Shown here one piece after another: positions 1 to 64,000 of a stretch of 64,000 nucleotides of DNA. Under the pieces are notes generated by a model. That model saw only the letters and a list, made by a program, of their open reading frames with translations. It searched no databases and was not told the DNA's origin. How positions within the stretch are numbered: position 1 is the stretch's first letter; the number at the start of each line of letters is the position of its first letter. The DNA is taken from positions 124,001-188,000 of the forward strand of contig NC_092355.1 in assembly GCF_963676685.1 (NCBI RefSeq), written 5' to 3'. The position numbers and the translations under genes were made by a program. This DNA comes from Mytilus edulis (Eukaryota).

Positions 1-14
1 TAAGGTTTACTGAA

Positions 15-130
15 CACATGTGTTAAGATGGGTTTTAATTTGACATATGTTAATATGGGTTGAAATTTGACATGTGTTAATATGGGTGGAAATTTGACAT
101 GTGTTAATATGGGTGAACATTTGACATGTG
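15..130. repeat. ~30-bp minisatellite (aatttgacatgtgttaatatgggt..), ~4 copies; paralog at ~22070-22215
   Basis: Direct tandem repeats visible. Confidence 0.8.
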
Positions 131-1397
131 AGCATTTGTATATATTGTAATGAATGAAGTCAGGAATCCTCGAGCAGGAATCAAAATGGTTAACATAATG
201 TATATCTGTAAAGACTTGCCAATCAGTGCCATTATGTGTATAATGTGTAGGGACTGTGATTGTTTAATGCTGTGATATTTTCCTGAATTTTATTGAACGC
301 TATTTATACTGCTGATTTTAGGGTTTTTTTCTACAAAAATATGTAAAATGTTTGGTTAACAATTTTGGTAGCCAAAAGTTCTGGAAAATCATTGATCAAA
401 ATACACATAGATGAAATTTACAGTGTCTTTTTTTACCCTGCCATTGCAATAGAATTGCTATCACCTAAAAAATGGATTAGAAATTTTACAGTCCATCTGA
501 AATCACCTTGAGGCAGTTTTGAGGCTTTAGGAAATAGCAGAAGTGAAATAAGAAAGATAGCAAACTCACAGGAAAAATCAAAACAGAAAGTCACTTATCA
601 AATAGCAAAATCAAAAGTTCAAACACACCAAACGAATGGAAAACAACTGTTATACTACTGACTTGGTACAGGCATTTCTTCACGTAGAGAATGGTGGATA
701 AATAAAGGCAACAGTAGTATACCGCTGTTCGAAACTCATAAATTGACTGAGGAAAAAAAACAAATCTGGGCTATAAACCAAAACCGAGGGAATCACATCA
801 AACCAGGTTTTATAGCTAGCTAAACCTCTCACTTGTATGTCACATAAAACTCCATTATATTGACAACAATGTATGAAAAAAAAAACAACAGACATAATAG
901 GTAAAAATGTCTAAAAAGGGATACAGAAGTCAACATTGTGTTATGATATTAATCACAAAAAAAAACAAACAAATGTGTCAACAAAGAAAAAAGTATAGAC
1001 ATGATAGACAAAGAACATAAGCAAAAATGAAAGACAAGAATACATAAAATGACCACAGTACAACAACACATTGGTGGGATGCATAAGTACTGAGCCACAC
1101 CAAAAGGATATTACCAAAAATAGACTAAATAGTAGAGGATAACATTCACAAAGACAAATTAAAGAACACTATAACATGTTCTGTATAAGATTGTAAACAA
1201 CGTCCGTACCTAGAATATATCCTTCTATATCGTTGTTCGTCATTTGTGAAGTTGATACCGAATATTTATCAACATGTTACTGATATATCCCATTAACTTT
1301 AAAAAAAAGATTTGTTCTGATATAACCCTGGTTCTGTTGTTCAGCATCCTTTTGCTCAGACACTGGTGACGTTTTATTTATGTCGTTCTTTTTTGTG

Positions 1398-1672
1398 CTG
1401 ACATGAATTATCATTGATATGGTTATATTTATGAATTAACTGTTAACAAAATTTGGAAAAAAAATGTGAAATACTAAGGCTTTTCTACCTCAGGCATAGA
1501 TTTCCGTAGCTGTATTTGGCATAACTTTTAGGAATTTTAGTCCTCAATGCTCTTCAACTGCGTACTTTATTTGGCCTTTTTAACTTTTTTGGATTCGAGT
1601 GTCACTGATGAGTCTTTTGTAGACAAAACTGGCGTATATACAAAATTTAGTCCAGGTATCTATGATGAGTTT
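1398..1672 (+). mobile_element. Degenerate retrozyme family B copy with inactivated hammerhead (1599-1634)
   Basis: gtcaCTGATGA-gtct-tttgt-agac-AAAA: the GAAA box is mutated and the helix III palindrome is deleted. Upstream gctcttcaac and tatttggc motifs are shared with the other copies. Confidence 0.75.
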
Positions 1673-2180
1673 ATTTTTTTAGTCTGAGTAGTAACAGCAA
1701 ATTCGTACATACCGTACGAGTTGGGAAATGTATATTTTATATGCGGTTGAAGTTGAAATTTTATTGCTACGAAGGTGAGGGGATTTGATAAAAAAAAAAT
1801 GAAATCGTCTTGTTTGTAATAGATTCTGGTTCTGAGATGAACGCTTATGTCAAATTAGAGGTATGAGTCTTAACAATCAATGAAGCTGTGTTTGTTATTT
1901 TAATAATTTCTAGTTTTGGAGGATATATTAATGAAACCCAATCAGAAAAGTTTGGTTTGTTTATTGGAAATAAGACTGAGTGTAAATATCCTTAATTTTG
2001 AATTAGTTAATACAAGTAGATTATGGTGTAATCTTCATATCTGTTCTATCAGATGTAGACATGAATATCAATTATATGGTCATTTTAATAAGTGTCCTGT
2101 TGACAAAACTTTTTTTTTCGAAAAACTAAGGCTTTTTTTCTTATCCCAAGATAGACTACCTTCGCCCTATTTGGCACAAC

Positions 2181-4150
2181 TTTTTATACGCCCGTCTTTT
2201 AGACGGGACGTATTATGGTATACCGTTGTCCGTCCGTCTGTCCGTCCGTCGTCCACACTTCGGACAATAACTCAAAAACACTTTCACCAATTTCCATGAA
2301 ACTTAAGTGAATTGTTTATATCTATTGACGTAAGCTCCCTTTCGTTTTTTTTTTTAATTTCAGATTTTAAGTTTTGGATTTATGGGGCTTTACTCATAAA
2401 AAAGAGGGGATTTTCAACGCTTCGGACAATAACTCAAAAAGGCTTTCACCAATGTCCATGAAACTTTGGTGAATTGTTTATATCTATTGATGTAAGCTCC
2501 CTTTCAATTTTTATAAATTTTAGATTTTAAGTTTTGGATTAATGGGGCTTTATTCATAAAAAAAAGGAAGTTTTGGATTTATGGGGCTTTACTCATAAAA
2601 AAGAGGGGATTTTCAACGCTTCGGACAATAACTCAAAAAGGCTTTCACCAATGTCCATGAAACTTTGGTGAATTGTTTATATCTATTGATGTAAGCTCCC
2701 TTTCAATTTTTATAAATTTTAGATTTTAAGTTTTGGATTAATGGGGCTTTATTCATAAAAAAAGGGGGATTTTTAACACTTCGGAAAATAACTCAAAAAG
2801 GCTTTCACCAATGTCCATGAAACTTTGGTGAATTGTTTATATCTATTGATGTAACAAATAATACTGAATAAAATCTGATGAAAACAAAAAAATTGTAAAA
2901 TCTTTAGTTCAATTTAAAACATTAAATTTCTTATAAAAAATAGGTTCCATTAATGTCATACGTTTGTACTATTATTGAATGGTTGCAAGGATGAAAGCAC
3001 ATTAACAGTCTCTGAGATACTAACTGTTCCCTGAGGCATATATCATTTTATGATAACATTTTTACTATCTAAGCTATGGATAAAAATCAAATACTGTTTT
3101 TGCATATAGGATGTTTTACTCTTGTTAAAATTGGTTGCAATTGAAATCACAAATGATACCTTAGCATTGCAGCTTTTTTATAGAGTTCGGTTTCGGTGGA
3201 AGGGTTGAGCACAATAAAAAATGTTATGAAACATAACTAGTCTACAATAGCACATAATAAGTGAACAAGTGACAACATGAAAATACTAACATGTGACTAA
3301 ATATTCCTTAAATGTCAAAGGGTGTCATTTTATGAAAAAAATAAGGAAATCAAGTCTCCTAAACATTTATCAATATGATCATCTTGTGAATATTCTAAAC
3401 AATAAAAAGGTAATAATCATTATCCACCATATTAAGCACCATTTGAACCACTTTTGCATACATCTTTGTATAATTTAGTATGGATTCCTTACTGTGATCA
3501 ACAGAATCCAACTATGAGCAATATACCCCAAGAAAATTATCTTCTTTCAAACTACTATAAAATTTGGAAATCAGCCATAGAATTACTAAAACCCATAATC
3601 ATATATCACTTTCCTTATATTGCATTGAAGACTTCTATGTTATATGCCAATGTTAATGGTATTTGTTTTTTATGCTAAATATTGAAAAGCTGAACTAGGT
3701 TTAATCATCAGTGTCTTCTTCACTGTAATCACTGTCCTCATCAGAAAAATCCTCATTTTCATTCTCAGAAGAGGCCTCCTCATCATCAATGAAATCTTTA
3801 TCTTCATCATCAATGGAATCCTTACTTTCATCACCTACTTCCTCATTTAGATCATAACTTTCAGTAGAGTCACTTTCACCATCTTCACTTTCCCTGTTAT
3901 CTTCTTGCTGCTCCTCATTGTCATTGTAGTCTTTTGCCATTTTTATACGCCCGTCGTCAATGAAATCCTTACTTTCATCACCTACTTCCTCATTTAGATC
4001 ATAACTTTCAGTAGAGTCACGTTCACCATCTTCACTTTCCCTGTTATCTTCTTGCTGCTCCTCATTGTCATTGTAGTCTTTTGCCATTTTTATACGCCCG
4101 TCGTCTTTCAAACAACGGGCGTATCATGCGCTAAAGCGCAGCCCTTTATT
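2181..4150 (+). mobile_element. Non-autonomous Helentron/HINE-like element with captured DNA, inserted in a T-run of a family B retrozyme
   Basis: 5' tttttatacgcccgtc..gacggg hairpin, (gtcc)n microsatellite, ~150-bp core repeats (2258-2853), 3' acgggcgtat subterminal inverted repeat and tgcgc-taaa-gcgca hairpin. The host repeat resumes (ggcacaactttt | ggaattttgagtcc). Paralog 25085-26559. Confidence 0.8.
3701..4111 (-). pseudogene. Captured fragment encoding an Asp/Glu-rich C-terminal tail, with an internal 147-bp duplication
   Basis: ORF is very D/E-rich and ends EEDTDD-stop. No native start: the 5' end abuts a HINE terminus. A single-copy version lies at 26252-26536. Confidence 0.5.
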
Positions 4151-4216
4151 GGAATTTTGAGTCCTAAATGCTCTTCAACTTTGTTTTTGTTTGGCGTTGA
4201 ACCTATTTTGATCTGA

Positions 4217-4260
4217 GCGTCACTGATGAGTCTTATGAAGACGAAACGCGCGTCTGGCAT
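4217..4260 (+). ncRNA. Type I hammerhead ribozyme (family B retrozyme), intact core
   Basis: GCGUCA-CUGAUGA-GUCUU-aug-AAGAC-GAAA-CGCGCG-UC/UGGCAU: core boxes, helix II, palindromic helix III and GUC cleavage triplet. One mismatch in helix I. Confidence 0.85.
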
Positions 4261-6183
4261 ATTGAATTAAAAGCCTAGTACCTTTGATAACTTTATGCCT
4301 TTACCACCATCTCTGTCATGGTATTATTTCCAAATTGTATGTCAATTTTTAGCTCACCAAGCTTAAACAAAAGGCCAAATGAGCTTTTGCCATCAATTGT
4401 CTTTCAGCCGTCTATCATCATAAACTTTTTATCAATCTTCTCTGAAAATAATTGCCAAATGTTACGAAACCTTACCATATAAAATTGAGAATGGAAATGG
4501 GGAATGTGCCAAAGAGACAACAACCCGACTATAGAAAAAAAACAACAGCAGAAGGTCACCAACAGGTCTTCAATGTAGCGAGGTAGCAATACATAGTCAA
4601 GAGTTAGGTATCACAATTGTGGTTGCGGTTGATTTTTTAAGGGGAAATTATTGTGTGATAAAGTAATTTTAAGAACAGCTGATGACTAAACTGAAGTATT
4701 CAAAGTGGGTTTATATGGATACCAATATTGCTTTTTGATGTTTTATGGGCTATTTTCTGTTTGACAGTAAGTATTTTCAAATCAAGAGTGTCATATGTCC
4801 AGAAAATCCACTCAATTTTTTTCACATAATTTCAACCCTTTTAACTACCATGACTACTGGAAAAAAAATCTATGGAAAATACTCAAATTTAAACATCAAT
4901 AGGAGCAAATAAATGAAAATGACATTAAAATGTAAAGGTGGGGTTAAGAAAATACCACAAGTCATCCACCCGAGGACTTCTTGTCCAGAACTAGGGAAGA
5001 CAATATATAAAGCTATGGTAAATACGCCATTTCTGACCACTTAAATGCAGAGCAATCTATGCTGAACTATACTGTCCATATAGAAGAAAATACATGTGAA
5101 AATAAGAACAAATAGTTTATAATAGTCATGTATGTACTAACATAGTAAATTCCCCTTGATAAATACATGGAAATACTTTCAGAAAAGGTATCACTTCTGG
5201 AGATTCAAATTCTACTTTTGACCAAATTTTAATTGTTTTCCTAACTTATATTACTACCTTATGGCAATCAAGTTTACAATTCGTATCTGGGATGTAAACC
5301 ATAATATAACATGGCCACTGCTACTAATAAAATTGAGAATAAACATAGAACATAGGGATTAAAATGTTGTTATTGGTAAATTTTATCTTTAAATTGCAAG
5401 CAGTAAGAGCAAACTGACATTTGGTTACGACTATTAACTGGCCAAGTTATCTTTCTTTCCTAGGTTTTTTTCAGAAAAATCCGGCACCCCATTTTGAACT
5501 TATTGCCAAGGGAATGGTTTTTTTTTTACCAATTTCCAATGTCTTTGCTATCTTGAGAACTATAACAGATTGGGAAAAATGTGAATATGTCCAGATCAAT
5601 AAGATCCTCTAATATAAGTTACATGTAGAGTAAATTAAATTATCAAAGCTGAATTCGAAGTATTGAGGTTAAAACAAATCTACAATTAAGTCTCTTTTGA
5701 GGAAATCACCAATTTAACCATACAAAATGTGTTTTTGGAAAAAAGTAAAATCACAAAAATACTAAACTTAGAGGAAAATCAATTTGGAAAGTCCATAATC
5801 ACATGGCAAAATCAAATAACAAAACGCATCAAAAACGAATGGACAAGAACTGTCATATTCCTGACTTGGTACAGGCATTTTCAAATGTAGAAAATGGTGG
5901 ATTAAACCTGGTTTTATAGCGCTAACCCTCTCACTTTGATGACAGTCTCATCAATTTCCGTTATATTTACATCAATGCGTTAACTAAACAGATGTTAACA
6001 CAATGGATGCAACCAGTAGAGAACCTGAGGGCGTCTCTTTTAAATTTGTTAATGGTGCGTATTATAATTTGCTTTTGGTTTTTATGTTATGCCGTAAGTC
6101 GGTTTATATGTTTGATCTATTAAATTTACCGATGTATTTAAAAAAAAAAACACATTTATTACATGTCTCTGTTAAAACTAAGT

Positions 6184-9100
6184 TAATAAAATCAACGGTA
6201 CCAATTTTGTTGCACCAGATGCGCATTTCGACAATTCATGTCTCTTCAGTGATGCTCGTGGCCAAAATATTTGAAATCCAAAGCATATATAAAAGTTGAA
6301 GAGCTATAATCCAAAAGGTCCAAAAAGTATAACCAAATTCGTGAAAGGAATCAGAGCTTTGCATGAGGGAGATACATTCCTTAATTTATAATAATTTCTA
6401 ATATTTTGTAACAGCAAATTTTAATAACACAAAAAATCCGTATTTTCATGCCAGTACCGAGGTACTGGCTACTGGGCTGGTGATACCCTCAGGGACTAAT
6501 AGTCCACCAGCAGAGGCATCGACCCAGTGGTAGTAATAAAATCAACGGTACCAATTTTGTTGCACCAGATGCGCATTTCGACAATTCATGTCTCTTCAGT
6601 GATGCTCGTGGCCAAAATATTTGAAATCCAAAGCATATATAAAAGTTGAAGAGCTATAATCCAAAAGGTCCAAAAAGTATAACCAAATTCGTGAAAGGAA
6701 TCAGAGCTTTGCATGAGGGAGATACATTCCTTAATTTATAATAATTTCTAATATTTTGTAACAGCAAATTTTAATAACACAAAAAATCCGTATTTTCATG
6801 CCAGTACCGAGGTACTGGCTACTGGGCTGGTGATACCCTCGGGGACTAATAGTCCACCAGCAGAGGCATCGACCCAGTGGTAGTAATAAAATCAACGGTA
6901 CCAATTTTGTTGCACCAGATGCGCATTTCGACAATTCATGTCTCTTCAGTGATGCTCGTGGCCAAAATATTTGAAATCCAAAGCATATATAAAAGTTGAA
7001 GAGCTATAATCCAAAAGGTCCAAAAAGTATAACCAAATTCGTGAAAGGAATCAGAGCTTTGCATGAGGGAGATACATTCCTTAATTTATAATAATTTCTA
7101 ATATTTTGTAACAGCAAATTTTAATAACACAAAAAATCCGTATTTTCATGCCAGTACCGAGGTACTGGCTACTGGGCTGGTGATACCCTCGGGGACTAAT
7201 AGTCCACCAGCAGAGGCATCGACCCAGTGGTAGTAATAAAATCAACGGTACCAATTTTGTTGCACCAGATGCGCATTTCGACAATTCATGTCTCTTCAGT
7301 GATGCTCGTGGCCAAAATATTTGAAATCCAAAGCATATATAAAAGTTGAAGAGCTATAATCCAAAAGGTCCAAAAAGTATAACCAAATTCGTGAAAGGAA
7401 TCAGAGCTTTGCATGAGGGAGATACATTCCTTAATTTATAATAATTTCTAATATTTTGTAACAGCAAATTTTAATAACACAAAAAATCCGTATTTTCATG
7501 CCAGTACCGAGGTACTGGCTACTGGGCTGGTGATACCCTCGGGGACTAATAGTCCACCAGCAGAGGCATCGACCCAGTGGTAGTAATAAAATCAACGGTA
7601 CCAATTTTGTTGCACCAGATGCGCATTTCGACAATTCATGTATCTTCAGTGATGCTCGTGGCCAAAATATTTGAAATCCAAAGCATATATAAAAGTTGAA
7701 GAGCTATAATCCAAAAGGTCCAAAAAGTATAACCAAATTCGTGAAAGGAATCAGAGCTTTGCATGAGGGAGATACATTCCTTAATTTATAATAATTTCTA
7801 ATATTTTGTAACAGCAAATTTTAATAACACAAAAAATCCATATTTTCATGCCAGTACCGAGGTACTGGCTACTGGGCTGGTGATACCCTCGGGGACTAAT
7901 AGTCCACCAGCAGAGGCATCGACCCAGTGGTAGTAATAAAATCAACGGTACCAATTTTGTTGCACCAGATGCGCATTTCGACAATTCATGTCTCTTCAGT
8001 GATGCTCGTGGCCAAAATATTTGAAATCCAAAGCATATATAAAAGTTGAAGAGCTATAATCCAAAAGGTCCAAAAAGTATAACCAAATTCGTGAAAGGAA
8101 TCAGAGCTTTGCATGAGGGAGATACATTCCTTAATTTATAATAATTTCTAATATTTTGTAACAGCAAATTTTAATAACACAAAAAATCCGTATTTTCATG
8201 CCAGTACCGAGGTACTGGCTACTGGGCTGGTGATACCCTCGGGGACTAATAGTCCACCAGCAGAGGCATCGACCCAGTGGTAGTAATAAAATCAACGGTA
8301 CCAATTTTGTTGCACCAGATGCGCATTTCGACAATTCATGTCTCTTCAGTGATGCTCGTGGCCAAAATATTTGAAATCCAAAGCATATATAAAAGTTGAA
8401 GAGCTATAATCCAAAAGGTCCAAAAAGTATAACCAAATTCGTGAAAGGAATCAGAGCTTTGCATGAGGGAGATACATTCCTTAATTTATAATAATTTCTA
8501 ATATTTTGTAACAGCAAATTTTAATAACACAAAAAATCCGTATTTTCATGCCAGTACCGAGGTACTGGCTACTGGGCTGGTGATACCCTCGGGGACTAAT
8601 AGTCCACCAGCAGAGGCATCGACCCAGTGGTAGTAATAAAATCAACGGTACCAATTTTGTTGCACCAGATGCGCATTTCGACAATTCATGTCTCTTCAGT
8701 GATGCTCGTGGCCAAAATATTTGAAATCCAAAGCATATATAAAAGTTGAAGAGCTATAATCCAAAAGGTCCAAAAAGTATAACCAAATTCGTGAAAGGAA
8801 TCAGAGCTTTGCATGAGGGAGATACATTCCTTAATTTATAATAATTTGTAATATTTTGTAACAGCAAATTTTAATAACACAAAAAATCCGTATTTTCATG
8901 CCAGTACCGAGGTACTGGCTACTGGGCTGGTGATACCCTCGGGGACTAATAGTCCACCAGCAGAGGCATCGACCCAGTGGTAGTAATAAAATCAACGGTA
9001 CCAATTTTGTTGCACCAGATGCGCATTTCGACAATTCATGTCTCTTCAGTGATGCTCGTGGCCAAAATATTTGAAATCCAAAGCATATATAAAAGTTGAA

Positions 9101-12100
9101 GAGCTATAATCCAAAAGGTCCAAAAAGTATAACCAAATTCGTGAAAGGAATCAGAGCTTTGCATGAGGGAGATACATTCCTTAATTTATAATAATTTCTA
9201 ATATTTTGTAACAGCAAATTTTAATAACACAAAAAATCCGTATTTTCATGCCAGTACCGAGGTACTGGCTACTGGGCTGGTGATACCCTCGGGGACTAAT
9301 AGTCCACCAGCAGAGGCATCGACCCAGTGGTAGTAATAAAATCAACGGTACCAATTTTGTTGCACCAGATGCGCATTTCGACAATTCATGTCTCTTCAGT
9401 GATGCTCGTGGCCAAAATATTTGAAATCCAAAGCATATATAAAAGTTGAAGAGCTATAATCCAAAAGGTCCAAAAAGTATAACCAAATTCGTGAAAGGAA
9501 TCAGAGCTTTGCATGAGGGAGATACATTCCTTAATTTATAATAATTTCTAATATTTTGTAACAGCAAATTTTAATAACACAAAAAATCCGTATTTTCATG
9601 CCAGTACCGAGGTACTGGCTACTGGGCTGGTGATACCCTCGGGGACTAATAGTCCACCAGCAGAGGCATCGACCCAGTGGTAGTAATAAAATCAACGGTA
9701 CCAATTTTGTTGCACCAGATGCGCATTTCGACAATTCATGTCTCTTCAGTGATGCTCGTGGCCAAAATATTTGAAATCCAAAGCATATATAAAAGTTGAA
9801 GAGCTATAATCCAAAAGGTCCAAAAAGTATAACCAAATTCGTGAAAGGAATCAGAGCTTTGCATGAGGGAGATACATTCCTTAATTTATAATAATTTGTA
9901 ATATTTTGTAACAGCAAATTTTAATAACACAAAAAATCCGTATTTTCATGCCAGTACCGAGGTACTGGCTACTGGGCTGGTGATACCCTCGGGGACTAAT
10001 AGTCCACCAGCAGAGGCATCGACCCAGTGGTAGTAATAAAATCAACGGTACCAATTTTGTTGCACCAGATGCGCATTTCGACAATTCATGTCTCTTCAGT
10101 GATGCTCGTGGCCAAAATATTTGAAATCCAAAGCATATATAAAAGTTGAAGAGCTATAATCCAAAAGGTCCAAAAAGTATAACCAAATTCGTGAAAGGAA
10201 TCAGAGCTTTGCATGAGGGAGATACATTCCTTAATTTATAATAATTTCTAATATTTTGTAACAGCAAATTTTAATAACACAAAAAATCCGTATTTTCATG
10301 CCAGTACCGAGGTACTGGCTACTGGGCTGGTGATACCCTCGGGGACTAATAGTCCACCAGCAGAGGCATCGACCCAGTGGTAGTAATAAAATCAACGGTA
10401 CCAATTTTGTTGCACCAGATGCGCATTTCGACAATTCATGTCTCTTCAGTGATGCTCGTGGCCAAAATATTTGAAATCCAAAGCATATATAAAAGTTGAA
10501 GAGCTATAATCCAAAAGGTCCAAAAAGTATAACCAAATTCGTGAAAGGAATCAGAGCTTTGCATGAGGGAGATACATTCCTTAATTTATAATAATTTCTA
10601 ATATTTTGTAACAGCAAATTTTAATAACACAAAAAATCCGTATTTTCATGCCAGTACCGAGGTACTGGCTACTGGGCTGGTGATACCCTCGGGGACTAAT
10701 AGTCCACCAGCAGAGGCATCGACCCAGTGGTAGTAATAAAATCAACGGTACCAATTTTGTTGCACCAGATGCGCATTTCGACAATTCATGTCTCTTCAGT
10801 GATGCTCGTGGCCAAAATATTTGAAATCCAAAGCATATATAAAAGTTGAAGAGCTATAATCCAAAAGGTCCAAAAAGTATAACCAAATTCGTGAAAGGAA
10901 TCAGAGCTTTGCATGAGGGAGATACATTCCTTAATTTATAATAATTTGTAATATTTTGTAACAGCAAATTTTAATAACACAAAAAATCCGTATTTTCATG
11001 CCAGTACCGAGGTACTGGCTACTGGGCTGGTGATACCCTCGGGGACTAATAGTCCACCAGCAGAGGCATCGACCCAGTGGTAGTAATAAAATCAACGGTA
11101 CCAATTTTGTTGCACCAGATGCGCATTTCGACAATTCATGTCTCTTCAGTGATGCTCGTGGCCAAAATATTTGAAATCCAAAGCATATATAAAAGTTGAA
11201 GAGCTATAATCCAAAAGGTCCAAAAAGTATAACCAAATTCGTGAAAGGAATCAGAGCTTTGCATGAGGGAGATACATTCCTTAATTTATAATAATTTCTA
11301 ATATTTTGTAACAGCAAATTTTAATAACACAAAAAATCCGTATTTTCATGCCAGTACCGAGGTACTGGCTACTGGGCTGGTGATACCCTCGGGGACTAAT
11401 AGTCCACCAGCAGAGGCATCGACCCAGTGGTAGTAATAAAATCAACGGTACCAATTTTGTTGCACCAGATGCGCATTTCGACAATTCATGTCTCTTCAGT
11501 GATGCTCGTGGCCAAAATATTTGAAATCCAAAGCATATATAAAAGTTGAAGAGCTATAATCCAAAAGGTCCAAAAAGTATAACCAAATTCGTGAAAGGAA
11601 TCAGAGCTTTGCATGAGGGAGATACATTCCTTAATTTATAATAATTTCTAATATTTTGTAACAGCAAATTTTAATAACACAAAAAATCCGTATTTTCATG
11701 CCAGTACCGAGGTACTGGCTACTGGGCTGGTGATACCCTCGGGGACTAATAGTCCACCAGCAGAGGCATCGACCCAGTGGTAGTAATAAAATCAACGGTA
11801 CCAATTTTGTTGCACCAGATGCGCATTTCGACAATTCATGTCTCTTCAGTGATGCTCGTGGCCAAAATATTTGAAATCCAAAGCATATATAAAAGTTGAA
11901 GAGCTATAATCCAAAAGGTCCAAAAAGTATAACCAAATTCGTGAAAGGAATCAGAGCTTTGCATGAGGGAGATACATTCCTTAATTTATAATAATTTCTA
12001 ATATTTTGTAACAGCAAATTTTAATAACACAAAAAATCCGTATTTTCATGCCAGTACCGAGGTACTGGCTACTGGGCTGGTGATACCCTCGGGGACTAAT

Positions 12101-12896
12101 AGTCCACCAGCAGAGGCATCGACCCAGTGGTAGTAATAAAATCAACGGTACCAATTTTGTTGCACCAGATGCGCATTTCGACAATTCATGTCTCTTCAGT
12201 GATGCTCGTGGCCAAAATATTTGAAATCCAAAGCATATATAAAAGTTGAAGAGCTATAATCCAAAAGGTCCAAAAAGTATAACCAAATTCGTGAAAGGAA
12301 TCAGAGCTTTGCATGAGGGAGATACATTCCTTAATTTATAATAATTTCTAATATTTTGTAACAGCAAATTTTAATAACACAAAAAATCCGTATTTTCATG
12401 CCAGTACCGAGGTACTGGCTACTGGGCTGGTGATACCCTCGGGGACTAATAGTCCACCAGCAGAGGCATCGACCCAGTGGTAGTAATAAAATCAACGGTA
12501 CCAATTTTGTTGCACCAGATGCGCATTTCGACAATTCATGTCTCTTCAGTGATGCTCGTGGCCAAAATATTTGAAATCCAAAGCATATATAAAAGTTGAA
12601 GAGCTATAATCCAAAAGGTCCAAAAAGTATAACCAAATTCGTGAAAGGAATCAGAGCTTTGCATGAGGGAGATACATTCCTTAATTTATAATAATTTCTA
12701 ATATTTTGTAACAGCAAATTTTAATAACACAAAAAATCCGTATTTTCATGCCAGTACCGAGGTACTGGCTACTGGGCTGGTGATACCCTCGGGGACTAAT
12801 AGTCCACCAGCAGAGGCATCGACCCAGTGGTAGTAATAAAATCAACGGTACCAATTTTGTTGCACCAGATGCGCATTTCGACAATTCATGTCTCTT
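6184..12896 (-). mobile_element. Tandem array of 350-bp non-LTR retrozyme units (family A): 19 full units plus a 63-bp partial
   Basis: Exact 350-bp period with only 6 variant positions seen (6491, 7642, 7840, 8848, 9898, 10948). Each unit has a type I hammerhead on the minus strand. Confidence 0.93.
6212..6255 (-). ncRNA. Type I hammerhead ribozyme, first of 19 complete copies (repeats every 350 bp, last at 12512-12555)
   Basis: Minus strand reads GCAUCA-CUGAAGA-GACA-ugaau-UGUC-GAAA-UGCGCA-UC^UGGUGC: 6-bp helix I, CUGANGA, 4-bp helix II, GAAA, self-complementary helix III. Predicted cleavage between 6218 and 6217. Confidence 0.92.
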
Positions 12897-13361
12897 TTAA
12901 ACTTTAGTTTATATTACGAAACTTCTTTTAGGAATTTGAACTTGTTTTCTTTGGCTTTTCTATTCTTCTTTTTATGTACCCTCAACTATAAGTTAGTTGG
13001 CTAATTGGTTTACCCCTGTCCATTCATTTATAGGTATATATTTATTCCATATAACTCCTTCTGTTTTTACATAAATTAAAGGTTATTGTCCATGGGTCAG
13101 AATTTTGATTTTTAATATTGAAATTTGTTATATTAATTTTAGTATATACTTACATAAGTGGTGCATTGCGTTTCTGGATAAATCATCCTTAAGCGAACCA
13201 TAGACCTATGTGCTCTTTTGCTCAGCTTTGTGTATTTCAAAATAACACTTGGCATATGCGAAATCATTATTTGTTTGTCCAATACACAGTATGTGTCAAA
13301 GAAAGTTCCACAATGACTTTGTAAGGATATTTTTACTTCAGAGTGGAGCATGGGGGCATCA

Positions 13362-16140
13362 TTTTTGTCGAGCTTGCGACGTTTGTTGCAGAAAGCTCGA
13401 CAAAGAGATAGTGATCCGGCGGCGGCGGCGGTGTTATAACTTTTTAAAAGCTACGACGCTTCCATCAGTCACATGTCCATGGTGCTTGACCTCATTTTCA
13501 TGGTTCAGTGACTATTGAAAAAAGTGAGGATTTTTTGTAATTGTAAATTCTCTCTTTTTATAAGTAAAAGGATAACTACTAGTATATTTGGTATGTGCGT
13601 ACCTTGCTAGGTCTTCATGCCCGTCACTTGACCTCGACCTCATTTCATGGATCAGTGAACAAGGTTAAGTTTTGGTGGTCAAGTTTTGCTGCCTGTGCTG
13701 GTTTGAGGGTAAATGTAGATAAAACTGAGGCCATATGGGTTGACTCAAGATTAGGCAGTAATGAATAACTGTTACCAAATAAGAAATTATCTTGGAATAT
13801 ATCAGGAAAGTTTAAACTATTGGGATCAATCTCTTAAATGAGGATAAAACTTTAGAAAACTTTACAGAAAAAATTAAAGGCATGAAAAGCCTTTTCAATT
13901 TATGGTCATACAGAAACTTGACATATATTGGCAAAACCATTGTTATCAAAACGTTGGCGCTCCCACTTTTGGTACAGTTTCTGACAGTCCTTCCAAATCC
14001 ACCAGTTCAGGTTATACAAGAAATACAAGGAATTTTCATCAATTTTTTATGGGATGGAAAACCAGACAAAATAAAAAGGAAAGTTATTTTAAATAATTAT
14101 GACGAGAGAGGTTTAAAATTCCCACATATAGAAAGTTTTTGTATGTCCCTTAAAATGTCATGGCTTTATAAATTGCTAGATCCTTTGAATAGTTCTCCCT
14201 GGAAAATTCTATTTTTGAGTTATATTGAAAAATATGGAGGGGATAAAATATTGTACCTGACAAAAGAAGGTCTGGAAAAAATTGCAAAAAAGTTAAATCC
14301 TTTTTGGAGGGGCATTTTTCTAAATCTGGCTAAATTGAAGCCAGAAAAGGTGAAAAATGAAAACAATCCCATTAATATCCTGAGTCAACCCATTTGGCTG
14401 AATATCAACATTAAAAGATGTGGAAAGCCATTTATTTTTGAAAATTATTGTAATGATGGTATATTTTTTCTAAATGATCTAATCTCAGATGGGAAAAACA
14501 TACTGACATTTGAGCAGCTAAAACTCAGTATGCAGTTAAAACCAATTTTGTTGAATATTATGGTCTTGTTAGTGCAATTCCAGATATCTTGAAGAAAACC
14601 ATTTCAGGTCATTGTAGATTAGATATTATTGAAAATGATATTGTACAAAAACTCAAAAATGATAAAAAAAACCATGTAAATATTTTTATCAATTATTTCT
14701 AGAAAAAATTAAAGAAAATCCTTTAAGATCACAAAATAAATGGTCTGATGATTTATGTGTTAAGATTGATGATTGGGGAAGAATTTATTCGATGGCATTT
14801 CAAGCAACAAAAAACACTAAACTTCAGAATTTTCAATTCAAGTTATTACATAGAATTGTATACACAAACTCTTTTCTTTATAAATGTGGTTTAATAGAAA
14901 CAGAAATGTACACTTTTTGTACTGAAACCAAGGAAAGCTTACTGCATATTTTTTGGGAATGTATATACAGCAAAAATATTTGGATAGCACTTCAAGAGTT
15001 ATTATTAAAATGTGGATCTAGCCTTAAACATATAGAGGCAAAAGATGTTATTTTTGGTACTGGGGAAACTTTTGACCCATATAATGTAGTACAACATATA
15101 ATGTTGATTTTAAAATTTTATATTTATAGCTGTAAAAATTCAGGAGAAAAACCTTCTGTGAAAGGTAGTATTGCATATTTAAAATACTGTATAAGAATAG
15201 AACAACATACAGTAAATTTCTTATCACCTACACAAAAAGAATATATAGATAAAAAATGGTTGCCATTACAATCTGTCCTAGGTGATTTAAATATTTTATA
15301 ACTGGTACGAAAATTATAGTTATATTTTGTTGTATGTCTTGCTATTTAGAGTTGTCATATAATGAAAATATCTTTAAGATCATACTTGAAACTGTACATG
15401 TGTGTAATCCTGCTTGATTGTTTTCTGTCTTTATAAGTCCATATCTCGGATACTATAATCAATAGGTCTAGTATATTTGGTGTATGAAAGGACTGTTAGG
15501 TGTACATGTCCAACTGGCAGGTGTCATCTGATCTTGACCTCATTTTTATGGTTCAGTGGTTATAGTTAAGTTTTTGTGTTTTGGTCTGTTTTTCTTATAC
15601 TATACATGCTATATGCAATATGTCTACTATATATGGTGTATGAAATGATTATAAGGTGTATATTTCTAACTGGCAGGTGTCAACTGACCTTGACCTCATT
15701 TTCATGGTACAGTGATTAAAATTAAGTTTTGGAGTTTTGGTCTTTTTTTCTAATACTATATATGCAATAGGTCAACTATATTTGGTGTATGGAAATATTT
15801 TATGATTTATATGTCAGTCGCGCAGGTTTTGTTTGACCATGACCTCATTTTTACAGTTCATATCTCAGTGTTAAGTTTTTGTCTTTTGGTCTGGGTTTTT
15901 TAAACTATAAGCAATAGGTCAACTATATTTGTTGTATGGCAGAATTGTTAACTGTACATGCATGTCTGCATGGTTCATCTGACCCTGACCTCATTTTCAT
16001 GGCTCATTGGTCAATGTTTAGTTTACTTTGTTAATGTTAAGTTTATGTGGCAGTTGTAATAAAGCTTTATATTTAGGACTATCAACATAATAACAATGAA
16101 TAGCAAAGAAGGCGAGACATTTCAGCGTGAGCACTCTTGT
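13362..16140 (+). mobile_element. Non-autonomous Helentron/HINE-like element (second family), interrupted by a LINE fragment
   Basis: 5' tttttgtcgagc...gctcgaca hairpin, (ggc)n microsatellite, ~150-bp core repeats (tgacctcattttcatgg) on both sides of the LINE, 3' ggcgagaca plus short hairpin ending cttgt. Confidence 0.7.
13685..15434 (+). mobile_element. 5'-truncated, frameshifted Tx1/L1-like LINE ORF2 fragment (RT C-terminus and zf-RVT)
   Basis: GLRVNVDKTEAIW, W.YRNLTYIGKTIVIKTL, FLWDGKPDKIKR and FQFKLLHRI..TN..L....FC...ESLLHIFWEC motifs in ORFs 13882-14592 and 14792-15301. Confidence 0.9.
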
Positions 16141-16959
16141 GTAAAATGTTGGCCTATTTTGTTTTTGTTGTTTTCAGCAGTTCCAACAACTTTCATGAAG
16201 GCTTTCCGTAGACAATAACATTTATAAGTGTTATTCCATTGCTATATGCCGGTCATCGAATGGAAGTATTATGGCATACCGTTGTACGTCTGGTCGTCAA
16301 TTTGTCCGCTCAAATGTTGTACATGAGCCAGAGTACTTGACCTGAGAGACAATATTACTGTGCCACACAACATGACAAGGGGGACAATAAAACTAGCGGT
16401 ATCGATTATAAGTTTTCAAAATTATATTCTATTCATGAATAAAAAAAATAACATTTATGAGACTTTCTTCGCCGTTCGTTCAGTACAGTCTGTATGCTTC
16501 CTCTTAACCCTTTTATCATTTGAATGAATGGCGAATATTATTTTGAAATTTAGAACCAGTTAACCACTAGAATGGAAAACTTTTGTTATTCAGCTAAATT
16601 AAATCCGACCTTGCTATCCATCGGAATATAATCAATTTTGATAAAAATGGAATCTAATCTCTATCCAATTATATTTTATTTTTATTTTTGTTTAAATACA
16701 TTTGATTTAAACACAAAATTTATCTATAAATGACTATATTGTTTCACCCTTGTCACGTTCACTTCACTGGATAAAGAGAGTTAATATAACGCAATGTCAA
16801 ATATTGTCATCACACAACAAAATAATTCAATTTTCGGAAAAGTTAAGTACTGAGTATATCATATGTCATTCATTCTGTAATAAATGATCTCGTGCTCCCT
16901 GCAGCTAACTGTTGTACCATTTGCATGTCAGTTTTAAACAATTCTACTTCTGAATCAAT

Positions 16960-18873
16960 CTAATCAATTTCACACACCAGGACTTTAGTAGCATCACTAT
17001 CAAATGTTAGTAGAAATCTGTTACTGTTTGGTTTGAACCGTATTATCCATGGAGGAGCTGTGATGGTACTATCTATATCTGATATGGGAATGATTCGCAC
17101 GAGTTGTCCAGTAGAGGTCAACTGGTGAACGTTTATGGAATCATATCCAGTTGTATAAATGTTACCGTCGCTGTCAACTTCTTGGGAGAAGGGGCGTTGC
17201 AACAGACTGTGGTTGTACGAAAAGCCTTTTCCTTCATTACTTTCTCTTTTAATAGAATGTTCGCTATCCCAGTAGATGTAATCATTTTTTTGGTAGCAAC
17301 AAACATGTCTTGTGTCTGCTGTTGTTGGTTGACTTCTAACTACTGTACCATTGTCAGCGTTTAACCAAGATATTGTCTTGCCATTAGCAGTAACAAATTC
17401 GTTTTCACAGAACGAAATACCCCACACAGGATTCTTTATATCTAATGAGTTTAGTACAGTCAGCGGTTTAACGTTAATAACCACTATCTTCTTTTCATTT
17501 GAGGACACGGCAACTGTTTGATCATTCACTTTGGCTATATCTGTTACAATGTAAGGAATACATAACTGTTCTTGTTCTTGTCCTTTGTGGTCGTAGTATA
17601 CGATCTTATATTGTCTATAGTGGGTCAAAATAATATCATCATTAAAGAATATCCCACTAACGGCAGCTGTTGTAACATCAATTGTGAACACTATTTTGAT
17701 TTTCCCAGTATGGTAATTTGCTATCTTCACTCCAGGAATACATGACAGGTGTTCATCAAAAATCAAACTACCGAGAGAACTTATTTTTGAAATGATATCT
17801 CTCTGTTCAAACTTTACGGATATAACCCTTATTTCACGTAGAAGTTTAGAAATGTCATTTTCAGTTTGAGGAAGGTTTTTTAAAATCTCGTCCATCTTGA
17901 CCAGACATTGTATTTCTGACCCTTGAGATATACAAGCTTCGAATATATTCTTCCAGTAATCTACTGTATTTTTGATGCTAGATAAAGCTGCTGAATCATT
18001 ATCAAGCTTAATTACCTTTTCTTTCTTGCTACTGTTGGCTTTGTTCCTAAGTTTTTGCTCGAGTTCATTTAAATGTTTACACACTTTTTCACGCAAACTT
18101 ATGATTTCTATTAGAACTGTTTCTATGCCATTTTCAAAGGTTTTCTTGTTAGTCTTTTGGTTCTGAAGAACTTTACTTAATATGTTACTCGTTTCTGTTA
18201 ACTTTGTCATCAGGCTTTTGACTTTTTCGGATTCTTTTATCCCAGTTACCTCTCTATCAATAGTGACGACCTGTTCACATTTTCTGTGGTGGACAGTGGC
18301 GCAAACTGTACAACAAGGTTTGGAATGATCCTGACAGTAAACTTCTATCGTTTTGTCGGGATGTTCTTTACATGTGACATGTGCATGTAGACTGGAAGTT
18401 GAAATTTCTTCATTGATATCGGTGATTGGTATTATCTTATGACTCTTCGAAATTTTGAAAATTTTGTGGGCCTTTCTGCACGATTCACAATATGCTTCTT
18501 CGCAAACAGTACAGAAGAAAATAGCTTTCTGTTTGTCCTGTTCACAAGTATCACATAGCTTATCGGGTTTCTGTAATTCCTTTCTATCAATAAGTGATAT
18601 AATAAGATGGTTCACGGGTAAATTATTAGCCCACGTGTCAGGCTTCTTATCATCTATTGGCACAGACCGACGACATACGGGACATTTAAATCCACTTGGG
18701 TTATTGTCTTTCACGGTTGAAACAATATATGTATTAATACACGACTTACAAAACGTATGCAGACACGGCAGATACTTAGGTTCTTTGAAGATCTCCAAGC
18801 AGATTGTACAAGTCAGCAGACCATCAAAATCTTCTTTTAACTTTTCTCCTTTCACCTCCGCCGACATCGCCAT
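16960..18873 (-). CDS. TRIM E3 ubiquitin ligase (RING, 2 B-boxes, coiled coil, NHL-like beta-propeller), copy 1, 637 aa, intronless
   Basis: C3HC4 RING (CTIC..PCLHTFCKSC..CPVC), B-box1 (CDTC..CTVC..CESC..H), B-box2 (CKEH..CQDH..CTVC..HHRKC), helical middle, DSDGNIY propeller repeat. TRIM2/3/56/71-like architecture. Confidence 0.95.
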   Translation of the reverse strand: MAMSAEVKGEKLKEDFDGLLTCTICLEIFKEPKYLPCLHTFCKSCINTYIVSTVKDNNPSGFKCPVCRRSVPIDDKKPDTWANNLPVNHLIISLIDRKELQKPDKLCDTCEQDKQKAIFFCTVCEEAYCESCRKAHKIFKISKSHKIIPITDINEEISTSSLHAHVTCKEHPDKTIEVYCQDHSKPCCTVCATVHHRKCEQVVTIDREVTGIKESEKVKSLMTKLTETSNILSKVLQNQKTNKKTFENGIETVLIEIISLREKVCKHLNELEQKLRNKANSSKKEKVIKLDNDSAALSSIKNTVDYWKNIFEACISQGSEIQCLVKMDEILKNLPQTENDISKLLREIRVISVKFEQRDIISKISSLGSLIFDEHLSCIPGVKIANYHTGKIKIVFTIDVTTAAVSGIFFNDDIILTHYRQYKIVYYDHKGQEQEQLCIPYIVTDIAKVNDQTVAVSSNEKKIVVINVKPLTVLNSLDIKNPVWGISFCENEFVTANGKTISWLNADNGTVVRSQPTTADTRHVCCYQKNDYIYWDSEHSIKRESNEGKGFSYNHSLLQRPFSQEVDSDGNIYTTGYDSINVHQLTSTGQLVRIIPISDIDSTITAPPWIIRFKPNSNRFLLTFDSDATKVLVCEID

Positions 18874-18960
18874 TTTGTTGTATCATTTAAACTTCCCTGT
18901 CTAAAGATCGATCGGATATATATAGCCTGCTTCCTTGACTACTAGTTTGACACATGACTC
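18874..18960 (-). promoter_or_regulatory. Putative core promoter of TRIM copy 1
   Basis: TATATATA at 18917-18924, ~45 bp upstream of ATG. The motif and a CAC(A/G)TG E-box are positionally conserved in all four TRIM copies. Confidence 0.55.
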
Positions 18961-19152
18961 TTGTTATCAAATACATGAAATACACATGAAACATTAGGAA
19001 TTCGGTGATTGCTATACCACAGACAAATAAATGCAGTGTCAATGTATCATATTGTAGCAAATAATGTGTAGTATGTTTAATTACATAATTGTAAATAACA
19101 TGAATAAATATTGATTACAGGTAAATGATAACATATAAAGTTTGAAATAGAT

Positions 19153-19375
19153 AAGCAAGCTATAAATATATGTCCGATCTATCTTTAGAGAGGGAACTTA
19201 CAAAAAAATGACGATGTCGGCGGAGGTGAAAGGAGTAAAGTTAAAAGAAGATTTTGATGATCTGCTGACTTGTACAATCTGCTTGGAGACCGTCAAAGAA
19301 CCTAAGTATCTGCCGTGTCTGCATACGTTTTGTAATTTTGGGAGCCTTTTTGGTCAAAATTGTCCTCTACTTTGA
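19153..19375 (+). pseudogene. Inverted partial TRIM copy: TATA, 5'UTR and the first 42 codons; 55-aa ORF at 19208-19375
   Basis: gctataaatatat..ATG MTMSAEVKGVKLKEDFDDLLTCTICLETVKEPKYLPCLHTFC then NFGSLFGQNCPLL-stop. Homology ends at ~19335. Confidence 0.9.
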
Positions 19376-19559
19376 CCTGGAGAACAATCTTCTGATATTA
19401 CTCCTGTGTGTCTGTTTCCACCGAGTGGCCTGTTGCCTCTCCCACCATAATAACATACTCTGCCCTGTGTCATAGCACTGCCGTTTTGTTGTGGTTGGGA
19501 TTTTTCTTATAAAAATTGTCGTAAATATGTTAGTGACTAGTGATACATCTCTTTTCGTC

Positions 19560-19858
19560 TCGATAGGGAGTGCACATGGATTCCATTTTACCAAATACTA
19601 TAGCAAGATTTAAATGTTATCTTTGTTTAGCAGACAGGGAGTGTACATATATGTATGCCACTTTACCAATACTATAGCAAGGTTTAAATGTTATCTTTGT
19701 TTAGCCGATAGGGAGTGTACATAAATGTATGCCACTTTACCAATACTATAGCAAGGTTTAAATGTTATCTTTGTTTAGCAGACATGGAGTGTACATACAT
19801 GTATGCCACTTTCCAATACTATAGCAAGGTTTAAATGTTATCTTTGTTTAGCAGACAA
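19560..19858. repeat. ~73-bp minisatellite, 4 copies
   Basis: Repeating caatactatagcaaggtttaaatgttatctttgtttagc. Confidence 0.9.
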
Positions 19859-21119
19859 TATAGGGAGAGGAAGCTGTACCAAAGGTAGACTGATTGAGAG
19901 TTACTCATATAAAAAGTTATCTTTGAGTTCATTTTAATAACTGATCCATTTGAACAATTGCTGTTATCAATTAATTTAAATAGTTTAAGTTGAAACTTAA
20001 AAATAAGGCTCAACATGTAAAATGAATTTTTAATTCAAGAAGATTAAATAAGTAAAATGAATTTTTGATTTAAGATTTAACATGTAAATTAAATGCACTC
20101 AAATGATTGGACATAAACATGCAGATGGAGTAGGGTTATTTATTTCATTTGATATTAGAATTATCATTTTGTAGAGGTGAGAGTTTACTGGTGGATTTTA
20201 GACATTGTACGTAGACGTTCTACAAAGCATACACAATTATCTGTTATTTTGTATATAAAGGTTTTAATCACCGTTAATTGAGCCTTATACTCAAGTATAA
20301 GTTTGTTGAAATAAATGCATTTTATATAATAAAAACATATATATATATATATATATATATGTTATTTAAGAATTTAATATGGACATATTTATGAATTGGA
20401 GGTAATTTTTCCTTCTTACATCTACTCACCAAAAATTGAGATTTTGAATGTGTATTATCTCCCTTGTCACAATTTTAGTAGTTTGAAAAAAAAACACAAA
20501 AAAAAACTCACATCTAAATTTCAAAAAGCTTTTATATTTCATGAAATATTATATGTTCAAAATGAAAAGTAATAGCATATTAAACAAATGAAATACTGGC
20601 AACAGTAATTATTGTTTTACTGTAACTTATTCATACATTTGTTTTATCCATTGGATGTAAAAACATTGATAGTGGTTTTACTATAACTTATTCATATATT
20701 TTCCATCCATTGTAGATAAAACATTAATTGTGGTTTTACTGTAACTTATTCATTTGTTTTATCCATTGTAGATAAGAGGAATAAAAGTGAAAACTGAGTC
20801 ATGACACAGGCTTACCCATAGAATGTAATCAATTAGAAACTACCCATAATGCACCTTATTGCTATTTGTCAACAACTACTGAACATATATCATGATCCTT
20901 TAATATTTGGTGTCCAAAGAAGAAAATTGTAAAAACAATGTTGGACACAACACAACTATAGTGTTTGTTGTATGACGTCAATAGTTTAAGTGTCACGAAA
21001 TCTTGCAAAAATGTGTTGCAGATTCTTATATAGCTATGAGGTCTATAATAAAGACTTACTGCTTATTTTACCATTTAAACACATGAATCTTTTAAAAGGA
21101 TTCTTTTAATTTTACATTT

Positions 21120-21680
21120 TAAGACACAGATCTTAGAAATGGATTATGCTTAATCAACATTTAAACACATAGATCTGAGAAATTGATTATCTGTAATCAA
21201 CATTTAAACACATATATCTTAGAAAAGGAATATGTATAGTAAACATTTTTATCTTGGAAATGGATTGTTATTGAACACTTAAACAGATGGATATTAGAAA
21301 CGGATTAAAATGCTAATTGAACATTAACACATAGTTCTTAGAAACGGATTATGTTAATTGAACATTTAAACACATAGATCTTAGATAGTGATTTTAGTTG
21401 AAAATGAAAACACATGCTTCTCAGAAATGGATTATGATAATTGAACATTTAAACACACGGATCTAAGAAACGGATTATGTTATAAATTGAACATTCAAAC
21501 ACATGGATCTGAGAAACAGATTATGTTAATTGAACATTTAAACACATGGATCTAAGAAATGAATTATGTTAATTGAACATTTAAACACATGGATCTAAGA
21601 AAAGGATAATGTTATAAATTGAACATTCAAACACCTGGATCTCAGAAACGGATTCAAATATGGATCTTAGAAATGGATTT
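21120..21680. repeat. Diverged ~41-44-bp minisatellite
   Basis: Repeating aattgaacatttaaacacatggatct.agaaa.ggattatg. Confidence 0.85.
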
Positions 21681-23209
21681 TTATTGAAATTTGAATATTG
21701 TAAGGGATAATGTTTAGTGAATTTTTAGTGCTATAACTCTAGTTTGAACAGCCACACTAACAACAAAACTCTGTTCTTGAATCACCTGACTGTCACATGA
21801 CAATATCTTTACAATGTGCTTATTATTTAGAACATTGTGTTTATTATAAGGATTTTATTTAAGTTATTGGTGACTGGAGCTTGTTAGATATAATGCAATA
21901 TGTGGTCATATGAAATCATGCATCTATTAAAAACGAGAAAATTAGCAATGGGTTGTATAACAAATTTGTAATTTTGTGTGTATAATTATTTATTTATTTA
22001 TTGTTTTTTATAAAAAGCATTTAGAAATTATTTGATATCAAGTTCTTATTGATATATAAGGTTTACTGAACACATGTGTTAAGATGGGTTTAAATTTGAC
22101 ATATGTTAATATGGGTTGAAATTTGACATGTGTTAATATGGGTTGAAATTTGACACCATGTGTTGATATGGGTGGAAATTTGACATGTGTTACTATGGGT
22201 GAAAATTTTACATGTGAGCATTTGTATATATTGTAATGAATGAAGTCAGGAATCCTCGAGCAGGAATCATATGATTAACATAATGTATATCTGTAAAGAC
22301 TTGCCAATCAGTGCCATTATGTGTATAATGTGTAGGGACTGTGATTGTTTAATGCTGTGATATTTTCCTGAATTTTATTGAACGCTATTTATACTGCTGA
22401 TTTTAGGGTTTTTTTCTACAAATATATGTAAAATGTTTGGTTAACAATTTTGGTAGTCAAAAGTTCTGGAAAATCATTGATCAAAATACACATAGATGAA
22501 ATTTACAGTGTCTTTTTTACCCTGCCATTAACCAATAGAATTGCTATCACCTAAAAAATGGATTAGAAATTTTACAGTCCATCTGAAATCACCTTGAGGC
22601 AGTTTTGAGGCTTTAGGAAATAGCAGAAGTGAAATAAGAAAGATAGCAAACTCACAGGAAAATTCAAAACAGACAGTCACTTATCAAATAGAAAATTCAA
22701 AAGTTCAAACACACCAAACGAATGGAAAACAACTGTTATACTACTGACTTGGTACAGGCATTTCTTCACGTAGAGAATGGTGGATAAATAAAGGCAACAG
22801 TAGTATACCGCTGTTCGAAACTCATAAACTGACTGAGGAAAAAAAAACAAATCTGGGCTATAAACCAAAACCGAGGGAATCACATCAAACCAGGTTTTAT
22901 AGCTAGCTAAACCTCTCACTTGTATGTCACATAAAACTCAATTATATTGACAACAATGTATGAAAAAAACAAACATACATAATAGGTAAAAATGTCTAAA
23001 AAGGGATACAGAAGTCAACATTGTGTTATGATATTAATCACAAAAAAACAAACAAATGTGTCCACAAAGAAAAAAAAAATGCCATATAGACATGATAGAC
23101 AAAGAACATAAGCAAAAATGAAGACAAGATTACATCAAATGACCACAGTACAACAATACATTGGTGGGATGCATAAGTACTGAGCCACACCTAAAGGATA
23201 TTACCAAAA

Positions 23210-24000
23210 ATGGACTAAATAGTAGAGGATAACATTCACAAAGACAAATTAAAGAACACTATAACATGTAATGAATGGACTAAATAGTGGAGGATAACAT
23301 TCACAAAGACAAATTAAAGAACACTATAACATGTAATGAATGGACTAAATAGTAGAGGATAACATTCACAAAGACAAATTAAAGTACACTATAACATGTA
23401 ATGTAAAATGGACTAAATAGTAAAGGATAACATTCACAAAGACAAATTAAAGAACACTATAACATGTAATGAATGGACTAAATAGTAGAGGATAACATTC
23501 ACAAAGACAAATTAAAGTACACTATAACATGTAATGTAAAATGGACTAAATAGTAGAGGATAACATTCACAAAGACAAATTAAAGAACACTATAACATGT
23601 AATGAATGGACTAAATAGTAGAGGATAATATTCACAAAGACAAATTAAAGAACACTATAACATGTAATGTAAAATGGACTAAATAGTAGAGGATAACATT
23701 CACAAAGACAAATTAAAGAACACTATAACATGTAATGAATGGACTAAATAGTAGAGGATAATATTCACAAAGACAAATTAAAGTACACTATAACATGTAA
23801 TGTAAAATGGACTAAATAGTAGAGGATAACATTCACAAACACAAATTAAAGTACACTATAACATGTAATGTAAAATGGACTAAATAGTAAAGGATAACAT
23901 TCACAAAGACAAATTAAAGAACACTATAACATGTAATGAATGGACTAAATAGTAGAGGATAACAATTCACAAAGACAAATTAAAGAACACTAAAACATGT
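23210..24000. repeat. 65/68-bp minisatellite, 12 copies (single copy at ~1120-1180 in the paralog)
   Basis: Repeating atggactaaatagtagaggataacattcacaaagacaaattaaag. Confidence 0.92.
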
Positions 24001-25084
24001 TATATTTAAGATTGTAAACAACGGCCGTACCTAGTATCTATCCTTCTAGATCGTTGTTCGTCATTTGTGAAGTTGTTATCGAATATCTATCAACATGTTA
24101 CTGATATATCCCATTAACTTTAAAAAAAAAAAGATGTGTTCTGACATAGCCCTGCTTTTGTGGTTCAGGAACTTTTGGTCTGACACTGGTGACGTTTTAT
24201 TAACTCTGAGTAGTGGCAGCAAGTTCCTAACTACCGTATGAGTTGGGAAATGTATATCCAATATGCAGTCGAAGTTGGAATTTTATAGCTTCGAAGGTGG
24301 GGGATTTGATTAAAAATCCAAATCGTCTTGTTTATCATAATTTCTGGTCCTGCGATGAACGATTATGCCAAATTCGAGGTATGAGTCTATAAATGAAGTG
24401 GATGAAGCCGTGTTTGTTGTTTCATTAATTTCTAGTTCTGGGGGATATGTTAATGAAACCCAATCAGAAAAGTTTGGTTTGTTTATTGGAAATAAGACTG
24501 AGTGTAAATATCCTTAATTTTGAATTAGTTAATACAAGTAGATTATGGTGTAATCTTCATATCTGTTCTATCAGATTTAAACTTCACCAAGGTATATGCA
24601 CTAGGATATGTTAGAGTATCAACAGCCCAGTAGTCAGCACTTCGGTGTAGACATGAATATCAATTATATAGATAAAGGCAGATGTGGTGTGAGTGCCAAT
24701 GAGACAACTCTCCATCCAAATAACAATTTAAAAAAGTAAACCATTATAGGTTAAAGTACGGCCTTCAACACGGAGCCTTGGCTCACACCGAACAACAAGC
24801 TATAAAGGGCCCCAAAATTACTAGTATAAAACCATTCAAACGGGAAAACCAACGGTCTAATCTATATAAACAAAACGAGAAACGAGAAACACGTATATAT
24901 TACATAAACAAACGACAACTACTGTACATCAGATTCCTGACTTAGGACAGGTGCAAACATTTGCAGCGGGATTAAACGTTTTAATTTTAATAAGTGTCCT
25001 GTTGACAACATGTTTTATTTCTCGAAAAACTAAGGCTTTTTTTCTTATCCCAAGATAGACTAACTTCGCCCTATTTGGCACAAC

Positions 25085-26559
25085 TTTTTATACGTCCGTC
25101 TTTAAGACGGGACGTATTATGGTATACCGTTGTCCGACCGTCTGTCTGTCCGTCCGTCGTCCACACTTCGGACAATAACTCAAAAACACTTTCACCAATT
25201 TCCATGAAACTTTGGTGAATTGTTTATATCTATTGACGTAAGCTCCCTTTCTTTTTTTTTTAATTTCAGATTTAAAGTTTTGGATTTATGGGGCTTTATT
25301 CATAAAAAAGGGGGAGTTTTAACACTTCGGACAATAACTCAAAAAGGCTTTCACCAATGTCCATGAAACTTTGGTGAATTGTTTATATCTATTGATGTAA
25401 CAAATAATACTTAATAATGTCTGATGAAAACATAAAATTTGTAAAATCTTTAGTTCAATTTAAAACATTAAATTTCTTGTAAAAAATAGGTTCCATGAAT
25501 GTCATACGTTTGTGCTATTATTGAATGGTTGCAAGGATGAAAGCACATTAGCAGTCCCTGAGATACTAACTGTTCCCTGAGGCATATATCATTTTATGAT
25601 AACATTTTTACTATCTAAGCTATGTATAAAAATCAAATACTGTTTTTGCGTATAGGATGTTTTACTCTTGTTAAAATTGGTTGCAATTGAAATCACAAAT
25701 GATACCTTAGCATTGCAGCTTTTTTTTTATAGAGTTCGGTTTCGGTGGTAGGGTTGAGCGCAATAAAAAATGTTATAAAACATAACTAGTCTACAATAGC
25801 ACATAATAAGTGAACAAGTGACAACATGAAAATCCTAACATGTGACTAAATATTCCTTCAATGTTAAAGGGTGTCATTTTATGAGAAAAAAAATAGGAAA
25901 TCAAGTCTCCTAAACATTTATCAATATGATCATCTTGTGAATATTCTAAACAATAAAAGGTAATAATCATTATCCACCATATTAAGCACCATTTGAACAA
26001 CTTTTGCATACATCTTTGTATAATTTAGTATGGATTCCTTACTGTGTTCTACATAACCTAACTATGAGCAATATACCCCAAGAAAATTTACCTTCTTTCA
26101 AACTACTATAAAATTTGGAAATCATCCATAGAATTACTAAAACCCATAATCATATATCACTTTCCTTATATTGCATTGAAGACTTCTATGTTATATGCCA
26201 ATGTTAATGATATTTGTTTTTTATGCTAAATATTGAAAAGCTGAACTAGGTTTAATCATCAGTGTCTTCTTCACTGTAATCACTGTCCTCACCATCAGAA
26301 AAATCCTCATTTTCATTCTCAGAAGAGGCCTTCTCATCATCAATGAAATCTTTATCTTCATCATCGGTGAAATCCTTACTTTCATCACCTACTTCCTCAT
26401 TTAGATCATAACTTTCAGAAGAGTCACTTTCACCATCTTCACTTTCCCTGTTATCTTCTTGCTGCTCCTCATTGTCATTGTAGTCTTTTTTGCCATTTTT
26501 ATACGCCCGTCGTCTTTCAAACAACGGCCGTATCATGCGCTAAAGCGCAGCCCTTTATT
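25085..26559 (+). mobile_element. HINE-like element with captured acidic coding fragment (paralog of 2181-4150)
   Basis: Same termini and hairpins. Acidic ORF at 26252-26536 on the minus strand. Confidence 0.8.
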
Positions 26560-26625
26560 GGAATTTTGAGTCCTAAATGCTCTTCAACTTTGTACTTGTT
26601 TGGCTTTGAACCTATTTTGATCTGA

Positions 26626-26669
26626 GAGTAACTGATGAGTCTTATGAAGACGAAACGCGCGTCTGGCAT
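26626..26669 (+). ncRNA. Type I hammerhead (family B), core intact, helix I degraded
   Basis: CUGAUGA-GUCUU-aug-AAGAC-GAAA-CGCGCG-UC. The 5' helix I strand is GAGUAA instead of GCGUCA. Confidence 0.7.
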
Positions 26670-28920
26670 ATTGAATTATAAGCCTAGTACCTTTGATAAC
26701 TTTATGCCTTTACCACCATCTCTGTCAAGTTATTATTTCCAAATTGTATGTCAATTTTTAGCTCACCAAGCTTAAACAAAAGGCCAAATGAGCTTTTGCC
26801 ATCAATTTTCTTTCAGCCGTCTATCATCATAAACTTTTTATCATCTTCTCTGAAAATAATTGCCAAATGTTACGAAACCTTACCATATAAAATTGAGAAT
26901 GGAAATGGGGAATGTGCCAAAGAGACAACAACCCGACTATAGAAAAAAACAACAGCAGAAGGTCACCAACAGGTCTTCAATGTAGCGAGGTAGCAATACA
27001 TAGTCAAGAGTTAGGTATCACAATTGTGGTTGCGGTTGATTTTTTAAGGGGAAATTATTGTGTGATAAAGTAATTTTAACGACAGCTGAAGACTAAACTT
27101 AAGTATTCAAAGTGGGTTTATATGAATACCAATATTGCGTTTTGATGTTTTATGGGCTATTTTCTGTTTGACAGGAAGTATTTTCAAATCAAGAGTGTCA
27201 TATGTCCAGCAAATCCACTCAATTTTTTTCACATAATTACAACCCTTTTAACTACCATGACTACTGGAAATAAAATCTATGGAAAATACTCAGATTTAAA
27301 TATCAATAGGAGCAAATAAATGAAAATGACATTAAAATGTAAAGGTGGGGTTTAGAAAATACCACAAGTCATCCAAGGGGATCACCACACGAGGACTTCT
27401 TGTCCAGAACTAGGGACGACAGTATATTAAGCTAATGTAAATACGCCATTTCTGACCACTTAAATGCAGAGCAATCTATGCTGAACTATACCGTCCATAT
27501 AGAAGAAAATACATGTGAAAATAAGAACAAAGAGTTTATAATAGTCATGTATGTACTAACATAGTAAACACTTTACATGTTTACTATGTTCCCCTTGATA
27601 AATACATGGAAATAGTTTCAGAAAAAGTATCACTCCTGGAGATTCAAATTCTACTTTTGACCAAATTCTAATTGTTTTCCTAACTTATATCACGACCTTA
27701 TGGCAATCAAGTTTACAATTCGTATCTGGGATGTAAACCATAATATAACATGGCCACTGCTTCTTATACAATTGAGAATAAACATAGAACATAGGGAATA
27801 ACATGTTGTTATTGATTATTTTTATCTCTAAATTGCAAGCAGTAAGAGCAAACTGACATTTGGTTACAATTATTAACTGGCCAAGTTATCTTGTTTTCCT
27901 AGTTTTTTTTTCAGAAATATCAGACACCCCCATTTTGCACTTATTGCCAAGTAATTTTTTTTCTCACCAATTTCCAATGTCTTTGCTATCTTGAGAACTA
28001 TAAGAGATTGGGGAAAATGTGAATATATCCTGATCAATAAGATCCGCCAATATAAGTTACATGTAGAGTTATTGCATAAAGTAAATTACATTGTCAAATC
28101 TGAAGTATTGAGGTAAAAAAAAATCTACAATTAAGTCTCTTTTGAGGAAATCACCAATTTAACCATACAGGATAGATTTTTTCATTGGAAATGTTTGCAT
28201 GCCACAAAACCAGGTTCAACCCGCCATTTTTTTCTTTAAAAATGTCCTGTACCAAGTCAGGAATATGGCCATTGTTATATTATAGTTCGTTTCTGTATGT
28301 GTTACATTTTAACGTTGCGTCGTTTGTTTTCTCTTATTTTTGAGTGTAAATTCACATTGCGATAAGACGTGTCACGGTACTTGTCTATCCCAAATTCATG
28401 TATTTGGTTATGATGTTATATTTGTTATTCTCGTGGGATTTTGTCTGTTGTTTGGTCCGTTTCTGTGTGTGTTACATTGTAGTGTTGTGTCGTTGTTCTC
28501 CTCTTAAATTTAATGCGTTTCCCTCAGTTTTAGTTTGTTACCCCGATTTTGTTTTTTGTCCATGGATTTATGAGTTTGAACATCGGTAAACTACTGTTGC
28601 CTTTATTATTCACCTTTCAAAAACGTTTTCAACGTTGATTTACTATAAATAATGTTGTCTTTTTCTTAATTTATGACATTACAGAATATGACTATTCGCT
28701 AAATTTGTACTTCTAGATAAAGTGATATTTTGAAATACACAAAGCTAAGCAAAAGAGCACATAGTGTTATGGTTCGCTTATTCTGGATGATTTATCCCGA
28801 ATTCTATGCACCACTTATGCAAGTATATTCGAGATCTGTAATAAATGATCTCATAATCCCTGCAGCTAACTGTTGTCCCATTTGAATGTCAGTTTTAAAC
28901 AATTACACTTCTAAATAAAT

Positions 28921-30855
28921 CTAATCAATTTCACACACAAGCACTTTAGTAGCACCAGCATGAAAGGTTAGTAGAAATCTGTTACTGTTTGGCTGGAACC
29001 GTATTACCCATGGAGGAGCCGTGATGGAGTTGTCTAACTTCGATATGGGAATGATTCGTACCAGTTGTCCAGTAGATGTCAACTGGTGTATGTTTCTGGA
29101 ACTATATCCGGTGATATACACGTTTCCGTCGCTATCAACGTCCTGGAAATACGGGTTCTGTAACAGACTATTGCTATACGTAAAGCCTTTTCCTTCATTG
29201 CTCTCCTTTTTAATAGAATGTCCGCTATCCCAATAGATGTAATCATTTTTCGTGAAGCAATAAACATATCTTGTGTCTGTCGTTGTTTGTTTACTTCTAA
29301 CTAATGTACCATTACCAGCATTTAACCAAGATATTATTTTACTATGAGCAGTAACAAATTCGTTTTCACAGAATGAAATACCCCACACAGGATTGCTGAT
29401 ATTTAAAGTCTTCACGATAGTCAGCGGTTTAACGTTGATAACCACTATCTTCTTTTCATTTGAAGAAACAGCGACTGTTTGATCATTAAGTTTAGCTATG
29501 TCTGTTACATTGTAAGGAATACCTAGCTGTCCTTGTAGCTTCCCTTTGTTGTCGTAGTACACGATTTTTTTTTTTGTATGATGGGTCAAAATGATATCAT
29601 CATTAAAGAATATCCCACTTACGGCATTTATTGTTACATCAATTGTGAATGCTATTCGAATTTTTCCTGTATGGAAATTTGTTATCTTCATTCCAGGAAT
29701 AGAACATGCAGAAGGCCGATGCTCATCAAAAATCAAACTGCCGAGAGAACTAATTTCTGTAATGATATCTTTATGTTCAAACTTTACGGATATAGTCCTT
29801 ATTTCACGTAGAAGTTTATAAATGTCATTTTCAGTTTGAGGAAGATTATTTAGAATCTCGTTCATCTTGACCAGACATTGTATTTCTGATCCTTGAGACA
29901 TACAAGCTTCGAATAAACTCTTCCAGTTATCAACTATATTCTTTAGGCTGCCCACATCTGTTGTTTCGTCATCAAGCTTAATTAATTTTTCTTTCCTTCT
30001 ATTGTTGGCCTCGTCCCGAAGTTTTTGTTCGAGTTCATTCAAATGTGTACAAACTTTTTCTCGTAAAGTTGTGATTTCTTGAAGAAATGTTTCTATGCCA
30101 TTTTCAAAATTTTCCTTATTAGTCTTTTGGTTCTGAAGAACTTTACCTAATGTGTCACTCGTTTCTGTTAATGTTGTCAACAGGTTTTTTGCTTTTTCAG
30201 ATGCTTTTATCCCGGTCACCGCTCTATCGATAGTGACAACCTGTTCACATTTTCTGTGGTGGACAGTGGCACAAACTGTACAACAAGGTTTTAAATGATC
30301 CTGACAGTAAAATTCTATCGTCTTGTCGGGATGCCTTTTACAAGTGACATGCGCATATATACCGGAAACGGTGGTGTCTGTTATAATATCTGTGATGGGA
30401 ACTATTGTGTGCGTTCTTGTTGCTTTGTAAAGCTTATGACATCTTTGACATGATTCACAGTAAGCTTCTTCGCATACAGTGCAGAATGAGTGTGCCTTCT
30501 GAGAAATATTGTCTAGTATACAAGTATCGCAAAGTTTTTCCGACTTTTGGATTGCCTTTCTTTCAATTAATGATACGATAAAATGGTTCCCGTGTAAATT
30601 ATCTGCCCAAGTGTCAGACTTCTCATCATTGTCATGAATTGGCACAGGTCGACGACATACGGGACATTTGAATCCATTCGAATTGTTTCCTTTCACGGTT
30701 GAACCAATATATGTTTTTATACACGACTTACAAAACGTATGCAGACACGGCAGACACTTAGGTTCTTTGAATGTCTCCAAACAAATTGTACAAGTTAGTA
30801 GATCATCAAAATCTTCTGTCACCTTTTCTTCTTTCACCTTCGCCGACATCGCCAT
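28921..30855 (-). CDS. TRIM E3 ubiquitin ligase, copy 2, 644 aa, intronless
   Basis: Same RING/B-box/coiled coil/propeller motifs as copy 1. Open frame. Confidence 0.95.
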   Translation of the reverse strand: MAMSAKVKEEKVTEDFDDLLTCTICLETFKEPKCLPCLHTFCKSCIKTYIGSTVKGNNSNGFKCPVCRRPVPIHDNDEKSDTWADNLHGNHFIVSLIERKAIQKSEKLCDTCILDNISQKAHSFCTVCEEAYCESCQRCHKLYKATRTHTIVPITDIITDTTVSGIYAHVTCKRHPDKTIEFYCQDHLKPCCTVCATVHHRKCEQVVTIDRAVTGIKASEKAKNLLTTLTETSDTLGKVLQNQKTNKENFENGIETFLQEITTLREKVCTHLNELEQKLRDEANNRRKEKLIKLDDETTDVGSLKNIVDNWKSLFEACMSQGSEIQCLVKMNEILNNLPQTENDIYKLLREIRTISVKFEHKDIITEISSLGSLIFDEHRPSACSIPGMKITNFHTGKIRIAFTIDVTINAVSGIFFNDDIILTHHTKKKIVYYDNKGKLQGQLGIPYNVTDIAKLNDQTVAVSSNEKKIVVINVKPLTIVKTLNISNPVWGISFCENEFVTAHSKIISWLNAGNGTLVRSKQTTTDTRYVYCFTKNDYIYWDSGHSIKKESNEGKGFTYSNSLLQNPYFQDVDSDGNVYITGYSSRNIHQLTSTGQLVRIIPISKLDNSITAPPWVIRFQPNSNRFLLTFHAGATKVLVCEID

Positions 30856-30950
30856 TTTGTTTTATCTTTCAAACGTCATTGTCCAAAGATCAGTTATGAT
30901 TATAATTGGATATATATAGCTTTCTTACCTGGACTCGGTTTAACACGTGA
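30856..30950 (-). promoter_or_regulatory. Putative core promoter of TRIM copy 2
   Basis: TATATATA 30911-30918 and CACGTG 30944-30949, conserved with copy 3. Confidence 0.55.
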
Positions 30951-31005
30951 ACATCATTATCATGGTACATATTTTACTGATATCACCTGATATGGTTTCT
31001 TTGTT

Positions 31006-31068
31006 TAATAAAATTAACGGTACCAATTTTCTTGCACCAGATGCGCATTTCGACAATACATGTCTCTT
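31006..31068 (-). mobile_element. 63-bp family A retrozyme fragment inserted ~150 bp upstream of TRIM copy 2
   Basis: taataaaattaacggtacc...tgtctctt. Absent at the paralogous site upstream of copy 3 (~51918). Confidence 0.85.
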
Positions 31069-31664
31069 CTTCTTCTTTAAATTACTATCAATATTCTACA
31101 TTATTTTATAATACTGATTTTAACTCAAAAATAAAGGTTGATGAAATTTGTTCTCATCTTATCACAGTAGAACATTGTCCTAAACGTTTGTTTTTTTAAT
31201 AGTTTGGATTAATTTATTTGCGTGGCTCAGGAAAACTAACATTTTCGTGGATATTTAATTTTGTAGTTTGTCAATTTCTGCAAACAAAAGCCTATAGAAA
31301 ATTTATAGTGCGTTGAACATTTCAATTCGTGGTTCACCTGTACCCACAAAACCAGCGAAAATTGGTGTCCAACGAATAATAATGAATCCACAGATGTTCC
31401 AACTCAATCGACATTTGTAGATTGACTAATTGATTGATCGATTGTATGTAACTACCGTCCAGTGACAATGGTTTTATGTAACTATCGTTCACTTACAATG
31501 GTTTTATGTAACTATCGTCCAGTGACAATGGTTTTTTTTATGTAACTTTACGTCCAGTGACAATGATTTTATGTAACTTTACGTCCAGTGACAATGTTTT
31601 ATATATCCCAATTGATACGATATTCCCATGCTTGCATTTCCTATTATGATTTTTTTGTTTTATA

Positions 31665-32120
31665 GAGGGTTGCTGCTCACAAGGAAGCTATTAAACCAAG
31701 AGTAACAAATGGTGAAGTTGAAATTATCCCTTCGTAAATTTTACGAACGCCATCACAAGTTGGTTGACCGTTATGGAATAACCGTTTCACAAATGATATC
31801 GGATATGTTCCTTTCGTCGTAACTACAATTCCCTTCCCTTTCATGAATGTGACCTACCGAATTAGACTATTTACCGGATTTGTTATCACATAATCAACAC
31901 GACGTTTGCCACATGTGGAGCATGATCTGCTTACCCTTCCGGAGAACCTGAGATCACCCCTAGTTTTTGGTGGGGTTCGTGTTTATTCTTTAGTTTTCTA
32001 TGTTGTGTCATGTGTACTATTGTTTGTCTGTTTGTCTTTTTCATTTTTAGCCAGGTTGTTGTCAGTTTATTTTAGATTTATGAGTTTGACTGTCCCTTTG
32101 GTATCTTTCGTCCCTCTTTC
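31665..32120 (+). mobile_element. Penelope-like element 3' fragment (RT C-terminal region plus downstream repeat); related copies at 53714-53995 (+) and 57262-57630 (-)
   Basis: Translates RGLLLTRKLLNQE*QMVKLKLSLRKFYERHHKLVDRYG, which resembles the C-terminal region of PLE RTs. The family assignment is from recall. Confidence 0.55.
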
Positions 32121-33649
32121 ATGCATGTCCAGGACAAAAACAATAAGTAATTAAAATGGTTAAGACAACACGTGCTTTTCTGGATTGGGGATTCTTTTAT
32201 CTTTTATGTCGTTTTTCTCTATTGTCTATATTTTCTTAGCATTTCATTCTCTATTCTTTATTTTTTCGGCCTATTTTTCTCTTTTCTTTTTTTGGGGTCT
32301 TTTAGTCTGCGCGTTCTGCCCAGTATTTTCTATTCCTTAAACCTCATGTAGACCGTTATACGTAGATCAGTCGTCAATTAGAGGGTCGATCTTGATGGCC
32401 AAAAGAAAAAGTGCAATTAGTATGATGACATATATAAAGAGCAATGAAAGGGTACATTCGTGCCCGTAAACGAGTGTGTTTAAGGGTTCTTTAGAATAGA
32501 TTGAAGGGTGCTGTCTCTCTGCATGATGCAAATGATTTAACGCTAAAACTCTGACCATACGCGACTACATATTGTAACAAAATGGGGGTTCTTTGAAATG
32601 GAACTTGTTTTCCCTAAAATTGTGTGATGATGTTGTTAAAACCTTACCGTTTATTGACTGTTTTTATTTTATATTTCTTGTACAACTTTGTGTAAACATT
32701 GTTAACTTTTTATTATTCTTAACGTCCATGTTTTGAATTTATATTCGGAACTCCCCTCGATTGTTCATATCAAATGAAGTACATAAACGTTTACCAATCG
32801 TTCCGAACATTATTTTGGTAATTACCAATTCCGGTTTTGGTAGTTTAGGTATTTTTCACCACTGGTAAATGGTAAACCATTTAGGTAATATTTTACCATA
32901 GTATAAATACATTGGAGCAAGCCAAAAAGGCTTCAGTACGACTTTACCCTGGGCAAGTGACACACGCTAATTCCAAGCGATTGAATAACCAGAAATAACC
33001 AGACTATTTCCGTATAATGTTGGCTTGTTAGTTCCATAACAAGTTGTATTTAGAGAATTACTTCTCGAGAGAAACGTTATCAGTTTTGACATTGAATTTC
33101 CGTTACCATTTGCCGATTACCAAACTATCTTGTTCGTAAACTTTCTAGGTATTTATGTATTATAGTTCCGCTATCCATTTTCTTTACGATATTCTAATAA
33201 AGTAAGGTATTTATTTGTTAAACTAGAATCCTGTTACTTAAGTTATTTATTATGTCTACGAATTGCTGATATTTATTGCACGTATAAAATACAAGTTGAT
33301 TTTTATTCGACGAGTCTGTTATTCTTACAAAAACCTAAACGGAACTAAACTAAGATCTATCAGAATACCACAACGTACCACAAAACCTATACAGAACCAA
33401 CTGTAGATTACCCGAATACCACGATACCAGAGAACCACGTTACCAAAGAAGAGTCGCCAGTTATAACTTTAGTTCATATATTCCAGTCTTATAGCAACAC
33501 ACTAAGGGTTCCAATATTTATAGTTAACACCAAAGCTTGACCGCTCGGTTATCGTTACAGTGGTGGCAGCGGAGGCACGTACCTACATTTTTATATTCTT
33601 ACAATAAGTTGAATAATATTTAAGATAAGGCATAAATAAAATAAGTAAA

Positions 33650-34933
33650 ATGGATAGCGCGGAAAATAGATTTGAAACACCTAGGTTAACTGCCCAGGGT
33701 AGACCAGTACTCCCCCGATCTCGGTCCTGTGAAACTTTCCATGATCTGACGCCGACCGGAGAGATAAGCATAAGAGTGAACCAAGATCAATGGCCCTCAC
33801 AAGAGAATACAGATAGATACGAAAAGGATGGTATACACCATACTGACATAAGGCCATTGTCAGGAGGTCTATCACCATCAACGAAAGTGGCCATTGACCA
33901 AGCGAAAAATAAGGAAGTTTCAAATAGGGCAACGGTTGTGCATTTAGAACCAAATGCGACGTGGCCGGTAAAACAGAATCTTGGTGAAGAGTCAAGCACT
34001 CTTTATAACCATGCTGCCAGGTCTAGGTATGGGTTTTGGAGTCAGAAAGCAGAGGGTTCTACTATAGCAGAGGGTACTGCTATAGCAGAGGGTTATGCCG
34101 GGGCAGAGTTTACTGCAGAGGCAAAGGGTTCTGCTGAGGGAGACTCCGGGAATACAAGACGAGTCGCGACGTCTTGTGAATCCAGATGGGATTCGGGAGA
34201 TTTACCTAGGACTTTGGACCGGGGCGTACTCCATAATATGGGGGCAACGTACCAAGCATTACCTTTGACGTCCCGCGGACGATTCAGAGTTGGGGTTAAC
34301 AGGACCGACCATGAACACCGTACTGATGAAATTACCAGTAAGTTTAATTATTCTGGCATTATCAATAAACCAAATTTTGAGCGTGATTGTGATATAAACT
34401 TACAAAATACAAACTGTTACAAAAAGAAACCAGTACTTTATGACGGAGAGACTAATTGGGAAGACTATTTAGTTCAGTTTGAATTAATTGCAGCAATTAA
34501 TAAATGGTCTGACCTAGAGAAAGCTTTAGAATTAGCTACTAGCTTAAGAGGTACCGCCCAAAGTATTTTAACCAATTTAAGACCAGAGATGCGGACCAAT
34601 TTTGTACAACTGACTGCAGCTTTAGCGTCACGTTTTCAACCAGAAAACCAAGCAGAAATGTACAGGGCGCAAATGAAAAGTAAGATACGCGGATGCACGG
34701 AACAAATACCTGTATTAGGCCAAGACATAAAACGTCTTGTAAGATTAGCGTATCCATCAGCTCCGATAGAGGTTAGGGACTATTTAGCACGTGATTGTTT
34801 TATTGATTCTCTAAATGATGCTGACATGGAATGGGCTATTTTCCAGGCCAAAGCAAAAAACATTGATAACGCAATTCAAGTAGCTCTTGAATATGAAGCC
34901 TTCCAAAACAACAGACGTAAATACTGTAAATGA
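33650..34933 (+). CDS. gag: Gypsy Gag-like protein, 427 aa
   Basis: KPVLYDGETNWEDYLVQFE..A..NKW...KALELATSLRG.A and RF.PE....YRAQ..LVRLAYP..ARDCFIDSL capsid-type motifs. Confidence 0.85.
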   Translation: MDSAENRFETPRLTAQGRPVLPRSRSCETFHDLTPTGEISIRVNQDQWPSQENTDRYEKDGIHHTDIRPLSGGLSPSTKVAIDQAKNKEVSNRATVVHLEPNATWPVKQNLGEESSTLYNHAARSRYGFWSQKAEGSTIAEGTAIAEGYAGAEFTAEAKGSAEGDSGNTRRVATSCESRWDSGDLPRTLDRGVLHNMGATYQALPLTSRGRFRVGVNRTDHEHRTDEITSKFNYSGIINKPNFERDCDINLQNTNCYKKKPVLYDGETNWEDYLVQFELIAAINKWSDLEKALELATSLRGTAQSILTNLRPEMRTNFVQLTAALASRFQPENQAEMYRAQMKSKIRGCTEQIPVLGQDIKRLVRLAYPSAPIEVRDYLARDCFIDSLNDADMEWAIFQAKAKNIDNAIQVALEYEAFQNNRRKYCK

Positions 34934-36725
34934 ATATAATAGTTTTGATCTAAATAGGGAAATTTATTTGTCTGAACAAATTGATGACATTTCAGGTCGT
35001 CTTTAAAAAAAAAATCCATATAACAGAAATAACAATTTTATTCCAAGAAAAGTGGTAGACCAAATGACTGGTCGGGGAAACTATTAGTAGCTGAAACCGA
35101 GTACCAAGTTTTAGCTGAGTCTAATTATGATTTTGAAGAGTCCAATAATTTTGAGAAATTCAGTCAGATAAATATATTCTGATAGTTTATATGTAATTGT
35201 CAATGTTTTTGACATAGAATTAAATTGTTTGATTGATACCAGGTCCATTGTATGTGGGTAGTTTTTTTATTATTTGTTATTCATCCATGAATAATACCAT
35301 GTCCAAGATTGTGAAGACAGTGTTAACCAATACACGTAGTGGGATACCCCTGCATGACTAATTGAAGCGTAGTTATGCCGATGGGGACTGCTGTATTACC
35401 AACACAGTCTAATAAATACTCGGTATCGTGTCTCATTATTGCTGACATAGATATACTTGTATCAATGATTATTGAGTTTGATTTTTATAGATAAAAGTCC
35501 AAGTATATATTGGAAAAGGGAAAGAGTTTTTGTAGATTAAATGTAATTCTATTTCAGATTTTTATTGATATTGTGTACATTTGTTGATTGTTTAAATATG
35601 TAGCTTGTTTTCAGGAAATTCATTCATACAATAGTGCTCTATGAACATTCGTCCCGCAGAGAATACTTGATGGTGCTCTATAAACATTTGTCAAAATACA
35701 CTGAATTATTTCGGATGTGAGAACATTCATAACTCGAAGTAGAAGCGTTGCTGCTTAATGAACATTCGTCTAGAACGTGTAGTGAAGAAGATTCGTCAGT
35801 GCTCTATATAATTATTGGTCGAAATAACAGAACTCGCATTTTATGAACTTTCGTTATGAGAAGAAGATGTATTGGTGTTTTATGAATATTCTGTTACACC
35901 GTTCCGTAATTTATACAGTTCGTTTGATTATATTCTTAATCTATTTATGTGTTCCAGTCTAGGAGGATTATTCATCTTTAACCTCATAAGAACATTAAAA
36001 CATCGTATCATCGCTACCTTTCCCCTGCTCACACGGATCTCAAACCGAACATTGCAAGGTCATACCAGTTCTGGAGAACTTTTCAAAGGACAAACGTCAT
36101 CTAGGACACAATTCGTGGCTAACCACAGAGTGAGTTAACTTTACAACATTGTTTTTGAAGCCTTCAAATTACTCTATACATATTTGAACATTCTCTCCGT
36201 GAAACACTGGAAATTTAACTGCTCTTGAAAGTACAACATTTTCTCGGATCCAACGGACTGTGTTATCTATTACCTTTGACATTTCGTTTTAATAACATTA
36301 ATTGAACACATTGTAAAATTGTATTTTATTTGTTTTTCAGCTTTTTACCATATGTCAGATTGGTTCATAATTAAAGTATCAGCACCTGATAGTCTTTTCT
36401 CCTTGAGCCCAATCGTCGGTTATACTTAATGGTCAGGCCATTACAGTAAAAAGTCTACAACTTGCCTGTTGTGTCTCACAGATAACGCCACTCCACGTTA
36501 GTTATACAGCTATATAACTACCTACCTGTTGAGCCCTGCATGTACGCGTCATCCCTTGACGTACAAAAAAATGACAACAACTTGTCTACACATCTCCTGA
36601 ACAGGAAATACAACGGAGCATCGTTCGTAGATGTTACCTTGACACTACGCAACACAGCTTGTGCGTCCTAGGCAGCAAACCGACAACGTTGAACAAACAC
36701 TGCTTACAGTTAGTCGATTTACATC

Positions 36726-39700
36726 ATGGATCCCAGTCACGCGGAACCGCAAGAAGAGATACAGCCCCCAGAGGGAAATGTCCCAGATCTAGAACTACTA
36801 CAAAATCCGTCTAATACAACACTTTCAGATGAAAATGTCGAGACTAGGCGAGTGCGTGACCTCACAGAAAAAGGCAAAGGAGTTTTCACAGAAAAACGTG
36901 ACAAGTTCTGTCAGGAAATAGAGACCCTTTGGTCAGATGTAGAACCACAGTTATTGGAGATCACCACGCCTCCTAACGATCTCCAGCAACTCCTAACAGT
37001 CCAGGACAAACTTGTTAAAGCCTGTAATAATTATCGTAGGCTCACAGATGAATACCTAGACTTTCTGAAAAGGACCCGAACATTGGAGAGTCAAAAAGAA
37101 ATTGATGCATGTAAACTCTCTTTGGATTTACGTCTGTCCAAAGTGGAGCTAGTTATGGAAAAACTACACGAGCATCGCCTCGCTCTTACAAAGGCTAAAT
37201 CTACAAAAACAAAGACATCTAGAGGCAAGAAATCCTCACACAGTGGGAGCTCCCACGTCTCTGACATTTCAAGTCTTGCACGGAAGAAGCGTGCTAAAGC
37301 AGAGGCTGCCAGAACTCAGATAGCCTTTGCTGAAAAACAGGCCTTGCTCCTAAAGCAGGAGGCAATGATAGAAGAACAGACTCTTTTCAAGCAAAATGAA
37401 ATAAAGGCCGAGGCAGAACAAGAAGCCATCAGAGCAGAACAAGAAGCCATCAGAGCAGATCAAGAAGCCACAAGTAGAAATGCTGAGGCTGCACACCAGA
37501 GAGCTGAAATGAAACGCGAGGCCATACGCAGGAAAACTTTAATGGAACAGGAGGCTGCACGTGCAACACGGGAAAAGGCCGAAATTAAAGCTGCTATGAA
37601 CATTCTAGAAGCACAAAGAGAAGCTGCAGCCGCAGAAGCCGAGGCTCGTGTCCTAGAATACGACGGCAGCCAAGCATTTAGCGATCTTCCTGATGAAAAG
37701 GAAGACCCGCTCCGGCGTGTGCAAGATTTCGTCAATAAACTTCCTGTATCAACTGTTGAAAAGGAAGTAACAGGACCTCAAAAGAAAAAACAAATTCCTG
37801 TTAAGATCGAGCTGAGTCGCGAAGCACCAGCGTTCGTGCCATCCGTGGCACTGAACTTACTGTCACAGACATCTGCTGTCTTGCCTTCCGATACTAAGTC
37901 ACCGGAAGTTACCTCTATCCCAGATCTGGGATTAGTAACCGGCATACAAAAACTAGGCCTTTCAGATGAGATCCCTGCTGAACACCAAAAACAGGGTGTT
38001 AAAGAAGCAATCCCTGTCTTACGCACAAAACAAGACGTTATAGAAGAGATCCCTGTTTCACACCAAAAACAAGGCGTAATAGAAGAGATCCCTGTTGCAC
38101 ACCAGCAACAAATCAACCCAACATCGGAGATTACTAGATTTCTCTTGCGCAAGGACCTGCTTTTCTCCCGATTAACAAGCTTTAACGATCGGGCAGAATC
38201 CTTCCATACATGGAAAGCAAGCTTTAAAAACGTGACAGACGAGTTACAAGTATCTGACTCGGAACAGATTGATTTATTGATCAAGTGGCTCGGTCCTGAG
38301 TCTGCTAAACATGCCATAAGCATAAGAGCGTCGAACGCCAATAATCCTACAACAGGTATACAAAGATTATGGAAGAGGCTTGACGAGCGGTATGGTGCTC
38401 CAGAAATGTTGGAAGCCTCTCTCAGGAGTAAACTTGACAAATTCCCAACCTTGACGAATAAGGACAACGCACGTCTTTATGAACTGTCTGACATTCTATC
38501 AGAAATAGAATACCACAAGGAAAATCCCAAGCTGGGATGTCTGCTAGCTTATTTTGATTCACCGACCGGAATAAACCCTGTCATTGAAAAACTACCATAT
38601 GGACTTCAGGAAAAGTGGATTACAAGGGCGTCTAGATACAAATCTAATCACGGCGTTGCCTTTCCTCCTTTTACAGAGTTATCTGCATTCATCAGTGAAA
38701 TCAGTAGAATTAAAAACGATCCTGGATTAATCTTTGGGTCAAAAGTCACACCAAATACAAAAGGTGCTGCGCCAAGGTTCACGTCTTACCCCAAGACTAA
38801 AGTTGGTACTCATAAAACAGCGGTTGAGCAACAATCCGGAGACGCCAGCAAACAAGGTCTTTGTATTCTGCACAATACAAAGCATTCCTTAAATGAATGT
38901 CGAGCGTTCCGAGCCAAATCAATAGAGGAACGCAAAGGTCTTTTGAAAGAAAACAATGTCTGTTACAAGTGTTGTGATTCTACCAAACACAGAAGCCGGG
39001 AATGCAACGCACGCATAAGTTGTAAAGAATGTGGAAGTAAACAACACACTACCGCACTTCACATTACTAGACCACAGCAACCTTCAAGTTCTCAGTCTAG
39101 CTCGCCTAAGCAAGCCTACGGCGGGGAGCCTATAGAATCGGCTGAAACTAAGGCAACCTCAGTTAACTCTACCTGTACTGAGATCTGCAAAGATACATAT
39201 AGCGGGAAATCTTGTGCTAAAATACTGCCTGTGAATGTTTATCACAAAGATAACCAGGACAAAGTTATTCGCATGTACGCCATCATTGATGACCAAAGCA
39301 ACCGGTCACTAGCATCGCCCGAATTCTTTAATATTTTCGACGTCAAAGATAAACCGGAGAACTATACTTTATCAACATGCTCCGGCAAAGTAGTCACCTC
39401 CGGGAAAAGAGGAAGAGGTTTCATCATGGAATCAATCAACTGTAATGACAAGTTTGACCTTCCTGTACTGATTGAATGTGATCATATTCCAAATAATAGG
39501 GACGAAATTCCTACTCCGGAAGTCACAATGCATCACCCTCATCTAAAAGAACTCAGAGGAAGCATTCCACCATTAGACGAAAATTGCCAAATTCTTCTCC
39601 TAATTGGCAGAGACCTTATAGAGGCACACCACGTCCTTGACCAGCGCATAGGACCACCAAGAACTCCATATGCACAACAATTGAAACTTGGTTGGGTAGT

Positions 39701-40100
39701 GATAGGAGAAACCTGCATTAACAAGCAGCACGTACCCTTTGAATTAAATGTTAAAATAACCAACATTTTACCTACAGGACAACCTTCAACCTTTCAACCA
39801 TGCACAAGCAAGTTTGACATCCGGGAAAATTACACAGACCTTGTAACGAAAGATTTACAATCGCCACTCTTTGAAAAAACAAAGGACGATGATAAGCCTG
39901 GACAGTCATATGAGGACAAAATGTTCATGAAGCAGATGGACAACGAATTTGTGAGAGACTCGGAAGGAAGTTGGGTAGCACCGTTACCGTTCCGAGTGCC
40001 AAGACAGCCATTACCAAGCAACAGACCACAGGCTCTTCACCGTGCTAACATGTTAGACGCCAGTCTGAATAGAAGCGGGAACATTTTCTTACATTTATGA
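36726..40100 (+). CDS. gag: BEL/Pao Gag-protease part of the polyprotein
   Basis: Coiled coil, DUF1759-like region, three Cys/His knuckles (CILH..H...EC, CYKC..H...EC, CKEC...HTTALH), protease-like AIIDDQSNRS, LGWVVIG. Confidence 0.92.
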   Translation: MDPSHAEPQEEIQPPEGNVPDLELLQNPSNTTLSDENVETRRVRDLTEKGKGVFTEKRDKFCQEIETLWSDVEPQLLEITTPPNDLQQLLTVQDKLVKACNNYRRLTDEYLDFLKRTRTLESQKEIDACKLSLDLRLSKVELVMEKLHEHRLALTKAKSTKTKTSRGKKSSHSGSSHVSDISSLARKKRAKAEAARTQIAFAEKQALLLKQEAMIEEQTLFKQNEIKAEAEQEAIRAEQEAIRADQEATSRNAEAAHQRAEMKREAIRRKTLMEQEAARATREKAEIKAAMNILEAQREAAAAEAEARVLEYDGSQAFSDLPDEKEDPLRRVQDFVNKLPVSTVEKEVTGPQKKKQIPVKIELSREAPAFVPSVALNLLSQTSAVLPSDTKSPEVTSIPDLGLVTGIQKLGLSDEIPAEHQKQGVKEAIPVLRTKQDVIEEIPVSHQKQGVIEEIPVAHQQQINPTSEITRFLLRKDLLFSRLTSFNDRAESFHTWKASFKNVTDELQVSDSEQIDLLIKWLGPESAKHAISIRASNANNPTTGIQRLWKRLDERYGAPEMLEASLRSKLDKFPTLTNKDNARLYELSDILSEIEYHKENPKLGCLLAYFDSPTGINPVIEKLPYGLQEKWITRASRYKSNHGVAFPPFTELSAFISEISRIKNDPGLIFGSKVTPNTKGAAPRFTSYPKTKVGTHKTAVEQQSGDASKQGLCILHNTKHSLNECRAFRAKSIEERKGLLKENNVCYKCCDSTKHRSRECNARISCKECGSKQHTTALHITRPQQPSSSQSSSPKQAYGGEPIESAETKATSVNSTCTEICKDTYSGKSCAKILPVNVYHKDNQDKVIRMYAIIDDQSNRSLASPEFFNIFDVKDKPENYTLSTCSGKVVTSGKRGRGFIMESINCNDKFDLPVLIECDHIPNNRDEIPTPEVTMHHPHLKELRGSIPPLDENCQILLLIGRDLIEAHHVLDQRIGPPRTPYAQQLKLGWVVIGETCINKQHVPFELNVKITNILPTGQPSTFQPCTSKFDIRENYTDLVTKDLQSPLFEKTKDDDKPGQSYEDKMFMKQMDNEFVRDSEGSWVAPLPFRVPRQPLPSNRPQALHRANMLDASLNRSGNIFLHL

Positions 40101-43100
40101 GTAAAATCTTAGATAATAATCATGCAGAGCTCTCTCCACCATTGCACGAACATGAGGAGTGCTGGTATTTGCCATTGTTTGGTGTTTATCATCCGAAGAA
40201 ACCCGATCAGATAAGAGGTGTGTTTGATTCTTCCGCCAAATGTAACGGAGTTTCACTTAACAGCGTCCTGCTTACAGGTCCAGACTTGACCAATGATCTC
40301 TTGGGAGTATTGCTGCGTTTCAGGAAAGAAATGGTCGCAGTTACTGCAGACGTTCAACATATGTTTCACTGCTTTGTTGTCAGAAAAGACCACCGAAATT
40401 ATCTGAGATTTTTATGGCAGAAAGACAATGACCTACAGAAGAACCTTGTCGAATACCGCATGAGAGTTCATGTTTTCGGAAATAGTCCGTCACCTGCCGT
40501 TGCTACGCTTGGACTCAGAAAAGCAGCGCAAGCATCAGAACAAGAGTTTGGCAGTCACGTGACTAGCTTTGTTACAAGAGACTTCTATGTCGACGACGGT
40601 CTAACGTCATGTCCTACTAAAGAGGAAGCTGTTAAGCTCATGAAGGACACACAGCAAGCATTAGCAAAATATGGAAACTTACGCCTTCACAAGTTTGCCT
40701 CTAATTGTGCGGAAGTTATGTCTGCATTTCATGTCAGTGATTTGGCTTCAAATCTTAAAGATCTAGACTTAGAATGCGACAGCAAACCCCTACAACGTAG
40801 TCTTGGTCTCAGCTGGGACGTAAACACTGATAACTTCTTATTTCAATTATCATCAGAAAACAAACCGATCACTCGGAGAGGAATTTTATCAACGATAAAC
40901 AGTCTCTACGATCCTCTAGGATTTTTGGCTCCGGTGATTATACAAGGGAAACTCCTATTACGGAAAATAGTATCAGAAACCGTCGATTGGGACCAACCTC
41001 TTTCTGATGAGACAGCAGATGAGTGGAAATCTTGGAGAGACACTCTAATTGCTATCGAAACATTGCGCATTCCACGTACCTACGTGCCGTATCTCAGCAA
41101 AACCACCACAAAGGAGTTACATGTCTTCTCTGATGCATCAGAAAAAGCCATAGCAGCTGTTGCATATCTACGCACGACCGACAGTAGTGGTGAACCAAAC
41201 ATAGCTTTCATTCTTGGGAAAGCTAAAGTTGCACCAACAAGTGGTCATACTATTCCACGCCTCGAACTATCTGCTGCAGTATTAGCAGTCGAGATAACAC
41301 AGACCATCATGGATAATTTAGATTTACATATAGACACCGTAAAATTCTACACAGACAGTAAAGTAGTCCTAGGCTACATCAGTAACGAGACAAGAAGGTT
41401 CTTTATCTATGTGGCCAATAGAGTAGAGAAAATAAGAAAATTTAGCTCTCCAAGTCAATGGAATTATGTACCAACTAACCGTAATCCCGCAGACTCGGGA
41501 ACAAGGTCCGTACCTGCTCACGAAATTCATAGCAGCGAATGGTTATTAGGACCAAGACAACTTCTTTTCTCAGAACAAAAGAATTCTGAGGACATATATC
41601 AGCTAATAGACCCAGAGGAAGATGGAGAAATACGTGCAACTGTTAATGTTGCAAAAACATTTGCCACACTTGAGCAAAAAGGTATCGGAACTGATAGATT
41701 CAACAGATTCTCCAACTGGACATCACTTGTGCGAGCGATAGCCCTTTTGGAACGTTTCTCCCGTTTACACGGGTCAAAACAGACAGCACCAGTGACTTCT
41801 CTGGAAGGCTTTTCGAATGCCGAAAATTTCATCTTAATATCTGCTCAATATGAAGTTTACGGAGATGAAATAGATTGCATTAAACGTCAGGAACAAATTC
41901 ATAAGCGGAGTCCGATAGCTAACCTAAATCCGTTTTTGGACGAACGAGGACTATTACGAGTAGGAGGCCGTATCGCCAAATCTGACTTAAACCTCCGTGA
42001 AAAGAAACCATTGATCGTCCCTGGACGCCATCATATAGCGACATTATTAGTTCGATACTACCACAACAAGATAAAACATCAAGGTCGCCATTTCACAGAT
42101 GGAGCGATTCGATCCGCAGGATTTTGGATCGTAGGAGCAAAACGCTCGATCTCATCTATTATTCACAAATGTGTGACATGCCGCAAACTCAGAGGAAAAA
42201 CCGAGTATCAAATCATGTCTGATTTGCCAGAGGACCGTCTTGAACCTTCACCTCCGTTTACTAACGTTGGAATAGACACCTTTGGACCCTGGACAATTGT
42301 TTCACGTAAAACACGTGGTGGATATGCCAACTCAAAGCGTTGGGCAATTTTATTCACATGCTTAGTGACAAGAGCTATTCACATCGAATTAATCGAGGAA
42401 ATGAGTTCTTCAGCCTTCATAAACGCTGTCAGGAGATTCGCCGCTATAAGAGGCCAAGTTAAGATTTTCCGATCTGACCGTGGAACGAACTTTATCGGCG
42501 CAATCGACGATTTAAAGATTGACTCAATCAACGTTGAAGATGGACCCTTCAAGAACTTTCTGTACAATTCTGGTACAACTTGGATCTTCAATCCGCCGCA
42601 TTCGTCCCACATGGGTGGAGCCTGGGAAAGAATGATTGGTATCACCAGGAGAATTCTTGATTCTATGCTTCTTAACGCAGCCGGAAGAAGCCTAACACAT
42701 GACGTGCTCAACACACTAATGGCAGAAGTTTCAGCAATAGTGAACTCTAGACCTCTGGTACCGGTATCAACAGATCCAGAAAATCCGTTAATATTAACTC
42801 CGGCTATGTTATTGACACAGAAAACCGACTACATATTCACCTCAGATCATCTCGGAGAATTCGATAAACGAGATCTATGTCTTGCCGAATGGAGACGAGT
42901 ACAGGCTCTTGCCAGTGTTTTCTGGTCCCGTTGGAGGAAAGAATACCTGCCGTTACTACAACAACGACGAAAATGGACCGAAGATCGCCGTGATCTCATC
43001 GAAGGAGACGTCATTCTTCTAAAGGACAAAAACATTTGCCGTACCCAATGGCCCGTTGGAATCATAGTGAACTCATTTAAAAGTTCAGACGAACATGTCC

Positions 43101-43198
43101 GAAAAGCAGAAGTGCGAGTAATCGTTAATGAGAAAGCCACAACCTACACACGCCCTATCGTGGACATGATTCTTCTCGTAGAGAACAACTCTGTGTAA
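40097..43198 (+). CDS. pol: BEL/Pao RT-RNaseH-integrase part, separated from gag-PR by a frameshift near 40073
   Basis: RGVFDSSA, HVFGNSPSP, FYVDDGL (RT), VFSDASEKA and IPRLEL (RNase H), HHCC, GIDTFGP, SDRGTNF, GAWERMI (integrase). Confidence 0.95.
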   Translation: MSKILDNNHAELSPPLHEHEECWYLPLFGVYHPKKPDQIRGVFDSSAKCNGVSLNSVLLTGPDLTNDLLGVLLRFRKEMVAVTADVQHMFHCFVVRKDHRNYLRFLWQKDNDLQKNLVEYRMRVHVFGNSPSPAVATLGLRKAAQASEQEFGSHVTSFVTRDFYVDDGLTSCPTKEEAVKLMKDTQQALAKYGNLRLHKFASNCAEVMSAFHVSDLASNLKDLDLECDSKPLQRSLGLSWDVNTDNFLFQLSSENKPITRRGILSTINSLYDPLGFLAPVIIQGKLLLRKIVSETVDWDQPLSDETADEWKSWRDTLIAIETLRIPRTYVPYLSKTTTKELHVFSDASEKAIAAVAYLRTTDSSGEPNIAFILGKAKVAPTSGHTIPRLELSAAVLAVEITQTIMDNLDLHIDTVKFYTDSKVVLGYISNETRRFFIYVANRVEKIRKFSSPSQWNYVPTNRNPADSGTRSVPAHEIHSSEWLLGPRQLLFSEQKNSEDIYQLIDPEEDGEIRATVNVAKTFATLEQKGIGTDRFNRFSNWTSLVRAIALLERFSRLHGSKQTAPVTSLEGFSNAENFILISAQYEVYGDEIDCIKRQEQIHKRSPIANLNPFLDERGLLRVGGRIAKSDLNLREKKPLIVPGRHHIATLLVRYYHNKIKHQGRHFTDGAIRSAGFWIVGAKRSISSIIHKCVTCRKLRGKTEYQIMSDLPEDRLEPSPPFTNVGIDTFGPWTIVSRKTRGGYANSKRWAILFTCLVTRAIHIELIEEMSSSAFINAVRRFAAIRGQVKIFRSDRGTNFIGAIDDLKIDSINVEDGPFKNFLYNSGTTWIFNPPHSSHMGGAWERMIGITRRILDSMLLNAAGRSLTHDVLNTLMAEVSAIVNSRPLVPVSTDPENPLILTPAMLLTQKTDYIFTSDHLGEFDKRDLCLAEWRRVQALASVFWSRWRKEYLPLLQQRRKWTEDRRDLIEGDVILLKDKNICRTQWPVGIIVNSFKSSDEHVRKAEVRVIVNEKATTYTRPIVDMILLVENNSV

Positions 43199-46104
43199 TT
43201 ATTTGTATATATTATGGATTTATATAGTGACATTCACATGTGGAATACTTGTGGAATAGTGATATCAGATAGACATCAGACGGGGAGTATTCTGTTACAC
43301 CGTTCCGTAATTTATACAGTTCGTTTGATTATATTCTTAATCTATTTATGTGTTCCAGTCTAGGAGGATTATTCATCTTTAACCTCATAAGAACATTAAA
43401 ACATCGTATCATCGCTACCTTTCCCCTGCTCACACGGATCTCAAACCGAACATTGCAAGGTCATACCAGTTCTGGAGAACTTTTCAAAGGACAAACGTCA
43501 TCTAGGACACAATTCGTGGCTAACCACAGAGTGAGTTAACTTTACAACATTGTTTTTGAAGCCTTCAAATTACTCTATACATATTTGAACATTCTCTCCG
43601 TGAAACACTGGAAATTTAACTGCTCTTGAAAGTACAACATTTTCTCGGATCCAACGGACTGTGTTATCTATTACCTTTGACATTTCGTTTTAATAACATT
43701 AATTGAACACATTGTAAAATTGTATTTTATTTGTTTTTCAGCTTTTTACCATATGTCAGATTGGTTCATAATTAAAGTATCAGCACCTGATAGTCTTTTC
43801 TCCTTGAGCCCAATCGTCGGTTATACTTAATGGTCAGGCCATTACAATGAACATTTGTCAAGTAAAGAAGATATGTCTGTGCTCTATAAACATTCGTTAA
43901 AATAAACAGAACTCGTTTTTATGAACAATCGTTATGGGAAGAAGAGATGTTGGTGCTATATAAACATTTACAAAATTAAAGGATCATAAAGAACTGTGCG
44001 GAAGTCAAACGTTGCGGGAAGACGAAAAAGAACAATGAAAACTCAGAAGATTGTATTACATTTCTGTTTGATCAAATATTGTTTTATTATTTTGAATATA
44101 TATGTTATAGAATATTTTAAATGAAAAATATTGGAGAACTTGTTTTAAATTTTAGGGAATGGCTATTCATGTTTGAGGGCAAACATTATTTTTCAAAGGT
44201 GGGGAGAGTGTAACAAAATGGGGGTTCTTTGAAATGGAACTTGTTTTCCCTAAAATTGTGTGATGATGTTGTTAAAACCTTACCGTTTATTGACTGTTTT
44301 TATTTTATATTTCTTGTACAACTTTGTGTAAACATTGTTAACTTTTTATTCTTCTTAACGTCCATGTTTTGAATTTATATTCGGAACTCCCCTCGATTGT
44401 TCATATCAAATGAAGTACATAAACGTTTACCAATCGTTCCGAACATTATTTTGGTAATTACCAATTCCGGTTTTGGTAGTTTAGGTATTTTTCACCACTG
44501 GTAAATGGTAAACCATTTAGGTAATATTTTACCATAGTATAAATACATTGGAGCAAGCCAAAAAGGCTTCAGTACGACTTTACCCTGGGCAAGTGACACA
44601 CGCTAATTCCAAGCGATTGAATAACCAGAAATAACCAGACTATTTCCGTATAATGTTGGCTTGTTAGTTCCATAACAAGTTGTATTTAGAGAATTACTTC
44701 TCGAGAGAAACGTTATCAGTTTTGACATTGAATTTCCGTTACCATTTGCCGATTACCAAACTATCTTGTTCGTAAACTTTCTAGGTATTTATGTATTATA
44801 GTTCCGCTATCCATTTTCTTTACGATATTCTAATAAAGTAAGGTATTTATTTGTTAAACTAGAATCCTGTTACTTAAGTTATTTATTATGTCTACGAATT
44901 GCTGATATTTATTGCACGTATAAAATACAAGTTGATTTTTATTCGACGAGTCTGTTATTCTTACAAAAACCTAAACGGAACTAAACTAAGATCTATCAGA
45001 ATACCACAACGTACCACAAAACCTATACAGAACCAACTGTAGATTACCCGAATACCACGATACCAGAGAACCACGTTACCAAAGAAGAGTCGCCAGTTAT
45101 AACTTTAGTTCATATATTCCAGTCTTATAGCAACACACTAAGGGTTCCAATATTTATAGTTAACACCAAAGCTTGACCGCTCGGTTATCGTTACAATATG
45201 TATACATCCCACACGGTACAATTGAGGCCATACTTTGAGATTGGTTTTACTGCCGGTTGTATATTCAGTTGATCATTGGGATTAACTCAGTTTGATCAAT
45301 TAAGAGGTATGTCCCTTAATGATGATATCTTGTAGAAAAGACCCGATTCAAAAGGTAAAAATAAAAATCGATAGGATGTTGGAGTGTACTGATTGATAAC
45401 AATGTTTTATTTGTTATTGGATTTGAACAAGAAGTGTATCGATTTGATAAGTTATAACGACCTTTTCAACTGAATTATACAGTTTTTGGTTAGATGTATC
45501 AGTGAAATTGGTTAATGTAATAAACCTTACAATTTGGAAATATCTGGATTTCTCATTCCATAGTTACGGGTTAAGGTTATGCATGTATTTCTACACCGAA
45601 GTATATCGCAGTGCTAGTTTTTTATAGCCCCGTTCACTAGATGGGTCAAATTATAACAGCACCATGTGCTCTTGGTGCAGATATGCATCATTCATGATTA
45701 AGGTTTAAAGAATTTTCGTGTGCCGATGTTTTATAAACAAGGTAATGTCTTAGCAGTAGAATGTGTACACTTGCCTATTCCCTATTGATTTACGGCTTCA
45801 CTGGATTACCATGAAGGGTGTCACTAGAGGAGCAAAAACGCAGACCTTTTTGGATCATCTTAGTTTATAACCATTTTTTGCATGGTTAATAGCTCAATCT
45901 CATTTTTTTTCTGTGAGTGATTTTAGGACTTTTGTGTTGTTTAAGTTTTGATTTTTTGTTAAGCCTTGTTGTCAGTCTTTCTTTTACTTTTAGATTTTAA
46001 TAGCGTTAATGGAGTCTTCGAACTTCTTCATTCACAGATCAAGATTCAGAAGGTGTTAAACTCTGCACATTTTAATTTATTCCTTATTTGAACAACGGCT
46101 ATAG

Positions 46105-47148
46105 TTTTTATACGCCCGTCAAAATTTTGACGGGACGTATTATGGTATACAAATGTCCGATGTCCGTCCGTCTGTCCGTCCGTCTGTCCGTCCGTCTGTC
46201 TGTCTGTCTGTCCGGCGTAAACATGTCGCACCGTAACTTGAGAACGACTTATCTAAATTTCATGAAACTTAATATAGTTGGTTTTGATGATGGTCAAATG
46301 ATCTGTATACATTTTGGTGAAAATAAGATTTAAACTTTTTGAGTTACGGCACTTTGTAACTAAAACAGGGGTGTGTTTTTTCACATGTCGCACCGTATCT
46401 CAAAAACGATTCTTGATTATTGCTTAAAACTTTACACACTTCTTAGTTATATTAATCTTAATATCTGTATACTTTTTGGTCATGATTCAAAATTTCATTT
46501 TTGAGTTATTGAGTATTTTGTAATAAAATTAACGGTATCAATTTTCTTGCACCAGATGCGCATTTCGACAATACATGTCTCTTCAGTGATGCTCGTGGCC
46601 AAAATATTTGAAATCCAAAGCTTATATAAAAGATGAAGAGCTATAATCCAAAAGCTCCAAAAAGTATAGCCAAATCATGTAAAAAAGGGGGAGGGTTTTT
46701 TACATGTCGCGCCGTATCTCAAAAACGATTTATGATTATTGCTTAAAACTTTACACACTTCTTTGTTATATTAATCTAAAGATCTCTATACTTTTTGGTG
46801 ATGGTTCAAAATTTCATTTTTGAGTTATTGAGTATTTTGTAAAAAAGGGGAGGGTTTTTTTTACATGTCGAGCCGTATATCAAAAACAATTTATGATTAT
46901 TGCTTGAAACTGTATACACTTCTTTGTTATATTAATCTAAAGATCTGTATACTTTTTGGTTTGATTCAAAATTTTATTTTAGTGATATTTGTAAAAAAAA
47001 AACATTTGGGTTTCACATGTCCCGCCGTGTCTTAAAAGCAATAAATGGTAATTGCTTAAAACTTTCTCAGAAACTATTTATGATTATTGCATAAAACTTC
47101 CACACAAGAAGTCGGGCGTATCATGCGCTCATGGCGCAGCTGTTTATT
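46105..47148 (+). mobile_element. HINE-like non-autonomous Helentron with ~160-bp core repeats
   Basis: tttttatacgcccgtc-aaaatttt-gacggg, (gtcc/gtct)n, core repeats, 3' cgggcgtat plus tgcgc-tcatg-gcgca hairpin. Confidence 0.8.
46521..46676 (-). mobile_element. Family A retrozyme fragment with a complete hammerhead (46549-46592), inserted in a HINE core repeat
   Basis: Matches the first ~155 bp of the 350-bp unit and begins at the same taataaaa terminus. Confidence 0.88.
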
Positions 47149-47424
47149 AAACTATGATATTTTTATTTACCAAATGTGTTTATATATATCATGTTTTCAT
47201 ATTATAAAAATGATACGGTTTATACATTTTAGACCTATAACTGAGCCAAACATGAATAAAATGACTTTTTAGGTGAGCAGGAACGAAGTTAGAATGGAAG
47301 GTCCAATGATACGTCAAAATCAGCTGTCAGTGATTATGTTGTATGAATCTTGCTGTATGGAAATAATCTCATCATAGATACCAGATACAGCTAAGGTAAT
47401 CCACTCCTGAGTTAGAAAATCCTT

Positions 47425-47600
47425 ACCTTAGCTGTTGTTGGCAAAACTTTTAGTAATTTTGGTCTTTCGTGCTTTTGAACTTCGTCTTTTATTTGGCCTT
47501 TAATACTTTGTTGGATTCGAGCGTCATTGATGAGGCTTTTGCAGACGAAACGCGCGTCTGCCGTATATACAAAATTTAATCCTGGTACTTATAATGAGTT
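47425..47600 (+). mobile_element. Degenerate family B retrozyme copy (hammerhead remnant 47521-47564)
   Basis: gcgtcaTTGATGAggcttttgcagacGAAAcgcgcgtc: first core base and helix II are mutated. Confidence 0.65.
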
Positions 47601-49842
47601 TTTTAGTATTAAAAAAAATCAAGTTTTGTAACAGTTAATTTATAATTATGACCATATCGATGATAATTCATGTGAAGTCACTAATCATTCGCGTAAAGGT
47701 GTACCACTACTAATTCGGGCCCGGCCAGAAAGCACATACCAGAAAGTAGTACATATTTAACACAAAATAGTTCCTACGCATGAGTGTAACTTTCAAAAGA
47801 TGTAGAAAATGAAAGTTGAAGGACTGATGATCATTGTAGAACACTTTTGGACTTTTAATTTTGAATATTAAAAAAACTGCACAAATTTTAAAAAGAGGGT
47901 ACATTTTGTCTGTTTGTCAGATCTGAAGTACCTGTTTTGATACATCCGAAGTTCCGGGAACCTGTTTTTTCTTATATGCCATTAAAGGTATGTTGATTTT
48001 TTCAGTACAAGACACCATAACGTGTTGCTGTGACATGCAATAATTGCCACTTTATTTGAACTTAAAATAAAAGAGGTGTGCCTGCTTGAAACGGATGAAT
48101 GTAACATAGAAAGCAATGGGACCATGAATTAGTGGTGTACTTCCTAAACACAAACAGTGACCACTGGAGAATGACTGACGAGGGCATCGTGATAGGGGAT
48201 AGCTCTAAGTGACAAAAACCGCTAAATAAATTCGACGTCGAAGGAAGAAAGCTTGACTGTGACAGTAGGTCTATACTGGTTCTGCCAATAGTAAAACACT
48301 GTTTGATCAATCGTCTCATGTTCCTCTAGCTCCGATGTGTTTTTGAGTGTCGATGAAGATATGTCTGAAACGATCTATGTCACTCGTGTAATTTTTCAAA
48401 TATGCTTTTGTGTATTTCATAGTACTTTTTGAGACATGGTTTGTTCACGTCAATTTTTAAATTTGTCAAGAGATTCCATTCTTTTTCTGTTTCTGATTTG
48501 CTTAATTGTATTTTGATTCTTCGTCAGTACATAATCGACAATACCTTTCGATAGTTGCATACTAGTACACCAAATATTGAAATTAAACTGACATTGCCAT
48601 GGTTAAACAAGACAAGGACAAACAATAGTACACAAAACACAAGATAACTAAGGACCGAGCAACACAAACATAGTAATAGTATCTGAGAAATAGGCCTAAC
48701 AAAATGTTGAACAATGCATCGAGAGTAAAGTCCGGTTAACCATGTCGGACGGAATTATGAACTTCATAATCTATCGATACACCAATTTTAGTTTACCTAT
48801 TACATGGAGGATCTGGTATTGAACTTTTCTTGAAGACTAAAGTATTGACAGGAGATCATAGTCAGGCGAACTCTGTCTGACAGACATATCTTTGAATGAT
48901 TCTATATATCAAATAAATTACATAACTCATAACTGAAACATAATACTAAATTAGAGGCGAACGAATACTAAAGGGACATAGGAACTTGTCAGTCGAAAAG
49001 ATAAAGACAACAGTAGTTAACCACTGTTTAAAAGCCATCAATCGATAAAGAGACAACAATTCCGGGTTACAAACAAAAACTTAGGGAAACACATCAAATA
49101 TAAGAGGAAAACAACGGAACAACAGAAACACTGAACTGTAACAAAAACAAACGCCAACAAAGATAGAAACAGTATTTGATAATAACTGCCATATACCTAG
49201 CTTGGTCAGGACATATAACTAAAAAACAAATTAGCAGAACCTAATGTGGATTCTATTATTTATTTCAATATTAGTATACCTGAAAACTAATTTGGACATC
49301 TGTAAGACCTTTCTCGCCTTAATTTTGAAATTGAAAATGGAAATGGGGAATATATTCTACATGTTTCCTTCTATAAACCTTTTATAATCTTAAATGATAC
49401 AATCAGTTAATAACTAAAATGGAAAATATTTTGTTATTCTGGTTTCTATAAATGAACACGATCTGGCTATCCATCAGGAAAGAAAGAAATTTTGATAGAA
49501 AATAAGGAATCGAAACTCTATCCCATAATATATTTGTTATTCTTGTTTAAATATATTTCATATAAACTTATATTCAGATACTAAGAATCAACACAAAAAA
49601 CAACTATCAATTACTTTATTGTTTTATCCTTGACACGTTCTCCGCACATGATAGAGAGTTCAAAACGCAATGTCAAATATTGTAATCACACTACAAACCG
49701 CTTCTCTGCTTTAAGAAGGTAAAGTAATGACTATATCCTATGTCAATTATTCGATATCTACAAGAAATGGTCTCATACTCAATGCAGGTAAACTTTGTTC
49801 CCTTCGCATGTCAGTTTCAAATAGTTCTTTTACTAAATAAAT

Positions 49843-51769
49843 CTAATCAATTTCACACACAAGGACTTTAGTAACACTATCAAATGTTAGTAGAAATCTG
49901 TTACTGTTTGGCTGGAACCGTATTACCCAAGGTGCAGCTGTGATGGTATTGTCTAACTCCGATACGGGAATGATTCTTACGAGTTGTCCAGTAGAGGTCA
50001 ACTGATGAATGTTTTTAGAACCATATCCAGTGATATAAATGTTCCCGTCACTATCAACGTCCTGCCAATACGGGTATTGTAAACAAGTATTACTATACGT
50101 AAAGCTTTTTCCACCACTGCTATCTCTTTTAATAGAATTTCCACTTTCCCAGTATATGTACTCATTTTTCTTGTAACAATAAACATGCCTAATATCTGTC
50201 ACTGTTTGTTTACTTCTAACTACTGTACCATTTTCAGCGTTTAACCAAGATATGTTGCTGCTATAAGCAGTAACAAATTCGTTTTCACAGAACGAAATAC
50301 CACACACAGGGTTGCTTATATTTAATGTCTTGGAAATAGTCAGCGGTTTGACGTTAATAAGAAAAATATTCTGTGAATTAGACGACACAGCGACTGTTTG
50401 GTCATCCACTTTAGCTATGTCTGTTACATCGTGAGGAATATCTAACTGTTCTTGTTGCTTCCCTTTGTTGTCGTAGTACACGATCTTTTGTTGTGTATGA
50501 TGGGTCAAAATAATATCATTATTGAAGAATATTCCACTAACAGCATTTATTGTTACATCAATTGTGAAAGCTATTCCGATTTTTCCTGTATGGAAATTTG
50601 TTATCTTCATTCCGGTGAAAGAACATATAGAAGGGCGTTGTTGATCAAAAATGAAACTGCCGAGAGAGGTAATGTTTGAAATTATATCTTTATGTTCAAA
50701 CTTTACGGATATAGTCCTTATTTCACGTAGAAGTTTAGAAATGTCATTTTCAGTTTGAGGAAGGTTGTTTAAAATCTCGTCCATCTTTACCAGACATTGT
50801 ATTTCTGACCCTTGAGATATACAAGCTTCGAATAAACTCTTCCAGTTATCAACTATATTCTTTAGGCTGGACAAATCTGTTGTTTCGTCATCAAGCTTAA
50901 TTGAGTTTTCTTTTCTGCTACTGTTAACCTCATCCCGATGTTTTGCCTCCAGTTCATCTAAATGTTTAAAAACTTTTTCTCGCAATGTTATGATTTCTTG
51001 TAGAACGGTTTCTATGCCATTTTCAAAGTTTTCTTTATTAGTTTTTTGGTTTTGAAGAACTTTACCTAATGTGTTACTTGTTTCTGTCAACTTTGTCATC
51101 AGGTTTTTAGCTATATCGGATTCTTTTATCCCAGTCACTGCTTTATCAATAGTGACAACCTGTTCACATTTTCTGTGATGGACCGTGGCGCAAACTGTAC
51201 AACAAGGCTTTGAATGATCCTGACAGTAAACTTCTATCGTCTTGTCGGGATGTTCTTTACATGTGACATGCGCATATAGACTAGAAGTTGAAGTTTCTGC
51301 ATTGATATCGGTGATTGGATATTATCTTATGACTCCTCGACATTTTGAAAATTCTGTGGGCTTTTCTGCACGTTTCACAGTATGCCTCTTCACAAACAGT
51401 ACAGAAGAAAATGGCTTTCTGTTTGTCCTGTTCACAAGTATCACACAGCTTATCGGGTTTCTGTAATTCCCTTTTATCTATAAGTGATATAATAAGATGG
51501 TTCCCGGGTAAATTATTTGCCCAAATGTCTGGCTTCTCATCATTTTCATCTATTGGCACAGATCGACGACATACTGGACATTTGAATCCACTTGGGTTAT
51601 TGTCTTTCACAGTTGAAACAATGTATGTATTAATACACGACTTACAAAACGTATGCAGACACGGCAGATACTTAGGTTCTTTGAAAATCTCTAAACAGAT
51701 TGTACAAGTTAGTAGATCATCAAAATCTTCTTTCAACTTTTCTCCTTTCACCTCCACCGACATCGCCAT
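49843..51769 (-). pseudogene. TRIM copy 3 with a single +1 frameshift at ~51319
   Basis: ggtgattggAtattatc vs copy 1 ggtgattggtattatc. This splits the gene into a 162-aa RING+Bbox1 ORF and an otherwise open downstream frame. Confidence 0.9.
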
Positions 51770-51870
51770 TTTGTTGTATCTTGAAAACTTCCTGGTCCAA
51801 AGATCAGTTATGACTATAATCGGATATCTATATATAGCTTGCTTACCTTGACTGGTTTAAACACGTGAAC
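51770..51870 (-). promoter_or_regulatory. Putative core promoter of TRIM copy 3
   Basis: TATATATA 51829-51836 and CACGTG 51862-51867. Confidence 0.55.
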
Positions 51871-52132
51871 ATCATTATCATGGTCCGTATTGTACTGATA
51901 TCACCTGATATGGTTTCTACATTTGAATTACTATCAATATTCTACATTATATTGATTTTAGTCAAAAATCAAGGTTGAGGAAATTTCTTTTTTTTTATTC
52001 TATCACAGTAGAAAATTTCCCTAAACGGTTTGTTTTCTTGAATACTTTGGACTAATTTATTTTCGTGGCTATCAATTATCGTAGATTTAGGAAAACTTAC
52101 ATTTTCGTGGATATTTAATTTTTTAGTTTATC

Positions 52133-52272
52133 AAATTTTTGGTCCTCAATGCTTTTCAATTTTTTACTTGTTTGGCTTTATAAATATTTTGGTCTGAGCG
52201 TCACTGATGAGTCTTATGTAGACAAAACGCGCTTCTGGTGCATTGAATTATAATACTGGTACCTTTGATAAC
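52133..52272 (+). mobile_element. Degenerate family B retrozyme fragment inserted upstream of TRIM copy 3
   Basis: gcgtcaCTGATGAgtcttatgtagacAAAAcgcgcttc (GAAA mutated). Absent at the paralogous site ~31275. Confidence 0.75.
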
Positions 52273-52440
52273 GTTCTGCAAACAAAAGCCTATAGAAAAT
52301 TTATAGTGCGTTGAGCATTTCAATAAGTGGTTCAGCTGTACCCATAAAACTAGCGATAATTGGTGTCCAATGAATAATAGTGATTCAACAGTTGTTCCAA
52401 CTTAATCGACATTTGTAGATTGACTGATTGATTATTAAAT

Positions 52441-53070
52441 TTATGTAACTATCGTCCAGTGTCAATGTTTTTATGTAACTATCGTCCAGTGACAATGGTT
52501 TTATGTAACTATCGTCCAGTGACAATGGTTTTATGTAACTTTACGTGCAGTGACAATGGTTTTATGTAACTATCGTTCAGTAAAAATGTTTTTATGTAAC
52601 TATCGTCCAGTGACAATGTTCTTATGTAACTATCGTCCACTGACAATGGTTTTATGTAACTATCGTCCACTGACAATATTTTTATGTAACTATCGTCCAG
52701 TAACAATGGTTTTATGTAACTATCATCCACTGTCAATGGTTTTATGTAACTTTCGTCCACTGACAATGATGTTATGTAACAATCGTCCACTGAAAATGGT
52801 TTTATGTAACGTTACGTCCAGTGACCATGGTTTTATGAAACTATCGTCCAGTGACAATGGTTTTATGTAACTATCGTCCACTGACAATGGTTTTATGTAA
52901 CTATCGTCCACTGACAATGGATTTATGTAACTATCGTCCACTAACAATGGTTTTATGTAACTATCGTCTAGTGACAATGGTTTTATGTAACTATCGTCCA
53001 GTGACAATGGTTTAATGTAACTGTACGTCCAGTGACAATGTTTTTTTTGTAACTTTACGTCCAGTGACAT
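52441..53070. repeat. 30-bp minisatellite, ~21 copies (~5 copies at 31445-31600)
   Basis: Unit ttttatgtaactatcgtccagtgacaatgg. Confidence 0.92.
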
Positions 53071-54618
53071 TATTGATGTTTTATGCATGTTAAGGACAAA
53101 AACTATAAGTAGTTAAAATGGTCAAGACAATACCTGCTTTTAAAGGTTGGGGATTATTTTTTCTCTTTTCTTTATATTTCATCAGCACCTCATTCTCTAT
53201 TCTTTATTTTTTCGACCTATTTTTCTCTTTAACTTTTTTTTTTGGGGGGAGGGGTATTTTGGTCTACACGTTCTGTCCAGTATTTTGTATGCCGTAATCC
53301 AATCTAGACCGTTATACGTAGATCAGTCGTCCATTAGAAGGTCATTAGAAAAAGTCAATGAGTATGATGACAGATATAAAGAGTATCGAAACGGTACCTT
53401 CGGGCCCATAAACGAGAGTTTGTAAGGGTGGTTTATATACATGATACATATAATTTAATGCTAAAACTCTGACCATACGGGACTACAAATTTATACATCC
53501 TTTACGGCACAATTGAGCCCATACTTTGAGATTGGTTTTATTGCCGGTTTTATATCCATTTAATCATTTGGGATTCACTCAATTTTATCAATTACGAGTT
53601 ATTTCTCTTAATGATGCTATCTTGTAATATAGAGCTGATGCAAAAAGCAAACATTAAATCAATTGGTTGTGGGATGAGTACTGATTGATAACATGCTGTT
53701 TTATTATGTAATTTCATGAATGTGACCTACCGAATTAGACTATTTACCGGATTTGTAATCACATAAGCAACACGACGGGTGCCACATGTGGAGCAGGATC
53801 TGCTTACCCTTCCGGAGCACCTGAGATCACCCCTAGTTTTTGGTGGGGTTCGTGTTGTTTATTCTTTAGTTTTCTATGTTGTGTCATATGTACTATTGTT
53901 TTTCTGTTTGTCTTTTTCATTTTTAGCCATGGCGTTGTCAGTTTGTTTTAGATTTATGAGTTTGACTGTCCCTTTGGTATCTTTCGTCCCTCTTTTGAAG
54001 AGCATTGAGGATCCAAAATTCTAAAAAGTTGTGCCGAATACAGCTAGGTAATTTATGCCTGGGATAAGAAAATCCTTAGTTTTTCGAAAAATTCAAATTT
54101 TAAATACACACAAAATTATTAAACGCATCAACAAACTACACCCACTGAACATCAGATTTCTGACTCAAGATAGGTTCAAACAATGTTTCGTTTTAAACGT
54201 TTTATCATTTGATTGAATTCTCCATTATAAATTATTGAATCCTTTCATATCTAGAATTAAACATATTTTGCTGCTATGGTTACTTTAAATACACACAATT
54301 TGGATATCCATCGGAAAAACAAAACAAAAGAGATAAAAATTGAATCTAATTTCAATCCTATATATTTTTTTTATTCTTGTTTAAATACATTTGATATACA
54401 CTTATAAGAGAGATATTAAGTATCAACACAAAATACAACTATCAGTTATTATATTGTTTTATCCATGACACTGACTATTTCTTCACATGATAGAGAGTTC
54501 AACATAACGCAATATCAAAGATTGTAATCACAACAACAAATCTGCAAGATATGGACTCATACTCCCAGAAGCACAGCTTTGTTTCCTTCGCTTCTTATTA
54601 TTCTACTTTTGAATGAAT

Positions 54619-56541
54619 CTAATCAATTTCACACACAAGGACTTTAGTAGCACCATTATTAAATGTCAGAAGAAATCTGTTACTGTTTGGCTGGAACCGC
54701 ATTACCCATGGTTTAGCTGTGATGGTATTGTCTATATCTGATATAGGAATGATTTGTACGATTTTTCCAGTAGATGTTAACTGATGAATGTTTCTGGAAT
54801 CATATCCGGTTGTATAAATGTTCCCGTCGCTATCGACGTCCTGGAAATAAGGACTTTGTAACAGACTATGATTGTACGTAAATCCTTTTCCTTCATTGCT
54901 ATCTCTTTTTATAGAATGTTCACTTTCCCAATATATGTAATCATTTTTCTTGTAGCAATAAACATATATCGTGTCTGCTGTTGTTTGTTGACTTCTAACT
55001 ACTGTACCATTGTCAGCGTTCAAAAACGATATTTTACTACTATAAGCAGTTATATATTCATTTTCACAGATTGAAATACCCCACACAGGATTGTTTATAT
55101 TTAATGTCTTAGAGATAGTCAGCGGTTTAACGTTCACAACAAAAATCTTCTTTGCATTAGACGATACAGCGACTGTTTGATCATCCACTTTAGCTATGTC
55201 TGTTACATTATGAGGAATACATAACTGCTCTTGTTGTTTTCCTTTGTTGTCGTAGTACACGATTTTATTTTGTATACAATGGGTCAAAATAATATCATCA
55301 TTAAAGAATATCCCACTAACACCATTGATTGTCACATCAATTGTGAAAACTTTTCTGATTTTCCCTGTACGGAAATTTGCTATATTTTTTCCGGGAATAG
55401 AACATGCAGAAGGCCGATGCTCATCAAAAATCAAACTGCCGAGAGAACTAATTTCTGAAATGATATCTTTGTGTTCAAACTTTACGGATATAAATCTGAT
55501 TTCACGTAGAAGTTTAGAAATGTCATTTTCAGTTTGAGGAAGGTTGTTTAGAATCTCGTCCATCTTTACCAGACATTGTATTTCTGATCCTTGAGATACA
55601 CAAGCTTCGAATAAACTCTTCCAGTTATCAACTGTATTCTTTAGGCTGGACAAATCTGTCGTTTCGTCATCAAGCTTAATTAATGTTTCTTTCCTGCTAC
55701 TGTTAGCTTCATCCTGAAGTCTTTGCTCGAGTTCATTTAAATGTTTACAAACGTTTTCTCTCAAACGTGTGATTTCTTGTAGAACTGTTTCTATGCCACT
55801 TTCAAAATTTTCCTTGTTAGTCTTTCGGTTCTGAAGAACTTCACCCAATGTGTTACTCGTTTCTGTTAATTTCGTCATTAGGTGTTTTGCTTTTTCTGAT
55901 TCTTTTATCCCAGTCACCGCGTGATCAATAGTGGTAACTTGTTCACATTTTCTGTGGTGGACAGTGGCACAAACTGTACAACAAGGTTTGGAATGATCAT
56001 GACAGTACACTTTGATAGTCTCGTCAGGATGTTCTTTACAAGTGACATGTGCATAAAGACCGGAAACGGTAGTGTCTGCATTGATATCTTTAATGTGTAC
56101 TAATTTATGACTTTTTGTTATTTTGTAAATGGTGTGGCCCCTTCTGCACGATTCACAATATGCCTCTTCACAAACAGTACAGAATGAAATAGCTTTCTGT
56201 TTGTCCTGGTCACAAGTATCACATAGCTTATCGGGTTTCTGTAATTCCCTTTTATCTATAAGTGACACGATAAAATGGTTCCCGGGTAAATTATTGGCCC
56301 ATTTGTCAGGCTTGTCATCATCTATTGACACAGACCGACGACATACGGGACATTTAAACTCACTTGGGTTATTGTCTTTCACGGTTGAAACAATATATGT
56401 ATTGATACACGACTTACAAAACGTATGCAGACACGGCAGATACTTAGGTTCTTTGAAGATCTCCAAACAGATTGTACAAGTCAGCAAATCTTCAAAATCT
56501 TCTTTTAACTTTTCTCCTTTCACCTCCGCCGACATTGCCAT
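54619..56541 (-). CDS. TRIM E3 ubiquitin ligase, copy 4, 640 aa, intronless
   Basis: Same domain motifs. Open frame. Confidence 0.95.
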   Translation of the reverse strand: MAMSAEVKGEKLKEDFEDLLTCTICLEIFKEPKYLPCLHTFCKSCINTYIVSTVKDNNPSEFKCPVCRRSVSIDDDKPDKWANNLPGNHFIVSLIDKRELQKPDKLCDTCDQDKQKAISFCTVCEEAYCESCRRGHTIYKITKSHKLVHIKDINADTTVSGLYAHVTCKEHPDETIKVYCHDHSKPCCTVCATVHHRKCEQVTTIDHAVTGIKESEKAKHLMTKLTETSNTLGEVLQNRKTNKENFESGIETVLQEITRLRENVCKHLNELEQRLQDEANSSRKETLIKLDDETTDLSSLKNTVDNWKSLFEACVSQGSEIQCLVKMDEILNNLPQTENDISKLLREIRFISVKFEHKDIISEISSLGSLIFDEHRPSACSIPGKNIANFRTGKIRKVFTIDVTINGVSGIFFNDDIILTHCIQNKIVYYDNKGKQQEQLCIPHNVTDIAKVDDQTVAVSSNAKKIFVVNVKPLTISKTLNINNPVWGISICENEYITAYSSKISFLNADNGTVVRSQQTTADTIYVYCYKKNDYIYWESEHSIKRDSNEGKGFTYNHSLLQSPYFQDVDSDGNIYTTGYDSRNIHQLTSTGKIVQIIPISDIDNTITAKPWVMRFQPNSNRFLLTFNNGATKVLVCEID

Positions 56542-56625
56542 TTTGTTGTAACTTTCAAACTTCCCTGTCCAAAGATCGATCGAACATATTTATAGCCTGC
56601 TTACCTTGACTAGTTTAACACATGA
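56542..56625 (-). promoter_or_regulatory. Putative core promoter of TRIM copy 4
   Basis: TATAAATA (minus) at 56587-56594. The upstream ~290 bp is homologous to the copy 1 upstream region. Confidence 0.55.
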
Positions 56626-57801
56626 CTCTTGTTATCAAAACACATGATACATAAGGATAAAATTGTTTTAGGGAATTCGGTGATTGCTATACTACAGACA
56701 AATAAATGCAGTGTGAATGTATCATTTTGTAGCACATAATGTATATTATGTTTAGTTACATAATTGAAAATAACATGAATAAAGAATATTGCAAAGCTAA
56801 TTATAGGTAAATGATAACATATAAAGTTTGAAATACAATTAGCTAGGTAAATGAAACTAAATAAAACATTTAAGACACAAACTATTAACCATAGATTGAT
56901 TTTAAAAACATTGCTATGATAAATACAATATACTGCTGGCTACCGTTCATAATGTTGCTTCTGGGGTAACGTATTCTGCATTGCCAATATAGATGAAAAT
57001 TACAGTTTATATAGTCAAAGTGAACTGCCCAACTAGCCAGAACCAGATAAAACAACTATTAGAAAATTAATTGTCACATATCCAGTGGTGAGTAAATTTA
57101 AAAGAACCTAAATTGGATTCACTGAACCATATAATACTAAATGTGTTTAATATAGTAAGATCATTATAACATAAGAGTAACATAGATAGAAACGAAGTAA
57201 AAAGTTGGGAATATTATCGAAAAGATAAATTGTACATAAATGAACTTGTACACATTACTTAAAGAGGGACGAATTTACCAGAGGGACAGTCAAACCCATA
57301 AATTTAGAAACAACATGACAACGCTATGGCTGAAAAAAGGAAAAGGACAATTAATAGTACAGAAGACACAACATAGAACACTAAAGACTAATCAACATGA
57401 ATCCCACCAAAATCTGGGGGTGATCGCAGGTGCTCCGGAAGGGGTAAGCAGATCCTGCTCCACATGTGGCACCCGTCGTGTTGCTAATGTTGTTACAAAT
57501 TCAAAAACTAGTCAAGTTCGGTAGGTCACACTCGTGAAAAGGGGAGGATATTGTAGCTACGACATAAGGAAGATATTCGATATCATCTGTGAAACGTTTA
57601 TTCCATAACGGTCAACCAACTAGTGATGGCAATAATTTTGCAATGTTTTACTATATTTCTGTGGCTTATGTGTAAATAAACGATACTCCTGTTGATACCT
57701 CCAGTGGTGGATCCAAAACTTTTCATCAGTGGAAGGGGGCACTGCTTGACATAAAAGGTACCGCTCCAGTCATGATTCAGTTATTTCCAATATAACCAAC
57801 C

Positions 57802-57920
57802 AAATTTCCTTGTTCAAAGATCAGTTATAATTCTGTTCGAATATATATAGCCTGCTAACATTTGACTTGTTTTAACACGTGACCTTCATATATTATTATG
57901 GTACATATTATCCTGAAATC
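57802..57920 (-). promoter_or_regulatory. Orphan copy of the TRIM copy 2/3-type promoter with no adjacent ORF
   Basis: caaagatcagttat..atatatatagc..tttaacacgtga..atggtacatat..ctga.atc aligns to 30880-30985. Confidence 0.7.
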
Positions 57921-60078
57921 TTCTTTATTACGCAGCGAGGTTAAGGCACATTGAAAGAAAATCAATCAAATTTGGCCATAATTTGTATCAACCAAAATTA
58001 CACTGTTTATCACCAATAACTTTCGTTAAAATTATATGTCAATGTTTTTATTTCCATAAAACATACAAATTAACAGTTTTATTACATTGTACAGTTTTAC
58101 GGTAAAGTGAAAGTAGTCACGTGACCACAAATCCACAAACAACATAATCGATCACAAAAGTGAAAAGTGCAGGTTGAAGATAGCCACGTACAAATGCCAA
58201 CTTTGGAATTTTAGAAACTGCTAGGTCTACTTTTTATAAAAACTGCTGGTACAAGTTGATTTTTAATTTGTAAGATGAAAAACGAGTCACTTTTATGAGT
58301 AAAATGGTTTTATAAACAACAACAATACCTTTCCAATGGCGCTAGAAAAATGAACCACAATTATTTTGATTTGTAACAGCACTTTCTTTAAATTTCAACA
58401 TCTGCTGAATCCATACATGCCCGAAACTAAGACGTACTTATCGATCTTCAACCTGCACTTTTCGTTTAAAAAAATGTTGTTGGATGTGTTTTTATTTTCA
58501 GAGATAAACACAAACGCACCAAAGACGTAGAACAGCAAACACGGAATAAAACAGGTCTCATCCAGAAACCGGACAGTTGGTTGGCGGCAAACTTTCAATT
58601 GTTAATACAATTTTGTTTTATTATAACAATCGATTAAACATTTGTTTTTTTGTTTATCATGTTCAAATCATTTTCTTAAAAAATAAAATGAAATTATTTG
58701 AATGTCCAAAAGTTTTCCCGGTTTTCTTGGGAGATTCCAATACATAGGAGGTCGTGCAGGATAAATAACAATCAAAAATAATATCCGAAAACTTCCAAGC
58801 CATCACAAATAATTAAAGACAAATGTCCTAGACATACAATAGCTATCCTATGCAGCACGTGTCCTACAACATTCGTATACCAATTGATCAATTACGAAAT
58901 TTATTTTTATGTTGAACCCTCAAATACCGGAGTGAACTGCACCAACTATATTGAAGATGGAGGAAAGCATATGATACAACTAGCACCAGGGAAAAACAAT
59001 CCATCATCATCTCATTTCGATTTATATTTATATCAAAACTTGTATTCTTGAGGCAGTAGTTTTCAACAACATATATCGCAAATTTTATTGAAAAACTATC
59101 TAGAGTTATAGAGAAATCCCGCAAGACATCGCGAAAATTATTTCCCCGCTCATCTGGACACCACCACCATTCAGTAATTATCTTAATAATCAATATGATT
59201 ATGCCAGTTTTTGAACTGTTTATATTAACTTACCTTCCATTGATAAATAAAATTCTGGAGTAAATCAGTTCAATTCAAATTTCTATGAAAAAGAGTTAAA
59301 AAGGGGGAGGGGGTAATATCACCAAAGCTATATGTTCAGAAGATCTCCGAAGGTTGAGAACATCTGTAAAGTTTATGCTTTAATCCTTTTTGTATCTCCA
59401 TCAGCCACCCACCTTAGTTATACATTTATAAATGTCTATCCCAAAACAGAACAAGTTTCAACATTACTTGTAATTTTAATTCCTTTTGTTAGTCTTATGG
59501 CATATACATGCACCATTGCATTCTTCTAAAACCAGGCTTTTTTACATAGAAGTTTAAGACACATGCTCCTGCTTTTGGGAGTCATAGCTCTGAATTTGCT
59601 TCCAACTTCCAGGTCAAGAACTATTAGGATTGCTCAATTCCTTTTTAATATATAGTATATTATACTGAAGCACATTGCAAGTGGCAAATATTAAATATAT
59701 TTACCACCAAAACAAATTGTCCACTGGTAATTAGTATTGATAGAGCTGAAATAATTAATAACATAACACCATTTCAATTTAATGCAATTTTTTTTCCAAC
59801 ATGAAAATGCATACCTTATAATGCAGACAAAATTAACACATTTCCGTAAATGAAAAATATTTGCAACTTGTAAGCATAACAGGTGCTTTAGTGTAATTAT
59901 CAACAAGACAGCAACTAATTACAAAATACATTAATGAGTTACTACATAGAACATCATTAAGGCAGCAACCCAACTACAAAATACATTTAAGAAACAGTAA
60001 CACTATGAATACAGAAATAAAACTGCTATTAAATGCATTATATATTAGCATGGCATCACACAAACTATTAAAGAGCAT

Positions 60079-60290
60079 CAATAAGACAGAAACCCAGCTA
60101 TAAAATATATCATTTAAACTATACAATACACCAATAAGACAGAAACCCAGCTATAAAATATATCATTTAAACTATACAATACACCAATAAGACAGAAACC
60201 CAGCTATAAAATATATCATTTAAACTATACAATACACCAATAAGACAGAAATCCAGCTATAAAATAAATCATTTAAACTATACAATTCAT
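60079..60290. repeat. 54-bp minisatellite, ~4 copies
   Basis: Repeating caataagacagaaacccagctataaaatatatcatttaaactatacaatacac. Confidence 0.9.
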
Positions 60291-60309
60291 CAACCAAACT
60301 ATAAAATCT

Positions 60310-60500
60310 GCTAACCTGGAAGTCATTATTAGGTAAGGTATACTACCCTCCTTTCGAAGTAGCATAGTCCTACGGACTAGATTGGTTATCTGTCAGACTA
60401 GTCTACTCTTAGAGGAGGGTAGTTTATCTAACCCAGTGACTTTCAGGTTCAGCTAGAAAGCCAGCCAACCAAAGATATTATCTTTAGCCACATACTCATT
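60310..60500. repeat. Fold-back (MITE-like) element; related copy at 63615-63866
   Basis: acctggaagtcatt / agtgactttcaggt and actaccctcct / aggagggtagt arms. The ttggttatctgt..gactagtctac core is shared with the second copy. Confidence 0.6.
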
Positions 60501-61295
60501 GAAATCAACTGTAGAATGCAACTTAATGTAGACTTCATATAATATATATAATGATGTCTCAATGCCAATCATAACACATCTATCTTAAACTAAGTGATTG
60601 ACTATTTGTTGTTCTTTACAAGGTTTCTGATTTGGGTCAGGAACATTCTTTTTATAATCTTAAGACCTAACCCCTTTTTAAATGTCAGCAACAATAGAGA
60701 ACAAACAATAAAACAAGTGCAACAAAGCATCTTTATATCAAACATTTCCAATGACACCAACAATAATCAAAATACAATTATAAAAAAAAAAAACAAGCAG
60801 AAAAGTACATCTTAAGACATGTAATAAACCATAGAATAAACATCTGTTACTTTGAAAAATTTATAACAAGTCTTTTTTTTTATTACAATTTCCATTTATT
60901 TATGATTGATTGATCCTGGGTTTATGCTCATTGTTCAAGGTCATATAATAATCTTTAATTGCTTATTTCTGTCAGTTGGTCTCTGGTCCAGTTTTCTCAT
61001 CAAGTTATTAGCAATCATACCACATCAAAAGATATAAATCCAATAAATTTTAAGCCATCTTGCCAGGAAATACCCAAACTCACAGCCTATTGGCTGTCAA
61101 AATTAAATTATATTTCAACAATATACTATTGTAATGGGCATTGTGCTTATTTGCAAAAAAATCCAAATTAATTTTTCTCCATAAAGTTAATTGTGTACAC
61201 ACTATAAAAAAAAAGACAAAAAATTTAAATTCTACAATACAGCCTCAAGAATACATGATTTTATAATTAATAGGTAGCTGTAAATAAACCACACA

Positions 61296-62968
61296 ATGAA
61301 CATTTGTAACTTTGGCAAAGTCATTAATACAAGGGCAACCAAAGACCTTTCCTCAATAAATGCCTGGAAGGAGAAAAAAGAAAACAAAAATAAACCCATC
61401 TACTCAAGCCATATCAGTCTCCAAGACAGATTTAAAAACTATGAAATATTCATGGACCAATATCCAAAGATGACTAGTATGAACTTCAAGTATTTTAGTT
61501 TGAGATATAGAAGGCTTCAGGGGTACAAAACAGAGAAAAAGTATTGGAACAACAACAACAAAGAAGGACAACAAAATAAATTTCTAGAGTACTTTTCTTT
61601 CAAAAATTGGCAAAAACTACCCGAGCCGGAGAAAATACAACACACTTTGGAGAATTGCAGGCTTTGCAATACTGTTCACATTGAGCACTCATCACTCCAT
61701 AAGTCTGCCGCTCCAGAGGTTACAGAACTGACAGCACTTTGTCAGTCTATTACCAACACAATTGTACAACAGAGTACACCTTCATCTAGCCATGGGACAA
61801 CAACAAAGGGACTGAAGGCTGTACAAAATATAGTTAAAATTGTTCAACCAATGATGGAAAAAAATCTTAACATCAAATTTGAAAACCCAATTAAAGTTTC
61901 TTTATCTCCATTGAAAACACCAGAGCAGAAAAGGAAGGAGTTTGAAAGAAACTTAAAAGAAACTAAACAAAAAATGGACGATGCTTTTACTGACGTTGGA
62001 GAGGACATTCATGTATTTCTTGCATCCGGAAAATCTTACAATCAGTATACCAGGGACAGAATGTCAACCAGTTTTGAGTCCAAAAAAGTGCCAGTAAAAG
62101 GGTCCTGTCTCGGTTAAACAAAGAAAAATCAGGATACAAACCAAAGAAACATCATGGTAAATTTGACAACTACAAGTTTAACAAAGATTTATTTTTACAG
62201 GAAATTCAACAAAATCCAGCAGGTAGTACAATTAATTGGTCCCTGTTAGCTAGGAAGTATGACGTTAAATCTAAGAATGGATCAACCCCAAAAAATGCTG
62301 GCCAAGTTTTGAAAGAGTATGCAAAAACAAAAAATCCCAATCTAACTCAAAATTTACGATTGCGAAGGATCAGGAGGGCCAAAAAAATAATCATCCAAAA
62401 AAAACATAAAAATTTCCCTACCAACCAAGAGACCAGCTAAAAATCTAAAGACAGATATAAAGAGGAAGGTTTCTTCCGGGGAATTATATATTGGAGTACC
62501 AGTTGCCCCTAAATCAATAGTTAAAACAAAAATAACAGATGCCGGTACACTTAATCAGGAGAAGGAACAAATATATGGAAGAAAAATTCCAATGCAACAT
62601 ATCAGAAGATCTGCGTTAGAACATCAAATTCAATCTGGAACGCTACGCTTCTTCACCGATGAGGAATACATCAACATATCCGACCAAGAGCTCAGATCAC
62701 GATTCTTGAGAATCCAGGAGAGTATACCTGAAAACAGAGAAAATGCCATTAGTTTCCTGAAATCTTTGGAACGTACTAGAAGTATAAAAATGGCATGACC
62801 ATAGTGATATACTCAACCATTCATATGTTTGTTTTATGCTATCTTGGCTTTACGACACAGCTAATTATCTAACCAATCAAGAGTACATGGAAAAATATCC
62901 AGAAAGAAAACCTATAAATGTACAAGCAGAGGTTGAAAAACCAAAAATTTATATATTTGGACAATCAG
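61296..62968 (+). pseudogene. Frameshifted ~555-codon coding exon, putative DDE transposase N-terminal half
   Basis: Three frameshifts in A-runs (~62085, ~62400, ~62788) join the ORFs into ..HTLENCRLC..INWSLLARKY..NAGQVLKEY..YGRKIP..RTRSIK-WHDHSDILNHSY..LYD..VEKPKIYIFGQS, ending at a CAG|GTAAT donor (62969). Confidence 0.55.
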
Positions 62969-64000
62969 GTAATAGTCCAATAATTTACCACAATTTTTTT
63001 AGCACATTGTTAATTCTTTATGAAGCACCTCTTAATAAAGGCCTTGTGCTCCCTTGAGTGAAAGTTGAATTCCTAGCTTGGTCAGACCAAAGACTATAAA
63101 ATTGGTATTATCTGCATTAATGGGGCTCACAGGTATAAATGTTTTTCTTTTTTTAAATAAGATTTCGCAATTTTTTTTCTATAAATAAACTTAATCCTAT
63201 ATATTTAAATAAATAAAAAAAAAATATGGTGCAACCGTTCATTTAAGCTCTTAATCTGCTTTCCAAAGAGACATGCATTTTTGTAAGGTACTTTTTTCTG
63301 TTTAACTATTAAAATAAAAAAAGTTATCAAAATACTTTTTTTCCAATTTTGTTGTACCTTTGAGCCTCTGCATGTGGCATTTAGGACTTAAAGACAAGTC
63401 CAGTTTGTCTGTTTTCATAATAATGATGATCCCAAAGTTGCATTTCTTATATTTGTTCTAAAGTAGAATTTTCTCATTTAAATCATTTCATATACTTTGT
63501 CAAGGCCTTTAACAGCTAAACGCAGTATTGGTTATTCTCATTATTGAAGGCTGTCAGTGGCCAATTAAAACTTGCATTATTTACCTTTAACAACCTTAAA
63601 ATAAAAATCTACCAGCTAAAATGCCTAGAATGTGTAGGTAAAGGTAATATCTCTGTGAAATCAGTAAGGTATAAAGGTATACATCCCTCCTTTCTGAGTA
63701 GAGTACAAGTTCTTCAGACAGATATATTGGTTATCTGTTTGGACTAGTCTACAATTAAAGATTAAGAAGGTTAATATACCTTATTTAATAACGACTTCAT
63801 GTTTCAGCTAGCACACAAGCTAAGAAAAGATACTACCTTAACCTACACACTCTAAGCATTCTGCTGTAAAATAAAATATATACCTGTTCTGTCTTTGTCA
63901 TTCATAGAAAATCTTTATTCCTGATATTCTTTTTATCGTGATGCTGAAAAAAGAATAATTGTACAAGATAAAACATTTTTATAATTCATATAGTACATAA

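What the first reader, a model, noticed from the sequence alone, without database searches (positions are those of the whole stretch)
6184..12896. The 350-bp 'satellite' is a 19-mer array of self-cleaving hammerhead ribozymes (retrozyme, predicted circRNA source)
Seen: every unit reads, on the minus strand, GCAUCA-CUGAAGA-GACA(ugaau)UGUC-GAAA-UGCGCA-UC^UGGUGC, a complete type I hammerhead. Helix III is only the palindrome AUGCGCAU. Established: minimal type I hammerheads with palindromic helix III cleave as dimers in tandem repeats. Metazoan non-LTR retrozymes, including ~350-nt ones in Mytilus as I recall, are processed to monomers that circularise, so the class itself is known. Inference: a near-perfect 6.7-kb multimer fits a very recent rolling-circle reverse transcription of a 350-nt circular RNA by a Penelope-like RT supplied in trans. 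One minus-strand transcript would yield ~18 unit-length RNAs.
Basis: partly seen in the sequence, partly recalled or inferred. Interest (0 to 1): 0.9.

Follow-up and report, generated by a model that had tools for sequence, protein, structure and literature searches.

The report
Mussel hammerhead retrozyme tandem array
The 6.7-kb repeat is a real, very young 19-unit array of a mussel "retrozyme", a small non-coding mobile element in which every 350-base unit carries a self-cleaving hammerhead ribozyme; this kind of element and its circular RNAs were already published for Mytilus in 2020, so it is a good example rather than a discovery.

Summary
Observation confirmed. Window 6184-12896 holds 19 full 350-bp units, a 29-nt partial unit and a 34-nt end piece. 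The units differ at 6 of 6650 bases.

Each full unit has a type I hammerhead (HHR) on the minus strand. Eighteen are exact. One (7612-7655) has G10.1 changed to U. A 20th, at the 5' edge, is truncated. Rfam Hammerhead_1 gives 32.0 bits, just under its 34-bit cut-off, but all core bases are present and all three helices covary across the genome's HHR variants.

The kind is known. Cervera and de la Pena 2020 showed 350-390-bp HHR repeats and abundant circular RNAs in Mytilus galloprovincialis. Their primer matches 1,587 sites in this genome. This scan has also flagged retrozyme-like HHR repeats on other DNA of this genome (217 notes).

New detail:
- The HHR scaffold has about 6,500 copies. The array's exact variant has only 92, about 20 of them here.
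- All 40 arrays examined end at the same unit position, 33-38 nt past the cut site, and their 5' ends are scattered. That is a target-primed reverse-transcription signature.
- A private G-to-C change recurs every third unit, so part of the 19 copies arose by DNA-level duplication, not by one rolling-circle event.

No read data could be obtained, and no Penelope-like partner was identified.

The parts
6184..12896 (-). Retrozyme array: a 29-nt partial unit (unit positions 322-350), 19 full 350-bp units and a 34-nt terminal piece (unit positions 1-34). Units are numbered from the predicted cut site.
6212..6255 (-). Type I hammerhead of the 3'-most unit. Identical motifs recur every 350 bp up to 12512-12555 (19 in all). 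The cut is predicted between 6218 and 6217 (+350k).
7612..7655 (-). The one hammerhead copy with a core-adjacent defect: G10.1 to U (window 7642), which breaks the G10.1-C11.1 pair at the base of helix II.
12512..12555 (-). The 5'-most complete hammerhead of the array.
12862..12896 (-). Truncated 20th hammerhead at the array's 5' edge. It starts at A6 of CUGAAGA, so it lacks the helix I 5' strand and C3-G5 and is not expected to cut on its own.
6184..6217 (-). 34-nt terminal piece after the last cut site, ending in ...GATTTTATTA. All 40 arrays examined genome-wide end at this unit position.
6450..6533 (-). G+C-rich structured domain (unit positions 35-118, 58% GC, two hairpins; repeated in every unit). 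It is the only long stretch shared with the published Mg353 retrozyme family. It starts directly after the insertion end point.
8848..8848 (-). G170C, a substitution private to this array. It is also at 9898 and 10948, so it recurs every third unit (1050 bp).
46520..46675 (-). Separate 5'-truncated solo insertion of the same family (unit positions 230-350 plus 1-35, loop 2 UGUAU). It has the same 3' end and sits inside an unrelated 161-bp repeat.
31006..31069 (-). Separate 64-bp insertion of the same family (unit positions 321-350 plus 1-34) with the same 3' end.

Best explanation
The array is a genomic copy of a Mytilus non-LTR retrozyme, a non-coding, non-autonomous retroelement whose 350-nt unit carries one type I hammerhead. 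The proposed cycle has four steps.

1. Cleavage (inferred from sequence, folding and covariation; published for a sister family). A minus-strand transcript is cut after C17 in each unit. Adjacent copies most likely pair their AUGCGCAU palindromes into one 8-bp helix III. This gives about 16-18 monomers of 350 nt.

2. Circularisation (published for the genus; not tested on this family). Host ligase closes the monomers into circles.

3. Re-insertion (inferred from insertion anatomy). A reverse transcriptase supplied in trans starts cDNA synthesis at a fixed site, ...UUUAUU(A), directly 5' of a conserved structured domain. It copies the same monomer sequence repeatedly and stops at a variable point. 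The result is internally uniform arrays with one fixed 3' end and variable 5' truncation.

4. Growth at the DNA level (inferred from variant spacing). This particular array, from a very young subfamily, grew further by at least two 3-unit (1050-bp) duplications.
For: - The array and its motifs are real, and the catalytic core is complete. Rfam gives 32 bits, E 7.7e-5.
- Six hammerhead variants from this genome keep 92.9% of cells paired, against 45% or less when partners are slid. Changes on both sides occur in helices I, II and III.
- Two isolated 44-nt cores fold as a double hammerhead at -27.3 kcal/mol, against 2 x -7.8 for monomers. The canonical monomer fold is only -3.7.
- In a transcript spanning two adjacent copies, both the minimum-energy and the centroid structures form the 8-bp inter-copy helix III.
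- The family is dispersed over all 14 large contigs. The hammerhead scaffold has 6,484 copies, against 0 for the control pattern.
- All 40 arrays examined end at unit position 33-38 (mode 34), with 5' ends from position 4 to 329 and unrelated flanks.
- Units differ by 0.62 of 350 bases within arrays and 6.1 of 350 between arrays.
- Variable sites are 2-2.5 times rarer in the end piece, the domain and the hammerhead than in the A+T-rich middle.
- The unit is 38% G+C with no long ORF.
- PMC7229834 reports 350-390-bp HHR repeats, self-cleavage and abundant circRNA in M. galloprovincialis. Its primer 110D matches 1,587 sites here.
- Penelope-like elements (PLEs) with RT plus GIY-YIG are present.
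- G170C sits in units 7, 10 and 13 only and is absent from the other 38 arrays with a full-length unit.
Against: - No RNA or read evidence could be obtained here, so transcription of this locus, cleavage of this hammerhead variant and circles of this family are not shown.
- The Rfam score is below the gathering cut-off.
- No target-site duplication flanks this array, and across loci exact repeats of 6 bp or more at the junctions are only modestly enriched (27% against 10% in mismatched controls).
- No empty paralogous site exists.
- No autonomous element sharing the end sequence or the hammerhead in sense orientation was found in 30 PLE loci.
- A homogeneous parent array transcribed as a linear multimer would give the same uniform daughter arrays as a circle would.
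- The 40 arrays are not a random sample: they are the best-scoring, near-full-length matches to this unit.
Confidence: 0.8

Rival explanations
1. Most of the 19 units come from DNA-level satellite dynamics. A short retro-insertion of a few units, as at the other loci of this subfamily, was expanded by unequal exchange or replication slippage, and no long rolling-circle cDNA was involved.
For: The private G170C change recurs at exactly 3-unit spacing (units 7, 10, 13). The chance of that spacing for 3 random units of 19 is 1.3%. All of the roughly 55 other loci of the exact subfamily have 5 hammerheads or fewer in a row. The longest other array sampled has 9 units.
Against: Only 6 of the 19 units need to be explained by the two block duplications. 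Arrays of up to 62 units are reported for coral retrozymes. The remaining units show no higher-order pattern.
Confidence: 0.35
2. The template for insertion was a linear, unprocessed multimeric transcript of a parent array, or linear monomers joined by template jumping, rather than a circular monomer.
For: Uniform daughter arrays also follow from a uniform parent. Linear retrozyme RNAs exist in mussels, at up to 10-25% of the signal.
Against: Unit junctions are exact, with a strict 350-bp period and no added bases. In mussels most of the RNA is circular. Efficient self-cleavage would leave few long multimers.
Confidence: 0.2
3. The copy number or the near-identity of the units is an assembly artefact of a collapsed or over-expanded tandem repeat.
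For: Long, near-identical tandem repeats are hard to assemble, and no reads could be laid on the array.
Against: The array sits between unique flanks in a chromosome-scale contig. It carries four distinct internal variants at defined units, which is not what a simple collapse or padding produces.
Confidence: 0.07
4. It is an ordinary satellite whose hammerhead-like motif is not functional.
For: The Rfam score is below the gathering cut-off. The monomeric canonical fold is weak, at -3.7 kcal/mol.
Against: The core is complete, the helices covary, the hammerhead evolves more slowly than the rest of the unit, and the element is dispersed with retro-insertion anatomy. A sister family from the same genus self-cleaves and circularises.
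Confidence: 0.03

Closest known systems
Mytilus galloprovincialis non-LTR retrozymes (Cervera and de la Pena 2020, PMC7229834; cloned genomic copy Mg353)
   Same: Same host genus: their primer 110D has 1,587 exact sites in this genome. Same architecture: tandem 350-390-bp, A+T-rich, non-coding repeats with one type I hammerhead per unit. The hammerhead layout is the same length (helix II 4 bp with a 5-nt loop; 8-nt palindromic helix III). The G+C-rich structured domain is shared (CCACTGGGTCGATGCC...CCAGCCCAGTAG). Both end at the homologous ...TTTATT just before that domain.
   Different: The rest of the unit is not alignable. The hammerhead differs at N7, in both strands of helix II, in loop 2, in helix III (AUGCGCAU against ACGCGCGU) and in helix I. 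The distance from cut site to insertion end is 34 nt here and about 52 nt in the Mg353 type. Cleavage and circles were shown for the Mg353 type, not for this family.
Newt and salamander satellite 2 hammerheads (double-hammerhead cleavage; Forster et al. 1988, as cited in PMC7761336)
   Same: About 330-350-bp tandem units, a type I hammerhead with a helix III too short to be stable in one molecule, and predicted action through pairing of two copies.
   Different: Different phylum and unrelated sequence. Helix III here is a full 8-nt palindrome. Activity was not tested for this variant.
Penelope-like elements (PLEs) and their non-autonomous derivatives
   Same: Frequent 5' truncation, head-to-tail multicopy insertions, hammerheads in terminal repeats, weak or variable target-site duplications, and coexistence in the same genome.
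   Different: No ORF. The hammerhead is a canonical three-helix type rather than the minimal PLE type seen at L065, L066 and L070. No sequence link to a specific PLE was found here.
Plant LTR retrozymes
   Same: Non-autonomous retroelements processed by hammerheads into circular RNAs (abstracts).
   Different: The plant elements have type III hammerheads inside LTRs, PBS and PPT motifs, 600-1000-nt circles, more than 55% GC and Gypsy-type mobilisation. None of these features is present here.

Membership tests
Metazoan non-LTR retrozyme | A type I hammerhead with an intact catalytic core in every tandem unit | tested here: met
   19 of 19 full units carry the motif and 18 are exact. One has G10.1U, outside the 11 core bases but at a conserved pair.
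Metazoan non-LTR retrozyme | Short tandem repeats of about 150-450 bp, low GC (below 45-50%), no LTR/PBS/PPT and no coding capacity | tested here: met
   Period 350 and GC 38%. The longest open frame over a multimer is 90 codons. No terminal repeats other than the units themselves.
Metazoan non-LTR retrozyme | Dispersed at many genomic loci as monomers to multimers, showing mobility | tested here: met
   Arrays of 1-9 full units with unrelated flanks lie on contigs C1-C14, and the window holds two more insertions. The scaffold has 6,484 copies.
Metazoan non-LTR retrozyme | Target-site duplications, when present, longer than 4 bp | tested here: inconclusive
   None at this array. Across 40 loci, junction repeats of 6 bp or more occur in 27% against 10% in controls. 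Four are 7-9 bp by the junction scan; the L038 repeat reads 10 bp in the earlier longest-common-substring pass. No empty site was available.
Metazoan non-LTR retrozyme | Expressed and processed to monomeric linear and circular RNA | not testable with these tools
This is published for the related Mg353-type family in the genus.
Metazoan non-LTR retrozyme | Coexistence with autonomous Penelope-like elements | tested here: met
   At least 858 GIY-YIG candidates with open frames up to 1,053 codons. The L086 ORF has RVT_1 followed by GIY-YIG.
Rfam RF00163 Hammerhead_1 | Covariance-model score at or above the curated gathering score (34 bits) | tested here: not met
   32.0 bits, E 7.7e-5 in 10 kb, and absent from the gathering-threshold scan. 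The shortfall is 2 bits and comes from non-consensus helix sequences, not from core mismatches.
Hammerhead ribozyme (structural definition) | Core CUGANGA / GAAA / UH cut site with three helices supported by covariation | tested here: met
   All core bases are present. Of 14 pairs, 5 show changes on both sides. 92.9% of cells are paired against 45% or less for slid controls, and 0 of 500 shuffles reach the observed covariation score.
Hammerhead ribozyme (structural definition) | Site-specific self-cleavage | not testable with these tools
   Needs in vitro transcription of a monomer and a dimer.

The most novel reading that the evidence does not exclude
Mussel retrozymes have a defined cDNA initiation site. 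In this family (40 of 40 arrays examined, plus the two other insertions in this window), insertions end at ...TTTATT(A), immediately 5' of a conserved, covarying two-hairpin domain; a copy of the divergent Mg353-type family read in L100 ends at the homologous position, and nine more end within a few bases of it by BLAST. The distance to the hammerhead cut differs between the two families (34 against about 52 nt). If so, that domain is the reverse-transcriptase recognition element that a 2020 review said was not apparent for animal retrozymes. It would give a handle for identifying the autonomous partner and for testing rolling-circle target-primed reverse transcription. In addition, this 19-mer may be the currently active source locus of a newly arisen subfamily (92 hammerhead copies, about a fifth of them here).
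Probability: 0.45. Interest if true: 0.55.

Novelty: new member of a known kind. Interest (0 to 1): 0.3.

Why it matters
The class, its self-cleavage and its circular RNAs are already established in Mytilus, so the array itself adds a clean, very young example and a second, more abundant sequence family beside the cloned one.

What could matter is the insertion anatomy that this family exposes:
- a fixed 3' end next to a conserved structured domain;
- scattered 5' truncation;
- arrays that are uniform inside but differ between loci.

That is direct sequence evidence for how these elements are reverse-transcribed and inserted, a step that the literature still treats as a hypothesis. The period-3 variant also shows that copy number in such arrays cannot be read simply as the length of one rolling-circle cDNA.

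Tried and rejected
Expression, RNA ends at the cut site and long-read copy number remain untested.
- Empty-site search. Both flanks adjacent to the array are unique in the genome. Only a repeat 190 nt away and weak 75-83% matches turned up, so no paralogous pre-insertion site exists.
- Target-site duplication at this array. The flanks show a 22-nt resemblance with 4 mismatches. It includes a 9-nt match (AGAGACATG) between the downstream flank and the element's 5' start. That is too imperfect for so young an insertion and is better read as microhomology or chance.
- Autonomous partner. I scanned 30 GIY-YIG loci by BLAST, by motif and with Rfam. They yielded PLE-type minimal hammerheads (L065, L066, L070), Mg353-type copies (L073, L094), one CCGG-variant copy antisense to a decayed endonuclease fragment (L093) and one degenerate sense copy (L081). 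No convincing partner emerged.
- Pairs of hammerheads 2.7-6.2 kb apart turned out to be duplicated or inverted truncated insertions. One pair flanks a Gypsy-type integrase/SCAN ORF, not a PLE.
- Pol III or tRNA origin. ARAGORN finds no tRNA. A B-box-like GGGTCGATGCC exists, but the unit has several internal T-runs and the Mg353-type end has only TTT, so I dropped the idea (reasoning on the sequences).
- Rfam gives no family for the conserved domain.
I corrected it to 30 places.
Full report
**1. The observation**

Tandem Repeats Finder reports one array at 6184-12896 with period 350, 19.2 copies and 99% matches. Shuffled sequence gives none.

Eighteen copies are exact. The copy at 7612-7655 has G to T at motif position 14. 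That base is G10.1, which pairs with C11.1 at the base of helix II. At the array's 5' edge on the minus strand a 20th copy begins at A6 of CUGAAGA and is therefore incomplete.

Numbered from the predicted cut (C17 at 6218+350k, next base at 6217+350k), the array is 29 nt (unit positions 322-350), then 19 full units, then 34 nt.

The 19 full units differ from their consensus at only 6 of 6650 positions:
- C77T in unit 0;
- C128T and G326T in unit 4;
- G170C in units 7, 10 and 13.

**2. Whether it is a hammerhead**

Every core position is present: CUGANGA, GAAA, the A15.1-U16.1 pair and C17. Helix I has 6 bp, helix II has 4 bp with a 5-nt loop, and helix III is the palindrome AUGCGCAU.

Rfam Hammerhead_1 aligns end to end at 32.0 bits (E 7.7e-5 in a 10-kb search). 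That is 2 bits under the curated cut-off of 34, so a gathering-threshold scan reports none of them. The same scan does report a different hammerhead at 4217-4260 on the plus strand (35 bits).

I aligned six hammerhead variants from this genome. On the three-helix model 92.9% of cells are paired, against 45% or less when partners are slid. Five of 14 pairs change on both sides, and no shuffle out of 500 reaches the observed covariation score.

One of the covarying pairs is the inner helix III pair (GCGC to CCGG). It cannot form inside a single 8-nt hairpin, which argues that the palindrome pairs between two copies.

Folding agrees:
- The canonical monomer fold is worth only -3.7 kcal/mol.
- Two cores together fold as a double hammerhead at -27.3 kcal/mol, against 2 x -7.8 for separate monomers.
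- In a transcript spanning two adjacent copies, both the minimum-energy and the centroid structures contain the 8-bp inter-copy helix III.

**3. What it is**

The unit is 38% G+C and has no long ORF. The genome is 1.37 Gb with 14 large contigs, and the window lies on contig C12.

Cervera and de la Pena (2020, PMC7229834) described non-LTR retrozymes in three animals, including Mytilus galloprovincialis. For the mussel they report about 5,000 type I hammerheads in 350-390-bp tandem repeats. A cloned monomer self-cleaved at about 0.1 per min, and circular RNAs were abundant in gonad and mantle. Mobilisation by Penelope-like elements was a hypothesis.

Their degenerate primer 110D matches 1,587 sites in this genome and 0 in the control. 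Their primer 109R is present exactly in locus L094. The genome is therefore a Mytilus or a very close relative.

Their cloned copy, Mg353, carries the hammerhead type seen at 4217-4260, not the array's type. The array unit shares only the G+C-rich domain with Mg353 (unit positions about 40-100). So the array belongs to a sister family of the published one.

That sister family is the more abundant of the two. Its hammerhead scaffold has 6,484 copies. The array's exact variant, with loop 2 UGAAU, has only 92 copies at about 55 loci. About 20 of those copies lie in this array, and no other locus has more than 5 in a row.

Five other loci differ from the array consensus by 0-1 base, so this subfamily is very young.

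**4. How it spreads**

I fetched 39 other arrays, chosen as the best matches to the unit, and added the one in the window.

- All 40 end at unit position 33-38, with a mode of 34 (...GATTTTATTA).
- Their 5' ends are scattered from position 4 to 329.
- Their flanks are unrelated, apart from one duplicated pair, L019 and L050.
- The two other insertions in the window (46520-46675 and 31006-31069) end at the same place.

A fixed 3' end with variable 5' truncation is the signature of target-primed reverse transcription. It is not what unequal exchange or re-integration of circular DNA would leave.

Units differ by 0.62 of 350 bases within arrays and by 6.1 of 350 between arrays. Each array therefore looks like repeated copying of one monomer sequence. 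That fits a circular template, although a uniform linear multimer would look the same.

Variable sites are 2-2.5 times rarer in the end piece, the structured domain and the hammerhead than in the A+T-rich middle.

In the Mg353-type family a copy read in L100 ends at the homologous ...TTTATT, directly before the same conserved domain, and nine other copies end within a few bases of it by BLAST. There the end is about 52 nt from the cut, not 34. The fixed point is therefore tied to the domain, not to the ribozyme.

The domain's second hairpin shows two compensatory changes between the families (my reading of the sequences printed).

A 2020 review (PMC7761336) states that animal retrozymes show no conserved motif that would point to their autonomous partner. 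This anatomy may fill that gap, but I could not name the partner.

Canonical PLEs with RT followed by GIY-YIG are present and some look intact. None of 30 sampled loci shares this element's end or carries its hammerhead in sense orientation.

Target-site duplications are weak. Junction repeats of 6 bp or more occur at 27% of loci against 10% in mismatched controls, and there is none at this array. No empty site exists.

**5. Whether one rolling-circle event made the 19-mer**

G170C is absent from the other 38 arrays with a full-length unit, which carry G or A at that position. Within this array it sits in units 7, 10 and 13 only. The chance of exactly this spacing for three random units of 19 is 1.3%, and 8% for any equal spacing.

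Rolling-circle copying of a trimeric circle would have placed the change in every third unit along the whole array, and it does not. The simplest reading is two successive 1050-bp block duplications at the DNA level.

At least 6 of the 19 units would then post-date the insertion, and the original insertion had 13 units or fewer. An assembly error cannot be excluded without reads.

**6. Limits**

Transcription of this locus, cleavage by this variant, circles of this family and the true copy number all remain untested here.

**7. Verdict**

The main reading, a hammerhead retrozyme array and a likely circular-RNA source, is correct and was already published for this genus.

This scan had also flagged retrozyme-like hammerhead repeats on other DNA of the same genome: 217 notes hold the words 'hammerhead retrozyme'.

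The array is a new, very young member of a known kind. The added value lies in the genome-wide insertion anatomy and in the evidence for DNA-level growth of this array.

Noticed in passing
window 4217-4260 (+): A solo hammerhead of the published Mg353 type is the only Rfam hit above the gathering score (35 bits). It sits in a partial copy of that retrozyme family, next to a 147-bp tandem duplication at 3810-4105.
   Followed up: partly
window 6450-6533 (-) and every unit; L100, L101: A two-hairpin G+C-rich domain is shared by the array family and the Mg353-type family, with compensatory changes in both hairpins. In the array family, and in the Mg353-type copy read in L100, insertions end at ...TTTATT, directly 5' of this domain. 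Many Mg353-type solo copies are about 290 bp, lack the domain and have consistent ends on both sides.
   Followed up: partly
G000 contig C1, e.g. 4529573-4530719: A hammerhead subfamily has helix III AUCCGGAU, again a perfect palindrome and a double compensatory change from AUGCGCAU. It has loop 2 UUUAU and a repeat period of about 550-570 bp. One copy with AUCUAGAU was also seen.
   Followed up: no
L097 (G000 C12:19136300-19144600): Two identical, inverted, 5'-truncated copies of the array's subfamily (unit 217-350 plus 34 nt) lie 6.2 kb apart. They flank a 941-codon ORF with SCAN, integrase zinc-binding and rve domains, plus an RT fragment. This may be an inverted duplication or a composite element.
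   Followed up: partly
window 16960-18873 (-), 28921-30855 (-), 54619-56541 (-): Three paralogous intronless ORFs of about 640 aa with RING and B-box domains (TRIM-like) make up a local gene cluster.
   Followed up: no
window 36726-43198 (+): Two long adjacent ORFs (1,124 and 1,033 aa) carry Pao/BEL peptidase A17, an RT and DUF5641 domains. This looks like an intact BEL/Pao LTR retrotransposon.
   Followed up: no
unit position 326 (window 7642; also one unit of L047): The same G10.1 to T change arose independently in one unit of two different arrays.
   Followed up: no
5' ends of insertions: window 12896 and 31069; L014, L042: Four independent insertions begin within 6 nt of each other (unit positions 317-322, inside CUGAAGAG). 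This may be a preferred stop or joining point for the cDNA just past the helix II hairpin.
   Followed up: no
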